The notes under the pieces were generated by a model. The model saw nothing but the letters and a program-made list of their open reading frames with translations. It ran no database searches and was not told the DNA's origin. Shown in pieces: positions 1 to 64,000 of a DNA stretch of 64,000 nt; position 1 is the stretch's first letter, and each line of letters begins with the position of its first letter. The DNA lies in NCBI RefSeq assembly GCF_026151205.1, contig NC_087076.1, forward strand, positions 16,389,142 to 16,453,141. The letters are read 5' to 3'. The stretch comes from Bolinopsis microptera. Taxonomy: Eukaryota. A program made the translations under genes and the position numbers.

Positions 1-220
1 TGGTGCAGGCCACTCCAACGACTAGGAGGAGACCTTTTCAAGTACAAGTAAGTACACGAGATATATAAGTTAACACGAAAAAACGAAGACCAATCGTATG
101 AAATTGAGCATTTACATTGCGCATTCATGATGAAGAAGTGATTTGGTTCATGTAATTATGTTCTTCTTTTCAATTTTGAATCTCAATTGTGAGAACGTAA
201 CTGTAAGATAGATGTCGAGT

Positions 221-313
221 ATACTAACTTGCTCGATGAGGTTGCTACGTATTAAAGTATTAAGCACCACGTGTTATAACAATGTGAACAAACCACTCGC
301 CTTTGTTTTCCAG
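221..313 (+). promoter_or_regulatory. Orphan copy of the conserved sulfotransferase upstream module (..TACTAACTTGCTCGATGAGGTTGCTACGT..CACCACGTG..CCTTTGTTTTCCAG) with no gene downstream
   Basis: About 85% identical to the modules at 692-768, 2699-2777 and 6008-6094. Ends in a polypyrimidine tract + CAG. Contains a CACGTG E-box. Confidence 0.3.
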
Positions 314-691
314 ATCATGTGTGAACTGTGAGATATGATACATTAACATCGGGAACATATTTTCATCAATTGGTTCCTGATGGTTTTGAGTATATTGAAT
401 TTTAACCGAAGACCTAATTTTGTGTTGCCTGGTCGGGTAGGAGTGCAATCATCGGTATTCGACACAGTCTGACATTGGAGGTGACAACATTCCTGCCCTC
501 GACATTCGGCACGTAAGAGTGGAGTAGTAATTCCTCATACAACACTCTCATTTTTGTGGCAATCATACATTATTGAATTCACGAGAAAACATCCAGATTC
601 CAGAACCAATCAATATACATTTTTCAGAAGGTAGAACTACATCACAAAATATTCTGAAAGGCGGATGTTTCGATGTAAACCAAATGTTAAG

Positions 692-768
692 CATACTTGC
701 TCGATGAGGTTGGCTCATACTGAACACCACATTTAATTTACCTAACCTACTCGCCTTTTGTTCTCAAG
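692..768 (+). promoter_or_regulatory. Conserved upstream module ~120 bp 5' of sulfotransferase paralog 1 start codon
   Basis: Shares the block CATACTTGCTCGATGAGGTTG...CGCCTTTTGTTCTCAAG with the other three modules. It sits immediately upstream of the 5' leader of the CDS at 889. Confidence 0.35.
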
Positions 769-888
769 CTCACAATACATTAACAACACAATACATTAAC
801 ATTGGGCACCCTGGGAAGCTTGTTTAGTTCAACAGTTTTCTGTTCAGTTTGTTTTGTGCCTTGCTTTTCATCCGCAATTTTATTGGAT

Positions 889-2172
889 ATGAAGTCAGAA
901 GCTTGGCGACTGATAGCTGCTTTCATCACTGGATGTCTTTGGTTTTCAATCCTTTCTTTTTGCCTTCACCAACCTACTAAACACTCTGGTGAGGTGAAAT
1001 ATTCCAGCAAATTAATAGATGTTGAGACTACAACTCAGAGTATAGCATCTAGTGTACCCCATCGACCGTCTCAAGATCCCGCATTTAATCTCAAACTTAA
1101 TCCAAACAAGAAGTTCATTATTATAGTGGCAGCCTTTCGAAGTGGGTCAACGTTTTTAGGAAACCTGTTCGACAGTAATCCTACGATGCAATACTTGTTC
1201 GAGCCGTTTCACAATGCTCATGTCCGGAACCTCCGTAGAGACAAGTATCTGCTCGGAGCAAGACCTGACCACACGGAGAGTGACTTGAGGATGTTGTATC
1301 TCCAGCAGATGTTACACAACTGTACCATCTACCCCACTCCTTTCCCCGAAAAATATGCTTGGTGTGGTTCGAAAGAGGAGAATTTACTTCGCTTCAATTC
1401 GACTGAGTGCGGAGGAAGAAAGCTACCTGGATCACACCAAGAGATCTGTAGATATCGGGACACTACCGTGATCAAGGTTATAAGACTAGCGGATCTGTCT
1501 GATATCCTGAAAATAGCCCAGATAAGATCAGCGAATGTTAAAATCATCCAGCTCCTAAGACACCCTGTGGCCCTGATGATGTCTAGACGGACTGGTGGTA
1601 AGTTCTTTATGTGGGACATCAGGACTAAGGTTGAGCCCGAACTTCTCGTGGGTGGGGACATCGATCAAAGGCGGATTAAAATTGCTTGGGAGGCGTTCAA
1701 CTACTGTAACAACCATTTGAAGGCTATGGAACTGGTTGAAAGTGATCCTTGGCTGAAAGACAGATACTTGAGAGTCACTCATCATGGAATGTCACTAAAA
1801 CCTCTCGAAACTGCAGAGAAGGTTTACTCATTTATAGGGGCTACTCTAACCGATGATATTAAAGAGTACATTCGAGATATAACCGAGGCCAAATCAGAGG
1901 GTTTTAAAAATGCACCTAAAATGGCTTTAAATGTGTATAGGAATTCTACGGACATTGTAACAAAATGGAAGAAACTGGTCTCGGCCACAGTTAAATATTG
2001 GGACGTTTTCTCCATTGAAGCTCAATGTAAACGGATGTTTAAACCGTTGATTGATGAATTTTCTGTTGACACAATACCAGACTTACAGCTGTTGAAAATA
2101 AACTCTGCATTAGATGAGTTATATGATCAGATTGAAGAAACTGATGAACCTATTTCCATTGATGACGATTGA
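889..2172 (+). CDS. Carbohydrate sulfotransferase (Gal/GlcNAc-6-O-sulfotransferase family) paralog 1, intact single-exon CDS, 427 aa
   Basis: The listed ORF 802-2172 starts at a TTG; the first in-frame ATG (MKSEAWRLIAAF) is at 889. It has a type II N-terminal TM anchor. The 5'-PSB motif is KKFIIIVAAFRSGSTFLGNLFDSN...LFEPFH, and the 3'-PB-like region is LLRHPVALMMSRR, as in CHST-family Golgi sulfotransferases. Confidence 0.8.
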   Translation: MKSEAWRLIAAFITGCLWFSILSFCLHQPTKHSGEVKYSSKLIDVETTTQSIASSVPHRPSQDPAFNLKLNPNKKFIIIVAAFRSGSTFLGNLFDSNPTMQYLFEPFHNAHVRNLRRDKYLLGARPDHTESDLRMLYLQQMLHNCTIYPTPFPEKYAWCGSKEENLLRFNSTECGGRKLPGSHQEICRYRDTTVIKVIRLADLSDILKIAQIRSANVKIIQLLRHPVALMMSRRTGGKFFMWDIRTKVEPELLVGGDIDQRRIKIAWEAFNYCNNHLKAMELVESDPWLKDRYLRVTHHGMSLKPLETAEKVYSFIGATLTDDIKEYIRDITEAKSEGFKNAPKMALNVYRNSTDIVTKWKKLVSATVKYWDVFSIEAQCKRMFKPLIDEFSVDTIPDLQLLKINSALDELYDQIEETDEPISIDDD

Positions 2173-2698
2173 TAAATAAATGACATGATTACATGTATTA
2201 TTTGATATTGAATTAGCTCATTACATTATTGTTTCACATACTGATTTATTTCCCTCTTCCATGCAACACTGTTATACGAATAATGTAAGGTCCTTTATCA
2301 GATAATGCGTTTTTTCCGAAATAATAAACTTGAGACTTCACCTTTTGAATGTAATGAATGATCACAGATAACATAATATGTGAGATTATTACACGAATAA
2401 GAGTGAGCCATCATAAATATTTTCACTACAGTACCTTAAGCAAAAATCTTTATTTTTATTTTATTTGAATTAGATTCGAAAAGTTTTAAAACTGGCACTT
2501 TAATTCTCAATAGCGTAGGATAATATTTTTTAGGGGTTGACATATTACGTAAGCGAAATTTCGGCCGTTTTAGACCCCCTCCCGCATATTCATAATATTT
2601 ATATTTAAATTAATATCATTGAACTGGAGTAAACTAGTACTAATAATTTCAAATATAAGGTGCGACTGTCAAAATTGAATAAGATCTTAAGCCAGAGG

Positions 2699-2777
2699 TA
2701 TACTTGCTCGATGAGGTTGCTACGTGTTCAACACCACGTCATTTAATGTATCTAACCCGCTTGCCTTTGTTTTCCAG
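2699..2777 (+). promoter_or_regulatory. Third copy of sulfotransferase upstream module, followed only by an orphan first-codon fragment
   Basis: TATACTTGCTCGATGAGGTTGCTACGTG...CCTTTGTTTTCCAG; contains ACGTG/CACGTC boxes. Confidence 0.3.
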
Positions 2778-2896
2778 CTCATAATAGATTAACACCTTAG
2801 CACCTTGGAAGACGGATCTCATTGAGTAATTACGTAGGTTGGGTTAATATCGTGTAGATTATTGATACCAATTCCATTGTTTTTCATCTGGAGGAT

Positions 2897-2930
2897 ATGA
2901 AGTCAGAAGCTTGGCGACGGATAGCTGCTT
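2897..2930 (+). pseudogene. Orphan sulfotransferase 5' fragment (first 11 codons MKSEAWRRIAA) detached from any body
   Basis: atgaagtcagaagcttggcgacggatagctgct is nearly identical to the first codons of paralog 1, then the sequence diverges into AT-rich non-coding DNA. Confidence 0.45.
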
Positions 2931-3344
2931 ATGAGCGTTACCGTACCCAAATACAAAATGATACCGATAATGAAATTAATAAAATTGTAATGATTTTAGG
3001 TTTATTACATTAATCACATTTTTTAGAATCTTCTTTAGGTTGCTGTCGGGCTGATACCAAGTGTACCTCAAGTTAAGAGTGGTAAGTACTGTGGCAAACT
3101 TTGGGGAAAAAAGAGATCAAATCATGTCATCCGATCATTGACAATTAATTGGTGATGTGATCCATGGATAGAATTTCATTGACCTAGAAATGGGCTAAAT
3201 CTAGGGTCGAATCTGAACATGACAACTTTTATCTGTACATAGTAGCTACAGACTTAGAAGTAAACACGATATCTATGCTCGATTCTTGTATCTCATAAGG
3301 GAACCTTTGCTAAAGGTATTATATATCAGGGACAAAAGGATTTC

Positions 3345-3545
3345 GCGGCATGTACGAAACCGCGAAATTTCCAATTCTCCGCGACAAATCGCGATTTTTT
3401 ACGTTTTCCGCGACAGATCGCGAAATTTCCCATTCTCCGCGACAAATCGCGATTTTTTCAGTCCTCCGCGAAAAATTGCGCATTTTCCTTTAAATCTGAG
3501 GACCAAATTTGCACATTTTCCTTTAAATCTGAGGACCAAGTTTGC
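3345..3545. repeat. Short tandem repeats: ~35-bp unit (TCTCCGCGACAAATCGCGATTTTTT) x4 then 33-bp unit x2
   Basis: Direct reading of the sequence. The unit contains a small TCGCGA palindrome. The + ORF 3286-3585 is a translation artefact of it. Confidence 0.6.
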
Positions 3546-4138
3546 GTATTTTCCATGCGGGCGGATATATGGACACGTTCATTGAAGTTTGAGGATATTG
3601 GTAAATTTCTAAAATAGCGTTTTCGACGATAGTGGCTTAATTTTAGCATCTATTAATTTAGCGTGTTCATAAGTTCTGAACATTAGCCACGTGACCCATA
3701 CTCCCATATGCACTGCTCAGAAATAAAATGTATTGCTTTTAGGCACTATAATGTAAAAAATGTCACATTTTTGTGACATTGTTCACCATAGCTGCCCAAT
3801 TATCATTCCTTGGTCTGAAATATAGTAGATTAGGTCAATCTAACAATTATGATACAACATTGGTTAAAGGGCACGGATCGAACGGCTTTAAGGCAATATT
3901 TCGTAAACTTTGTCACACTCAGAATACGAGACCTCTTTTCTACTGTGAGGTGTCCTCAAAACCCTTTCAACTCATTATTTGATGGTTCTTCTGCCAATCA
4001 TAGCCCTAAAATATGTTGTTTTGAAAAGTTAGCTAATACATGCACTTGGTTATTGGGAAATGATGTAAATTCTGTCACATTACATGGAATTTGAAATTCT
4101 GGGTGAATTTCCGAAATCATTTATATCTGATTTTGGTT

Positions 4139-4592
4139 TGGAAGGCGGGGAAAACTCTATATATGGACGATACACGGATACAGTTGGTTCAAGTATAGGG
4201 CAGTTGATGTAAACATCGTCACAAAATGATACGACATCGTAAATAGGTTACATTTTGCGGGGAAAATCTATATAAGGACGATACACGGATACAGTTTATT
4301 CAAGTATAGGGCAGTTGTTGTAAACATCGTCACAAAATGATACGACATCGTAAATAGGTTACATTTTGCGGGAAAACTCTATATAAGGACGATACACGGA
4401 TACAGTTGATTCAAGTATAGGGCAGTTGATATAAACATCGTCACAAAATGATACGACATCGTAAATAAGTTAAATTTTGCGGTAAAACTCTATATAAGGA
4501 CGATACACGGATACAGTTGATTCAAGTATAGGGCAGTTGATGTAAACATCGTCACAAAATGATAAGACATCATAAATAGGTTAAATTTGGAA
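4139..4592. repeat. Tandem repeat, ~112-bp unit x4 (GGAAAACTCTATATAAGGACGATACACGGATACAG...)
   Basis: Four head-to-tail copies more than 90% identical. Confidence 0.8.
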
Positions 4593-4639
4593 ACAATGAT
4601 TATAGAATGAAATAGTCTGTGATTAACATATTACATACA

Positions 4640-5900
4640 TTATAAAATGGGCAGGCGTTTTTATATTTCCTGTATCTCTGTATTAATCATTTCGGACTGT
4701 AATTAGGACTGTTCACGTGAAAGAAATTGTATCTAAATTTTACAATGACGTACTCGTATGTGACGAAATTTACATTTCTTGACACTATTTTGAAGAACCA
4801 TACCTCGGTTAGAATTCAATGTTCTTCCAGGAATTATTGGTTGGTTATTGTTTAGCAAAATAGAACTCAAGTTTAACAATGCTGAGTTTAATTTTACTAA
4901 GTTATTGAAATGTGACGAAATTCACTTTTCCTGCCCCAACAGTATAATTTCAATGTGATGAAAAATGGGCATGGGTTTCTATATTTCCTGTATAAATCCA
5001 TTCTAGCTATAATAAGGGCAGTTGATATGAAAGAAAATCTATCTAACTAATGCTATGGCTGATGTGACGAAATTTACATTTCTTGCCCCTATTTTGAAGA
5101 ATCATACCTCAATTAGTATGTAATGTTACTTTATCACCATCACTTTGTCGATAAATTAGTTATTTTGCCAACACGGAGCAAATAAAGTTATAATATTTTT
5201 TTGTGACGAAATTTACAAATTTTTACCCTGTTCAGTTGTCGAAATTTTGCCAATGTTAACATATCACTGCCATATAATAATTTATATGACCGGCCTATGG
5301 TTGAAATATTGTTAATTGATCCATAGTACGTAATATAGGGTGTTTAAGTTGGTATACGTATATTTACTCAATTTCACACATGTTGAGATATCATACAAAT
5401 TTATGTGACTAAATTTACCTATTTCTGCCTTCTGTATTTGTATTTGCCTATAACAATGAATTATGTGAACAATTCCAAACACATTCAGCTCACAAAATAA
5501 TGCTAGACTATTCGGCATTTCTTGTCAGGATGTCATAAACATCCCTCATATAAATTTCTTAAATGTGTGACGGAGTTTACATGGTGCTACCATTTAACGA
5601 AAAAAGTCGCTAAATATGTAGATAATAGTCATATGCAACTATCCTATAAATTTGAAATTCGAAAATTTGGTCAAACACGGCAACAAGGGGTCCATATAAA
5701 CTCTGTCACGTTTTTATAGTGTGACAAAGTTTACAACTCACTGCCGGCCGCATTTAAGCGATATCTTATCGTCTGATAAAGATATCGTTATGCGACAAAG
5801 TTTATCTAGAGGATGAAACGATTATCCTAACCATTGAGGGTTTATATAGTTTTATAGTGTGACACATTTTACATCATCGTGCCATTTAGTAGGGTCACTA
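4640..5900. repeat. Degenerate satellite, ~150-bp period with ~300-bp higher-order unit, each monomer carrying GTGAC(G/A)AA(A/G)TTTACA
   Basis: The motif recurs at 4759, 4909, 5060, 5202, 5405, 5568, 5718, 5791 and 5866. Second landmarks (AAATGGGCAGGCGTTTTTATATTTCCTGTAT) at 4648 and 4961 are ~313 bp apart. Confidence 0.6.
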
Positions 5901-6007
5901 ATATTTACCAATATCCTCAAACTTCAATGAACGTGTCCATATACTAGTGGTCAGATCACTTGGCTCCCCCAAGTCTGCCAGCAGGTGTTTCGACGTAAGC
6001 TGAGGGT

Positions 6008-6094
6008 TAAGCATACTTGTTTGATGAGGCTGTTAGTTGCCACATTCTAAACATTATTTCGAATGTAGCTCACCCGCTTGCCTTTGTTTTCAAG
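6008..6094 (+). promoter_or_regulatory. Upstream module of sulfotransferase paralog 2; followed by a putative 29-bp non-coding exon (6095-6123) and an intron 6124-6249 (GTAAGT...TTATCCAG) ending 9 bp before the ATG
   Basis: The module ends in ..CCTTTGTTTTCAAG. GGGTAAGTG is a donor at 6122-6129, and CTTATCCAG|AATCTGAAT ATG an acceptor at 6241-6261. Confidence 0.35.
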
Positions 6095-6258
6095 CACACA
6101 ATACATCATCATTGCTGAATAGGGTAAGTGCTTTAACAAATCTGTTTCGTTCGAAATTCCCTAGGTTTAGGTTTCCTTAAGCTTTACCAAAGTTTGGGTT
6201 GTATTGATATTGTATCGGTGTATTGATACTAATTTCATTACTTATCCAGAATCTGAAT

Positions 6259-7512
6259 ATGAAGTCAGAAGGTTTGCGCCTGATAGCTGCATTTCTTGCA
6301 GGGTTTCTTTTAGTTCCGCTCCTTTTTCTTTTCTTTGTACAATCTTCAAAAGAGGCAGACACAGAAGAACATGCCAATGGAATCTACAACCCGCCCCAAG
6401 ATCAAGCGTTTAATCTCAAACTCAACCCAAACAAGAAGTTCATAATCGTATTGGCAGCATTTCGGAGTGGGTCTACGTTTTTAGGAAATCTGTTCGACAG
6501 TAATCCTACGTTGCATTACATGTTTGAGCCGTTTCACAGTGCTCATATCCGGAACCTTCGTACCAGAGGTGCTCTATTCGGAGTGAGACCTGACCACACG
6601 GAGAGTGACTTGAGGATGTTGTATCTCCAGCAGATGTTACACAACTGTACCATCTACCTCACTCCATTTCCTGAAAAGCACCAGTGGTGTGGTACCGAAG
6701 AGGAACATCTACATCGCTTCAATTCGACAGAGTGCGTGAGGAAGATGTGGAAGAACGGAGTGTCACAACAAGAGATCTGTAGATACCGGAACACTACCGT
6801 GATCAAGGTTATAAGACTAGAGGATCTGTCTGATATCCTGAAAATAGCCCAGATAAGATCAGCGAATATCCAGATTATCCAGCTCCTAAGACACCCTGTG
6901 CCTTTGATGATGTCTCGACGTACTGGAGGCAAAGCTTTTATGTGGGACGACAGAACTAAAGTCGAACCCGATACTAATAATGGTAGCGACATCACTCACA
7001 GGCGAACCAAAATAGCATGGGAATCGTTTAACTACTGTAACAACCACTTGAAGGCTATGGAGCTGGTTGAAAATGATCCTTGGCTGAAAGACAGATACTT
7101 GAGAGTCACTCATCATGAAATGTCACTTAAACCTCTCGAAACTGCAGAGAAGGTTTACTCATTTATTGGGGCTACTCTAACCGATGGTATTAAAGAGTAC
7201 ATTCGAAATATAACTGAAGCCGAATCAGAAGGGTTTAGAAATGCGCCTACACATGCTTTAAATGTGTACAGGAATTCTACGGATATTGCCACAAAATGGA
7301 AGGAATTGGTCTCGGCAACGGTTAAATATCGGGACGTTTTCACCATTGAAGCTCAGTGTAAACGGATGTTTAAACCATTGATACATGAATTTTCTGTTGA
7401 CACAATACCTGACTTACAGCTGATGAAAATAAACTCAGCATTAGATGTGTTATATGACGAAATTGATTTTGAAGAATCTGATGAACCAGCTATTTCCATA
7501 GATGACAATTGA
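6259..7512 (+). CDS. Carbohydrate sulfotransferase paralog 2, intact single-exon CDS, 417 aa
   Basis: ORF 6223-7512. The homologous start MKSEGLRLIAAF is at 6259. Same 5'-PSB (FIIVLAAFRSGSTFLGNLFDSNPTLHYMFEPFH) and 3'-PB motifs. About 80% aa identity to paralog 1. Confidence 0.8.
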   Translation: MKSEGLRLIAAFLAGFLLVPLLFLFFVQSSKEADTEEHANGIYNPPQDQAFNLKLNPNKKFIIVLAAFRSGSTFLGNLFDSNPTLHYMFEPFHSAHIRNLRTRGALFGVRPDHTESDLRMLYLQQMLHNCTIYLTPFPEKHQWCGTEEEHLHRFNSTECVRKMWKNGVSQQEICRYRNTTVIKVIRLEDLSDILKIAQIRSANIQIIQLLRHPVPLMMSRRTGGKAFMWDDRTKVEPDTNNGSDITHRRTKIAWESFNYCNNHLKAMELVENDPWLKDRYLRVTHHEMSLKPLETAEKVYSFIGATLTDGIKEYIRNITEAESEGFRNAPTHALNVYRNSTDIATKWKELVSATVKYRDVFTIEAQCKRMFKPLIHEFSVDTIPDLQLMKINSALDVLYDEIDFEESDEPAISIDDN

Positions 7513-8149
7513 AAAAGCACTCATATCAGCACTGACTGCATGGAGTTATCAGCTTTAAATAATTAAATGTGTGATTATTTGCTCATCATTATTTATTGTT
7601 TACTATCATACGACATTGATTTTAATTTTAAGTGATGCATAGCCTGGCCAATGACAGTGATGTTAAATATTCTCAAACATGTAATACGTGGAAAATACTT
7701 GTAACATAATTTCACAAAATTTGCCGCATTTTAGAACGAATACTACTACTAGGATTCGATTCTATGTGTGACAAAGTTTACCAAATCTTGCGTTATAACC
7801 GTTACTGTTAGATCCCTGCCATTTTAAAGCAATGAAGTTCTTTGATTGTTAGATTGACCTAATCTCCTGCATTTTAAACTAAAGAATACTAATTGGGCAG
7901 TTATAATTAACGAAGTCACAAAAATGTGACATTTCTAACATCTCAATGCTTAATAACAATACATTTTCTTTCTGTAAAATATTGTAAATACAGACGTATC
8001 TGTATTTCAATTCTGAACAGGCCAGAGAGCGGAATTTTGATACTGTTCAACAATAATGTCAAAGAAAAAGTTATATATTTGCGGTATTTGGGTATTTTAA
8101 AAAAACATTTAAGTTTCTAAAGTCCTTTCTGCATAGTTTTTAATATTAC

Positions 8150-8600
8150 CACTTGTTTTGAACGAACGGAAATTCATGCCTGTCCGCAATAAAATGATTA
8201 AATCGGCGAAGTTGGAATTGGCAAACTCCGTCCAAACGTTGATCTACTCTGAGACCGAGTCCATCCTGAATTCGCTCGCCTAGTTGCTTAGTTGCGTACC
8301 AACATTACATCTTTCATATAGCATATCATTGCTGCTCATCCCTTTTGGCCACTTGATATTCAAGATTGTCCTTAGGTGTCGACGATGAAGTGTATCAATT
8401 TTGTCCATGGTAGCTTTTTTAGGACTCCGACTGTTCGAGTTTTAAAGTAGCACGGATACCACTTGGGCATCATAATGCCTCAGTTTTCTTCCAAGGGATA
8501 TCTTGTTTCCGGATAGCTACACTTTCTCAAACTTTTAAAAGCTAGGGCAGCTAATATTCTTTTCCTTTGAATGTCCAGTATAAAGAAGATACCCCTGGTC
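8150..8600 (-). mobile_element. Degenerate non-LTR retrotransposon fragment (RTE/CR1-like ORF2 C-terminal region)
   Basis: Minus-strand translation gives ..VVSVLLYNS..PKKATMDKIDTLHRRHLRTILNIKWPKGMSSNDMLYERCNVGTQLSN.. This matches the conserved L..FH.RCLR.IL.I.W.D.ISN..L region downstream of RT in RTE/CR1 elements. It contains frameshifts and stops. Confidence 0.45.
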
Positions 8601-9206
8601 TCTTCGTTCATAAAATCATTATTTAATGCTAATGATAATATAAAACGAAAGAAAATCTTAAATTATCTACGTTTAATTCCAGACTTTGAAGATTTGAGGG
8701 CCATTGCTCTTGGTATAGTTACATTGAAGTTATAAATCATCCAGTGCTAAATTTATTTGTAAAAGCTTTGAATTGGGTACTACAACAGATACATTTTCGC
8801 TGTTTTGAAAATATATTTTGTAAATCGATTTAAATTAAAAATTTTAAATCCTCAATATAACGTCGTGTAATTAAAGCATGCTGTGTTGTAATGGACGATT
8901 TAAATGATGAATATTTATTAAAATATTCAAACGCACCCTGGACTCATAATATAGAGGAAAGAGAGCGAAATTTCGAAATAAAAGCTTAAATTTTCAAAAC
9001 ATCGACTCGTTAAACTTACACTCTCACCGCATCTGATGTGTGTAACCCGCTTTGTATTGTTAATGAACAATACGCTAACCGCTAACGTTGGATAGTAGCA
9101 CCCTGATAATCTGCTTAGTTTCTGAGTTGCATAGTTTGTATCCGGTTTAGACAATTATTGATACATTGATATATTTTGTTGTGTTCGTTGGGAACTTCCA
9201 TCAGAT

Positions 9207-10407
9207 ATGAAAACAGGAGACGTGCGACTGATAAATGCTTTTCTTACTGGTTGTGTTTTAGTTATACTGCTTTTCTTTTCCTTCATACAACCTACAAAAG
9301 ACTCTATCGAAGGGGAACATGCCGATGGAATCTACAACCCGCACCAAGATCCTGCTTTTAATCTCAAACTCAACCCAAACAAGAAGTTCATAATCGTATT
9401 GGCAGCATTTCGGAGTGGGTCTACGTTTTTAGGAAATCTGTTCGACAGTAATCCTACGTTGCAGTACATGTTTGAGCCGTTTCACAGTTCTTATATCCGG
9501 AACCTCCGTAGAGACAGGTATCTGCTCGGAGCAAGATCTGACCACACGGAGAGTGACTTGAGGATGTTGTATCTCCAGCAGATGTTACACAACTGTACAG
9601 TCTACCCCACTTTTTTCACCGAAAAATATGCCTATTGTGGTACCAAAGAGGAGAATTTACTTCGCTTCAACTCGACTGAGTGCGAAGGAAGAAAGATACC
9701 CAGATCACACCAAGAGATCTGTAGATACCGGAACACTACCGTGATCAAGGTTATAAGACTAGAGGATCTGTCTGATATCCTGAAAATAGCCCAGATAAGA
9801 TCAGCGAATGTTAAAATCATCCAGCTCCTAAGACACCCTGTGGGACATCAGGACTAAGCTCATGAACAGTAAGAACGAGATCACGGAGAGAAGGACTAAA
9901 ATGGCCTGGGAAGCGTTTAACTACTGTAACAACCATTTGAAGGCTATGGAACTGGTTGAAAGTGATCCTTGGCTGAAAGACAGATACTTGAGAGTCACTC
10001 ATCATGGAATGTCACTTAAACCTCTCGAAGCTGCAGAGAAGGTTTATTCATTTATAGGGGCTACTCTAACCGATGATATTAAAGATTACATTCGAGATAT
10101 AACCGAGGCCAAATCAGAGGGTTTTAAAAATGCACCTAAAGAGGCTTTAAATGTGTACAGGAATTCTACGGACATTGTAACTAAATGGAAGAAACTGGTC
10201 TCGGCCACAGTTAAATATTGGGACGTTTTCTCCATTGAAGCTCAATGTAAACGGATGTTTAAACCGTTGATTGATGAATTTTCTGTTGACACAATACCAG
10301 ACTTACAGCTGTTGAAAATAAACTCCGCATTAGATGAGTTATATGATCAGATTGAAGAAACTGATGAACCTATTTCCATAACCATGATAAATGAATTTAA
10401 TGGATGA
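9207..10407 (+). pseudogene. Carbohydrate sulfotransferase paralog 3, disabled by a 44-bp deletion (frameshift, premature TAA at 9855)
   Basis: ORF 9207-9857 ends RHPVGHQD*. The rest of the protein (TERRTKMAWEAFNYCNNHLKAMELV...) continues in another frame at 9862-10407. Alignment with paralog 1 shows loss of the ccctgatgatgtctagacggactggtggtaagttctttatgtgg segment. Confidence 0.7.
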
Positions 10408-11169
10408 TTATTTGCTCATCACGATCTACTCATTACTGTTTATTTTAATTCGACATTGAATGTCAACTTGAATTAGTTCATGGCCGCCTGGCCAATAACA
10501 TGGATGTTAAATTCATTCAAACGTATATTAATATCATGATATAATAATATTAAAAATTTATTTTAAACTAATAGTAATACAATGATACATTAAACTACTA
10601 CAATGTCAGGATCCCGCATAGTGCATTGGTAGTGTTGACATCATGTCGCTATTATTACCATGAAATCAATCACTTCATCGGGCATCGCGCTAAAAAGCTA
10701 GAAACTAGGATAATCGTAACTGACTTATCATTCAGCATCATAGTGGGCCCAATGCCCATGCTTGTACAGGAGTTGCATCTGCACTCGATATCTGTGTTTT
10801 GGTGACCAACAAGTCATTTGATTACATACATTTTAAGTATTTTGCATAGTAAACTAGCTTGCAAATCCACACTTTCTCTCAAGGTATATTTGTAGCTTAT
10901 TCCATTGTGTAATTTGTATGTAATTGATTGATTCAAAAGATTAAAAAATGTGGGTATTTATATCAATTCTCCTCATTCCACTTACCGCTTTTCATCCTCA
11001 CATAAATTTGTCATGCATCCACTTCCTGGAAGATTTCCACACCCAAGAGGCAGGTAGATCAGCATCTTCATGCTATCCTTTTGTAAGCCCCATAGGTTCA
11101 ACTAAACACTTGTGCCTGTGGGTGGAAGACCGCACTCTGTAACGTGGGGCAATCTTCCATGATGCCGTT

Positions 11170-11546
11170 CTTCTTCTCCCTACTTCGTCCCCCTACTTCT
11201 TCTCCCTACATCTTCTCCCTACATCTTCTTCCTACTTCTTCTCCCTACTTCTTCTCCCTACTTCTTCTCCCTACATCTTCTCCCTACTTCTTCTCCCTAC
11301 TTCTTCTCCCTACTTCTTCTCCCTACTTCTTCTCCCTACTTCTTCTCCCTTCTTCTTCTCCCTACTTCTTCTCCCTACTTCTTCTCACTACTTTTCTCCC
11401 TACTTCTTCTCCCTACTTCTTCTCCCAACTTCTTCTCCTTCTTCTTCTCCCTACTTCTTCTCCCTTCTTCTTCTCCCTACTTCTTCTCACTACTTTTTAT
11501 CCCTACTTCTTCTCCCTACTTCGTCTCCCTACTTTTTCTCCCTACT
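11170..11546. repeat. 15-bp minisatellite (TCTCCCTACTTCTTC)n, ~25 units
   Basis: Direct reading of the sequence. The + ORF 11144-11659 (SPYFFSLLLLPTS repeats) is its translation. Confidence 0.85.
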
Positions 11547-12330
11547 CCAGCAGATGTTACACAACTGTACAGTCTATCTCACTCCATTTCCTGAAAAGTA
11601 CATGTGGTGTGGCACCGAAGAGGAGCATCTACATCGCTTCAATTCGACAAAGTGCGTGAGAAATATGTGGAAGAACGGATTACGGATAGGAGTGTCACAA
11701 CAATAGGAGTGTTCTGGTAGATACCAGAACACTACCGTGATCAAGGTTATAAGACTAAAGGATCTGTCCAGATTATCCAGCTCTCCTAAGAGTAAGACTA
11801 AGACACCCTGTGGCTCTAGACGGACCGATCCAAGAGTCTTCGGTGGACAGTAGGACAACAGAAGAATCTGGCTAAAATGGCTTCGGAGGCTGTAACAACC
11901 ATTTAAAAGCTATAGAAATGGTTGAAGGTGAACCTTGGTTAAAAGACAAATACTTGAGAAACACTCACCATGAAATGTCACTTAAACCTTTTGAAACTGC
12001 GGAGAAAGTTTACTCATTTATCGGAGCTACTCTAACCGATCATATTAAAGAATGCATTTTAAATATAACTGGAGGCGAATCAGAAGGATTTTTAAATCGT
12101 CCCAAACATGCTTTCAATGTTTACAGGAATTCTACGGACATCGTCACAAAATGGAAGAAATTGTTCTCAGTCACCTTTAATACTGGGACGTTTTCTTAAT
12201 TGAAGCTCAATGTAAACGGATGTTTGAACCGTTAATAGGTCATTTTTCCGTTGATACGATACCTGTTTTTTAAAATAAATTCAGCATTAGATGAGTTATA
12301 TGACGAAATTGATTTTGGAAGAAACTGACG
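11547..12330 (+). pseudogene. Degenerate sulfotransferase copy 4 (lacks 5' half; middle and C-terminal segments with frameshifts)
   Basis: LQQMLHNCTVYLTPFPEKYMWCGTEEEHLHRFNSTKCVRNMWKNG starts exactly at the minisatellite end. ORF 11918-12199 encodes EPWLKDKYLRNTHHEMSLKPFETAEKVYSFIGATLTD... The minus ORF 11574-11858 is antisense noise. Confidence 0.6.
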
Positions 12331-13204
12331 ATCCTAATTTTAATTACGACTGATTGCAAGTAGAATGCAAAAACTATTCTGATTTATCGATTAAGATCAA
12401 AAATTTGTTAATGCTTACCCCAGACTGATAGTTTTTATGAAGAAGCTGCGGCGGAATGACAAGCTGAGCTCCGCCCAGTAAATCAATGCTTGATATACCA
12501 CCGTACTCTAGCTTCTAGAATTTCGATATCACATTTTAAATCCGATTATTCAAAAGTGGTATTATTATACTCGGCAAATTTATACAAAATAATGAATACA
12601 TTGTTTAGAAAGCATGAAGAATCGTTATAGTTATTAATCAGGGTAAGACAATGAAGAAAAAAAAATCAACATGTAATAACTATGATATGAAAGGGATATA
12701 TATATTATTATATAATATGAAGAAGAAGAGCAAATTACCAGCTGAATTCACAAAAAAGTACGGTTGACACATGACACTGGGAGTGATAAATTCAAAATAA
12801 ATCTTCAGTGCAAAAGAATAAGTTTATGAGGTGTTCACCAAACCTTTACCAATACCAGACTCCGCTCTGTCTTTATTGTAGTAGATCTATTACGTTGTCA
12901 AACATGACTACTTACGGCCGGGGCTTCATTATTGCATTTGAAAAACAAAAGTTAAAGCTTTATTATGCTTCAAGATGTTGAAAATGTATAAACTCTAACT
13001 GTCATGAAGATTCAACTAGATCAAAATGAGACCGAGCTAATAGCTGTATAGGTGAGACCGAGCTAACAGTCGACTATTAGCTCAGTCTTACCTAGTTACA
13101 TCATCATTGCCTAATTATAAAACAATTTTCTTACAACAGTGTTTTTTCAAGTTCAATCTTTCAATGTCCACGTTCGCCTTATAGAACAGAACCTTCTTTT
13201 TATC

Positions 13205-15760
13205 TTATACAGGATGTTTTTTGATGACTTGCCTTGCAACGCTTGACAGACTAGGACCATTCCCGGATGAAAACTTTGTTACTCCATCACGAATCTTTGT
13301 TCTTTCCTCTTCGACGTTTATGTTCTTGTCCATAAGGATGCAAATCTTTGGTATGAAGATGCTCAAGAGGAAGGCTGTTGAGGTGATAGAGACCACTATG
13401 GCACGCAGGATAGCTTGAATTTTTGGAGGAGAAAAACCGTATCCTGCCAGGAACATGATGGAGCACAACAACACCACAAATGTGGCACAAAATATGTTGA
13501 GGGACTCTCTGAAGTTGTGAGGAAACTTCCTCATCTTGAATGCCAGGACCAAAGTAACGAGAAACGATAGACCAGGCAAAACGATTGGGATTACCAGGGT
13601 CTTGCTATTGATGCTGGTACACCTTAGGTGCCAGGATTTGTGAGGCTCTTTCTGGTACCTTTCAAAGGCCCAGCTGGGTCCACTTCCGGTGTTGCTGTCA
13701 ATGAGAAGGATGATCACTGTTATCGCCAGGGTGAGCAAGTTAAAGGCGGTCTGGCCTGTTCTTTTGAGGAGCAGACCGAACTTTGGCGCCGAAAAACTTT
13801 GAGCAGCAGCAAAAATGTCGTAAACCTTAACACATTTATAAAGCAAGTTGGTAGATATCAAGGTAGCAAAAATTGCAAATGAGTAGTACTCCGCTGAGCA
13901 AGTTGTGGTCGAGGCTTTAAGAAGAGGAGTCAAAGCCGTAGGATACCCGATCAGCAAGCTTAATAGAACCATATAGAGATAGCCGGGGTCAGAAGCTTTG
14001 ATAACTGGCCTATCCTCATTTCTAAAGATTACAACACCGAAGACAATTACCATTGCCATACCAAGCGGCATGCTTGAAGCTCCCACGATAAAGGTTGGTG
14101 AATTCGGCTGAATGTAGATTTCTGGGGCCAAGACACAAGCAGTGTTATTCTCATTAGCTGACATGGAGGGATCACATACTTTGCAAACATTTGTGTCATT
14201 TTCGGTGCTGTATTGGTGAAGATTGCAATCTTCACATGTCCAACAGCAGGGAAGATATTGGATATTCCGATTAAAACGTCGATGGGTGCCTGGCTGGCAG
14301 GTATACGAACACGTTTTGTTGTAGCCTGACATGCTTTCCAGAAGACTTTCGTTCATCACTTCTATTCGGTCAACGAATGCCCTTCCTAGAGTCCTGAAAG
14401 TCTGTGTCTCAGTTTTGTAGACCCCAATCCTGTAGCCAGTGTTGACTGTCTTGTTGAACATCCTGATGGGTATTGTTACATTTTCTTCCAGAGTAACATT
14501 CAACGTTCGATTCTCATTCACGATTTGGTTGAACAGCTTTGTTTTGTAGTCCATTAAACATCGAGTTCCACCAGGTAAAACAGGTACTACCATATTTGTA
14601 AGAATGGCATGAAGAGATTCTAAAACCAACTTAACTCCTCCGACCATGTAAGGAATCCAGCTGGTCAGTTTGCACATCTTTGGCTCATCTCCATCTTTTG
14701 GACATCTGTAACTTTGTACCTTCTGATAGAGGTCGTCGATATAGTCTCTCTTTTTAACCTGTCTCCAATCTTTGTTTACATCTTTTAACGTTTGGTCCAT
14801 TTTGACATTGAGGAGATCTGGTAGTGGAAGTATGAGGGTGTTGTGTCCAGAGGTATTTAGGATTGCTGTATAGCCATCTAGGAAACGGTATCGTCCGTTT
14901 GATAATCCGAGTATGTAGATCTTATCTCGGAATCCTAGATTTCCGACCATCTCTTTTAGCATTGCTCTGGTTGTTGATCTAGAATTTTGAAGAATAAGTT
15001 GAACCCGCGAAGGGGTCCCGCCAGTTTCATTGTAGGTTTGTTTTATCCTTGGAATGTGATCTTTGGATGTGACATCAGTTATTCGTCCACATCCTACCTT
15101 TTTGACGTAGCTGTTGAATATGTGCTCGGCCATATCTTTAGAATATTCGTGATACCAAATGTCCATATATTGATAACCCATCTTTTCTAAGAATCGAATA
15201 GTTATTTCTGCTTCTTTGACTTCCGTGTCTATCATGGAAAATAGATTTGGATACATGCTACCTGTCATCAACTCATCATCATTGAACATATACACGAATG
15301 TGGGAATGTGGAATGATGACATGATAGCAGCAGATCTTTTGGTGTATTCTTTATTGTCGACTCCAGAAACTCCTATGACCTTCTTGTTGCTAGCAAGTGC
15401 AGCAGAGATTCTTCCTGTGACAGCTGAACTCATGCAAGTGTCATACATCTCGTATCCCAGGGTCTTGTTGAAATCCTTTTTAAATCTTTCATTTTCTTTG
15501 TCTATTACCATCCTAAGGGCGATGGCCTTCTGGATGCCATATTCCTCAATCCCAGAGTAAGAACAACTTTGAACTGGGATTTTAGTGCCGTCATCATCGT
15601 CTGTGTACTCGAGCTGGCCTATCTGGAACATTCCTCCGATGATGAAGTCTCCGTCTTTTGCAGCAATGGGGGTATCAAGATACCGTACCTGACAAACTCC
15701 CTCATCCTCACCAGCTACTCCTGGTAAAGTGAGCACCAGGAGGACAAATATTGCAAACAT
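13205..15760 (-). CDS. Class C (family 3) GPCR, intronless, copy 1: signal peptide, Venus-flytrap/ANF-receptor-like ectodomain, 9-cysteine domain, 7TM
   Basis: The listed 925-aa ORF carries a non-coding N-terminal read-through; the homologous start is MFAIFVLLVLTLPGVAG at 15760. The Cys-rich block CSYTCQPGTHRRFNRNIQYLPCCWTCEDCNLHQY..VCKVCD..TAC has 9 Cys including the CCWxC motif. There are seven hydrophobic helices, with a TM3 Cys and the TM7 motif FIPKICILM (class C PKxY-like). AATAAA signals lie 250-350 bp below the stop. Confidence 0.8.
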   Translation of the reverse strand: MFAIFVLLVLTLPGVAGEDEGVCQVRYLDTPIAAKDGDFIIGGMFQIGQLEYTDDDDGTKIPVQSCSYSGIEEYGIQKAIALRMVIDKENERFKKDFNKTLGYEMYDTCMSSAVTGRISAALASNKKVIGVSGVDNKEYTKRSAAIMSSFHIPTFVYMFNDDELMTGSMYPNLFSMIDTEVKEAEITIRFLEKMGYQYMDIWYHEYSKDMAEHIFNSYVKKVGCGRITDVTSKDHIPRIKQTYNETGGTPSRVQLILQNSRSTTRAMLKEMVGNLGFRDKIYILGLSNGRYRFLDGYTAILNTSGHNTLILPLPDLLNVKMDQTLKDVNKDWRQVKKRDYIDDLYQKVQSYRCPKDGDEPKMCKLTSWIPYMVGGVKLVLESLHAILTNMVVPVLPGGTRCLMDYKTKLFNQIVNENRTLNVTLEENVTIPIRMFNKTVNTGYRIGVYKTETQTFRTLGRAFVDRIEVMNESLLESMSGYNKTCSYTCQPGTHRRFNRNIQYLPCCWTCEDCNLHQYSTENDTNVCKVCDPSMSANENNTACVLAPEIYIQPNSPTFIVGASSMPLGMAMVIVFGVVIFRNEDRPVIKASDPGYLYMVLLSLLIGYPTALTPLLKASTTTCSAEYYSFAIFATLISTNLLYKCVKVYDIFAAAQSFSAPKFGLLLKRTGQTAFNLLTLAITVIILLIDSNTGSGPSWAFERYQKEPHKSWHLRCTSINSKTLVIPIVLPGLSFLVTLVLAFKMRKFPHNFRESLNIFCATFVVLLCSIMFLAGYGFSPPKIQAILRAIVVSITSTAFLLSIFIPKICILMDKNINVEEERTKIRDGVTKFSSGNGPSLSSVARQVIKKHPV

Positions 15761-15952
15761 TACACAATTTCGTACAATTGATATGTCATAAACATTCACC
15801 TCAACAGTCTCCCGATATCTACTATAATTGTTCTGATATTCTACGGAACCACGACATGGACAATAGAAGTATAAATGTACTATAGTTCGACAGAAAATTG
15901 CGATTGTTTGGTTATTAGGATCCTTTATCCTTCTTTTATCATACCAGTGAAG

Positions 15953-16040
15953 AAGATGTGGAAACACGGAGTGTAACAACAAGAGATCTGTAGATATCGG
16001 GACACTACCGTGATCAAGGTTATAAGACTAGAGGATCTAG
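15953..16040 (+). pseudogene. Sulfotransferase internal fragment (WKHGV.QQEICRYRDTTVIKVIRLEDL) abutting the 5' flank of GPCR copy 1
   Basis: Nucleotide identity to paralog 1 positions ~1420-1500. The same breakpoint fragment recurs at 21791-22005 and 11640-11760. Confidence 0.5.
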
Positions 16041-16203
16041 TCTTATAACCTTTTTCGGAGTTGTGCGAGATGACGATACATAAAGGCAGCAGAATTATGA
16101 GGACTACCAGATCCTGGTGGAACCTAAGCGATCCATGATATCACGACAGGCCCTAGACAGGCTAGGCTAGTAAAACACGAATTCGATTGTCATGTTTGAT
16201 TGT

Positions 16204-16277
16204 TTAGGGCTTGGGTTAGGGTTAGGGTTGTGGTTAGGGTTATTGATAGCTTCAGGGTTATGGTTAGGGTTAAGGTT
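16204..16277. repeat. Interstitial telomere-like repeat, degenerate (TTAGGG)n
   Basis: GGGCTTGGGTTAGGGTTAGGGTTGTGGTTAGGGTTATTGATAGCTTCAGGGTTATGGTTAGGGTTAAGG. Confidence 0.6.
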
Positions 16278-16360
16278 TATGTAAAACCGTTTTGTTTGGC
16301 TGCAAAACCATAAAAATCAAGGTCACATGATAATTTTTGGACTAGCAAATTAGTAAAAGC

Positions 16361-16540
16361 CTCAATACTGGGACGTTTTGTCGATTGAAGCTTAATGTAA
16401 ACGGATGTTTGAACCGTTAATAGGTCGTTTTTCCGTTGATACGATACCTGCTTTTTAAACTAAATTCAGCATTAGATGAGTTATATGACGAAATTGATCT
16501 TGGAAGAAACTGACGATCCTAATTTTAATTACGACTGTCG
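16361..16540 (+). pseudogene. Sulfotransferase 3'-terminal fragment plus its conserved ~350-bp 3' flank (to ~16900)
   Basis: Encodes ..IEA.CKRMFEPLIGRFSVDTIP.. and ..LDELYDEIDLGRN. The downstream flank CCCCAGACTGATAGTTTTTATGAAG..CTGCGGCGGAATGACAAGCTGAGCGCCG.. is shared with 12413-12700, 41447-41740 and 46205-46500. Confidence 0.5.
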
Positions 16541-16929
16541 ATTGCAAGTATAATGCAAAAACTACATATTCTGATTTATCGATTAAGATCAAAGATTTGT
16601 TAATGCTTACCCCAGACTGATAGTTTTTATGAAGAGTTGCGGCGGAATGACAAGCTGAGCGCCGTCCAGTAAATCAATGCTTGATATACCACCGTACTCT
16701 AGCTTCTAGAATTTCGATATCACATTTTAAATACGATTATTCATATATTTATGTGGTATTATTATACTCGTAAAGTTTTTTATACAAAATAACGAATACA
16801 TTGTTTAAAAAGCATAAAGAGTCGTTATAGTTAAATCAGGGTAAGACAATGAAAATGAAATAATCAATAATCAACATGTAATATCTTTAACATATGATTT
16901 AAAAGTAAAAACACATACAGTAATGTTCA

Positions 16930-18190
16930 CCTGGAGGAGGAAATGGGAATTCTCAGAACCTCCAACAGTGAACGGAACCGAAATAAGTATGCGTTATTCA
17001 ACTAAATTTCCAGGAGTAACACTCGATAGCAAACTCACGTGGAATGAACACATCAAAAATTAGTATAAAAAAGCCAAAGGCATACTCATGCAATGCAGCT
17101 GTAGTCAGACCTTCCCTGACATACGCTGCGACAATCTGGCTCAATGGTGTATCCAAAAAACATAACTTAACAATCCTAAGAAGCGTACAGCGGCTAGGAA
17201 ATATTCTCATAACAGGAGGGTTACCATCAACTCCTGGAGCAGCTCTAGACATCATCACCGGAATCGTCCCCATCGACCTGGTGATAAAAGAGGAAGCAGC
17301 AAAAGGAGCTCTTAGACTCAAATCCAACAACCACTGGATATATGAGCCGATGGTTAACAAGAAGGGCAACCTAGTCACCCATACAAAACTCAACGAACAG
17401 TTACTAAAGGCTATCAAACTCAATTCTGAAGGAGAAGATCAACAGACTAGGAAACAACTCAACCGTCTTCCAGGCCGAGACCTTTGCCTTAGGCACAGCG
17501 GCAAAAATACTGCGGGAATCTGGAACCAAAACTAGAAAAATCATCATAAATTATGATAGCCAGGAGACAATAATGGCAATGAGCAATATCAAAGTCAAAT
17601 CAAAAAGCAACAGCATAGCAATCAGTGAGCTGAACCAACTAGCAATGGACAATCAAGTCCTATTATGATGGATACCAGCTCATAAAGGCTATGATGGTAA
17701 CGAAAAGGCAGACTCTCTTGCCAAAAATGGCTCTGATAACTTGATCTGAGCCCAAGTGCAACTACCAATACCAAAAGTATTATGGAAGGGAGCGCTGCGG
17801 AGTATAAATCATCGGAAAATGAGGAAAAGATGGAGAACGTTACCCAACACTCACTTTTAACGAGTATGGAGACATAAATTCGCCAAATCAACTTGGCAAA
17901 GAGGGCACAAGAACAGCGACACAATTCTTCACTGGACATTATGAAAAAAACTAACACATTAATGAGTTCATGCCGACGGTCCCCAAAATTTGTCCACACT
18001 GTCTCATGGAAGAGGAAACAATGAACCACTTTATTGGTCAATGCCCGAAATGGTCTTACCAACGAGGAGGATACTTTGACTCCTTCTATCTCAGTGTGAC
18101 AGATATAGTGGACAAGTTCTCACTACCAAGGATCATCGGCTTCATACAAGCAACAAAACGATTTACTAAATGCAAAGAAAACAAAATTTA
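16930..18190 (+). mobile_element. 5'-truncated, degenerate I/R1-clade non-LTR retrotransposon fragment (RT C-terminal region + RNase H + terminal Cys-His finger)
   Basis: ORF 17044-17535 has VVRPSLTYAATIW..LRSVQRL..ITGGLPSTP. 17676-17745 encodes WIPAHKGYDGNEKADSLAKNGS (RNase H GxxGNExAD motif). 17997-18060 encodes CPHCLMEEETMNHFIGQCPKWSYQR. Multiple frameshifts. Confidence 0.55.
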
Positions 18191-18840
18191 AAAATGTTTT
18201 TTTCCTCGTCTTATTAATTTTACCGGGGTAAGCACAGGGCTCCAATGCTCTATCTTACAGTGGTCACGATCTTTCAATTAGTGATATTGACCACAGCCCC
18301 CTACGAGGAAGAAGATATAAAAAGGATATGAAGAAGAAGTGTAAGTTACCAGCTGAATTCACAAAAACGTACGCGTGACACTGGGAGTGATAAATTCAAA
18401 ATAAATTTTCAGTGCAAAAGAATACGTTTACGAGGTGTTCACCAAACCTTAACCAGACTCTGCTCTGTCTTAATTGTAGTAGATCTATCACGTTGTCAAA
18501 AATCATTCCTTGCGGCCAGGGCTTCATTATTGCTTTGTAATACAAAAGTATAAACCGTGCGAAAGTATGAACTGTATGAATTTTGAACTGTGTGAATTTT
18601 GCATTTCCTTTATTATGCTACCAGATCTTGAAAATTTATAAACTCTAACTGTCATGAAGATGTAACTAGATGAGACCGAGCTAATAGGTGAGACCGAGCT
18701 AACAGTCGACTATTAGCTCAGTCTTACCTAGTTACATCATTATTGCCTAATTATAAAATAATTGTCTTACAACAGTGTTTTTTCAAGTTCAATCTTTCAA
18801 TGTCCACGTTCGCCTTATAGAACAGAACCTTCTTTTTCTC

Positions 18841-21411
18841 TTATACAGGATGTTTTTTGATGACTTGCCTTGCAACGCCTGACAGACTAGGACCATTCCC
18901 GGATGAAAACTTTGTTACTCCATCACGAATCTTTGTTCTTTCCTCTTCGACGTTTATGTTCTTGTCCATAAGGATGCAAATCTTTGGTATGAAGATGCTC
19001 AAGAGGAAGGCTGTTGAGGTGATAGAGACCACTATGGCACGCAGCATAGCTTGGATTTTTGGAGGAGAAAAACCGTAGCCTGCCAGGAACATGATGGAGC
19101 ACAACAACACCACAAATGTGGCACAAAATATGTTGAGGGACTCTCTGAAGTTGTGAGGAAACTTCCTCATCTTGAATGCCAGGACCAAAGTAACGAGGAA
19201 CGATAGACCAGGCAAAACGATTGGGATTACCAGGGTCTTGCTATTGATGCTGGTACACCTTAAGTGCCATGATTTGTGAGACTCTTCCTGGTACCTTTCA
19301 AATGCCCAGCTGGGTCCACGTCCGGTGTTGCTGTCAATGAGAAGAATGATGACTGTTATCGCCAGGGTGAGCAAGTTGAAGGCGGTCTGGCCTGTTCTTT
19401 TGAGGAGCAGACCGAACTTTGGCGCCGAAAAACTTTGAGCAGCAGCAAAAATATCGTAAACCTTAACACACTTATAAAGCAAGTTGGTAGATATTAAGGT
19501 AGCAAAAATTGCAAATGAGTAGTACTCCGCTGAGCAAGTTGTGGTCGAGGCTTTAAAAAGAGGAGTCAAAGCCGTAGGATACCCGATCAGCAAGCTAAGT
19601 AGAACCATATAGAGATAGCCGGGATCAGAAGCTTTGATAACTGGCCTATCCTCGTTTCTAAAGATTACAACACCAAAGACAATTACCATTGCCATACCAA
19701 GTGGCATGCTTGAAGCTCCCACGATAAAGGTTGGTGAATTCGGCTGAATGTAGATTTCTGGGGCCAAGACACAAGCAGTGTTATTCTCATTGGCTGACAT
19801 GGAGGGATCACATACTTTGCAAACATTTGTGTCATTTTCGGTGCTGTATTGGTGAAGATTGCAATCTTCACAGGTCCAACAGCAGGGAAGATATTGGATA
19901 TTCCGATTAAAACGTCGATGGGTGCCTGGCTGGCAGGTATACGAACACGTTTTGTTGTAGCCTGACATGCTTTCCAGAAGACTTTCGTTCATCACTTCTA
20001 TTCGGTCAACGAATGCCCTTCCTAGAGTCCTGAAAGTCTGTGTCTCAGTTTTGTAGACCCCAATCCTGTAGCCAGTGTTGACTGTCTTGTTGAACATCCT
20101 GATGGGTATTGTTACATTTTCTTCCAGAGTAACATTCAACGTTCGATTCTCATTCACGATTTGGTTGAACAGCTTTGTTTTGTAGTCCATTAAACATCGA
20201 GTTCCGCCTGGTAAAACAGGTACTACCATATTTGTAAGAATGGCATGAAGAGATTCTAAAACCAACTTAACTCCTCCGACCATGTAAGGAATCCAGCTGG
20301 TCAATTTGCACATCTTTGGCTCATCTCCATCTTTTGGACATCTGTAACTTTGTACCTTCTGATAGAGGTCGTCGATATAGTCTCTCTTTTTAACCTGTCT
20401 CCAATCTTTGTTTAAATCTTTTAACGTTTGGTCCATTTTAACATTGAGGAGATCTGGTAGTGGAAGTATGAGGGTGTTGTGTCCAGAGGTATTTAGGATT
20501 GCTGTATAGCGATTTAGGAAACTGTATCGTCCGTTGGATAATCCAAGTATGTAAATCTTATCTCGGAATCCTAGATTTCCGACCATCTCTTTTAGCATTG
20601 CTCTGGTTGTTGCTGCAGAATTTTGAAGAATAAGTTGAACCCGCGAAGGGGTCCCGCCAGTTTCATTGTAGGTTTGTTTTATCCTTGGAATGTGATCTTT
20701 GGATGTGACATCAGTTATTCGTCCACATCCTACCTTTTTGACGTAGCTGTTGAATATGTGCTCGGCCATATCTTTAGAATATTCGTGATACCAAATGTCC
20801 ATATATTGATAACCCATCTTTTCTAAGAATCGAATAGTTATTTCTGCTTCTTTGACTTCCGTGTCTATCATGGAAAATAGATTTGGATACATGCTACCTG
20901 TCATCAACTCATCATCATTGAACATATACACGAATGTGGGAATGTGGAATGATGACATGATAGCAGCAGATCTTTTGGTGTATTCTTTATAGTCGACTCC
21001 AGAAACTCCTATGACCTTCTTGTTGCTAGCAAGTGCAGCAGAGATTCTTCCTGTGACAGCTGAACTCATGCAAGTGCCATACATCTCGTATCCCAGGGTC
21101 TTGTTGAAATCCTTTTTAAATCTTTCATTTTCTTTGTCTATTACCATCCTAAGGGCGATGGCCTTCTGGATGCCATATTCCTCAATCCCAGAGTAAGAAC
21201 AACTTTGAACTGGGATTTTAGTGCCGTCATCATCGTCTGTGTACTCGAGCTGGCCTATCTGGAACATTCCTCCAATGATGAAGTCTCCGTCTTTTGCAGC
21301 AATGGGGGTATCAAGATACCGTACCTGACAAACTCCCTCATCCTCACCAGCTACTCCTGGTAAAGTGAGCACCAGGAGAAAAAATATTGCAAACATTACA
21401 CAATTTTGCAC
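18841..21411 (-). CDS. Class C GPCR, intronless, copy 2 (856 aa; ~99% identical to copy 1)
   Basis: Intact ORF with the same domain order and motifs as copy 1. The start MQNCVMFAIFF allows an alternative start at the second Met. The 3' flank 18290-18840 and 5' flank 21412-21790 are also near-identical to those of copy 1. Confidence 0.85.
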   Translation of the reverse strand: MQNCVMFAIFFLLVLTLPGVAGEDEGVCQVRYLDTPIAAKDGDFIIGGMFQIGQLEYTDDDDGTKIPVQSCSYSGIEEYGIQKAIALRMVIDKENERFKKDFNKTLGYEMYGTCMSSAVTGRISAALASNKKVIGVSGVDYKEYTKRSAAIMSSFHIPTFVYMFNDDELMTGSMYPNLFSMIDTEVKEAEITIRFLEKMGYQYMDIWYHEYSKDMAEHIFNSYVKKVGCGRITDVTSKDHIPRIKQTYNETGGTPSRVQLILQNSAATTRAMLKEMVGNLGFRDKIYILGLSNGRYSFLNRYTAILNTSGHNTLILPLPDLLNVKMDQTLKDLNKDWRQVKKRDYIDDLYQKVQSYRCPKDGDEPKMCKLTSWIPYMVGGVKLVLESLHAILTNMVVPVLPGGTRCLMDYKTKLFNQIVNENRTLNVTLEENVTIPIRMFNKTVNTGYRIGVYKTETQTFRTLGRAFVDRIEVMNESLLESMSGYNKTCSYTCQPGTHRRFNRNIQYLPCCWTCEDCNLHQYSTENDTNVCKVCDPSMSANENNTACVLAPEIYIQPNSPTFIVGASSMPLGMAMVIVFGVVIFRNEDRPVIKASDPGYLYMVLLSLLIGYPTALTPLFKASTTTCSAEYYSFAIFATLISTNLLYKCVKVYDIFAAAQSFSAPKFGLLLKRTGQTAFNLLTLAITVIILLIDSNTGRGPSWAFERYQEESHKSWHLRCTSINSKTLVIPIVLPGLSFLVTLVLAFKMRKFPHNFRESLNIFCATFVVLLCSIMFLAGYGFSPPKIQAMLRAIVVSITSTAFLLSIFIPKICILMDKNINVEEERTKIRDGVTKFSSGNGPSLSGVARQVIKKHPV

Positions 21412-21514
21412 ATTTGATATGTCCTAAACATTCACCTCAACCATCAACAGTCTCCCGATCTCTACCATTGTTTTGCTATTCTACGAAACCTTGACATGGA
21501 TAAAAATTGCAATT

Positions 21515-21536
21515 GATAACCAATTGTTTGGTTATC
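21515..21536. promoter_or_regulatory. Perfect palindrome GATAACCAATTGTTTGGTTATC ~100 bp upstream of GPCR copy 2 start
   Basis: Recurs at 45451-45472, 8 bp upstream of the GPCR copy 3 ATG. Half-site copies (TTGCGATTGTTTGGTTATTAGGATCC) lie at 15895, 21740 and 45650. Confidence 0.25.
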
Positions 21537-21790
21537 AGGATCCTTTATTCTTCTATTATCACACATCCATCTGTTTCTTTCTTTGCGATTTAAAATTGAA
21601 ATCATGAGATTCTGCGGAATGACAGGCTGAGCGCCGCCCAGTAATATTGGTACACGTTCGACACATACTACTACTATAGTTCGACACGTCTAATACCACT
21701 GTTCTTTAGTCACGAAACGTGGACATTGGCAAAAATTGCGATTGTTTGGTTATTAGGATCCTTTATTCTTCTTTTATCACATCAACCACT

Positions 21791-22005
21791 GCGTGAGGAA
21801 GGTGTGGAAACACGTAGTGTTGCAACAAGAGATCTGTAGATACCGGAACACTATCATGATCAAGGTTATAAGACTAGAGGATCTGTCTGATATCTAAAAA
21901 ATAACCCAGATAAGATCAGCATGCAAATATCCAAATTATCCAGCTCCTAATAGTAAGACACCCTGTGGCTCTGGTGATGTTTAGACGGACCGATCCAAAA
22001 GTTGT
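21791..22005 (+). pseudogene. Sulfotransferase internal fragment abutting 5' flank of GPCR copy 2
   Basis: ..VRKVWKHVVLQQEICRYRNTIMIKVIRLEDLSDI..QLLIVRHPVALVMFRRTDPKVV.. with stops; homologous to paralog 1/2 codons ~180-260. Confidence 0.5.
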
Positions 22006-22073
22006 TCCAAATGCTCTAAAATCGGCACGGGTTGTCCCGATACACAAAGGTGGCTCTAAAACAGAAGTAACTA

Positions 22074-22402
22074 ATTTGACCAAAACCCATAATCATGGGT
22101 AGAGTGTACCGCTGCCAGTGTCTCTCTTTTCCAAACAAAAGGAAATGATATTAATTTGAATAACCGTCCGCAAATGCAAATTGATACCGAGAATGAAATC
22201 GGTCGCTCGCTTTTTCCAATCAATAAGCTTTATTACAATTCGTAAGCCGTAATCGAATGGAAAAAGCGAGCGACCGATTTCATTCTCGGTATCAATTTGC
22301 ATTTGCGGACGGTTATTCAAATTAATATCATTTCCTTTTGTTTGGAAAAGAGAGACACTGGCAGCGGTACACTCTACCCATGATTATGGGTTTTGGTCAA
22401 AT
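22074..22402. repeat. Large perfect palindrome / foldback: two 145-bp arms (22074-22218, 22258-22402) around a 39-bp loop
   Basis: The right arm is the exact reverse complement of the left arm. Both carry the internal sub-palindrome CCCATAATCATGGG. Confidence 0.85.
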
Positions 22403-22862
22403 ATCATCTCTTTTTGATTAAAATGTCAGGATAATTTACAAAGCCGAAATGTAAACTCATAACTTCATTAATATTTATATTAATAATTAGGAGGTAATTT
22501 CATCGATTTCGAAATTTTACCTGACTGAATATGGCACTTTTTACTCATTCAAGTTGGCATTAAATTCATATATAATTCCATTTAAATATCGCGGGAAAGC
22601 AGAATTTATTCGAAATCGTGATCACGAATGAGCAAAATTCTCACCTTTCGCACGTGCAAACTTTGAGCGGACTTTGCGTGCGCATACAATATTGAATCAC
22701 CGTAAATTTTTGCATATCAGTATTTTATATATAATTTAATAAGCAAGCAAAGTTTCAGAAGATTTCATATAGAACTTGGATCACAACGGGACTCCAAAGT
22801 TGATAAAAATGGTGAAAACAGCAATTTTCAGTAATTTTAGCAATTTTCTATCAATTTGGGCG

Positions 22863-23804
22863 TGTCCCTAATAAAAGGCTCTTTTCCTTTATATTTTGTT
22901 CAGCAAGGTGACAAGGGAAAGTACTTCAATTTGAATAAACCGTTAAGAATTGTAATTACAATATCTCAGTGTTCCTCAAATACTATGTCAATAATTCGAA
23001 TAGCATAGTTCTTTAACTATAAACATTAACGGTAAACGTCTGCTGTATTCAAACCAAAAAGTGTCCTGCCATCCAACAGGCCCACTCTTAAATATCCTTA
23101 GATAGTATAAACAATCTCCCACTCGTTTTAGCAATCCCTAAACAAATCCCAAACTATCCTTCCTATAGCCAAAACAGAGATGTAAAATTGAACTCTCTGA
23201 TAACCAAAACAGAGATGTTAAAATAAACTTTCTGTTTCCCTAAAATTTTCTGCCCTTAACAATATCTTTAACTATCCTCCTATAGCCAAAATAGAGTTGT
23301 TAAACTGAACTCTTTGATAACCAAAACAGAGATGTTAAAATAAACTTTCTGTTTCCCTAAAACTCTCTGCACTACCCTGCTGTACTAAATGTCGTACACT
23401 AATAAATGCCCTAAAATACTACGGTAAAATACTGTTTAATGTCTAGTACTAAAACTGCTAAAACGAGTATATAACATCCCCACGTGTGCAACTTTTCGAT
23501 TTTCAACTTTAAAACTAGCCTATAACACAATTTAGACCTTTAGAAAGCACAATCGAGCTCCACAACTCAAGGGATGGCCCAACACCAGAGAATACTAATT
23601 CACAACTTTTGTATTTTTATAAAATTATTCTTCAAAAAAGCACTAACTTCAATAGCAAATATCTTTATGAAGGAGCAAGGTAGGAAAATTTTCCGGTAGA
23701 TTTTCAGAATGCTTGAACAATTATCTAAGGTGAAAATGTCCTCAGATTTTGAATAAAATTACTCCTTAATGGTTTAAAATCGATTTGAAAAGTTGTTATT
23801 TTGT
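22863..23804. repeat. LTR (3' LTR if element is minus-oriented)
   Basis: See parent element; this is the downstream copy of the direct-repeat pair (3' LTR if the element is minus-oriented). Confidence 0.55.
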
Positions 23805-24280
23805 AAAATACTACGGTAAAATACTGTTTAATGTCTAGTACTAAAACTGCTAAAACGAGTATATAACATATCCTCCCCACAAAATTTTGTGGAAGTTCTC
23901 CCGTTGCAATTGCAATGGATAACTTTACAAATTCTAATATATATCAAATCTACCTACAAAGTGTTTTTTAAAACCCACATAAACTTGAAAAAAAAATGTG
24001 TCTCTCTTGCTATTAAAACTGGCACCAAAGCTGCCCAAAATCAATGTCATCACCAAGTTGAAAATAACCATGTTCTAATTGATGTCAAGATTAGTATTAC
24101 TTTAAGTAAAGTGTTGTTATGATTCAAACAAGGTTGTTCTCTTCAAATCCCTGATACCGTGATTTTACTGTAAATACTTTAACAAAATACCATTGTGCAC
24201 AAATTATCAAATATATAACGCAAATTACCGTTCCAGTCTATATGACTTTAATTTAGTCATTTCCGACATTTCTCCTCTGA

Positions 24281-25150
24281 TTAAACATACTTCGGTTTAT
24301 TCTTTCTCGGTCTGAGTCCATACTTTCTCCTCGGATCTCTGCCGTCTTCTTCACGACTTATGTCAGCAAGAGTAAGTCCTCTACTATCTATTTCTCCGAA
24401 TTGCATATTTCCCTCTCTGCTCGGTCCAGCAGTTGCAGCCGCTACTTCCGGACTAGAGTCAATGTTTTGAGATTGACTTGAATCTAGTGCATCGTGAAAA
24501 GATTCGGTGGTATCTGCACTTAGATTTAATTGTGGATCTTCTTCCTGACGCGGTACATCGTTGAGCGATGAGTTTACTATCGTGTCATCCAATCCTCGTT
24601 CCTCCTCTTCCACCACAATGGCCGGATCTCCGCTCCCAACTTCAGTTTGTGGTACATCATTTCCAGAACTTGTGAGATTCACTGGTGCTGACGCTTTTCC
24701 TCCACTTTTACTGATCTTAGATGAGGGACAAGGAATTCCTTGATCCCTCTTCTTCTTCCGACTTCTCGTGATGATGTGATAATCATCTGAATCATCTGAA
24801 TCACTATCAGTGACCAGGCTCACTTCACTCATGTTGCCTTCACTTTCCCCGGAACAACCGTTGGGAAATCCCACAGCCGCTCCAGGAACCTTGGTGAGTG
24901 GTTCTCCCCCTTTATAAGGTTTCATCTTCGTGATGCTGGCTTGTATCACGTTGCGACCCCCACGGTTGCGACCCCCACGGTCGTTTCGTCCTGACGATAC
25001 AGGGGGAGCCGCGCACTCCGTGCGCGGCGGGTCATACAACGTATGACAAATGCTGGCCACATTCTTCTCCTGTCCCACCTGTATTTCCATTGTACTGTCG
25101 GTTGAATTCTCCACCGGATCCTCTTCTCCTCCAGCAGTTAGCTCGTACAT
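24281..25150 (-). CDS. Second ORF downstream of gag: acidic/Ser-rich 289-aa protein with basic patch (TRSRKKKRD), unknown function
   Basis: Open frame lying between gag and the downstream direct repeat; low complexity; no recognisable protease/RT/integrase motifs. Confidence 0.3.
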   Translation of the reverse strand: MYELTAGGEEDPVENSTDSTMEIQVGQEKNVASICHTLYDPPRTECAAPPVSSGRNDRGGRNRGGRNVIQASITKMKPYKGGEPLTKVPGAAVGFPNGCSGESEGNMSEVSLVTDSDSDDSDDYHIITRSRKKKRDQGIPCPSSKISKSGGKASAPVNLTSSGNDVPQTEVGSGDPAIVVEEEERGLDDTIVNSSLNDVPRQEEDPQLNLSADTTESFHDALDSSQSQNIDSSPEVAAATAGPSREGNMQFGEIDSRGLTLADISREEDGRDPRRKYGLRPRKNKPKYV

Positions 25151-25235
25151 GTCCGGTCTTGTTGCAATTCCAGCACGTTATGTTCTTGTAACTCCATCCC
25201 CCGTCTCGTTCTCTATTGTGTACTGATCTGGGTCT

Positions 25236-26174
25236 CTAGTTTCTGCTCCTTCCTCGCCATTTGTCCCGATTCTCACCGGACCAAGATCTCGATCTGCCAT
25301 CCCCCGTAGGTCTCTGATAAGTAGTTTCTTCTCGCTCCTCCCGACTATTTTGCCTCGAAAATGAGGGGTAGTGAATGGTTGGCTTGTCAGAAAATGCCGT
25401 TTGTTTCATAATCGAAGAAACAGGAATTTCTCTATCGTTCTCATTCATCATCTTCTCAACGCCTTCTATTTTCTCTGCCAATTTCACTGCTTCCTCAAAT
25501 GAAGCAAAGCTAGCTACATTGAGCTGCTGTATCATATTTTTGCTCCTCACTCCTCGTAAAAGAGCCAAAAGACAATTGTCTTCCGCCACTGTTACATCCA
25601 AGTAAGCTACATTCGACTTCGCCCTCAATCGAAAAACGTACTCACCTATATCTTCTCCTTGCCGCTGACGACAGTTAAGCAGTTCGTTCTTAAGTGCGGT
25701 AGCTTCGTTGCCATAGATGGCTCGCTTGTAGAGCGTACAAAAAAGCTCAGGATCTTTTCTCTCCCTATCACTCAGTTTGACTGCCCTCAGTACCGAATAG
25801 GTTTTGTCGTCCACACTTTGGAGCAAGTGCTCATACAGTAATGGACTCTTCATCCTGGTTATTCTCACGTATGAGAGAAATCTCTCACAGAACATGGAAA
25901 AATCTTCTCCTTTTTCAAACGTCTTCAATTTAGCTGCTCGGGATAATTTTGAATTAAAAATTTTCCCTGATCCGTCATGATCATTTTCACTCTCGTTATC
26001 CTCCAAATCCGAATCGCCCGCTTCGAATAACTCTTTTTTAATCTTTTTCTCCTGCACTTTTAGCTCTTCCAGCGTGGTTCTGATTTTCTCTCGTTCAGCT
26101 TTGATTTTCTCCAACTCCTCTTTCGCTTCAGCCGCTGCTGCAGCTTGTTCTTCCTTGTCACTGCCAATAGTCAT
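25236..26174 (-). CDS. Retrotransposon Gag-like capsid protein (Ty3/gypsy-type Retrotrans_gag fold), 312 aa
   Basis: An N-terminal coiled coil (EELEKIKAEREKIRTTLEELKVQEKKIKKEL) is followed by the core FEKGEDFSMFCERFLSYV...LYEHLLQSV...LLNCRQRQGEDIGEYVFRLRAK. This fits the F.G..F..W...L.Q.g.SV.EY..RF pattern of LTR-retrotransposon Gag. Confidence 0.6.
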   Translation of the reverse strand: MTIGSDKEEQAAAAAEAKEELEKIKAEREKIRTTLEELKVQEKKIKKELFEAGDSDLEDNESENDHDGSGKIFNSKLSRAAKLKTFEKGEDFSMFCERFLSYVRITRMKSPLLYEHLLQSVDDKTYSVLRAVKLSDRERKDPELFCTLYKRAIYGNEATALKNELLNCRQRQGEDIGEYVFRLRAKSNVAYLDVTVAEDNCLLALLRGVRSKNMIQQLNVASFASFEEAVKLAEKIEGVEKMMNENDREIPVSSIMKQTAFSDKPTIHYPSFSRQNSREEREETTYQRPTGDGRSRSWSGENRDKWRGRSRN

Positions 26175-26229
26175 CTATGCTCAAATCACTTCGAGGGTAT
26201 TAACCAATTGATTAATCAGGCTCCAGTTG

Positions 26230-27164
26230 ATAAAAGGCTCTTTTCCTTTATATTTTGTTCAGCAAGGTGACAAGGGAAAGTACTTCAATTTGAATAAACC
26301 GTTAAGAATTGTAATTACAATATCTCAGTGTTCCTCAAATACTATGTCAATAATTCGAATAGCATAGTTCTTTAACTATAAACATTAACGGTAAACGTCT
26401 GCTGTATTCAAACCAAAAAGTGTCCTGCCATCCAACAGGCCCACTCTTAAATATCCTTAGATAGTATAAACAATCTCCCACTCGTTTTAGCAATCCCTAA
26501 ACAAATCCCAAACTATCCTTCCTATAGCCAAAACAGAGATGTAAAATTGAACTCTCTGATAACCAAAACAGAGATGTTAAAATAAACTTTCTGTTTCCCT
26601 AAAATTTTCTGCCCTTAACAATATCTTTAACTATCCTCCTATAGCCAAAATAGAGTTGTTAAACTGAACTCTTTGATAACCAAAACAGAGATGTTAAAAT
26701 AAACTTTCTGTTTCCCTAAAACTCTCTGCACTACCCTGCTGTACTAAATGTCGTACACTAATAAATGCCCTAAAATACTACGGTAAAATACTGTTTAATG
26801 TCTAGTACTAAAACTGCTAAAACGAGTATATAACATCCCCACGTGTGCAACTTTTCGATTTTCAACTTTAAAACTAGCCTATAACACAATTTAGACCTTT
26901 AGAAAGCACAATCGAGCTCCACAACTCAAGGGATGGCCCAACACCAGAGAATACTAATTCACAACTTTTGTATTTTTATAAAATTATTCTTCAAAAAAGC
27001 ACTAACTTCAATAGCAAATATCTTTATGAAGGAGCAAGGTAGGAAAATTTTCCGGTAGATTTTCAGAATGCTTGAACAATTATCTAAGGTGAAAATGTCC
27101 TCAGATTTTGAATAAAATTACTCCTTAATGGTTTAAAATCGATTTGAAAAGTTGTTATTTTGTT
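26230..27164. repeat. LTR (5' LTR if element is minus-oriented)
   Basis: See parent element; this is the upstream copy of the direct-repeat pair (5' LTR if the element is minus-oriented). Confidence 0.55.
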
Positions 27165-27699
27165 AAAAACCAAGTTTTAAAAACACTTAACTTGATGACG
27201 TCATCAAGTGATGATGATGACGTTAAATTATTTTGTAATATAATGGAAACTGGAGTGTAAACGATTATCTTCAAGACCTGTGGTTCGAAATGACTGTATC
27301 TTTTATACTTTTGAATCTACGGACACTTAAATGTAGGCTATAATTGACTGCAAAAGCGTCTATACATACATATATATATATATAATATATATATATACTT
27401 CACGACAATCTGTTGTAAAACAGGGGTTCCAGAAAACCCACTTCCCGATACTCCTGAAACATGAAATTTTTTTTACAGTCGATTTGGACAAGGTCTAGAC
27501 GCCCTGCAAAGTTTCATATCTCTAACTCAATTTTAACATGGTTTTTAAGGCACCTGAATATGGCGATTTTGGGTTTTTTACCTAATTTCGTATAACATGC
27601 TGGCGCGTATTTTGCGCAAATTTCTTAAAAACCTCCACATAACTATTTCTTATTCCTGTCATCTTTAACATTGAATTAGAATGTTTTGAACTCAAATAT

Positions 27700-29300
27700 G
27701 CCTGCTGAACTACTTTCGATGAGTCTTAATGCCTGGAAAACAATAAAGGGGATATACTAGTATAGGGGGTAAATAGTATTGTGAATATAAGGGCGACGGT
27801 AATGCTTGCCAGCATTGTGATTACAGACCAATCTCTTTGCTAAGCTCTTTCTCGAAAATATACGAAAAACTTATGCATAGTCGAGTTCTTGAATTTTTAG
27901 ACTTCAATGGATCACTTTTTGAAAGTCAGTACAGTTTTAGGCCTGGCATGTCATGTGAACACGCTTTACTTAATGCTCAAAATAGTATTCTACACTCTCT
28001 CAACAGTAAGCAAATTGCTGTGCTGCTTCTTCTTGACTACTCTAAAGCTTTTGACGTTATTGAACATCCTATACTACTAAAAAAACTGGAACATTACGGC
28101 ATTAAAGGTTCAGCACTAAAATGGTTCGAGTCCTATCTGAGCGGCCGCCACCAATTCGTGACTGTCGGTGGAGAAGACTCGAGGCCCAGAGAAATCCAGT
28201 TTGGAGTACCCCAGGGGTCGATTTTGGGACCATTACTCTTTGTGATCTATATCAACGACCTTCCAAACATCACAAATTTAGCTAAGTTTATACTGTACGC
28301 AGACGATGCGAATATCATAGTTACTGGTTACACCGAGCAAGAGGTTCAGTTCAAACTAAATCAAATAACCTCGCTCCTGATCAAATGGGTTGATAGCAAC
28401 GGACTTGCTCTCAATCTCAAAAAACTCACTTTATGGTATTTAGCAATCATAGAACGACAACCCTTTCTAACATTAATGTTTCCATAGCTGGAGTAGTGAT
28501 AGATCAAGTGACTGAGGCACGTTTCCTCGGAGTAATAATCGATGATAAATTAACGTGGAGCAAACACATACATGCCGTTAGGGCCAGGATGAATAGATAC
28601 ATGGGTATCATGTACAAAATTAAACGGCACTTACCGTTAAAAGTCCGGCTTCAAATTTATCACAGCTTTGTTCAATCCCACCTCAATTTCTGCTCCCTCG
28701 TCTGGGGTTTCGCAGCCAAATCACACATTGAGTCACTATTCACAAAACAGAAACAAGGTGTGAGAATGGTTATGCCAGGTTACGTCAACTATTTCTACAA
28801 GGACGGCCAATTGCCTGCACACACGGGGGATAGCTTTAAAGAGTATGGAATTCTCACTATTCATGGAATTATCGTGAAGAACGCACTTATATTAATGCAC
28901 AGGATGTAATACTTCCCTGAAACAGTGCCAAAATCAATCAAAGGCCTTTTTCCAAGTAATATCCCTTCAGTTAACTCCAGCCATGAGACTAGCTCTGACT
29001 GGCTTCTTACATACGGTAGTAACACTTTTAGACAATCAGTATTTTTTAAAGGTCCACTGCTTGCCATCACTGAAACAAACTTAAATATAACTTGTCTTCC
29101 CAGCTTATTTTCAATAAACATTTACAAGTCTAATGCAAAACGTGTGCTATTGGAACACCAATCAAGAGGCAACAACGAGGAAAGCTGGCAAACCTTTTTA
29201 CTGAATTTTTTTATTGAAATCTTTCAAATCGATCAATTACATACAAATTTACACAATGAATAAACAACATTAAATTTTCTCAAAAGTATAGGACTCCGAT
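27700..29300 (+). mobile_element. 5'-truncated CR1/L2-like non-LTR retrotransposon (RT domain and C-terminal tail), same family as element at 36499-41444
   Basis: 27790 encodes KGDGNACQHCDYRPISLLS. ORFs 27837-28487 and 28433-28909 carry the RT motifs FDVIEHPILLKKLEHYGIKGSALKWFESYLSGR..FGVPQGSILGPLLF..YADD. There is one frameshift and a C-terminal ..FFKGPLL tail. Confidence 0.6.
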
Positions 29301-29940
29301 AAAATCAGATTTTCTAGGACAAAATGTATGTAATCAAAGGACCTGAGGGTCACCAAAACACAGATGTTAAGAGCAAAATGCACCTCCTGCACAAGTATTG
29401 GCCCACGAAAATCTTGAATTTTAAATAGAATTTCAAATAGAATCACACAAAAATATCAAAAGCAATCAAATCATATAATAAAGTGAAATCCATGATGTGA
29501 TGATATGCACTAAAATGAGAAATGAGAAATACAGACAACAGGGATTTAAGCTCTTATGAACATACTGTTAGCTTTAGGTAGACTGCCTCACATCTCTGTC
29601 ACGAGGGAATAATCTAGATCATAATCAAAGTCCTCCGGCAGAATTTTATCCCACATGTAGGAGGTCAATTTGCTTTTGAACTCAGAAATAGTCTCTATCT
29701 CACGTATAGCTAGAGGAATATGATTCCATTTGGAATGGGTCCTAAAGTAAAAGTTCTAAGCAAAAGCGTTAGAGCTTGCTCGTGGTAAGATTGAGCTTAC
29801 AAAACATAAGTGGTCCATGTGGCTATTTCTTAACCTTCAATGGCCTTGAAATGGTTGCAAATATGAGGGTAAAGTGACAGGTATATGTTGCTTCACAATT
29901 TTAAAGAAGAAAATAAGGTCAAGAAAGTCGAAGCGGTCTT

Positions 29941-32659
29941 CTATGGCATAATCTTAAGCTGTCTGCATTTTTGAATGTATGTGGATGGTGGATAACTCAT
30001 ATACTCCTCGTGAAGAATCCACTTAATAGCACGCTTTTGGAGGCACTCCAGCTTGCTTATCTGGGATTTTGTGACTGGTCTCCATATAACTGAGCAATGC
30101 TCAAATTGACTTCTCATTAAAGTGAGATACAGTACTCTACGACGATTTACATCTTGAACAAAATAGCAATTTCTCCTTGCCATGCCTAATTTTTGGTTGG
30201 CCTTTGAAAGGACTTTAGAGCACTGGTCTTGCCAGTCGAGATTCTTGGTCACAAAAACACCCAGATCCTTTTCATGATCGACATAGTCAAGTGCGATTCT
30301 TCCCATGGAGTATACAAAGTTAAATAGTGGTAGGACACTAAGAAGGGAAACTGTTTCGGATATCCTTCCTGCGACGGTGAGGACCTTACATTTGTCGGGA
30401 TGAAATCTCATTTTATTAGAAAGTGACCAGTCATGGAGATAATCAATGTCCTTCTGCAGTCGCAGGATATCAGACTCCGAAACAATCTCACGCCAAATTT
30501 TAGTATCATCGGCATACAGTGACAGTTGTGTGCCTGGTGAAATCCCCACTGATATATCATCAATGAACATAATGAACAACAAAGGTCCCAAAATTGACCC
30601 TTGTGGTACACCAGACTGGGCGTTTCTCATAGAAGAAAACTTACCACTTATCAAGACCTGTTGTTGCCTGTCTCTTAGATGATCAGTGATGAATTTCAGT
30701 AGCCTCCCATCAATACCAAATTTGCTCTTTAGCTTAAATAATATAAGATCATGGTTAACCGAGTCAAAAGCTTTGGCAAAATCAAAGTAGACTACATCTG
30801 TTCTCATATTTTCATTCAGTGAGAGAGCTAGGCTGTCACATAGACCTACAAGATTAGTTGCACATGATCTTTCAGCTCGAAAACCGTGTTGTTTATCGTC
30901 GATCATGCCGTTAGTAAGTGCAAGTAACTCATCTTTTATTATGCGTTCAAGAACTTTGGTGATTAAGCATGTAAGGGATATTGGCCTATAATTTGAAACC
31001 TCATGTTTATCACCTTTTTTATATATGGGTACAACGTGTCCCAGTTTCCACTCCCTAGGTAGTAGGTAATGTCCCAATGTTGTAACATGAATATAATAAT
31101 AGTGATAATGGGTATGCAAGCCCAACAGCACAGTTTTTCAAAAGTTTCCCATGAATACCATCAGGCCCATAAGCTTTGTTAGGGTCAATATTGGAAAGGA
31201 TTTTGCGGACCCTTTGGTGGTCAAATGCAATATCAAAGCGCCAATCGTTTGAATAATCAATATCTATGTCGTTTAATGATGCTTCAGAGAACTGCTCGAA
31301 GAAAAAGCCATTAAATAAGTTGGCCTGGTCCTCTGGGCAGTTGCGGACAATGCCTTTGTAGCTTACAAACTCAGGAATTCTTTGACTAGCTGTTTTTGAT
31401 TTTACATATGACCAGAATTTTTTTGTTACAAGAGCGCTATCATCTGATTCATTTAATGTTTCTCGCATATTTTGAGCAACCACATTTTTTAAGTTTTTCC
31501 TGGCGAGGGAGAACGCTATTTGGGCTCTATCGCTTTTATGTCTATCTTTATGCAGTCTTATTTTCTTGCGCCATGCATCATAGCACTCTGAGTCAAACCA
31601 TGGATATTGTCCATCTGTCTTAACTGAGCATTTCTTGATGAATTTGTCAGTGATATTGAAAAGTTTTTTCTTAAATTTTTTCCACCCAATTTCAGGTTCT
31701 GTGCCATTAAGCAATGCCTTCCAGTCTGTGTGCCGGAGTTCATGGTTTAGCCACTCCCAGTTCACGTTTTTATAGTTATAGCACATACGCTTAACCGGCT
31801 TCTTCCTATTTACCTTAATGTTGATCTTAAAGTTGATTGGAAAATGATCAGACTTACAGACGCTATCTCGCTCACCTACCATTAGGTCACTGATATTAGA
31901 CTCAGAGTTTGTGAGCAAAAGGTCCAGTGTTTAGCCTTTGCAATGGGTGGGTGTAAGTACACATTGCCGAAGGCCAAGGTCTACAAAAGATTCAACAAAA
32001 ATCTGCTCAATAGGACAGGAGCCGGCCAAGGTAGACCAGGAGACTCCAGTCAGGTTGAAATCTCCCAGGATGAATACTTTGCTTAGCCCTCTTCTCCGAA
32101 GAAGAGTTTTCAGAGATCCAAGAATTTTTTCATGATTTGCAAAGCCCAGTGTACCAACACGATAACATGTACAGATAACAAATTTAATGCCCGTTGATGT
32201 TGTAAACTCCACAGCAAGAATTTCTGCCCCCTCTTTAAGTCGGATTTCTTTCGAGGATAATTGAAGGTCTGCTCTCACAGCAATCATGACCCCGCCACCA
32301 TTTCTCCTAAACCGGGTCGGATTAGAGGGATCAGGTGGATGAGTTCTCTTAGATCTGTCAGAGCGAAATATCTTATATCTATCAGGGTGCAGGAATTCGC
32401 TATCAGCTATGGAGTTTTTAAACCATGTTTCGTTAAGTATTGCAATATCTATATTTGCCTCATTAAGATAAGTTGAAAGACATTTGGTGATATCAAGCAT
32501 TGGGTGGGCATTATTAAGCTCACCGAAGGGAATAAGGCCTTGAACATTCTGAAAGTAAACATTCAATACCTTACTATTCCCCAACCTAATATCTATAGGA
32601 GGGGGTCCTGGGTTTACGATTCCAGGATTTACAAAAATTATCAAAATACCATTCAACAA
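29941..32659 (-). CDS. ORF2 (APE-type endonuclease 31931-32659; RT 29941-31918), frameshifted
   Basis: Endonuclease: NVQGL..LNETW..VFILGDFNL. RT: YRPISLTCL..FRAERSCATNL..YFDFAKAFDSVNHD..SGVPQGSILGPLLF..YADD. Confidence 0.65.
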
Positions 32660-33208
32660 TCAACAAGAACAACCAAATTATGCATCCAGTTAGTGCAATA
32701 CCAGCTCTACCAGTAGATAAAAAGTTTAAATTCCTATAGATTGTAACATGGCAGAAATTGTAAAGGCCATCGAAACTATAATCATTCCGGAAATAATACA
32801 TATTTGCTAAGTGTAGAAGGAAATATACAGTAAAATATCGGCACAAGTTAGGCACTGGATATGTTGGTACAAAGGCTCGGCAATCATATGTGACTCTAGA
32901 AAAAGCCAACCCACTAACCCCCGCACTAGTGATGATGATGAGTGAGAAATGGCATATCAATAAAACATAGAATATATATAAAAAGAAGCTAGGATCAATG
33001 CAGCTGTCTAAAATGTCAAAGATACTACCTGTACCACGTCTACGGTTCTGATGTTTAATGGCTCTTGCAAAAGCATTTCCACTGAACACTCCAACTCTAA
33101 ATCTATATGTTACTAAATCGATCATGGTAATTTACAGGTAAGTATACTTGCCAGACTACATCTGCATATAACTAGCTATACAAGGTCCATAATACAGCTC
33201 AGGTTAAA

Positions 33209-33982
33209 CTATTGATATACGTAGGGATTAAAATATCTACTGTGTATGGCACGAATATAAGACCTAGCCAACACCCCCATTCCTTTCTGAGGATTAGGGT
33301 GAATACCATTGCTCTCAAATAACGGGTCAAATCGCCTAACAGGTTCCTTATAAGTTCTCTTGAATTTAGTGAAGGGATAAAAGACATCCATAAAGAAGAA
33401 CCTCCTGAATACACACTCATTAAATAAAATCCTATTAAAGTCTATTATCCTCTTGTTAGTTAATCTATCATCATCAGACGTTAAGGGTAATGGCAATAAA
33501 GATTGAACATAAACCTTGCAATTAGGAAATAATTGGCATATCTTACTAAAGAGTTGCTTCAGAGGCCCTCTAACTGTGCCTACATCGTCTACCCGTCTAA
33601 TATCGTTCGTACCAACACTAATTAAAAGTTTATCAACCTGAACATCGGGATGTGCAGCAGAATAGTCCTCAAGCTGCTTCTGGACCTTGTCCATCTTTGC
33701 TCCACCTTGTGCAACATTCTCGACTTTGACTTTCCCTTTTCCCAGCTTGTCCGAGTCCAATCTCTGAGCAAAAGAGTCTCCAGCAACCAACGTGACTTTC
33801 TGCACAGGTTCTTTGACTTTAATGCCACAAGCAGGTGTACTAGTCTTACTGGCGCTGTTGGTTTCAGAGCTGGCCTGGCTACCAGTTTTCACGATTGCGC
33901 GAAAAGACAGGGAGTATCGCACTTGGTCTTGACCATCCCCCTTCGTAGTTCGTACCTGTAGCCGGCTCTGCACGCACCGCAT
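33209..33982 (-). CDS. ORF1 C-terminal SGNH/GDSL-type esterase domain of the CR1-like element
   Basis: Block I VTLVAGDSFAQRL (GDS), block III ISVGTNDI, block V ESNGIHPNP (D..H). The esterase ORF1 is as described for some CR1/L2-clade elements. It lies ~550 bp upstream of the endonuclease start. Confidence 0.55.
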   Translation of the reverse strand: MRCVQSRLQVRTTKGDGQDQVRYSLSFRAIVKTGSQASSETNSASKTSTPACGIKVKEPVQKVTLVAGDSFAQRLDSDKLGKGKVKVENVAQGGAKMDKVQKQLEDYSAAHPDVQVDKLLISVGTNDIRRVDDVGTVRGPLKQLFSKICQLFPNCKVYVQSLLPLPLTSDDDRLTNKRIIDFNRILFNECVFRRFFFMDVFYPFTKFKRTYKEPVRRFDPLFESNGIHPNPQKGMGVLARSYIRAIHSRYFNPYVYQ

Positions 33983-35924
33983 GCTTCAGATTCTGCTGTG
34001 TCCCGGGCCGCATTACGACAAGGCTGTTGTTCTTCATCCTTATCGCTTTGGCACATTTAGGATTCTTCTTTGTACCCTCGTAAAACTCAAGTGTCCGTTC
34101 ACACCCCAGGGAGAAAGAGCATATCGATTTCTCCTGATCCATGAGTGTCTCGTCGTCACGGTGTAACGAGGTGCTGGACTGGTTGTTATTATACTTGATC
34201 ACCAGACACTCCAGGAGTCCAAAGGTCCAGTTATCTCTGTGCTTGAGTTAACGAGACTCAGCAGCCTTTTGATGTTAGGGAAACTACTGATATCCTGTGG
34301 TGAGTGTACTGGGTTTGTGTCCGGGTACGTATAGGCCTGATCCTGCGAGCATAACCAAGCGGTCTGAGCCTTGTTTCTCCCCCCAGGGTTCATCTTCAAG
34401 GACCCACACTCCGCCCATACTGTATCAAGGAGGACATCATCACCACAGAAGTCCTCTAGGTGCGAAACAAAGTTGTCCACCTTTCCCTCACGATTAGGGA
34501 GCTCGTTCTGGACACAGTTGAGGATATTGCGCAGATCCTCAATTGAAGCAGATTTAACATAGTCGAAAATCTCTTCAAGGTCTATCATTATTATCAGAGA
34601 TTGTCGAGTCTGGCAGCAAAGTTTGCCAGGGAACCATCCATATTCCATAACACCCCAGAGTAGGCATCCACACACAACACTAATTAACACGACCTGAAGG
34701 AGAAAGGACAAGAGAAAATGGGTAATGATACAAGTAGTTCTAGGTAAATTTTGCCAAGCGTAAGTAAATTTTGCCAGTGAAACTTTAGCTAGAATAATGA
34801 TACGAGGGGCAATATCAGAGTTGTAAATGTGTGACTAGGTCTATATCGACATTTCAATCATTTTATCATTGAAAGCAAAATTATGAATAAAATCAAAGTA
34901 GAAGATCAACTTACAGCGTGTTTGAGGGTGTTGCTGCCCAGTGCAAGCACTTGGCGAGAGGAGCCTAACTCAAGGGTGAACTTCAGGAACCCCAGCGTAC
35001 CCGCATACCAGGAGATCGGCTGTACTTCCTAGCCCTCATGCCATCGTACATGCCTAAAATTATTTGTTATATAGTAGTGTCGAAAGTATTAAAACTAATA
35101 TTCCAGGTTTAAGGAAATCTCAACAGTCACAAAATCACACACCACACAACATAACTTAGTATTAGTAAACTATCTAAACAACATGAAGCATTCACTCAAT
35201 AAACTTCTAAGTTACGAAAGCACTTCAAAACTAATAATTACCGACCACTTTTGAAATCGGAAAATTTTCACTGCCAGACCTGCTACTAGTTTACTGATAA
35301 TACTCCTGGCCATCGCTCAATTAAAGCCTTATCAGCACAACACGCACAATCACATATCATCAACGTAGCTGATCTCAACGCATCATAATAACAACCACGC
35401 GCACACACACCCACTTACCACTACACAGTACCACACAGAGCCCAGCAATCAATTCAAATAACGCCTAGCTGATTTTGATAGAATAACATCGTGAGCCAGC
35501 GTGATGAATTGTTTTAATCTTAATCGAAGTTAAACGGCTGCAACCCTGACTTTTTAACTAAAAGATAAGAGACGTATATATTAGGACATTTGCAATCTGA
35601 TAAAATTTAAAGTTTTGGTGTGTGAATTAAAGCTTGATGTGAGAATTGGTGTGGAAATAAAGAGATTCACTTTATTACATCATATATCTTAATTAAGTGA
35701 CAGTAAGTATTATTATTTTAACTACAGATTATATTATTTCAGTTAGTATTGACATGAATGTTACGATTTCAGTTTATTTATATATTATATTGTCAATAAA
35801 CCGGTTTCAAAGCCCTTAAGGGTGGCCCTCGGGTCTTTAAAACAAAACATGTTCGGTGGGACAGTAGGAATGTGGGACAATCTATGTAATAGAAATAAAA
35901 TCGTAATCACGCAACGGTGAATAA

Positions 35925-36400
35925 AGGTAGCTTGGGAGATCTTCAACTACTGTAACAACAATTTAAAAGCTATAGAACTGGTTGAAAGTGATCCTTGGCT
36001 GAAAGACAGATACTTGAGAGTCACTCATCATGAAATGTCACTTAAACCTCTCGAAATTGCAGAGAAGGTCTACTCATTTATCAGAGCTACTCTAACCGTT
36101 CATATTATTATTAATATTAAACTTAAAGAATACATTCATAATATAACTGATTAAGGCGAATCAAAAGGATTTAAAAATCGTCCCAAACATGCTTTCAATG
36201 TGTACAGGAATTCTACGGACAAATGGAAGAAATTGTTTTCGGTCACCTTCAATACTGGGACGTTTTCTCAATTGAAACTCGATGTAAATCGATGTTTGAA
36301 TCGTTAATAAATCAATTTTCCGTTGATACGATACCTGCTTTTTAAAATGAATTCAGCGTTAGATGAGTTATATGACGAAATCGATGATCCTAATTTTAAC
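35925..36400 (+). pseudogene. Sulfotransferase C-terminal fragment (with stops) lying between the two head-to-head CR1-like elements
   Basis: IAWEIFNYCNNNLKAIELVESDPWLKDRYLRVTHHEMSLKPLEIAEKVYSFIRATLT..., then the conserved 3' flank up to the insertion point of the 36499 element. Confidence 0.5.
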
Positions 36401-36942
36401 TACGACTGATTGCAAGTAGAATGCAAAAACTATTCTGATTTATCGATTAAGATCAAAGATTTGTTAATGTTTACCTTCATTTGTTAATGTTTACCTTCTT
36501 AGTTTTAATACTTTCAACACTACTATATAACAAATAATTTGAGGTTTTTACTGCGTTTTAAACGACGACCAACAGCTTTTAGTGGGTTTATCAAGTACTT
36601 TTCAGCACTTACCACTATATTTATTTGGTTTGAGTTAAAGTAGAGAGGTCTCAAATCCTTTACAGCAATGGTTATCACTGATGTCTATGACAAGATGGAA
36701 AAGGAGTTAGAAACGTTAAACGACAGTTTAAAAGGTAAGAAGAAGTTGGATACTATGTATTGGTTTTGTATATTAGAGCTTTAGCCACAGGTAGGTTGGT
36801 CTGCACGGAGCCCCACAGTTTCAATTCCTTGTTTAACTAGCCGTACAGCAAGGATATCCACTGTGCTCACCAGGTTAGGCACATAACCAACACTACCCTG
36901 CTAAAGTTAGCTATATACTATGGTTTTCTCGAAAGTATTTCC

Positions 36943-38145
36943 TTGTATTTGACTTTCGTCAAGAAAGTACTCTTACTTTCGGTTAAGATGTTATATAAGC
37001 TAGCCTTTATGTGTATAATTGCAGATTCTTTAGACTTACCCACAGGGAATAGCAAGCCGGATATGTTTGAAGTTATAAAGGAACTATTCAGTTTCAGTAA
37101 GAGGGCCCTGTCACTACTGAAGACCAAGTCTATACTAGACACACCTGCACCACAGGAAGGGACAGCTACCGAGGCACTAGATATAGTGAGAAAGGAGCTA
37201 GCACAATTTAGACAAATTCTCATTGAGCACAATAAAGGTGGTCCAGATATTATACCTGAGATTAAGACCAATCTCGGACCCAGTGAGACTCATACTTTAA
37301 CTCTGGAAGGGCAGAATGAGGCAGATAAGATAACAGAAGAACTCTGGTCCTCAAAGGTGAAGAAACATGTCGCATCAATACTGCCCAGCATCCCTATTAA
37401 GGGGGTCTCAGGTGTCAAAGAAGGCACAGCAAGGTTAATATTCAAGAACAAGGAACTTATGGAGAAAGCTAAAGATGCTCTTAGTGTGGACTACAAAGTG
37501 TCTGCAAAATCCCACACCGTGACAATGCTTGAACCTAAGCTTACTATGTATGATCTCAAGGGAGATTTTGAGTCATCTGAAGAATTGCGCCAGAGCATCC
37601 TTGATAAGAACAGTTCCATTAAGAGTTTAGTTGAAGATGAGAACAACATTTTCAAGGTTATTTTCCTGGAGAAAAACAAGACCTGGGCATGCCTACAAGT
37701 GTCAGTGAAAATCAGGCAGTCTATAAGGGAGTCAGGTGACTTTGTACACGCTGATCTTGGACAGTATAAAGTTAAGGATAGGTATCATGTAATCCAGTGC
37801 TTTGACTGTCAGAGCTTCGGACACATGAGTGGCAGTGATTACTGTAAGTGTAAGAAGTATAATGCCGACCCAGTGTGCTTCTACTGTGCAGGTGCCCACA
37901 AATCGAAAGATTGTGAGAAGAAAACGGCGGGCCGAAGATCTAGTATCAAGTGTACGAACTGTAGCAACAGTAAAGACAAGAATGTCAAAGATAAATGCAA
38001 GACACATTCTGCAGCTGACAGATTATGCCCATCTTATGTGAGAGAGCAGAGTTATATCATGGCCAGAACGAGCGGATGTGAAACATCAAAAAACTCTTAT
38101 CTCCAGTGGGCAAAGATTCGACAAAGAGAGCTTGGGATAAACTAG
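36943..38145 (+). CDS. CR1-like ORF1 (nucleic-acid-binding protein with C-terminal Cys/His knuckles)
   Basis: CFDCQSFGHMSGSDYCKCKK...CFYCAGAHKSKDC..CTNCSN..C; no esterase domain, unlike the neighbouring minus-strand element. Confidence 0.5.
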   Translation: MYLTFVKKVLLLSVKMLYKLAFMCIIADSLDLPTGNSKPDMFEVIKELFSFSKRALSLLKTKSILDTPAPQEGTATEALDIVRKELAQFRQILIEHNKGGPDIIPEIKTNLGPSETHTLTLEGQNEADKITEELWSSKVKKHVASILPSIPIKGVSGVKEGTARLIFKNKELMEKAKDALSVDYKVSAKSHTVTMLEPKLTMYDLKGDFESSEELRQSILDKNSSIKSLVEDENNIFKVIFLEKNKTWACLQVSVKIRQSIRESGDFVHADLGQYKVKDRYHVIQCFDCQSFGHMSGSDYCKCKKYNADPVCFYCAGAHKSKDCEKKTAGRRSSIKCTNCSNSKDKNVKDKCKTHSAADRLCPSYVREQSYIMARTSGCETSKNSYLQWAKIRQRELGIN

Positions 38146-41061
38146 TCTTAGCCACGTTTAATGTTAATCGTCTAGTGAACAAGACAGTAGAGGTTCTTGA
38201 GCACCTAACTGATGAGGGGGTTGATATCTGTTTTCTTCAAGAGACTTTTCTTAAGGAAGCAGATACTGCAAAGCTACAAGAGATACGAGATTTTGGTTGG
38301 GGTATTTTATCCAACCCAAGGAAGCATCGTAGTGGCGGAGGTATAGGTATGATTTTCAATAAGAACCTTAAGTTGAAAAGCAACGGTAGAGTCAAGAAGT
38401 ACAAGTCTTACCAAGTCATGGAAGTCGTACTTGAAACAAATAGTGGGATAATCAGACTTATTGATGTGTATAGACCGCCTTACACCAAAAAGGCCAGGTA
38501 CACTGAGTGCCACTTCTTGGAAGAATTCAGTGAATACCTGTGTGATTTGTCCGGTAAGCCAGGAACCCCGGTGATTGCAGGGGATTTTAATTTACATGTT
38601 GAAAGACCTAAAGATCTTTACCCCGCAAAGTTTCTTTCCCTTCTTGATCAGCTTGGTTTCATCCAATGTGTATCACTAGAAAGAACTCACAATCAAGGAG
38701 GAACTCTTGACCTCGTGATAACGACCAAAGTCTTTAAAGACTCTATAACTTCTATCAACATTGTGGAATCTGGGACTAGATCAGATCATTTTCTTGTTAA
38801 ATTTGTAGTGTCTGTGAGCCTGAAGACCTCTTTGAATGATACTAGGGTGATGAACTATCGTGATTTTAAAAGTATTGTGGTTGAGGATTTTAAAACAGAT
38901 ATTTTGGTTTCTGATCTCTGTAAAAGAGATGCTTGGTGCTCTGAGAGTCTTGATGAGTCAGTTAAGATGTACAATAGTTATTCTATTGGAACTTATGGAC
39001 AAGCATTGTCCTGTGATCAGTAAGGAGATGTAGAGTGAAGACAAAGGTAAACCTTGGATGGATCAGGATCTGAAAGCTTTACAGAGGCAGAGGAGAGCAG
39101 CTGAGAGAGCCTGGAGGAAAGGCAAGGGACAGAAGGATATTTTTGTCAACCTCAGGAACAAATTTATTGTCATTGAGCGACAGAAGAGGATTACTTACAA
39201 TAGAAAAGCCCTCTTAGCCTCTGCGGGAGATACGAAGGCTCTGTACAAGAAAGTTTATAGACTCACGGGTGAAACTACCCAAGAAAGGCTACATGGTAAT
39301 GACACTAAAAAACTTGCAGAAATTTTTAAAGTTTTCTTTGCGGATAAAGTGAATGATATCAGACTTGGGATAGAAGAAGAAGGAAGTCATCTCGGAGGGA
39401 ACTTGTCATCGTCAGAGAATCTTGAAAGCACCTATTCAGGGCCATCATTTGATAAATTTCACTCCATCACTAGGCAGCACCTGTTACACACCATTTCTAA
39501 GATGTCTAACAAGTTTTGTAGTCTTGACCCTATTCCAACTTTCATTTTGAAGAAATGCTCTCAGGAGTTGGCACCGATCCTCCTGCACATAATAAACGGT
39601 TCTATGTTGCAAGGTGTGTTTCCAGCCGAGATGAAGACTGCACTGGTCAAGCCCACTATCAAGAAGAAGAATGATGATCCAGATATTCTGAAGAATTACA
39701 GACCAGTCTCAAATCTTGCAGTTATGTCTAAACTGATTGAAAAGATTGTACTTGAGCAGTTAAACAATCACTTACATTTAAACAGTCTGCATTGCCCAGT
39801 TCAGTCTGGATACAGAGCGAACCACAGTTGTGAAACCCTGATGGTCAGGATGGCAGACGATATTCTTAAGGAAGTGCAGAAGAACAACATTGTGATTGTA
39901 GTCCTACTTGATCTCTCTGCTGCTTTCGACACGATTGATCATACAATCCTTCTTAAGAAGCTGGCAAAAGATTTTGGTATTAAGGACTCTGCATTGAAAT
40001 GGTTTAGCTCATACCTCTCAGGCAGGTTTTTCAAGGTTAAGGTAGATGACTCATTATCTGACTTCCTGTGTCTGTTGTTTGGGGTACCCCAGGGCTCTCT
40101 ATTGGGACCTATCCTGTTCATCTTATACATTAAGCTGCTCCAGGAAATAGCTAGAAAGTATGGTCTTGATATTCAGCTTTATGCAGATGACTCACAACTT
40201 TATATAGCTTTCCACCCGATGAGACCCATGGAGCTGCAGAATGTCACTAGTAGGATCAATGACTGTCTGTCTGAAATCAAAGTATGGATGGTTAATAATT
40301 TCATGAAACTGAATGAGAGCAAGACAGAATTGTTAGTCATTGGAAAGCCTTTGGTACTGAAGAAGTTTGACCTTGAAATAACAATAAAGTTTGGTGACAC
40401 CATTATTACACCAACTGTATGTAAAAACGATACCTGGAAGAGTCTTGGAGTGTTACTAGATGAATCTCTCAACATGGAAAGGCAGATTAACAACGTTAGG
40501 AAGAACTGTTGCTGGACTATGAACAATCTTAGAACTATCAGAAAGTATCTAGATGAGAGAGTTAAGCTCATGCTGGTCAAACAACTAATCATATCAAAGC
40601 TGGACTATTGTAATGCCCTTTACATGAATCTTTCAAAGACTAGAGTGAAGAAGCTGCAATCTGTTCTAAATGCAGGGATACGTTTCATTTACGACATCTA
40701 TGACAGAAATACTGACTTGTCTCCTTTCTACAAGAAAGCTCATATTCTCTTTGTTGAAAAGAGGATATTTTTCAAAGTGTGCCTCATCTGTTTCAAAGTG
40801 ACACATGGATTGGCACCAATGTACCTCCAAGAGTTGGTTCAAATGAACAGAGACGATAAGGCTGTCAAAGAAACCAGAACAAAAACAGCATGCAACCTTC
40901 TTATGAAGATACCTAAGTTCTCTAAATTGAAGGCAACTAGCAGGCGGTTCAGCAACTATGCACCTGAATCATGGAATTCTCTCCCTCTTAATGTCCGTAA
41001 CATCGACAATATTGTCTCTTTTAAGGGTAAGTTAAAGAACTATTTGTATGATCAGCTATAG
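38106..41061 (+). CDS. CR1-like ORF2: APE endonuclease (LATFNVNRL..ICFLQETF..IAGDFNLH) and reverse transcriptase (YRPVSNLAV..LLDLSAAFDTIDH..FGVPQGSLLGPILF..YADDSQ) with conserved C-terminal HGLAP..FKGKLKNYL tail
   Basis: Two ORFs (38106-39023, 39058-41061) are separated by one frame break. Confidence 0.7.
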
Positions 41062-41421
41062 CCTGGTTAAGCTATTTTTTTGTGGCTTCTAGTCTTTTTT
41101 TGTGTTATTTTTTGTTTTCCGAGTATCCACTTCTTGTTTTTCTGGTTTTTATCGGTGTGTCAATAAAATCAATTATGTAATATGTATACTTTAACCATTT
41201 TTTGCGACAGTTAATCTGATATTATCTCTTTAACATTATTTAGTATTTTTTGATTTATGAGACCCGTGTTTTGTTTTTAACTTTCTGCTCCGAGGAGGAG
41301 AGAAAGTTATTTGAGGAGAGCCGCTCAAGAGCCGCTCAGACATGGGCACCGTATTGTGTAAATTATTTAGTTATCTTTATACAATATCTTTGTCGCATAG
41401 TAGCGGGGTAGTAAATACAGT

Positions 41422-41444
41422 GTTTCGTTTCGTTTCGTTTCGTT
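41422..41444 (+). repeat. (GTTTC)n microsatellite 3' tail of the CR1-like element
   Basis: tgtttcgtttcgtttcgtttcgtt sits immediately before the resumption of the host flank. Confidence 0.7.
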
Positions 41445-42872
41445 ACCCCAGACTGATAGTTTTTATAAAGACGCTGCGGCGGAATGACAAGCTGAGCGCC
41501 GCCCAGTAAATCAATGCATGATATTCATATACCACCGTACTCTAGCTTCTGCTTCTAGAATTTCGATATCACATTTTAAATCCGATTATTCATATGTGGT
41601 ATTATTATACTAGGCAAGTTATTTATACAAAATAACGAATATATTGTTTAGACAACATGAAGAGTCGTTATAGTTAAATCAGGGTAAGACAATGAAAATG
41701 AAATAATCAACATGTATTTGTAATAACTTTAAGTTTAACGTATGATATGAAAAGGATATGAAGAAGAAATAAGTTACCAGCTGAATTCACAAAAAATTAC
41801 GGGTGACACTGCACACTGGGAGTGATAAATTCAAAATAAATCAGTGCAAAAGAATAAGTTTACGAGGTATTCACCAAACCTTTACCAGACTCCGCTCTGT
41901 CTTTACTCTTTATCGTACTCGTAGTATATCCATCACGTTGTCAAACATGATTCCTTACGGCTGGGGCTTCATTATTGCATTTGAAATACAAAAGTATAAA
42001 CGGTGCAAAAGTTAAAACGGTGTAAAAGTATGTACTGTATGAATTTTGAACTGTGTGAATTTTGCATTTCCTTTATTATTATGCTACCTGATATTAAGGG
42101 GAGATACACCAAAACCGTTTTTGCTCCGAACATCGATTTTATTTTATATTATTTTTAAATAGACAAAAAGAATAAGATTGTACACCTTCAAAAATTTTTA
42201 AAAATATTCCCTCATCGAGAAAAAAAAATATTTTTCTTTTTCGAAAATTTTTAAAATTTGGAGAAGTCTGTCACTGTAATACCGATAGTTCGGCCAATTT
42301 AAAAGTTTTTTGGCTGATTTTTTTTACTGAACATTACTTACACTCCGTACTAGAAGCCATTGAAAGGATTATATAATTGAACAATTAATGACCAAGTTAC
42401 AGACCGAACAAGGTCGAAAAAATAAAAATTGGGATTTTTGCCTACCACCAAAGTTGTACATTTCACCACCCGCCCAGGTCATCAGATATCGCTTCAAAAA
42501 TTCTTGTGAGTGTAGTTGATGATCATGGCAAGCTTTTTGGAACCGGATTTCTCTCAATTTTGAGTTTTAAGCTATGCAATGTGGCCTCAAACGACTTAGT
42601 AAAATTCATCGTAAAAAAGGGCAAAAAAGGCAGATTTAAGGCTTAAAATGCCTATAACTCAAAAAGTATCAGTTTTTTTGAAATAATTTTTACAGGATCG
42701 TAATCAGCTTGGTAAGACGAATCTTTAGCTATTAGCTATTAGCTTGGTCTCACCTAGTTACATCTTCATGCCAATCATCATTGCCTAATTATAAAATGAT
42801 TTTCTTACAACAGTGTTTTCATAAGTTCAATGTCCACGTTCGCCTCATATAGAACAGAACCTTCTTTTTCTC

Positions 42873-45443
42873 TTATACAGGATGTTTTTTGATGACTTGC
42901 CTTGCAACGCCTAACAGACTATGACCAGGCCCGGATGAAAACTTCTCTACTCCCTCACGAATCTTTGTTCTTTCCTCTTCGACGTTTATTTTCTTGTTCA
43001 TAAGGATGCAAATCTTTGGTATAAAGATGCTAAAGAGGAAGGCTGTTGAGGTGATGAAGACCACTATAGCACGTAGGATAGCTCGAACTTCTGGAGGAGA
43101 AAAACCGTAGCCTGCCAGGAACATGATGGAGCACAACAACACCACAAACGTGGCACAAAATATGTTGAGGGACTCTCTGAAGTTGTGAGGAAACTTTCTC
43201 ATCTTGAATGCCAGGACCAAAGTAATGAGGAACGATAGACCAGGCAAAACGATTGGGATTACCAGGGTCTTGCTATTGATGCTATTACACATTAGGTACC
43301 AGGGTCTGTGAGACTCTTCCTGGTACCTTTCAAAGGCCCAGCTGGGTCCACGTCCGGTGTAGCTGTCAATGAGAAGGATAATGACTGTTATCGCCAGGGT
43401 GAGCAAGTTGAAGGCGGTCTGGCCTGTTCTTTTGAGGAGCACACCAAGCTTTGGTGCAGAAAAATGTTGGGCAGCAGCAAAAATGTCGTAAACCTTAACA
43501 CACTTATAAAGCAAGTTGGTAGATATCAAGGTAGCAAAAATTGCAAATGAGTAGTACTCCGCTGAGCAAGTTGTGGTCGAGGGTTTAAGAAGAGGAGTCA
43601 AAGCCGTAGGATACCCGATCAGCAAGCTAAGTAGAACCATATAGAGATAGCCGGGGTCAGAAGCTTTGATAACTGGCCTATCCTCATTTCTAAAGATTAC
43701 AACACCAAAGACAATGACCATTGACATACCAAGCGGCATACTTGAAGCTCCCACAATAAAGGTTGTTGATTTAGGCTGAATGTAGATTTCTGGGACCAAG
43801 ACACAAGCAGTGTTATTTTCAGTGGCTGACATGGAGGGATCACATACTTTGCAAACATTTGTGTCATTTTCGGTGCTGTATTGGTGAAGATTGCAATCTT
43901 CACAGGTCCAACAGCAGGGAAGATATTGGATATTCCGATTAAAACGTCGATGGGTGCCTGGCTGGCAGGTATACGAACACGTTTTGTTGTAGCCTGACAT
44001 GCTTTCCAGAAGACTTTCGTTCATCACTTCTATTCGGTCAACGAATGCCCTTCCTAGAGTCCTGAAAATCTGTGTCTCAGTTTTGTAGACCCCAATCCTG
44101 TACCCAGTGTTGACTGTCTTCTTGAACATCCTGATGGGTATTGTTACATTTTCTTCTAGAGTAACATTCAACGTTTGATTCTCATTCACGATTTGGTTGA
44201 ACAGCTTTGTTTTGTAGTCCATTAAACATCGAGTTCCGCCTGGTAAAACAGGTACTACCATATTTGTAAGAATGGTATGAAGAGATTCTAAAACCAACTT
44301 AACTCCTCCGACCATGTAAGGAATCCAGCTGGTCAGTTTGCACATCTTTGGCTCATCACCATCTTTTGGACATCTGTAACTTTGTACCTTCTGATAGAGG
44401 TCGTCGATGTAGTCTCTCTTTTTAACCTGTCTCCAATCTTTGTTTAAATCTTTTAGCGTTTGGTCCATTTTAACATTGAGGAGATCTGGTAGTGGAAGTA
44501 TGATGGTGTTGTGTCCAGAGGTATTTAGGATTGCTGTATAGCCATTTAGGGAACTGTATCGTCCGTTTGATAATCCAAGTATGTAGATCTTATCTCGGAA
44601 TCCTAGATTTCCGACCATCTCTTTTAGCATTGCTCTGGTTGTTGCTGCAGAATTTTGAAGAATAAGTTGAACCCGTGAAGGGGTCCCGCCAGTTTCATTG
44701 TATGTTTGTTTTATCCTTGGAATGTGATCTTTGTATGTGACATCAGTTATTCGTCCACATCCTACCTTTTTGACGTAGCTGTTGAATATGTGCTCGGCCA
44801 TATCTTTAGAATATTTGTGGTACCAGATGTCCATATATTGATAACCCATCTTTTCTAAGAATCGAATGGTTATTTCTGCTTCTTTGACTTCCGTGTCTAT
44901 CATGGAAAATAGATTTGGATAATTGCTACCTGTCATCAACTCATCATCATTGAACAAATACACGAATGTGGGAATGTGGAATGATGACATGATAGCAGCA
45001 GATCTTTTGGTGTAAACTTTATTGTCGACTCCAGAAACTCCCACGACCTTCTTGTTGCTAGCAAGTGCAGCAGAGATTCTTCCTGTGACAGCTGAACTCA
45101 TGCAAGTGTCATACATCTCGTATCCCAGGGTCTTGTTGAAATCCTTTTTAAATCTTTCATTTTCTTTCTCTATTATCATCCTAAGGGCGATGGCCTTCTG
45201 GATGCCCCACTCTGAAATCCCAGAGTAAGAACAACTTTGAACTGAGATTTTAGTGCCGTTATCATCGTCTATGTACTCGAGCTGGCCTATCTGGAACATT
45301 CCTCCAATGATGAAGTCTCCGTCTTTTGCAGCAATGGGGGTATCAAGATACCGTACCTGACAAACTCCCTCATCCTCACCAGCTACTCCTGGTAAAGTGA
45401 GCACCAGGAGGATAAATAGTACAACCTCGGCATGGATAAACAT
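42873..45443 (-). CDS. Class C GPCR, intronless, copy 3 (856 aa; ~93% identical to copies 1/2; remodelled N-terminus MFIHAEVVLFILLVLTLPGVAG)
   Basis: Intact ORF with the same VFT / 9-Cys (..PCCWTCEDC..) / 7TM (FIPKICILM) architecture. A ~95-bp deletion relative to copy 2 removes the ancestral ATG, and a new upstream ATG is used. Confidence 0.8.
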   Translation of the reverse strand: MFIHAEVVLFILLVLTLPGVAGEDEGVCQVRYLDTPIAAKDGDFIIGGMFQIGQLEYIDDDNGTKISVQSCSYSGISEWGIQKAIALRMIIEKENERFKKDFNKTLGYEMYDTCMSSAVTGRISAALASNKKVVGVSGVDNKVYTKRSAAIMSSFHIPTFVYLFNDDELMTGSNYPNLFSMIDTEVKEAEITIRFLEKMGYQYMDIWYHKYSKDMAEHIFNSYVKKVGCGRITDVTYKDHIPRIKQTYNETGGTPSRVQLILQNSAATTRAMLKEMVGNLGFRDKIYILGLSNGRYSSLNGYTAILNTSGHNTIILPLPDLLNVKMDQTLKDLNKDWRQVKKRDYIDDLYQKVQSYRCPKDGDEPKMCKLTSWIPYMVGGVKLVLESLHTILTNMVVPVLPGGTRCLMDYKTKLFNQIVNENQTLNVTLEENVTIPIRMFKKTVNTGYRIGVYKTETQIFRTLGRAFVDRIEVMNESLLESMSGYNKTCSYTCQPGTHRRFNRNIQYLPCCWTCEDCNLHQYSTENDTNVCKVCDPSMSATENNTACVLVPEIYIQPKSTTFIVGASSMPLGMSMVIVFGVVIFRNEDRPVIKASDPGYLYMVLLSLLIGYPTALTPLLKPSTTTCSAEYYSFAIFATLISTNLLYKCVKVYDIFAAAQHFSAPKLGVLLKRTGQTAFNLLTLAITVIILLIDSYTGRGPSWAFERYQEESHRPWYLMCNSINSKTLVIPIVLPGLSFLITLVLAFKMRKFPHNFRESLNIFCATFVVLLCSIMFLAGYGFSPPEVRAILRAIVVFITSTAFLFSIFIPKICILMNKKINVEEERTKIREGVEKFSSGPGHSLLGVARQVIKKHPV

Positions 45444-45450
45444 TGCAATT

Positions 45451-45472
45451 GATAACCAATTGTTTGGTTATC
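45451..45472. promoter_or_regulatory. Palindrome GATAACCAATTGTTTGGTTATC 8 bp upstream of GPCR copy 3 ATG
   Basis: Identical to 21515-21536. Confidence 0.25.
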
Positions 45473-45814
45473 AGGATCCTTTATTCTTCTACTATCACAC
45501 ATCCAACAGCTTCTTTCTTTGCCATTTAAAATTGTACGCGTCACATTAATGATCACGTACTATAGTTCGACACGTACTATATTTCGACACGTGCAGAGGT
45601 CTAATACCATTGTACTTTAGTCACGAAACGTGGACATGTGCAATAATTGCGATTGTTTGGTTATAAGGATCCTTTATACTTCTATTATCACACCCACCCG
45701 GGCCACCAGCTTCTTTCTTTGCCATTTAATTGGTGATAGTTGGAGGTCACGTACGTATAGATGGTGAACTTTTACTGTAAGTAACTATTGCTGTGCAATG
45801 ACTGCATTAGATGA

Positions 45815-46135
45815 GTTAGATGGGGGGGGGGTACCAATGGCATAAAATGGCATACGTTTTATGGCATAAATGGAAATTTTTATTGGCCAATTCTCCGTTT
45901 ATGCCATGAATTTAGGTCTTCATATTTGACTTTAAATTCGCAAATTATTATTAGTACTTGAATAAGAGACATGTTTCATGCTTTATAACGCTTGGAATGA
46001 TCGTTAAAGATTCATATGACAAATAAAGAAAATAGAAATGTATTATATCAAAAATGGCATAAATGGCATACGTTTTATGGCATAAATGGACACTTTTATT
46101 GGCCAATTCTCCATTATGCCATTTATGCCATTGGT

Positions 46136-46195
<60 letters not shown>
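45815..46195. mobile_element. MITE-like element with poly-G (10) / poly-C (59) caps, 19-bp TIRs (GGGGTACCAATGGCATAAA), internal ~75-bp direct repeats, and 8-bp TSD GTTAGATG
   Basis: The TSD copies lie at 45807-45814 and 46196-46203. The interrupted host sequence GCATTAGATGAGTTA.ATGACGAATTTGAT is the sulfotransferase 3' end, intact at 12285 and 16485. No ORF. Confidence 0.55.
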
Positions 46196-46196
<1 letters not shown>

Positions 46197-46656
46197 TTAG
46201 ATGACGAATTTGATCTTGGAAGAAACCGGCGAACCTAATTCTAACTACAACAAATAGCAGGTAGAATGCAATATTTTTTATGATTTATCAATTGAGATCA
46301 ATTATTTATTAATGCTTTATGTACCACCGACCACCATCGCGTACTCTAACTTCTATAATTTCGATATCACATTTTAGATCTGATTATACACATGTGTACT
46401 CGGTAACTTTTATATACAAAATAACGAATACGTTGTTAAGGAAGCCTGAAGAGTCGTTATAGTTTAATCAGGGTAAGACAATGAGGGTCAACACTCAACA
46501 TGTAATAACTTTAACATCACAAAAAGGTTAAATTAAAAACAATCGCAGGTAGCAGTATACCCGAAACAAATGATTTTAAAATCATTACCTACAACAACAT
46601 GGACTGAGTACAGTTCAATAAAAGCAAGTTCCATATTAAAGACCAACCACGTCATC

Positions 46657-46734
46657 TTAACCTATTAGGGGTCGTTCACATATTACGAAGGGAGGGGGGT
46701 AACAATTTTCCAAAAAGTGATTACGTTTAATATG
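46657..46734. mobile_element. Small palindromic MITE (~78 bp; TIR GGGGTCGTTCACATATTACG)
   Basis: 20-bp inverted termini around a ~40-bp loop. Related copies at 48329-48459 and a half-copy at 62609-62628. Confidence 0.45.
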
Positions 46735-47195
46735 TGAACGACCCTCGCCTGCATTGATATCGTAGCGCACGAAGATTATGCAAAATGGATTTTTGAGACA
46801 TCGATGAGAAGTGAGAACTGTAGCAGAATTGTATTTTATGAATCACTGCTGATAAGTCCGTACGTTATTCAAAGTGCTATTCGATACACAAAACCGTTCA
46901 GCGCGTTCGTTAAGTTAACTGGAGTGCTTTTATTCGTTGGCGGGTCGGGGAAAATGGACACAAGCTGGAGTGTGTACCAATTTAAGCGGGTCTACTATTT
47001 GTAACTTAACTTAAATATAGTTACTTAAAATAGTTCAATTGTAACCCTGTAAACTTCAATTGAATTTATTTGAGTAACTATCTAAGTAAATATTAATGTT
47101 ATTAATTCCTGAACAAAACCGTAATTACATATCCATTGTCCAAGATAACAACAACAATTCACAAAAGAAAAGTCTCTAATCGACACTAAAAGGTT

Positions 47196-48696
47196 TTAAG
47201 AAGAAGATCCTTCAAAACAGAAAGGGACAGGATCAGACTCTCTTGTGATGCACAAAACTTTAAACCGATCGCCCATTTCATCGGGACTACAAAGGAAGTT
47301 GTGAGCATGGATAACACTGTCTTGTTTATCCTCAGGTACTTGGGAATAAAGCTGCTTAAACCTCTCCCCGACCCCCATCAGGGTCAAGAATGAGGACTGG
47401 GTGATCGGTCCATGAGCTTTTACTCCTTTCACATCAGCAATTGACTTTTTCAAGTCTTTAAAGTTTACATCTGCCGTCAAGTCACATAATCCCAGGTCTT
47501 CAAGAGGGTTGACTTGTTGGTGGTTTTTGAAAGCTCTGAAAGTCAATTCAGTACTCAACTGGTCTTCTCCGTAGTCTATAATCAAAGCAGCACCGCCCGA
47601 TTTGGCGATACGTTCAGCCAGTGAAGTTACGAGCATGTCTGATGCTGGCGAGTGTTCGATTTGGGAACCAACTGGTAAAAGAGCGAACTCCTTGTCCTGA
47701 TCTATCTTAATACTTTTCCCAGTTTTATAGGTGGTGTAGAAAAGCTTGTCCATATCTGGCTCAACATCCACCATTATCTCAACCCAACCCTTTTCTTCCG
47801 TCTTTTGAAACTGGTTAACCGGTAGAGCATCCAAAAACTCGTTCATTATGTAAAGTGAAGGCTTATCATCGGGAGCGTGGTCCAACATTGAGTACCACTT
47901 AAACTTAGCCTTGTGCAGTCCCGTCCGAGACAAATAATTGTGATTATCGAATATATGTTGGGGCGTTATTGTGTTCCTAACGTTACCACACAACATCTCC
48001 TCCTGCTCAGCTATAAACTTTTCGCTCAATTCAACAAGACTAGCTGATAATTTGGGAGCTTTGCCGAAGAAAGCAGGCCCGATAATCCCGACTGTGTCTA
48101 TAATATCTCTCATGAGAGTACCCCTACCGGGACCCAGCTCTGTGAAGTGAATTTTAGGAGGTAGTTTGGCTTGCTGCCAGTAGAGGAGGGACCAAGCCCC
48201 GATAATCTCTCCAAATACGGGCGTTAGTTCAGGGGCAGTTATAAAATCACCTTTGTGTCCTATGCTTGCAGCCTGAAAATAGTGTACGTTTACAGGTTTA
48301 CTCTTCAGAAAAGTGCCGTTTATGATTAGGAGTCGTGCACATGATTACGCTAGTGTAATTTTAACACAATATCTATTAGCTATGACGTGTAAAAGTGATT
48401 ACGGAGGAGCTGGTCAAAAATTGGTAAAAAAAGTGATCACGTAATATGTGAACGACCCCCCATAGAATAATTCTGCTCCGTCGGCATGGCAACCACTCCT
48501 TCAAGCAAGAAATTAGAAAAATTCATCGCAGGGAATGGCAACATGAAGCTACTGAAGTAAAGCGGAGGTCTACTCTACACACTAATTATCTACCTGGGGG
48601 TAGTATCCGTGTTTAGGATCCATGATAACATCGTGCATCAGCTCTGCCACGTGTAGCGGCCCTGTCATTCGGATACGCCGACAAAAGTGTGATAGA
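47196..48696 (-). CDS. NDUFAF7: NDUFAF7 (mitochondrial protein arginine methyltransferase / MidA, DUF185) homologue: terminal exon 47196-48273 (~359 aa) and upstream exon ~48585-48696; 5'-most (targeting-peptide) exon not located
   Basis: The upstream exon encodes ..IRMTGPLHVAELMHDVIMDPKHGYYPQ, close to human IKSTGPITVAEYMKEVLTNPAKGYYVY, with the donor CAG|GTAGAT. The terminal exon begins after TATTTTCAG with ..GDFITAPELTPVFGEIIGAW...TELGPGRGTL... and ends ..HGPITQSSFLTLMGVGERFKQL..MGDRFKVL.. The 311-bp intron contains a MITE. Confidence 0.7.
48329..48459. mobile_element. Palindromic MITE (131 bp) of the GTCGT(T/G)CACAT(G)ATTACG family inside the NDUFAF7 intron
   Basis: The left end GGAGTCGTGCACATGATTACG and right end CGTAATATGTGAACGACCCC are inverted. 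Confidence 0.45.
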
Positions 48697-49054
48697 AGGG
48701 ACATGACCTGAAACAGATCCTTACAATCAATATCTTGGGTATGCTGCACTGTACCATTTGATCCATCTTATTTTAATGTGCATGACAAATCGACGATTAG
48801 ATATAAATGGTCCGTCGGATTTCTTTATTATGTATATATCTTTATATGAAATTCTGTTGAATTGTTCAAGTTTTGTTATTTTATTCGGAAGATTCAGCAA
48901 TAAAGTCAATCATAAAGTTACTCAAGGGTTTGAAAGTTTACAAAAATAAATAACTAGTGTATAGTGCAAGAGTTAAATTAAATAGATAACAACTAAATAG
49001 CACTAGATGAATCAAAAATCTCGAGTTGGGTCAATGTTCATATTTTAAAAACTT

Positions 49055-49811
49055 TCAAGACTGATCTAACGGCTTTTTAATACTGTCCATCACAATTTTA
49101 ACATTTAGCGGCAAAGATTGAGGCCGGAGCTCAATGTACTTGGGCCTGGTAACAGGAGTTTGATAGTATCGGATAACATCTTCAACAGAAACAAGATACG
49201 TTAGCTCAGAGCTAGGAATGTCCCTTTCAAACTGTTCAATACACGCTGTAAGAAAGTTGAATTTACTGGCCAAGTCGGGGAATGCTGCGGTGCGCCAGTC
49301 ATCCTCACTAGCACCTAGGATCTCCAGAGATAGAGGGAATAAAACTGATTCAATCTGCTCTTCAGAGGGTAGGTCCTGCTCGTACCTAACAAATTTAACG
49401 CATCAATAGTACAATATACAATGATGATTCCACTTCGATACTACTATGATATTGAAAGTCAATAAGTAATAATATATAATAGTTAGTTTAATTAGTTTTC
49501 TATGATTTGACAATAAATTCTGAGAACTGAATCCTAAACTGTGACCCAATTTCTGAGGTGAAACCTGAGCGATGGATTATTCCTACTAACCATTCTTCAG
49601 ATCTGTCGCTGACGATATTATCAAAATTATCCGTTTCTCCCTTCCCTTTTCCGATGAAAGGTATTTTAGACATCAGTGACAAGGGTCGAGCTGGCAGGAC
49701 ACGTGGTGTGATGTCACGTGGTGTGCTGTCACGTGACTTCATCACACTCTGAGGTGCTCTGATCGCAGCACATGTTCTCGAACATCTTCTACCAACTTGT
49801 GAGAGAATCAT
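49055..49811 (-). CDS. Unidentified candidate two-exon gene (~200 aa; exon 1 49575-49811 with Arg/Ser-rich N-terminus, exon 2 49055-49390)
   Basis: ORFs 49500-49811 and 49055-49273 join in frame through the donor EEW|GTTAGT (~49574) and acceptor TTTGTTAG|GTACGAGCAG (~49390). This gives ..SDRSEEW YEQDLPSEEQIESVLFPLSLEILGASEDDWRTAAFPDLASKFNFLTACIEQFERDIPSSELTYLVSVEDVIRYYQTPVTRPKYIELRPQSLPLNVKIVMDSIKKPLDQS. No family was recognised. Confidence 0.25.
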
Positions 49812-51803
49812 CCTACTATAAAAGTATAGGTCACGTTGAGAATCGAGTTAAAGGTGATAATATAATGAGATACAATTTGACACTTTTCTGAAGTTAACCT
49901 GATTTCTGTGCACGATGTAAAGAGCCTGATCCATCAAGGTACGACAAAATGATCCATTTTGACGGATAAAAATCGTATTTAGGAGCCATGTCACTTGCCA
50001 GTAACTCCTTAATAGGTTCAAATCTCGCTAACCGTCAGTAAAGTACACGATACACCTCTCAAGTACGATGTGTTATTCGGTGTACTGTAACGAGTTGAGA
50101 GAAGAGGGTTAAAATGTACTGACTGGTTCAAACAGAGGTTATTAACTTCAATGTACAGTCAGCAACCTGGCATTGTTATGATTAACAACACCTAGAATCC
50201 ATCTAGGTAATATTTTGTACGTGATCGCTAGTTCAGCGGAAATACCTTAGTATAACATCTAGATAATAACCAGTATAGTATAAGTACTTTATAGTATGAA
50301 AATGTAGGATGAGATGTTTTATTACTTGTTTGATTACAGGATATTATCTTAAATTATCTTCCACATTAAATACAACCTGATAGAGCTTAATCTAACTACA
50401 TATTAGGACGCAGTGAAACTATCGGACTAAGATGTATGGGGACATTAATAGTTTAATATAATGGTTTGTTGGAGAATAATAAAGACCCTTATAACTACAA
50501 AAAGTTAGAAAAAGGTCTGAATATCATTTTAGTCTTATCAACTGGGTGAGATAATACCAATGTGGAATGATAGCTGAAGGAGATATTATCTGATAGCTGT
50601 CGATGATAAGCGGTAGTTTAATAATACATATACAATATACATACAGGGTGGCCCAAAAGTGACTACCCACACGCAACCTCTTAATAACTCACGTAATTCG
50701 TCTCTAAATTGCACCAAAATTTCAGAGATTATAGATATGCCGATATGGGTCAAACTTAGATTTCCTGAAAGTTTCGTAAGCCACGCCCAATTACAGTGGG
50801 CGTGGCGTGACACTCCCATACATACAATATAAATATACAATATACATATTATCTATTACATCAATTTATTCTATAGTACACTCGTTGTTTGACAGCTTAA
50901 TTAAATACTAATTACAACCACATGACTCGGTTTCGAATGGCAATTAAGTGCCTGAAAGTTATCATAAATATGATATTGAAGTTGCTCAGATAACTTTTAA
51001 GATATTCGAGTCTCTGAAAATTGATATACTCCTTAAAGCAAGCCTTTATTTTGTTCAATATGCTCATACTTGTTACTAGAATATATACTAGAATATTTGT
51101 CTGCAATAAACAATCTATCACAAAAGTCAGACAATGGTAAAACCACTTCTCCTGCAGATGATCATTGTAAATTTTTGATGTCTCGACAACCACGTGACTT
51201 CAAGGGACCCAATCCCGACTTACAGCTTGCGATTACACGAGTTAGAGATTACTAAGTGTTGGTACTCTGTAACGGCTACTAAATACAGTAATACCCCGAT
51301 TTAAGGCGGAGTTTGGGAGAAAAGAAATGGCCGCGGTAAATCGGGGTATATGGTAAATGCAAATGTGGGCGCGGTAAATCGAGGTTTTACTGTACACCGT
51401 GTTTGCGTGTACTGCACTACTTAAAAACTGGTTAAACAGTTAAACGTCTCAATTCGGTTGCATTTTGATAACATTAAAACTGACATGCAAAAGAGTTATT
51501 ACATTATCAAATCAAATAGCAATTTACAGTAATTGTTGAACTTAGATTATCAATCTACAAAACCCTAACATAAAACTGAATGTAATAAATTAAGTTGTAC
51601 AACGTGTAGCAGTGACATAGCGGATATGGTTTCAGTAAAGACTGAATTACAAGTGGAAATTATGATTATTACCAAAAACGGTCGTTCAATAAAACGCCAC
51701 GTCACTGTACTTGATAACGTTATGTAGGGTAACTTCCAAATAGTATCTTTAACAGTTTTAAACTAGGAACCGAGTGCCCTTTTTCCCACGGTTTGTCAAA
51801 TAT

Positions 51804-51866
51804 TGTCATTCCCTGTCATTCCCTGTCATTCCTTGTCATTCCTTGTCATTCTCTGTCATTCCCTGC
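51804..51866. repeat. 10-bp tandem repeat (TGTCATTCCC) x7
   Basis: Direct reading of the sequence. Confidence 0.7.
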
Positions 51867-52559
51867 TCATATTGTCACATTTTGTCGTAAAATTGTCATG
51901 ACATCGGGCACTCTCGGTTCCTGCCCTTTAATAGTCTGTAGTCAAATGATTATTCTTTACTTAGAAACTCGAAACTAAGAGCTTTGAATTCTCAAAGGTG
52001 TAGGTAAGATTTATACCATTACAAAATGGTTAATAAGGCTTATCTCTGGTTTTTGAACTACCTTTTTGGAGGTTACCCTAGTATCCGTCACCCGTAATTA
52101 CTGATTACTAAACTCACAAATAATGTCATAACATGATTATAATATAGCGTGAATAAGTTATAATAGACAACTTAAATATCTGGTTTCTGGAACTGAGTAT
52201 AAAATCGTACAAAGAAAATTAAGAAACAAAGTTATTAATTTGTAGTAATTATGAAAAGGTCATTATATATTTTGCAACATTTATTTTCAGCTATATAGCA
52301 AGAATGTGGCGATTAAACTTTTCATCGTGCAATAACTAAAAACACTTCTAGATTCTAATAACTGATACATTTAAATGCAAAATCAAATAATTATTCCCTC
52401 GTTGACAACGAGGGAAGTGAACATAAAATGACACACTCAGTACACCTATTAAAATATGATTTCTAATAAAATACAGTTTACACATCAATGCAATTACCAA
52501 TCATAGAACATACATTAATTTTCTCCCAAAGTTAATTTTCTCCGGTCCCGGAAGATCAT

Positions 52560-55500
52560 ATCCCCATCAGTCAGTGTGAGGTTTGGTGAAGCGAATGTAA
52601 ACAACAATCCTGGCGAACAGAGCAACAGATATGTAGGATGTAATGTAGAGCATTAGTATTATAACGAGGGTTAACATTATCACAGCACACAGCTGCCAGA
52701 TTATTTGGTGCTCCACCTGCGATATTTTACTTGGTTAAATTCTCCTAATGTTATATGCAATTTTACCACAATTATTAATTTTCATAATGTCGCCGAGCGT
52801 AAAATCAGTGTTACGACTGCTCAGTTAATTCAAAACCGGACAGGAGTTACGCGAGGGCAAGCCTGGTGATAAAAAATGATGGTATAATTACTCATAACAC
52901 TCACGTAATGTGTACAATTACTCATAACACTCACGTAATGCTTAGGAGGACAGTCAGAGTCAGCAACAGAGCCCACATCTATCAGGTAGTGCAGTGCCAC
53001 CCCAGACTTGCCTCGCACTTCTAGTACTACTCTGGGATAGGGTGTCTCCCACATCACCGATATGGTTCCTGTATAATAAATAAACTCGATGATATTTAAC
53101 GTCTTAATTTCTCTACTCAGATAAAGATTTTCAAGAATATAGTATGTACCTGATTGTGGCCAGGCCATGTTTGTACCTGTAAATTAGATATAATGGTTTT
53201 TAAGAGTGAATTAAACTCGCTTTTTTTCTTCAGAAAATTCTGATATTATACAAGTTCACTTCTCCATAGTGTATTAAGGAAAAATAAATTTATGTCCCAT
53301 AAAATTTACGCAATTTATAATATGTAGGTAATAATCTACGGTTATACCAAATAAAAGTAAAGCATTAAAAACTCCTAAAAGCTAAAGCCACTTACCAAAA
53401 TTGAGGTCTATGAAAGGTTCCACAATGCAACCACTACATTCGGAAACATATTTGATGTAATATCTACAGAGTAGATCAGGTATCCAGTCCAAACAGTTGT
53501 GCGTCATACCACTACTCTGGACCTGAATTATTTACATGTTATTTACAATGTTATTTACATGTTACCCGGATGTCTGATTACATGTTATTTACATGTCACC
53601 AGACATCTAGTACAGCAATATGTTTTAAATGCAGTACTTTGTAACTAAAGACAGTAACTACCACCTCCGAGTTTTGACAGGTGTTTTAGATATCAAACTG
53701 TTTACAAACTGTATAAATATTAAATAACTACAATCTGTTCTCTACCTCGAACAGAGGGCCCATAGTAGAGTTGGTGCACTGGATTTCAGCAAAGTGGGAG
53801 TCCCCACTGATGATGATAGTGTTTGGACGGCGGGATATCATGCTTAGCAGCCGTTCCCGTTCTAGAGGGTAAAGTAGCCACTTATCTAGGTATATCCGCT
53901 CCGTGAGTAGTGGCAAACCTGGATAATAGTGGTAATAGTAGTGGTAATAGTAGTGGTAATAGTAGTGGTAATAGTAGTGGTAATGGTAGTGGTAATAGTA
54001 GTGGTAATGGTAGTGGTAATAGTAGTGGTAATAGTAGTGGTAATAGTAGTGGTAATGGTAGTGGTAATAGTAGTGGTAATGGTAGTGGTAATAGTAGTGG
54101 TAACAGTAGTGGTAATAGTAGTGGTAATAGTAGTGGTAATAGTAGTGGTAATAGTAGTGGTAATATTAGTGGTAACAGTAGTGGTAATAGTAGTGGTAAA
54201 AGTAGTGGTAATAGTAGTGGTAATAGTAGTGGTAATAGTAGTGGTAATAGTAGTGGTAATAACCGCTGTAAGTTTTATTTTGTGTGGATTGTGTACAGTA
54301 TTTGACAGTGAACTCAAGACACAGACACGCACGTCGTACAAGTTGTACACCGTGCTAACATGGGTACCATTACAGGTGTAAGAGAGTGGTTTGGGGCAGT
54401 AAGAGAGACAGTATTGAAGATAAAGTGCATTGCGATATGTATTATTATACCTGTTCCTAGAATAGTGAAGGGAGTAGGATCAGTTCTCAGCTCCGTATCC
54501 AGCCAGGCCCACTGTTCCGCCCCCAAAACAGCCTGCTTCTCTTTATCCAGCTGAGACCTCGGATCTATCAGGATTATCTTGACTCTCTTTTCTCCAGTTC
54601 CCAGTAAATAAGACCCGTACAGTCCTCTTCTATTCCTACGAGGTGAGCTCTCTGGCTCATCTAGAAAATCTAGAAATATGTCCTGTAGGGGTTGAAACGT
54701 CATTGCTCAATTAGCTGATGAAGAAAAGATTGTTCAGGAGCAAGACAGTCTCGCCTTATAAAGTTGATAGATTAATGAGGTTAGTAAGGGTTACTCCCAT
54801 TAAGTGAACGAGACATCCCAGTAATACAATGTATTTGTCAGGCGTAGCTGTAACCCTTACAAGGTTTATAATAGCTAAACTAATATTAGATTATTAAAGA
54901 CTTGCACTTGTCGGCATATTTAATCAAATTAATTTAAGGAATGAATTATTGCTATGCTAGATTAATGTTTGGACAAATTTACACGGTTTTGTGTGACCGA
55001 ACAATCTTAGAAAATCCAGGTAATTCTGGCAACCTGGACGGCAGCTGTATAAATATCATCAGATGCACCACCATCGTTCACACCATAGTCATGGTCATCC
55101 CAAACTCCCACAATCTTAGTTCTCCTCTTCTGGAAGGACTGGTAATCGTGGCATGTCTTCATCTTGTGGAGCTGTTCGGAGTATCGGGCTATACTTGGTG
55201 GTTTCTGTAACATTAGACTGGGTTAAGACAAAATGCATAGATAAGACAAAATACAGAGATAAGACAAAATACAGAGATAAGACAAAATACATAATATGTA
55301 TTATATGAGAATTTTCGGAGGGATGATAAATGAAAACACAATTAGTTCAAATTCTTTCCACTTGACATATTAAAACGCTAATCTCACTTCAACTTTCAAT
55401 CGTGACACACGTGACACACATGACACACGTGACACGTACCCATGAGAATGGTCTGACTCTGGTATCAGTGTACACAGCATCTCCTAACCAGATGAAATAG

Positions 55501-55670
55501 TCCGGGTCCCACCGTGCTATCTCACTCCACAACGGCTGTTCTGCATCTTGGTGGGAACAGCTACCAAACGATATCCTCTCTATCGGAGTGTCGTCAACAA
55601 AGTCAGCACCAGAGGACAGGTGAAACAGGGCGGAAAAGAGGAGAAGTGGGAGCAACAGGGGAAGAGCCAT
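52560..55670 (-). CDS. PhoD-like metallophosphatase (alkaline phosphatase D family) multi-exon gene; exons approx 55440-55670 (signal peptide, start at 55670), ~55010-55204, 54452-54705, 53746-53920, ~53396-53517, ~52990-53170, and a possible terminal TM-anchor exon ~52560-52690
   Basis: Exon 1: MALPLLLPLLLFSALFHLSSG..ISFGSCSHQDAEQPLWSEIARWDPDYFIWLGDAVYTD, donor GTACGT. Then VGVWDDHDYGVNDGG; then ..ILIDPRSQL..AVLGAEQWAWLDTEL; then ..ISRRPNTIIISGDSHFAEI. These match the PhoD blocks (GDxxY, WDDHE, GxxQ..WL, SGDxH). The 3' exons and the exact exon 2 donor are uncertain. Confidence 0.55.
53923..54261. repeat. 12-bp minisatellite (AGTAGTGGTAAT)n ~28 units, with A/G/C variants, filling the PhoD-like intron
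   Basis: Direct reading of the sequence. The three listed ORFs over it (GNSS, ITTT and VVVI repeats) are translation artefacts. Confidence 0.85.
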
Positions 55671-56073
55671 GTAGCATCCTACCTCTTACAAGTTACTGTC
55701 TGGTCTTTACATGCTACGGGAAATGTGTGAACTGTTAAATATACAGTGTACAATGGTTCTATTCTGAAAAAGGAATTGGGCGATTGAAAGTTACGGTAGT
55801 TGTTGTATTGTTAGAGCTGTGAAACAAGAATTGAATACCATAAAATGATATAATTTTACTTGATTCGGATAAGAAAAACACAGATGTAAACCACCACAGG
55901 TAAATGACATTATCGTGCTAAAAACTGAACACAATCAGCGACTCAAAATGAAAATAATAAATTAACTTCCCTAATCCCCAAAGAAATGGTTTGATACTGA
56001 TACGGAGCGCAAAGTGCTTTAAATATATCGGGGAAAATCGGTTAAAAAATGAAAAGTTAAAATCATCAGTTTC

Positions 56074-58974
<2,901 letters not shown>

Positions 58975-60292
58975 TTTGATCTATAAACGGTTAAGAATGA
59001 GATTAAATAAGAGTTCAAGTTCGGTTTACCGACAGTTTACTTACTACTATAGAGATGAATACTGATAAGGATTAGAGAGGTTGACTAAATTTTGTTTGAC
59101 ATGTATGACAATGATTTTGTGCTCTATATAGAAAAAAAATTTGGTTCATATAGATCCATGGATGATCATTTTGTCACAAAGTTCACCATAATTAGGGATA
59201 GTTCACATGTTACGTAAGCCTTATTTTTTGTCATTTTAGACCCCATCCCCCTCTGTAAAACACTTAACATTATATAGCTACATTCTACAATTGTGTTGAA
59301 ATTGCAGTAAAGCTTTAGCGAAACCGATGGCATTGCTTGTGACAGGTACCACCTACCCCAAAATGCCTGTGGTGTATAAAAACTCCTCATGGCAGCCCAG
59401 CTGTTTACAGTTCTCTTAGAGGATTGTGCAGGCCGTGGCCCCTCCTTCTATGCTTATTAGGGATTGTACCCTCCTACCTGGCTTGCCTTGCCAGGTGGGA
59501 CTTTTCAATTCAATCAAATTGTTTCACTAATTGGCAGGAATCCAAATCATATACACACAGCAACCAGGAGTAGCATAAAGCTAATTGTTCTAGGAGATGG
59601 TTAAAGGAAAGGAATTAATGGTCTGGCAGACACTGGTCTATCCCAAATAGCTTACAACGCGAATGTAACTAGGTTGTTTTCTTGAAGAGGAGTCATATTC
59701 TCTTATTTGTAAGACCACACCATCTAAGACATGTGTGACAGCAGCCTCTGAAAGTGATAGGAAAATCAGTCGACATGAAGAAATTTACAGAGACCCTAAG
59801 ACAAATATTCCTGCTTAAACAATCAAGAGGTAGAAAATTAAAGAAACGAACGATATTAAATTATTTTAATAAACTTCGGATTTGCTGTAAATGATTTAAA
59901 CAAAATTGTGTTTTACCAAACCAGTCTGATGTGAGACTCGGAATTGATTGAAATAAATTTTCGTGCACATACAGAATGAATGGTTAATAATTTAATATAT
60001 ATATGTAGACCAAGCTCTGTGCACGGGATGCTTCCTGGAAGAATCCAGTTCTTTTAGCGGGGCACCCTACCTAAAGCCAAATTGAGATATAATAATCATA
60101 TTCCTAGGGAAATAATCAGAAATCGAATACCAATCAAATAATATGATATATAGGAGTAGTAACCATATTTACTATGCAAAATGCCCCAACCTCATAGTGT
60201 AAATTTATTTAAAATTCAAATTCCATACCACCACTAAACCCCAACAGTCAACACAACAGCCCAAGCAAAATACTTGCATCATCATGTACCCA

Positions 60293-60550
60293 ACAGCAGT
60301 GGCGTAACGAACAGTGGCCTAACGAACAGTGGCGTAACGAACAGTAGCGTAACAAACAGTGGCGTAACGAACAGTGGTGTAACAAACAGTGGCGTAACGA
60401 ACAGTGGCGTAACGAACAGTGGCGTAACGAACAGTGGCGTAACGAACAGTGGCGTAACGAACAGTGGCGTAACGAACATTGGCGTAACGAACAGTGGCGT
60501 AACGAACAGTGGCGTAACGAACAGTGGCGTAACGAACAGTGGCGTAACGA
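60293..60550. repeat. 15-bp minisatellite (AACAGTGGCGTAACG)n ~17 units
   Basis: Direct reading of the sequence. ORFs 60274-60642 (+) and 60282-60626 (-) are artefacts. Confidence 0.85.
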
Positions 60551-60699
60551 AGGGCCCCACCGACCCTGCTATGCTGGGGGGCGCCATCTTAGGGGGGCGC
60601 CAAATCATCATTAGAATGTGGGACAATTTTGAAAAAACTTAACTATCGTACTAGCAAAACTGCGTGTTTTGCTCTAGAAACATACTTTTTTACCAGCAG

Positions 60700-61100
60700 A
60701 TCCTCTAAAATCATATATGTTCAATTTTAGGGAGGGGCACAAAAAGGGGAGGGGGCGCCAACAGGGGGGGGGGGCTTTTTCAGCGGGGCGCCAAGAGGCA
60801 ACAATATGCCACTGCCTGCAAGCAGACTGTCATTGTCCACTTATTCACTGAGATGCAGGTTCAATTTCAGATGACGAAAAAGTTATTCATAATATAGAAT
60901 ATAAATAACCATCCTCCTCCATGTTCAGTGTAATTTTTCATTGGAGAAGGACCCTATAATTTTCGGACTTGACTATCCTCTAAAATCACCTAATTTGTTC
61001 AATTGTAGGGAGGGGCACCAAAAGGGGAGGGGCGCCAACAGGGGGGCGCTTTTTCGGCGGGGGGCGCCAACAGGCAACGTTACGCCACTGTTGTACAGGC
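60700..61100. repeat. Two copies of a ~130-bp G-rich block (..CCTCTAAAATCA..TTCAATT.TAGGGAGGGGCAC.AAAAGGGGAGGGG.CGCCAACAGGGGGG..GGCGCCAA.AGGCAAC..T..GCCACTG) at 60700-60830 and 60975-61095; second copy ends in one inverted minisatellite unit
   Basis: Direct comparison of the two blocks. The runs GGGAGGGG..GGGGAGGGGG..GGGGGGGGGG could form G-quadruplexes. Confidence 0.5.
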
Positions 61101-63614
61101 CTGAACATACGAATTGTCTTTAAGACAAAGGCTGTGAAATGTTCACAGCTCTGATAATGTAGGCATTAGGACGACTGTTCTTAGAAATGGTGATGATGTT
61201 TACGTGATTGTCCTGGATTTGAATTGATCTTCAAATTTGATTCCAACAACTCACTTTGATGAATACATACGAATCTCTTGAGCTTCAAGAACATACATGA
61301 TCTCAAAAAATTCTGCTCGATCTCGCCATCTTTATGGTTAAACAGTTTGACGAACGGCTTAACAGTGATCACAGATCAAATCAAGTTTTTAAAAACAGGG
61401 ACAGGAATTTTGTCAAACATGTGTTATTAATCGTCCTTAGCGGCAACGTATCTTGAACACCGTTAGAACTAGAAATAAAGAAAGAAACAACACTTATACA
61501 CAAGTATAAGGTATCGTTACATAAATCGGTAGCACTAAAACCCTTAAAAGGTATTCATGTGAAAATATGACCCATTTTGATTTGGCGCTCGATTTTCATA
61601 CTATGAGATAAATTGTCGAAAATATGCGCGGCGCTCCAAAATTTTTGTTCCATTTTAAAATCTTTTTTGGCCAAAGTTGTGTTAAATAAATTTTAATTAT
61701 TGGTTATCTAAATAAATGTAAAAAGTAAATTTTCACGATGGAGCATGACACCGAAGCGCTAAATAAAATGCTAAAGTGCTTAAAAAAGTGTTAAAAAATG
61801 AAATGCGTGCAGAAAAGCTTAAATGTTGACAATTTTTTGGATTTTTACCTAAAACAATTGTAAAACAATGGTTTAATCTTTATATGATCTTTTACGGAGC
61901 TGTGTTAAAGCTGCCTTCATGTAAATTGTCGATATGTCAACAAAATTAATTTGTTTTAAAATGAAAACACATGATATTTGTTTTATTATTAAATCAAAAA
62001 TCGATTTTTAAAAATAAAATCAAAAAATAATAATAAAACCAAGAAAACTCATTTTGATTATTTTGGAATTAGTTTCAATAAATTCAATGGTCAACATAGT
62101 ATAAAAGTGTATTCGGGGTCTCTATTGTAGCGCGATGCACTACTGGGTCGCGCCGCGCATCAAATAATTCTTCTCGCAACCACTTCGGTAGATCGGCGAG
62201 ATGCACCTTAAAATTGTATTTTACTTGTTTGGTCGGATATCATCTGGAAATTCAAAAAATCTATTATTACATTTATAATGTCCTTGTCAATTCGGCTACA
62301 GTATTTTATCCGTATGATGCATTTTTCCTTTTTATTTGTATCCCCATCTTCCTATCACTGCCTTCTGTCAAACCCGATCCATACTTAAAGCAATTTTATA
62401 TTTTGATTACTTAATTAATAACATTACTAGGCGGTGCTCAGCCTGTCATTGCGCTGAATCTCTATTCATGATTATGAACATAAATATAATAGCCTTGGGT
62501 CCCCAGGTAAACTTAATATTGCTGTCAGGAGGGTGATTTGCCCTTCATTACAGTTGATTACAGAGGGGGGAGGGATAGAATTGCCAAAGGATTGATCACA
62601 AGATACTAACGTAATATGTGAAGGAGCCCTTACTATAAATTTAGAATGAATGAACTTTTTGACAATTTGAATTTGGAGCCACAAGGCAAAGGTTGATATT
62701 CAAATTTTTCTCCCAATATTTGAGATAGAGAATATATTGATTTTTTGAAGGGTTGTTTTTATATAGGGTCATTGTGACAATTATGTGTATATTACTGAGT
62801 GGAGTTGGGTTAAAAACATATAATAATAATAATAATAAATTAATGTTATTTTTATACAGCACCAAAAGGTTAAATAATTTAAATTTAACCCTTATGCTCA
62901 GCTGTAAATGATACCTAAATGAGTAGTAGAGATCGTGCATCTCCCTTGGACAGGAGTAAAAACGGAAGTTTAAAGCTGCAAGTAAAATCCTGACTAAATA
63001 AGGCAGATACACCTAACAAGAAGATATCCAAAAAAGGTTAGCAGGTTTTCTAACAAAACATAGATGATGACCACAAGAAATCTATGTATGAGACTCATCA
63101 GACTAACAAAATGATATACAAGATAATAAGGATGAAAAATCATAAAATATTAAAAATTCTTTAAGAATTATATATATAGAACTCCAAATATACAAACAAT
63201 CTGAAAACTTCAATATACAATACAAAATTTTTAAAAAAGCTTACTGCAGAACAGTAACTGACGTTACAGAAAATCCAATACAGTCATGTCAAATTATCTG
63301 GGCAACATACAAGTCTAGAGACGGTGAAATAAACAGAGTGGAAAAAGATGCTAAAATACTTGAGACAAAATACAAAGAATAAGGCAGCTTTCTCCTGGGT
63401 GCCAACCCAAAAAATGTTGGTGTCCCGGGATAGAGCCTCCTTTTCTGACCTACACTACAATTTTATTGGCCGACACAGTGAAAAGAATAAAATCTTGAAT
63501 ATTGCCCGAAAATCCTTTAAAAAAATTAGAAGCCTAGAATAATTTAATTTAAAGCGTAAAATTGACCTGCTATAGGATGAAGATTTTAAAATCTTCTGAT
63601 AATGTATTATATAC

Positions 63615-64000
63615 TCAGTACATATCAAAGGACTTTCTAAACAGATGAGCTTTTAGTTTTCCCTTGAAGTCATTGATGTTTACACATTTCCTGATTTCTT
63701 GAGGAAGGTTGTTCCATAATCTTGGAGCAGATGAAGAGAAGGCTCTTGGTGGACTGTTTATAGGGCAATGAAGAGACACATCTCTGCCACCACTGGGATT
63801 GTACTTGACAAGGTTTGACAGGTATGAAGGTGCTAGTCCATGGAGCAGTTTGAAAGTTAGCAGGAGTATTTTAAATTCAATACGTTCTTGTACCTTGAGC
63901 CAATGAAGTTCTTTTATGTAGGGCTCAACTTCTTCTCTCCTCTTTAGACCTTTAACTAAGCGACATGCTCTGTTTTGCAGAGATTGTAGCTGTTTCAAAA
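63615..64000 (-). mobile_element. 3' portion of another CR1/L2-like ORF2 (C-terminal tail) truncated by the window edge
   Basis: The 127-aa ORF LQSLQNRACRLV..FKLLHGLAPSYLSNLV..RAFSSSAPRLWNNLP..INDFKGKLKAHLF parallels the C-terminus of ORF2 at 40600-41061 (..VTHGLAPMYLQELV..RRFSNYAPESWNSLP..FKGKLKNYL). Confidence 0.6.

Follow-up and report, generated by a model that had tools for sequence, protein, structure and literature searches.

Probable tandem triplication of a block carrying a single-exon class C GPCR gene and part of a sulfotransferase pseudogene in the ctenophore Bolinopsis microptera

A chromosome of the comb jelly (ctenophore) Bolinopsis microptera contains, within the stretch of 64,000 nucleotides analysed here (the window), three genuine and intact genes for class C G protein-coupled receptors (GPCRs), each with one coding exon. 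Very probably, these genes arose by an ordinary tandem triplication of a block of about 5.6 kb which included part of a neighbouring sulfotransferase (ST) pseudogene. The composite of GPCR and ST fragment was amplified beside a tandem ST array, as an earlier note on this DNA had proposed and as the head-to-tail, collinear units seen in self-blastn and boundary alignments confirm.

The three genes are uninterrupted open reading frames on the minus strand. Copy 1 (13205-15760) encodes 851 amino acids and belongs to the 90% cluster of XP_063679972.1, copy 2 (18841-21396) also encodes 851 amino acids and is identical to XP_063680103.1, and copy 3 (42873-45443) encodes 856 amino acids and is identical to XP_063680104.1. 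The earlier note had described the same reading frames but placed the end of copy 2 at 21411; this position is an upstream GTG, and the RefSeq model begins with MFAIF at 21396. In RefSeq, the three genes are already modelled separately on one chromosome as 'mGluR4/5-like'. Further copies with more than 90% amino acid identity were absent from the searched protein collection, and the next-closest paralog of B. microptera (77% identity) is located on another chromosome.

In each encoded protein, a signal peptide precedes a Venus-flytrap-type ectodomain, which is followed by a 9-Cys and then by a 7tm_3 domain. The last of these (PF00003) was detected in all three copies with E values of about 1e-33 and 115-117 bits (cut-off 33.5), and the expected PKxY-like motif in TM7 reads PKIC. 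The ANF_receptor domain is matched partially in all three copies, over profile positions 4-122 of 353 and with 26-32 bits, just above the cut-off of 25.4. The anticipated 9-Cys domain with CCWxC is recognizable by nine cysteine residues (489, 493, 510, 511, 514, 517, 531, 534, and 547, CCWTC among them), which are invariant or nearly so in 23 homologs; its Pfam match to NCD3G remains below threshold (30.8 bits, cut-off 38.9). In the AF2 model, pLDDT values of 70-90 are reached across most of the ectodomain and the 7TM region, which has seven predicted helices within residues 560-815, and values below 50 are found for the 9-Cys domain (residues 487-550) and both termini. In Foldseek, this model aligns from end to end with CaSR and mGluR5 (approximately 820-860 columns, E about 1e-30), and the predicted ectodomain has the Venus-flytrap character of class C. 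A phmmer search of the PDB matched the 9-Cys and 7TM regions to mGluR5/4/7 and CaSR with E values of 1e-28 to 1e-23. The earlier identification, made from the sequence alone, of these genes as paralogous class C GPCRs whose coding sequences are single exons is thus supported.

The order of Venus-flytrap, 9-Cys, and 7tm_3 domains is that of mGluR, CaSR, T1R, and V2R/OlfC receptors, with which the Bolinopsis proteins also share CCWxC and the PK motif of TM7; they differ from these families by their single-exon coding sequences and are only 18-20% identical to solved class C receptors. Profile searches outside their own clade retrieved class C proteins mainly over the 9-Cys and 7TM regions, and a score gap separates clade members (at least 180 bits) from other class C proteins (at most 172 bits); the receptors thus fall into a separate clade, beyond which their ectodomain went unmatched. 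In mGluR1, Ser165 and Thr188 are among the conserved flytrap residues which bind the alpha-amino acid or glutamate. Opposite the GPGSS/SAT of mGluRs, which holds the Ser/Thr pair for the alpha-carboxylate, the Bolinopsis copies show GVDNK/LFN in a weak alignment: in phmmer against mGluR5, GPGSSS faces GVDNKV and YSATS faces YLFND, within a stretch with an i-Evalue of 190, so that the pair appears to be missing. A search of ctenophores for orthologs of mGluR classes I-IV is reported to have found none (Ramos-Vicente et al. 2018; PMC6307864).

The repeat unit consists of a mid-ST pseudogene, the ST 3' flank, the minus-strand GPCR, and the GPCR 5' flank. It occurs three times head-to-tail, and self-blastn and tblastn show that all three units are collinear over the ST 3' half, the ST flank, the GPCR 3' flank, the coding sequence, and the 5' flank. 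The shared cassette with its flanks, already noted before, was recovered by self-blastn as the pairs 12715-15944 and 18326-21564 as well as 13074-15756 and 42736-45424; the adjacency of its 3' side to the conserved ST 3' flank, claimed likewise, holds in three of three units (about 12700, 16890/18314, and 41740). The first unit (A) opens with ST4 (11545-12700, plus strand), a 5'-truncated pseudogene together with about 330 bp of ST 3' flank, delimited by blastn, tblastn, boundary alignment, and synteny; it corresponds to residue 135 to the end of ST2, finishing at 12354. The 3' flank of GPCR copy 1 (12701-13204, minus strand) has minus-strand AATAAA motifs at 12872 and 12959 and is free of a poly(A) remnant, and in the 5' flank (15761-15947, minus strand), a deletion between two occurrences of a motif of about 60 bp has reduced the length. 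Beyond it, junction J1 leads into the ST5 pseudogene with its ST 3' flank (15948-16890, plus strand). ST5 retains residues of about 168-202 (15948-16047) and 368-416 (16363-16501), its middle being replaced by a telomere-repeat-like insert (16150-16362). In this second unit (B), a specific insertion (16891-18314), which has no second copy within the window and whose open reading frame at 17044-17535 has no Pfam match, separates the ST flank from the 3' flank of copy 2 (18315-18840, minus strand; self-blastn and boundary alignment). The 5' flank of copy 2 (21397-21789, minus strand) holds two copies of the 60-bp motif and ends at junction J2, which is the same as J1.

LINE and LTR-like insertions enlarged the third unit, originally about 5.6 kb long, to about 24 kb. 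Its pseudogene, ST6, is divided by transposable elements: a first part (ST2 residues 166-255; 21790-22057 from junction J2 onwards, plus strand, matched by tblastn at 21775-22057) and a second part (residues of about 252-446 at 35816-36388) with the start of the 3' flank (35816-36475, plus strand) are halves of one pseudogene. The cluster between them (22058-35815) includes direct repeats of 941 bp with 99.8% identity (22871-23811 and 26230-27170), a reverse transcriptase (RT) fragment (27837-28909), and a minus-strand LINE with a GDSL reading frame, APE and RT (29941-34711). A plus-strand LINE with ORF1, APE and RT (36943-41061) lies inside the ST6 3' flank, the remainder of which extends to about 41740 and is followed by the 3' flank of GPCR copy 3 (together 41443-42872) with an extra, copy 3-specific segment at about 42000-42736. 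The 5' flank of copy 3 (45444-45802, minus strand) is ancestral, and next to it lies the ST7 remnant (45803-46517, plus strand), comprising the last 23 or so codons and about 330 bp of 3' flank and interrupted by a MITE-like element of 374 bp (45822-46195; TIR GGG..GGTACCAATGGCATAAA, TSD GTTAGAT).

Evidence for the mode of amplification comes from the junction J between the GPCR 5' flank and the middle of an ST. According to the earlier note, the cassette always abuts an ST fragment broken at the same place; in fact, only copies 1 and 2 have this junction on their 5' side (about 15948 and 21790), J1 and J2 occupying the same position and both being internal unit junctions. The fragment cited at 11640 is ST4, which sits on the 3' side of copy 1 and whose ST homology continues to 11545, about 95 bp further, so that no break exists there. 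The 5' flank of copy 3 passes the J position (45698) and meets a different ST remnant, ST7, from about 45803. With an ST 3' flank on one side of the receptor gene and the middle of an ST on the other, the order is circularly permuted, the arrangement by which a tandem-duplication junction is recognized; the shared ST breakpoint is thus a novel junction made by tandem duplication, and the outer borders of the array keep the ancestral sequence.

A syntenic locus of a related ctenophore (L006) has one GPCR between the same outer flanks, in the order NDUFAF7, ST7 remnant, GPCR, ST flank, STx pseudogene, and orthologs of ST3, ST2, and ST1. No trace of J was detected at this locus, and the 5' flank of copy 3 matches it beyond J. 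ST4 is the ortholog of the STx pseudogene in L006 and bounds the B. microptera array on the left as its ancestral border; ST7, present in L006 beside NDUFAF7 as well, does so on the right. The starting state would accordingly have been a single minus-strand GPCR convergent with the already decaying STx, the end member of the tandem ST array, and with the small ST7 remnant and NDUFAF7 on its other side. In a first step, a head-to-tail duplication from the middle of STx (around residue 166) to a position about 190-380 bp ahead of the start codon of the GPCR would have joined the GPCR 5' flank to mid-ST and thereby created J. A second round of duplication, for which unequal crossing-over between the two units would be the simplest route, would have left J present twice. 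The units were then remodelled by inserted LINE, LTR-like, and MITE elements and by small deletions.

The substitution-only divergence K between units amounts to 0.07-0.13 for the ST and 3' flanks and to 0.10-0.17 for short 5' flank segments, and synonymous divergence among the three copies to 0.05-0.09 (0.051-0.084 in the comparison including L006), so that flanks and synonymous sites are of similar age. The dS values to the L006 ortholog (0.126-0.143) exceed those between the paralogs. With dN/dS ratios of 0.17 for copies 1 and 2 and of 0.38-0.45 for comparisons with copy 3, purifying selection still acts on all three coding sequences. Copies 1 and 2 are 98.2% identical in their coding sequences, and their flanks (K 0.07-0.10) have diverged somewhat further than their synonymous sites (0.05), which may reflect some gene conversion or constraint on synonymous sites.

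The same discrepancy would suit an array that already existed when the L006 species split off, which then lost copies by unequal crossing-over, with gene conversion homogenizing those of B. microptera. A telomere-repeat-like insert common to ST5 of unit B and the L006 STx pseudogene (83% identical), by which part of the array could be older than the species split, and an additional inverted, internally deleted GPCR pseudogene inside the L006 ST array also fit such a history. It is nevertheless improbable, as the three units resemble one another more closely in their non-coding flanks than they resemble L006 (gapped identity about 76-78%), as J has left no trace there, and as the L006 pseudogene has its nearest relative in the GPCR of L006 itself (93.6%), indicating an independent event.

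Slightly less probable still is the origin proposed in the earlier note, in which a multi-exon class C GPCR gave rise to a processed copy that entered an ST paralog in a single event, the composite being amplified afterwards. The coding sequences are intronless like processed retrogenes, and LINEs with APE and RT, seemingly recently active, are present in the same window. The cassette ends, however, bear neither a poly(A)/poly(T) tract nor a target-site duplication: no plus-strand T-run of at least 8 occurs at or near the 3' boundary of copies 1 and 2, no A/T run of at least 8 at this boundary is common to the three copies, and no direct repeats of at least 8 bp (shared 8-mers) flank copy 2 or copy 3; at copy 1, the two boundaries have only low-complexity GAAGAAGA in common. 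Unlike in processed retrogenes, the flanks including upstream sequence are common to the ortholog. The permuted arrangement is also unlike a split target, and the junction is missing from copy 3 and L006. No intron-bearing parent was found among the relatives whose loci were fetched (Mnemiopsis P0008 and P0014; ENA P0012, P0016, and P0017), all of which are uninterrupted reading frames; these comprise Mnemiopsis paralogs at unrelated loci (64% and 59% identity), relatives with 46% identity on Tara metagenome scaffolds, and a homolog in another ctenophore assembly, all of them at non-ST loci. The lack of introns therefore characterizes the clade as a whole and gives no date for any event at this locus, where the ST genes are single-exon as well. 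Even in the ancestral single-copy state, ST-derived sequence brackets the GPCR, with the STx flank on one side and the ST7 remnant on the other; this would suit the insertion model, and an earlier arrival of the GPCR within the ST array lies outside the account of the triplication.

Marine invertebrates can be highly heterozygous, and copies 1 and 2 are nearly identical in their coding sequences, but an assembly artefact with two haplotypes set in tandem is very improbable, since units A and B differ by the 1.4-kb insertion, the replacement of about 320 bp inside the ST fragment, the 5'-flank deletion of about 170 bp, and a flank divergence of 7-10%, since three separate RefSeq models lie on one chromosome, and since J has to exist at least once regardless.

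The array formed by tandem triplication resembles the lineage-specific V2R/OlfC and OR clusters of vertebrates, which expand by unequal crossing-over, in its head-to-tail units with non-coding flanks, in the hitch-hiking neighbour fragment with a recurrent novel junction, and in recent copies under purifying selection; it differs from them in having only three copies. The three GPCR genes are co-orthologous and presumably expressed, and their products presumably function as dimeric receptors of class C, for whose ligand the automated name 'mGluR-like' is probably a poor guide; a role as chemoreceptors would be speculation.

The locus is an ordinary tandem triplication of already annotated class C receptor genes. 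Three uninterrupted open reading frames (ORFs) are located on the minus strand at 13205-15760 (GPCR copy 1), 18841-21396 (copy 2), and 42873-45443 (copy 3), on a 23.6-Mb chromosome of the lobate ctenophore B. microptera. The copy 2 ORF, read from its first ATG, is identical to the B. microptera RefSeq protein XP_063680103.1, the copy 3 ORF is identical to XP_063680104.1 of the same species, and a third model, XP_063679972.1, falls within the same 90% cluster as copies 2 and 3. The three ORFs thus match RefSeq models and the genes are already annotated, under the label "metabotropic glutamate receptor 4/5-like". A further B. microptera paralog, P0004, shows 77% identity and lies on another chromosome. 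Each copy is composed of a signal peptide, a region with a partial ANF_receptor match slightly above the Pfam cut-off, a cysteine-rich domain, and a 7tm_3 domain (Pfam, E about 1e-33). The NCD3G match lies below the Pfam cut-off in each copy; all nine cysteines of the cysteine-rich domain are present, including the CCWTC motif, and are conserved across 23 homologs. The TM7 motif is PKIC, which is PKxY-like. In a PDB sequence search, residues 486-828 matched mGluR5, mGluR4, mGluR7, and CaSR (E 1e-28 to 1e-23), and the ectodomain was matched weakly. An AF2 model built on a 23-sequence alignment has pLDDT values of 70-90 for the bulk of the ectodomain and 7TM region, dropping below 50 in the cysteine-rich domain (aa 487-550) and at the two termini; Foldseek aligned it with full-length CaSR and mGluR5 over ~820-860 columns (E about 1e-30, 18-20% identity). 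The class C architecture proposed in the earlier note is borne out by these matches.

The order of the surrounding array was derived from self-blastn and tblastn and is described along the plus strand. The name sulfotransferase (ST) was assigned solely from Pfam Sulfotransfer_1/3 matches, and a PDB sequence search with ST2 as query gave no match. ST1 (802-2172), ST2 (6223-7512), and a disrupted ST3 (9207-10407) are followed by ST4 (11545-12354), a 5'-truncated pseudogene starting at ST2 residue 135, with a 3' flank of ~330 bp, and then by GPCR copy 1. ST3 is broken into two ORFs by a deletion or frameshift near 9845 and is therefore probably a pseudogene, and a tandem repeat of low complexity, about 400 bp long (11144-11546; internal copies 90-92% identical), stands in place of the 5' third of ST4. 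To the right of copy 1, two ST5 fragments (15948-16047 and 16363-16501) lead into an ST 3' flank ending at 16890, which is separated from copy 2 by a 1.4-kb insertion. The first part of ST6 (21775-22057, aa 166-255) comes next after copy 2 and its junction, and ST6 continues, after 13.8 kb of transposable elements, at 35816-36388 (aa 252-446); its remaining 3' flank (41443-41740) precedes copy 3, whose own 5' flank ends at ~45800. ST7 consists of the last ~23 codons plus flank to 46517 and is split by a 374-bp MITE-like element, and an NDUFAF7-like exon lies at 47196-48113. The array thus consists of a unit (mid-ST, ST flank, GPCR, GPCR 5' flank) present three times head to tail; the units are designated A, B, and C after the receptor copies 1, 2, and 3, and insertions have swollen the third from about 5.6 to about 24 kb. 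Self-blastn found these units to be collinear, in agreement with the earlier suggestion that a composite of GPCR and sulfotransferase was co-amplified in tandem. According to self-blastn, the ST 3' flank is common to ST4-ST7 only; since ST1-ST3 lack it, we rejected the idea that the sulfotransferases of the array carry it generally.

It had also been proposed that the receptor cassette abuts the same ST breakpoint in every instance, as expected from a single insertion into a sulfotransferase paralog. When the 5' flanks are aligned, copies 1 and 2 indeed change from GPCR upstream to ST sequence at the identical nucleotide (junction J, at ~15948 and ~21790), the ST side reading ...ECVRKMWKNGVSQQEICRYR... 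The 5' flank of copy 3 runs beyond this position into more upstream sequence, part of which (GCCATTTAATTGGTRATAGTT.GGAGGTCA) is shared with L006, an ENA contig of a related ctenophore carrying a syntenic single-GPCR locus, and next meets another ST remnant, close to the ST stop codon. The fragment that the earlier note placed at 11640 is part of ST4, which flanks copy 1 on its 3' side, and ST4 homology reaches about 95 bp further 5' than the shared breakpoint. The breakpoint is therefore common to copies 1 and 2 only. Moreover, the cassette is bordered by the ST 3' flank on one side and by mid-ST sequence on the other, a permutation that does not fit a split insertion target; together with the extension of copy 3 and ST4 past J, it argues against a shared insertion site. 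A junction repeated twice internally, with left and right borders extending past it, is the pattern expected from two successive rounds of tandem duplication.

Intronlessness had been taken as a sign that the receptors arrived at this locus as a retrocopy. Neither a poly(A)-derived T-run at the cassette boundaries nor a target-site duplication flanking the cassette was found. In Mnemiopsis, two homologs at unrelated loci, P0008 (64% identity) and P0014 (59%), have gene spans of three times the number of amino acids plus three, and at L003 8416-22566 the single-exon P0014 gene sits within an intron of an aquaporin (MIP) gene that is encoded on the other strand. Another ctenophore assembly contains two tandem single-ORF paralogs, and P0016 and P0017 (46% identity), the former found on Tara Oceans metagenome scaffolds, are full-length single ORFs. 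As these relatives are single ORFs too, intronlessness is a trait of the clade and is uninformative on the arrival at this locus; the ST genes within the window are also single-exon. The clade itself may still go back to an ancient basal retroposition. Literature searches yielded nothing on how the exons of ctenophore class C GPCRs are organized or on tandem arrays of these genes. One further scenario, a hotspot that received several retro-insertions independently, was rejected: kilobases of non-transcribed flank, ST pseudogene sequence among them, are common to the copies. A scan of the 3' flank for bacterial-type promoters and terminators was set aside as irrelevant to a eukaryote.

The timing of the tandem duplication can be read from L006, on which P0002, 91% identical to copy 3, is encoded. 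Its order is NDUFAF7, ST7 remnant, a transposable element, one intact GPCR, ST flank, an ST pseudogene (STx), and the orthologs of ST3, ST2, and ST1; the left flank of STx matches window positions 10961-11130, and junction J was not found at this locus. The synonymous divergence (dS) is 0.051 between copies 1 and 2 and 0.084 between either of these and copy 3, compared with 0.126-0.143 between the window copies and the L006 gene. Substitution-only divergence between units is 0.07-0.13 for the ST and 3' flanks and 0.10-0.17 for short 5' flank segments, comparable to the synonymous divergence. These values indicate that whole units were duplicated, most simply after the split of B. microptera and the L006 species. 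All ORFs are intact and dN/dS is 0.17 for copies 1 and 2 and about 0.4 against copy 3, indicating purifying selection. The ancestral single-copy GPCR already has ST-derived sequence on both sides (STx flank and ST7 remnant), which implies an older rearrangement within the ST array before the triplication. L006 also contains a GPCR pseudogene with an internal deletion (17252-18528), located between its ST3 and ST2 orthologs, inverted relative to the intact L006 GPCR and 93.6% identical to it. This copy stems from a separate duplication within the array and suggests recurrent rearrangement of the region. The L006 ST3 ortholog (15569-16846) is an intact ORF of 425 aa.

Several mobile elements and repeats are scattered over the window. 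The element ORFs of the array carry APE, RT, and GDSL domains; two largely intact non-LTR retrotransposons, one at 29941-34711 on the minus strand with APE, RT, and a GDSL-esterase ORF (33209-33982), the other a LINE at 36943-41061 on the plus strand with APE and RT, are both inserted in the ST6 pseudogene or its flank. In unit B the middle of ST5 is replaced by a telomere-like repeat segment (GGGTTAGGGTTAGGGTTGTGGTTAGGG..., 16150-16362), which is absent from units A and C and 83% identical to L006 14305-14481, within the orthologous STx pseudogene at different ST coordinates; it may be a mobile element or an ancestral insertion. The MITE-like element within the ST7 remnant (45822-46195) has terminal inverted repeats consisting of a G-run plus GTACCAATGGCATAAA, an apparent 7-bp target-site duplication (GTTAGAT), and a 59-nt C homopolymer in its right arm. 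Direct repeats of 941 bp, 99.8% identical (22871-23811 and 26230-27170), enclose two minus-strand ORFs (24281-25150 and 25236-26174) for which Pfam gave no match, and this structure looks like a young non-autonomous element of the LTR type; L006 (8660-9627) likewise has part of the repeat in one continuous stretch with the right flank. A long near-perfect trinucleotide/hexanucleotide microsatellite at 53886-54381 yields (TTI)n or (VVI)n ORFs on both strands.

In an exhaustive profile search, about 36 representative clusters (50% identity) matched the receptors strongly (180 bits or more), most of them covered over ectodomain regions plus the 7TM; general class C proteins form a plateau beneath them, at 172 bits or less, with matches chiefly in the cysteine-rich and 7TM region. 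A second, word-indexed homolog search with the alignment yielded no additional proteins. Ctenophores were reported to be without orthologs of mGluR classes I-IV (Ramos-Vicente et al. 2018; PMC6307864), and in a weak flytrap alignment the Ser/Thr carboxylate-binding positions of mGluRs are not conserved. Candidate pocket residues that do not vary within the clade include D140 and N165 (numbered as in copy 3). The RefSeq name is thus a similarity label, and for a family of single-exon class C receptors specific to one clade, "mGluR4/5-like" probably misleads. A broader reading, which we consider rather unlikely as a whole, would combine a clade seen so far only in ctenophore genomes and marine metagenome contigs, ancestral intronlessness through one ancient basal retroposition, a flytrap type of its own lacking mGluR-style amino-acid binding, and local tandem duplication as environmental (chemosensory) receptors.

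Overall, the observations of the earlier note largely stand, as does co-amplification, and the retrocopy into a sulfotransferase is unsupported. What is documented is a clean, datable ctenophore tandem triplication with its junction, ancestral borders, and single-copy ortholog; it is of limited practical value and matters modestly, within a little-studied ctenophore receptor clade only. To our knowledge, the chemoreceptors of this phylum are essentially unknown, and a sensory role, if it holds, would make these receptors candidates for the poorly charted ctenophore chemoreceptor repertoire.

Follow-up and report, generated by a model that had tools for sequence, protein, structure and literature searches.

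A perfect palindrome beside a receptor gene cluster of Bolinopsis microptera as the probable foldback terminus of a non-autonomous mobile element

The palindrome and its genomic setting

The DNA analysed here, referred to as the window, is a stretch of 64 kb from Bolinopsis microptera that contains three intronless class-C mGluR-like GPCR paralogues (13205-15982, 18841-21411 and 42873-45443; DNA identity ~94-95%) and further includes a sulfotransferase gene array, several LINEs and satellite arrays. The second of these receptors has an intronless class-C ORF of 851 aa on the minus strand (18841-21396) with the domains 7tm_3, NCD3G and ANF_receptor, and it is 100% identical to a B. microptera protein named "metabotropic glutamate receptor 4-like" at NCBI. 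Two of the three paralogues sit in a ~5.6-kb tandem repeat. One full copy and fragments are found in L001, an ENA long-read contig from a related ctenophore (~6-7% diverged in alignable DNA). Short-period tandem arrays are located at 53851-54354, 11126-11585, 60252-60596 and 4037-4699, with units of 12, 13, 15 and 111 nt. The sulfotransferase array also holds a perfect 41-nt inverted repeat (3566-3606 and 5903-5943, 2.3 kb apart), which may represent the ends of another element.

The palindrome (PAL; 22074-22402, 329 bp) was described in the first-pass annotation as perfect, with a 39-bp loop, and as lying next to a GPCR and a sulfotransferase fragment. Both descriptions are accurate: the two arms are complementary at 145 of 145 positions around a centre of 39 nt, and the neighbours are the class-C receptor ORF just mentioned and the pseudogene fragment listed in Table 1. 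If two mismatches are tolerated, the arms stretch to 151 nt (22074-22224 and 22252-22402, 99%). This is the sole inverted repeat of such quality in the 64-kb window, the runner-up being 151 nt long at 77%. As single-stranded DNA, PAL is predicted to fold at -188 kcal/mol, against -33 +/- 4 for shuffled sequences (z = -37.6), and the left arm includes a mini-hairpin, CCCAT-AATC-ATGGG, that starts 11 nt in from the end.

Within the 64-kb window no second copy of the arm was found besides a 37-nt relic (2940-2976), part of a decayed single-arm feature in the sulfotransferase array. Its orthologue in L001 (20705-20830) is 77% identical to the arm across 128 nt; present at orthologous sites in the sulfotransferase arrays of both species, the relic marks an old, half-deleted copy.

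Table 1. Coordinates of the palindrome, of the element to which it belongs and of the surrounding host features (positions in the window)
Feature	Position	Strand	Remarks
Decayed single-arm relic of the PAL family	2940-2990		In the sulfotransferase array
Sulfotransferase pseudogene fragment	21790-21991	+	Ends ...RHPVALVMFRRT; frame picks up again at ~35856
5' part of the 5'-truncated non-LTR RT ORF, target of U	21992-22073	+	Translates to DPKVVPNALKSARVVPIHKGGSKTEVT
PAL left arm, outer terminus of element U	22074-22218		Begins (A)TTTGACCAAAACCC
PAL centre	22219-22257		39 nt; right ~30 nt match the left end of the L001 spacer, reverse complement
PAL right arm	22258-22402		Abuts the block of U, GGTCAAAT being followed by ATCATCTC
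U block part 1, non-coding	22403-22868	+	Homologous to L001 8192-8663 and to metagenome contigs
LTR-like insertion nested within U	22869-26835	-	TSD TCCC (4-bp); 941-nt direct repeats, 99.8%
U block part 2	26836-27821	+	Homologous to L001 8660-9627; right terminus ...AATGCT-TGCC-AGCATT-GTGA(T)
Same RT ORF, continued	27822-28487	+	YRPISLLSSFSKIYEKLMH...; RVT_1 E = 3e-30; LINE runs on 3'

Element U and its insertion into a LINE

The sulfotransferase fragment to the left of PAL stops at ~21991 because a 5'-truncated LINE starts there. Its frame restarts far to the right as GGTVGMWDN... (~35856-36475) and matches an intact paralogue (...MSRRTGGKAFMWDD...), and the pseudogene is, by this reconstruction, split by 13.9 kb of nested TEs. 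Among the TEs that split it is a second LINE (29941-34711, minus strand) with GDSL-esterase, endonuclease and RT domains.

The 66 nt to the left of PAL belong to the RT ORF of the truncated LINE, which can be reconstituted to the nucleotide. When 21990-22075 is joined to the sequence from 27822 onward, a single open RT frame is obtained (...SKTEVTN/YRPISLL..., where the slash marks the join), and the joined protein aligns without gaps across the junction to the RT of the LINE at 29941-31131 (VVPIYKKGDKHEVSNYRPISL...; 37% identity, E = 5e-44). Since the RT ORF is whole across this junction, 22074-27821 is read as a clean insertion into the LINE. The host sequence before the insertion would have been ACTAATTACAG, with a single AT at the target, and AT now stands at both edges. 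A Tc1/mariner type of insertion with TA duplication was considered and rejected: it would leave ...ACT ACA GAC..., which breaks the NYRPIS motif, and the host must therefore have had the sequence given above. As reconstructed from the reading frame, the insertion is shown to have taken place at an AT dinucleotide (A/T) within the RT ORF, with no longer target site duplication (TSD).

The inserted unit, here called U, consists of PAL followed by a non-coding block of 1.45 kb (22403-22868 and 26836-27821), for a total of ~1.9 kb before it was hit by the LTR-like insertion. The latter is specific to this genome, every other copy of the block reading uninterrupted from the position equivalent to 22868 to that of 26836; it is later than U and no part of the palindrome element. 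The final 335 nt of each of its direct repeats duplicate the next 335 nt of the host element itself, and its two minus-strand ORFs (24281-25150 and 25236-26174) have no Pfam match. The two ends of U are unlike: the left one begins TTTGACCAAAACCC..., and the right one carries a small hairpin followed by GTGA (...GCCAGCAYTGTGA). No ORF with homology support was found in U, which has no coding capacity, and neither a transposase ORF nor a Rep/helicase ORF or partner was found in U or elsewhere in the 64-kb window.

Other copies, junctions and polymorphism

A copy of U is present in L001 (7691-9628); its arms measure 154 nt, with 99% complementarity, and enclose a 193-nt spacer. It lies upstream of a GPCR in the orientation opposite to that in the window, and both of its flanks are unrelated to those of the window copy; at the window position orthologous to the L001 site (~45750-45800) U is absent. 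When marine metagenome contigs were scanned with a 29-nt core of the arm, 12 were retrieved, and the junction of PAL with the block is present in nine of these. The arm/block junction, GGTCAAAT followed by ATCATCTC, recurs in L001, L004, L006-L008 and L011-L015. Most of these extra copies are short-read contigs, in which the orientation of the spacer is unresolvable, chimeras are possible and differences between arms may be blurred; the long-read assemblies among the copies are those of the window and of L001.

The outer PAL terminus is found in 6-7 different flanks, and the right terminus of U in five. In one contig (L005) the outer terminus adjoins a gamma-glutamyl hydrolase gene that is unrelated to the cluster; contigs of only ~1.2 kb were found for this locus, and the top B. 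microptera protein is 76% identical to its hydrolase. All 11 distinct junctions have an A to the left of the element and a T to its right, with no longer duplication, an arrangement in which insertion between A and T without a TSD is indistinguishable, from the sequence alone, from a 2-bp AT duplication. At a second position (site 2), a (TA)n tract within the block (window ~27363-27397), PAL is also found by itself. This site is filled in L009 and L014, carries a 15-nt terminal relic (TATTTGACCAAAACC) in L008, and is empty in the window, L001, L004 and L013. By these junctions PAL is shown to terminate a mobile unit that is non-coding and has AT as its integration target.

The right flank of L013 equals positions 1-128 of L001 at 99.2%, and L013 is therefore a second U copy of the same species, at a distance of ~8 kb from the L001 copy. 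In ctenophore GPCR loci from three ENA assemblies (L002, L003 and L017-L019; 106 kb) neither PAL nor the block was found. The first-pass annotation had considered that dozens of identical copies might point to an ordinary foldback transposon, and these loci give no evidence of such abundance: with one copy in the 64-kb window and none in the 106 kb, the copy number of U looks low.

In the window, the centre is a flipped and internally deleted version of the 193-nt spacer of L001, with a loss of ~150 nt; one metagenome contig (L007) has a variant of 69 nt; and across copies the arms range from 145 to 154 nt and the spacer from 39 to 193 nt. A flip of the spacer between L004 and L008 was left out of the evidence, as the orientation of a spacer enclosed by 154-nt arms is beyond the resolution of short-read graphs.

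Several contigs recovered along with these copies call for separate mention. The 1465 nt of L009 are chimeric, with 232 nt of ctenophore sequence (flank and arm) fused to AT-rich sequence that bears a 256-aa ORF. This ORF, located after the arm, was considered as a transposase and rejected: it has no Pfam domain, and its relatives are found in phage-like contigs that also carry an integrase and a DEAD helicase. The one viral contig (L016) in which a scan with the 19-nt terminus gave a hit is a chance match, in that the similarity goes no further. The truncated second arms seen in L006 and L011 have different breakpoints into different sequences and are probable misassemblies. Inward of the arm, positions 1-4433 of L012 contain no ORF above 93 aa and show no similarity to the other copies. 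In L014 (1-1957) an inversion affects the last ~450 nt of the block, a second palindrome terminus comes next, and both breakpoints coincide with element termini; the arrangement suggests an inversion mediated by transposon ends, uncertain as it comes from a short-read contig.

These copies bear on two accounts in which the palindrome would owe nothing to mobility. The first is that PAL is an assembly or library artefact, for example a palindromic long read of chimeric origin. The B. microptera assembly was indeed built from PacBio reads with wtdbg2 and polished (PMC10232365), and the form with a 39-nt spacer is found in this assembly only. The inverted repeat itself, however, is present in the independent long-read assembly and in ~10 short-read metagenome contigs; the same termini and block junction recur in L001 and in contigs from several metagenomes, L007 holds the 69-nt-spacer variant, and PAL is contig-internal within a coherent structure of nested TEs. 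The suspicion of an artefact, raised in the first-pass annotation, is contradicted by these findings, and it keeps next to no probability.

The second account makes PAL a non-mobile local inverted duplication, or a rearrangement scar of the GPCR/sulfotransferase cluster, which spread by segmental duplication only. It derives some appeal from the position of the copies, which lie mostly in or near the cluster (those of the window and L001, that of L010 near an L003-like GPCR locus, that of L013 8 kb off, and the relic in the array). Nevertheless, both edges of U restore the intact RT ORF to the nucleotide, homology among copies halts exactly at the termini in the 11 junctions, and the L005 copy stands beside an unrelated gene. 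Moreover, the cassette boundary 70 bp away, from which the scar had been proposed, is the 5' junction of the LINE (~21991) and therefore not a scar of PAL. The left edge of the palindrome is a clean insertion junction in the RT ORF, which refutes a scar at the cassette boundary, and the wider version of this account is very improbable. PAL is thus to be read neither as a rearrangement scar nor as an assembly error.

The preferred reading, to which a probability of about 75% is assigned, is that ctenophores of the Bolinopsis lineage carry a non-autonomous mobile element with PAL as its foldback terminus, the mobile unit in the window being U. The first-pass annotation had listed a foldback (MITE-like) transposon among its three candidates, and this one comes nearest. 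The sharp ends in unrelated flanks and the filled, empty and relic states of the same site agree with that proposal; in the window, however, PAL is not free-standing but forms the left end of a ~1.9-kb element whose two ends are unlike.

Concerted arms and affinities of the element

Between the window and L001, the 145-nt core of the arm differs by nine substitutions and one 2-nt indel, each of which has its mirror image in the other arm, and arm-specific differences in this core number zero in the window and zero in L001. Independent evolution of the arms would predict ~9 differences in each element, and the probability of observing none is ~1e-4 for each of the two long-read copies. The arms of the two species are 93.7% identical over the 145-nt core and 92.7% over the full 154-nt arm. 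The core value equals that of the GPCR and syntenic DNA (93.6-93.7%) and exceeds that of the block (86.7-89.5%), the arms diverging about half as fast as the neighbouring block. A similar picture emerges from the metagenome contigs L006, L011, L013 and L015, in which the block-adjacent arm has 0 of 154 positions different from L001, whereas block part 1 differs by 7-8% and the spacer by 2-5.5%. From the mirrored changes and from identical arms attached to diverged blocks it follows that homogenisation or selective retention acts on the arms, within single copies as well as from one copy to another. The differences between lineages are common to both arms, which is the pattern that arm-to-arm gene conversion would leave in the sequences. 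It had been argued from the perfection of the palindrome that it must be of recent origin or actively maintained; the argument holds, and the comparative data point to maintenance. PAL can be viewed as a compact case of concerted palindrome-arm evolution, within an element and between copies ~8 kb apart. Concerted arms and a spacer whose orientation varies between genomes are also features of primate sex-chromosome palindromes and plastid inverted repeats, which unlike PAL are three orders of magnitude larger, gene-bearing and immobile.

Paired arms might instead be kept by selection on RNA, if PAL were a functional hairpin-RNA locus that is transcribed (e.g., by read-through from the LINE or the GPCR) and diced to endo-siRNAs. 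The perfect 145-bp stem, the pairing of all inter-species changes and the slower divergence of the arms relative to the adjoining block would all suit this explanation. In the ctenophore Mnemiopsis, furthermore, the small-RNA pool consists mainly of endo-siRNAs, there are no miRNAs, and the unique endo-siRNA clusters are structured (PMC6211395). PAL shares a long perfect stem, a Dicer substrate if transcribed, with such clusters and with the hpRNAs of Drosophila, and differs from them in being mobile, in having no identifiable target gene and in being known here from its sequence and predicted fold. An Rfam scan of 21500-23000 at permissive E-values gave only sub-threshold hits, miRNA- or sRNA-shaped and equal on both strands, as with any perfect hairpin, and the arm has no homology to any possible target gene in the window. 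Sharp ends in unrelated flanks and presence/absence polymorphism are traits of a mobile element and not of a conserved gene, and the 7% difference between the arms of the two species matches that of neutral-looking synteny. A dedicated hairpin-RNA locus is accordingly improbable, if less so than a scar. As a by-product, PAL could still produce siRNAs: if transcribed, it would offer a phylum that lacks miRNAs a ready-made hairpin for endo-siRNAs.

As to the affinities of a mobile PAL, foldback elements are the nearest comparison. Members of this family (Drosophila FB, Galileo, palindromic MITEs) are associated with local inversions and deletions, as PAL also seems to be. As in foldback or long-TIR elements, PAL consists mostly of two long inverted arms that surround a short variable spacer and is non-coding, it has discrete ends that are the same in differing flanks and at filled and empty sites, and its arms are better conserved than the interior. 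PAL and U differ from them in the lack of a 7-9-bp target duplication and in a seemingly low copy number, and in the window U has a foldback at one end only, the other end being unrelated. With regard to the target, just AT is shared (an A/T split or a 2-bp duplication), and a duplication of 3-9 bp is absent.

A second comparison is with Helitrons, whose canonical hallmarks are insertion between A and T without duplication, a 5'-TC, a 3'-CTRR and a 16-20-nt hairpin ~11 nt from the 3' end (PMC4067079). U resembles them in its position between a host A and T (in 11 of 11 junctions, with one site verified by the ORF), which is indistinguishable from a 2-bp AT TSD, in ends without terminal inverted repeats, in being non-coding and in having seemingly been extended by taking in neighbouring sequence. 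The correspondence of the termini depends on the strand. Read on the plus strand, the 5' terminus is TT, and a 16-nt hairpin stands 4 nt short of the end; one of its pairs shows a compensatory change between the window and L001. The minus-strand reading gives TCACAATGCTGG, i.e., TC, as the 5' terminus and places a 14-nt hairpin (CCCATGATTATGGG) 11 nt from the 3' end; every arm variant retains this 14-nt hairpin in spite of a 2-nt indel. Unlike a Helitron, U has no CTRR on either strand and ends in ...TTGTGA (plus) or ...GGTCAAA (minus); in addition, the terminal hairpin region is duplicated in PAL into a perfect palindrome of 145-154 bp, and the standard model does not predict a mobilised unit made of the palindrome only, such as PAL alone.

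Among non-autonomous elements of the foldback or Helitron-like kind, PAL/U is an unusual variant whose arms evolve in concert. In the mechanism proposed for it, PAL would act as a cis-acting end that needs to fold. Mismatches between the arms would be corrected whenever transposition, replication or break repair leaves PAL single-stranded or extrudes it as a cruciform, and propagation may be restricted to copies with matched arms (transpositional selection). The arms would consequently co-evolve within an element and between the copies of one genome, and the spacer and block would drift; the spacer would be able to flip and shrink, as in the window copy with its loss of ~150 nt. The nature of the enzyme is the most speculative step: a rolling-circle (Helitron-like) transposase is put forward tentatively, as a possibility with the odds against it. 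Under such a rolling-circle scheme, U would owe its origin to read-through from PAL, or from a Helitron-like block, into the adjoining sequence. A bolder and still less likely idea is that PAL is the origin or terminator of an undescribed lineage of ctenophore Helitron-like elements, in which the ~16-nt 3' hairpin region was duplicated into a 150-bp foldback that is proof-read when single-stranded. If this were true, foldback proof-reading would yield species-specific concerted evolution of the arms, and the PAL hairpin could also feed the endo-siRNA pathway.

The value of these results lies mainly in clean-up, in that a striking, "fragile" palindrome beside a receptor cluster turns out to be a probable transposon end, within a LINE that is in turn within a pseudogene. 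Ctenophore transposons are poorly catalogued, and U falls outside the usual superfamilies on account of its unlike ends, its A/T target without a longer duplication and its one-ended foldback.

Two minor observations concern small inverted repeats in the window. A MITE-like element at 45822-46195 has perfect 25-nt TIRs (GGGGGGGGGGTACCAATGGCATAAA) and a run of ~60 C at its right end; a 7-bp direct repeat, GTTAGAT, stands on either side of it, and the element is missing at the orthologous position of L001. The right end of U carries an 18-nt inverted repeat (TATAACAGTGCTGGCGAG and CTTGCCAGCACTGTGATA) with ~190 nt between its halves, located at 27597-27611 and 27801-27815 in the window and at 9397-9414 and 9611-9628 in L001. 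Its motif CAGTGCTGGC is reminiscent of the ends of Tc1-type transposons, and the right terminus of U may derive from a small MITE.
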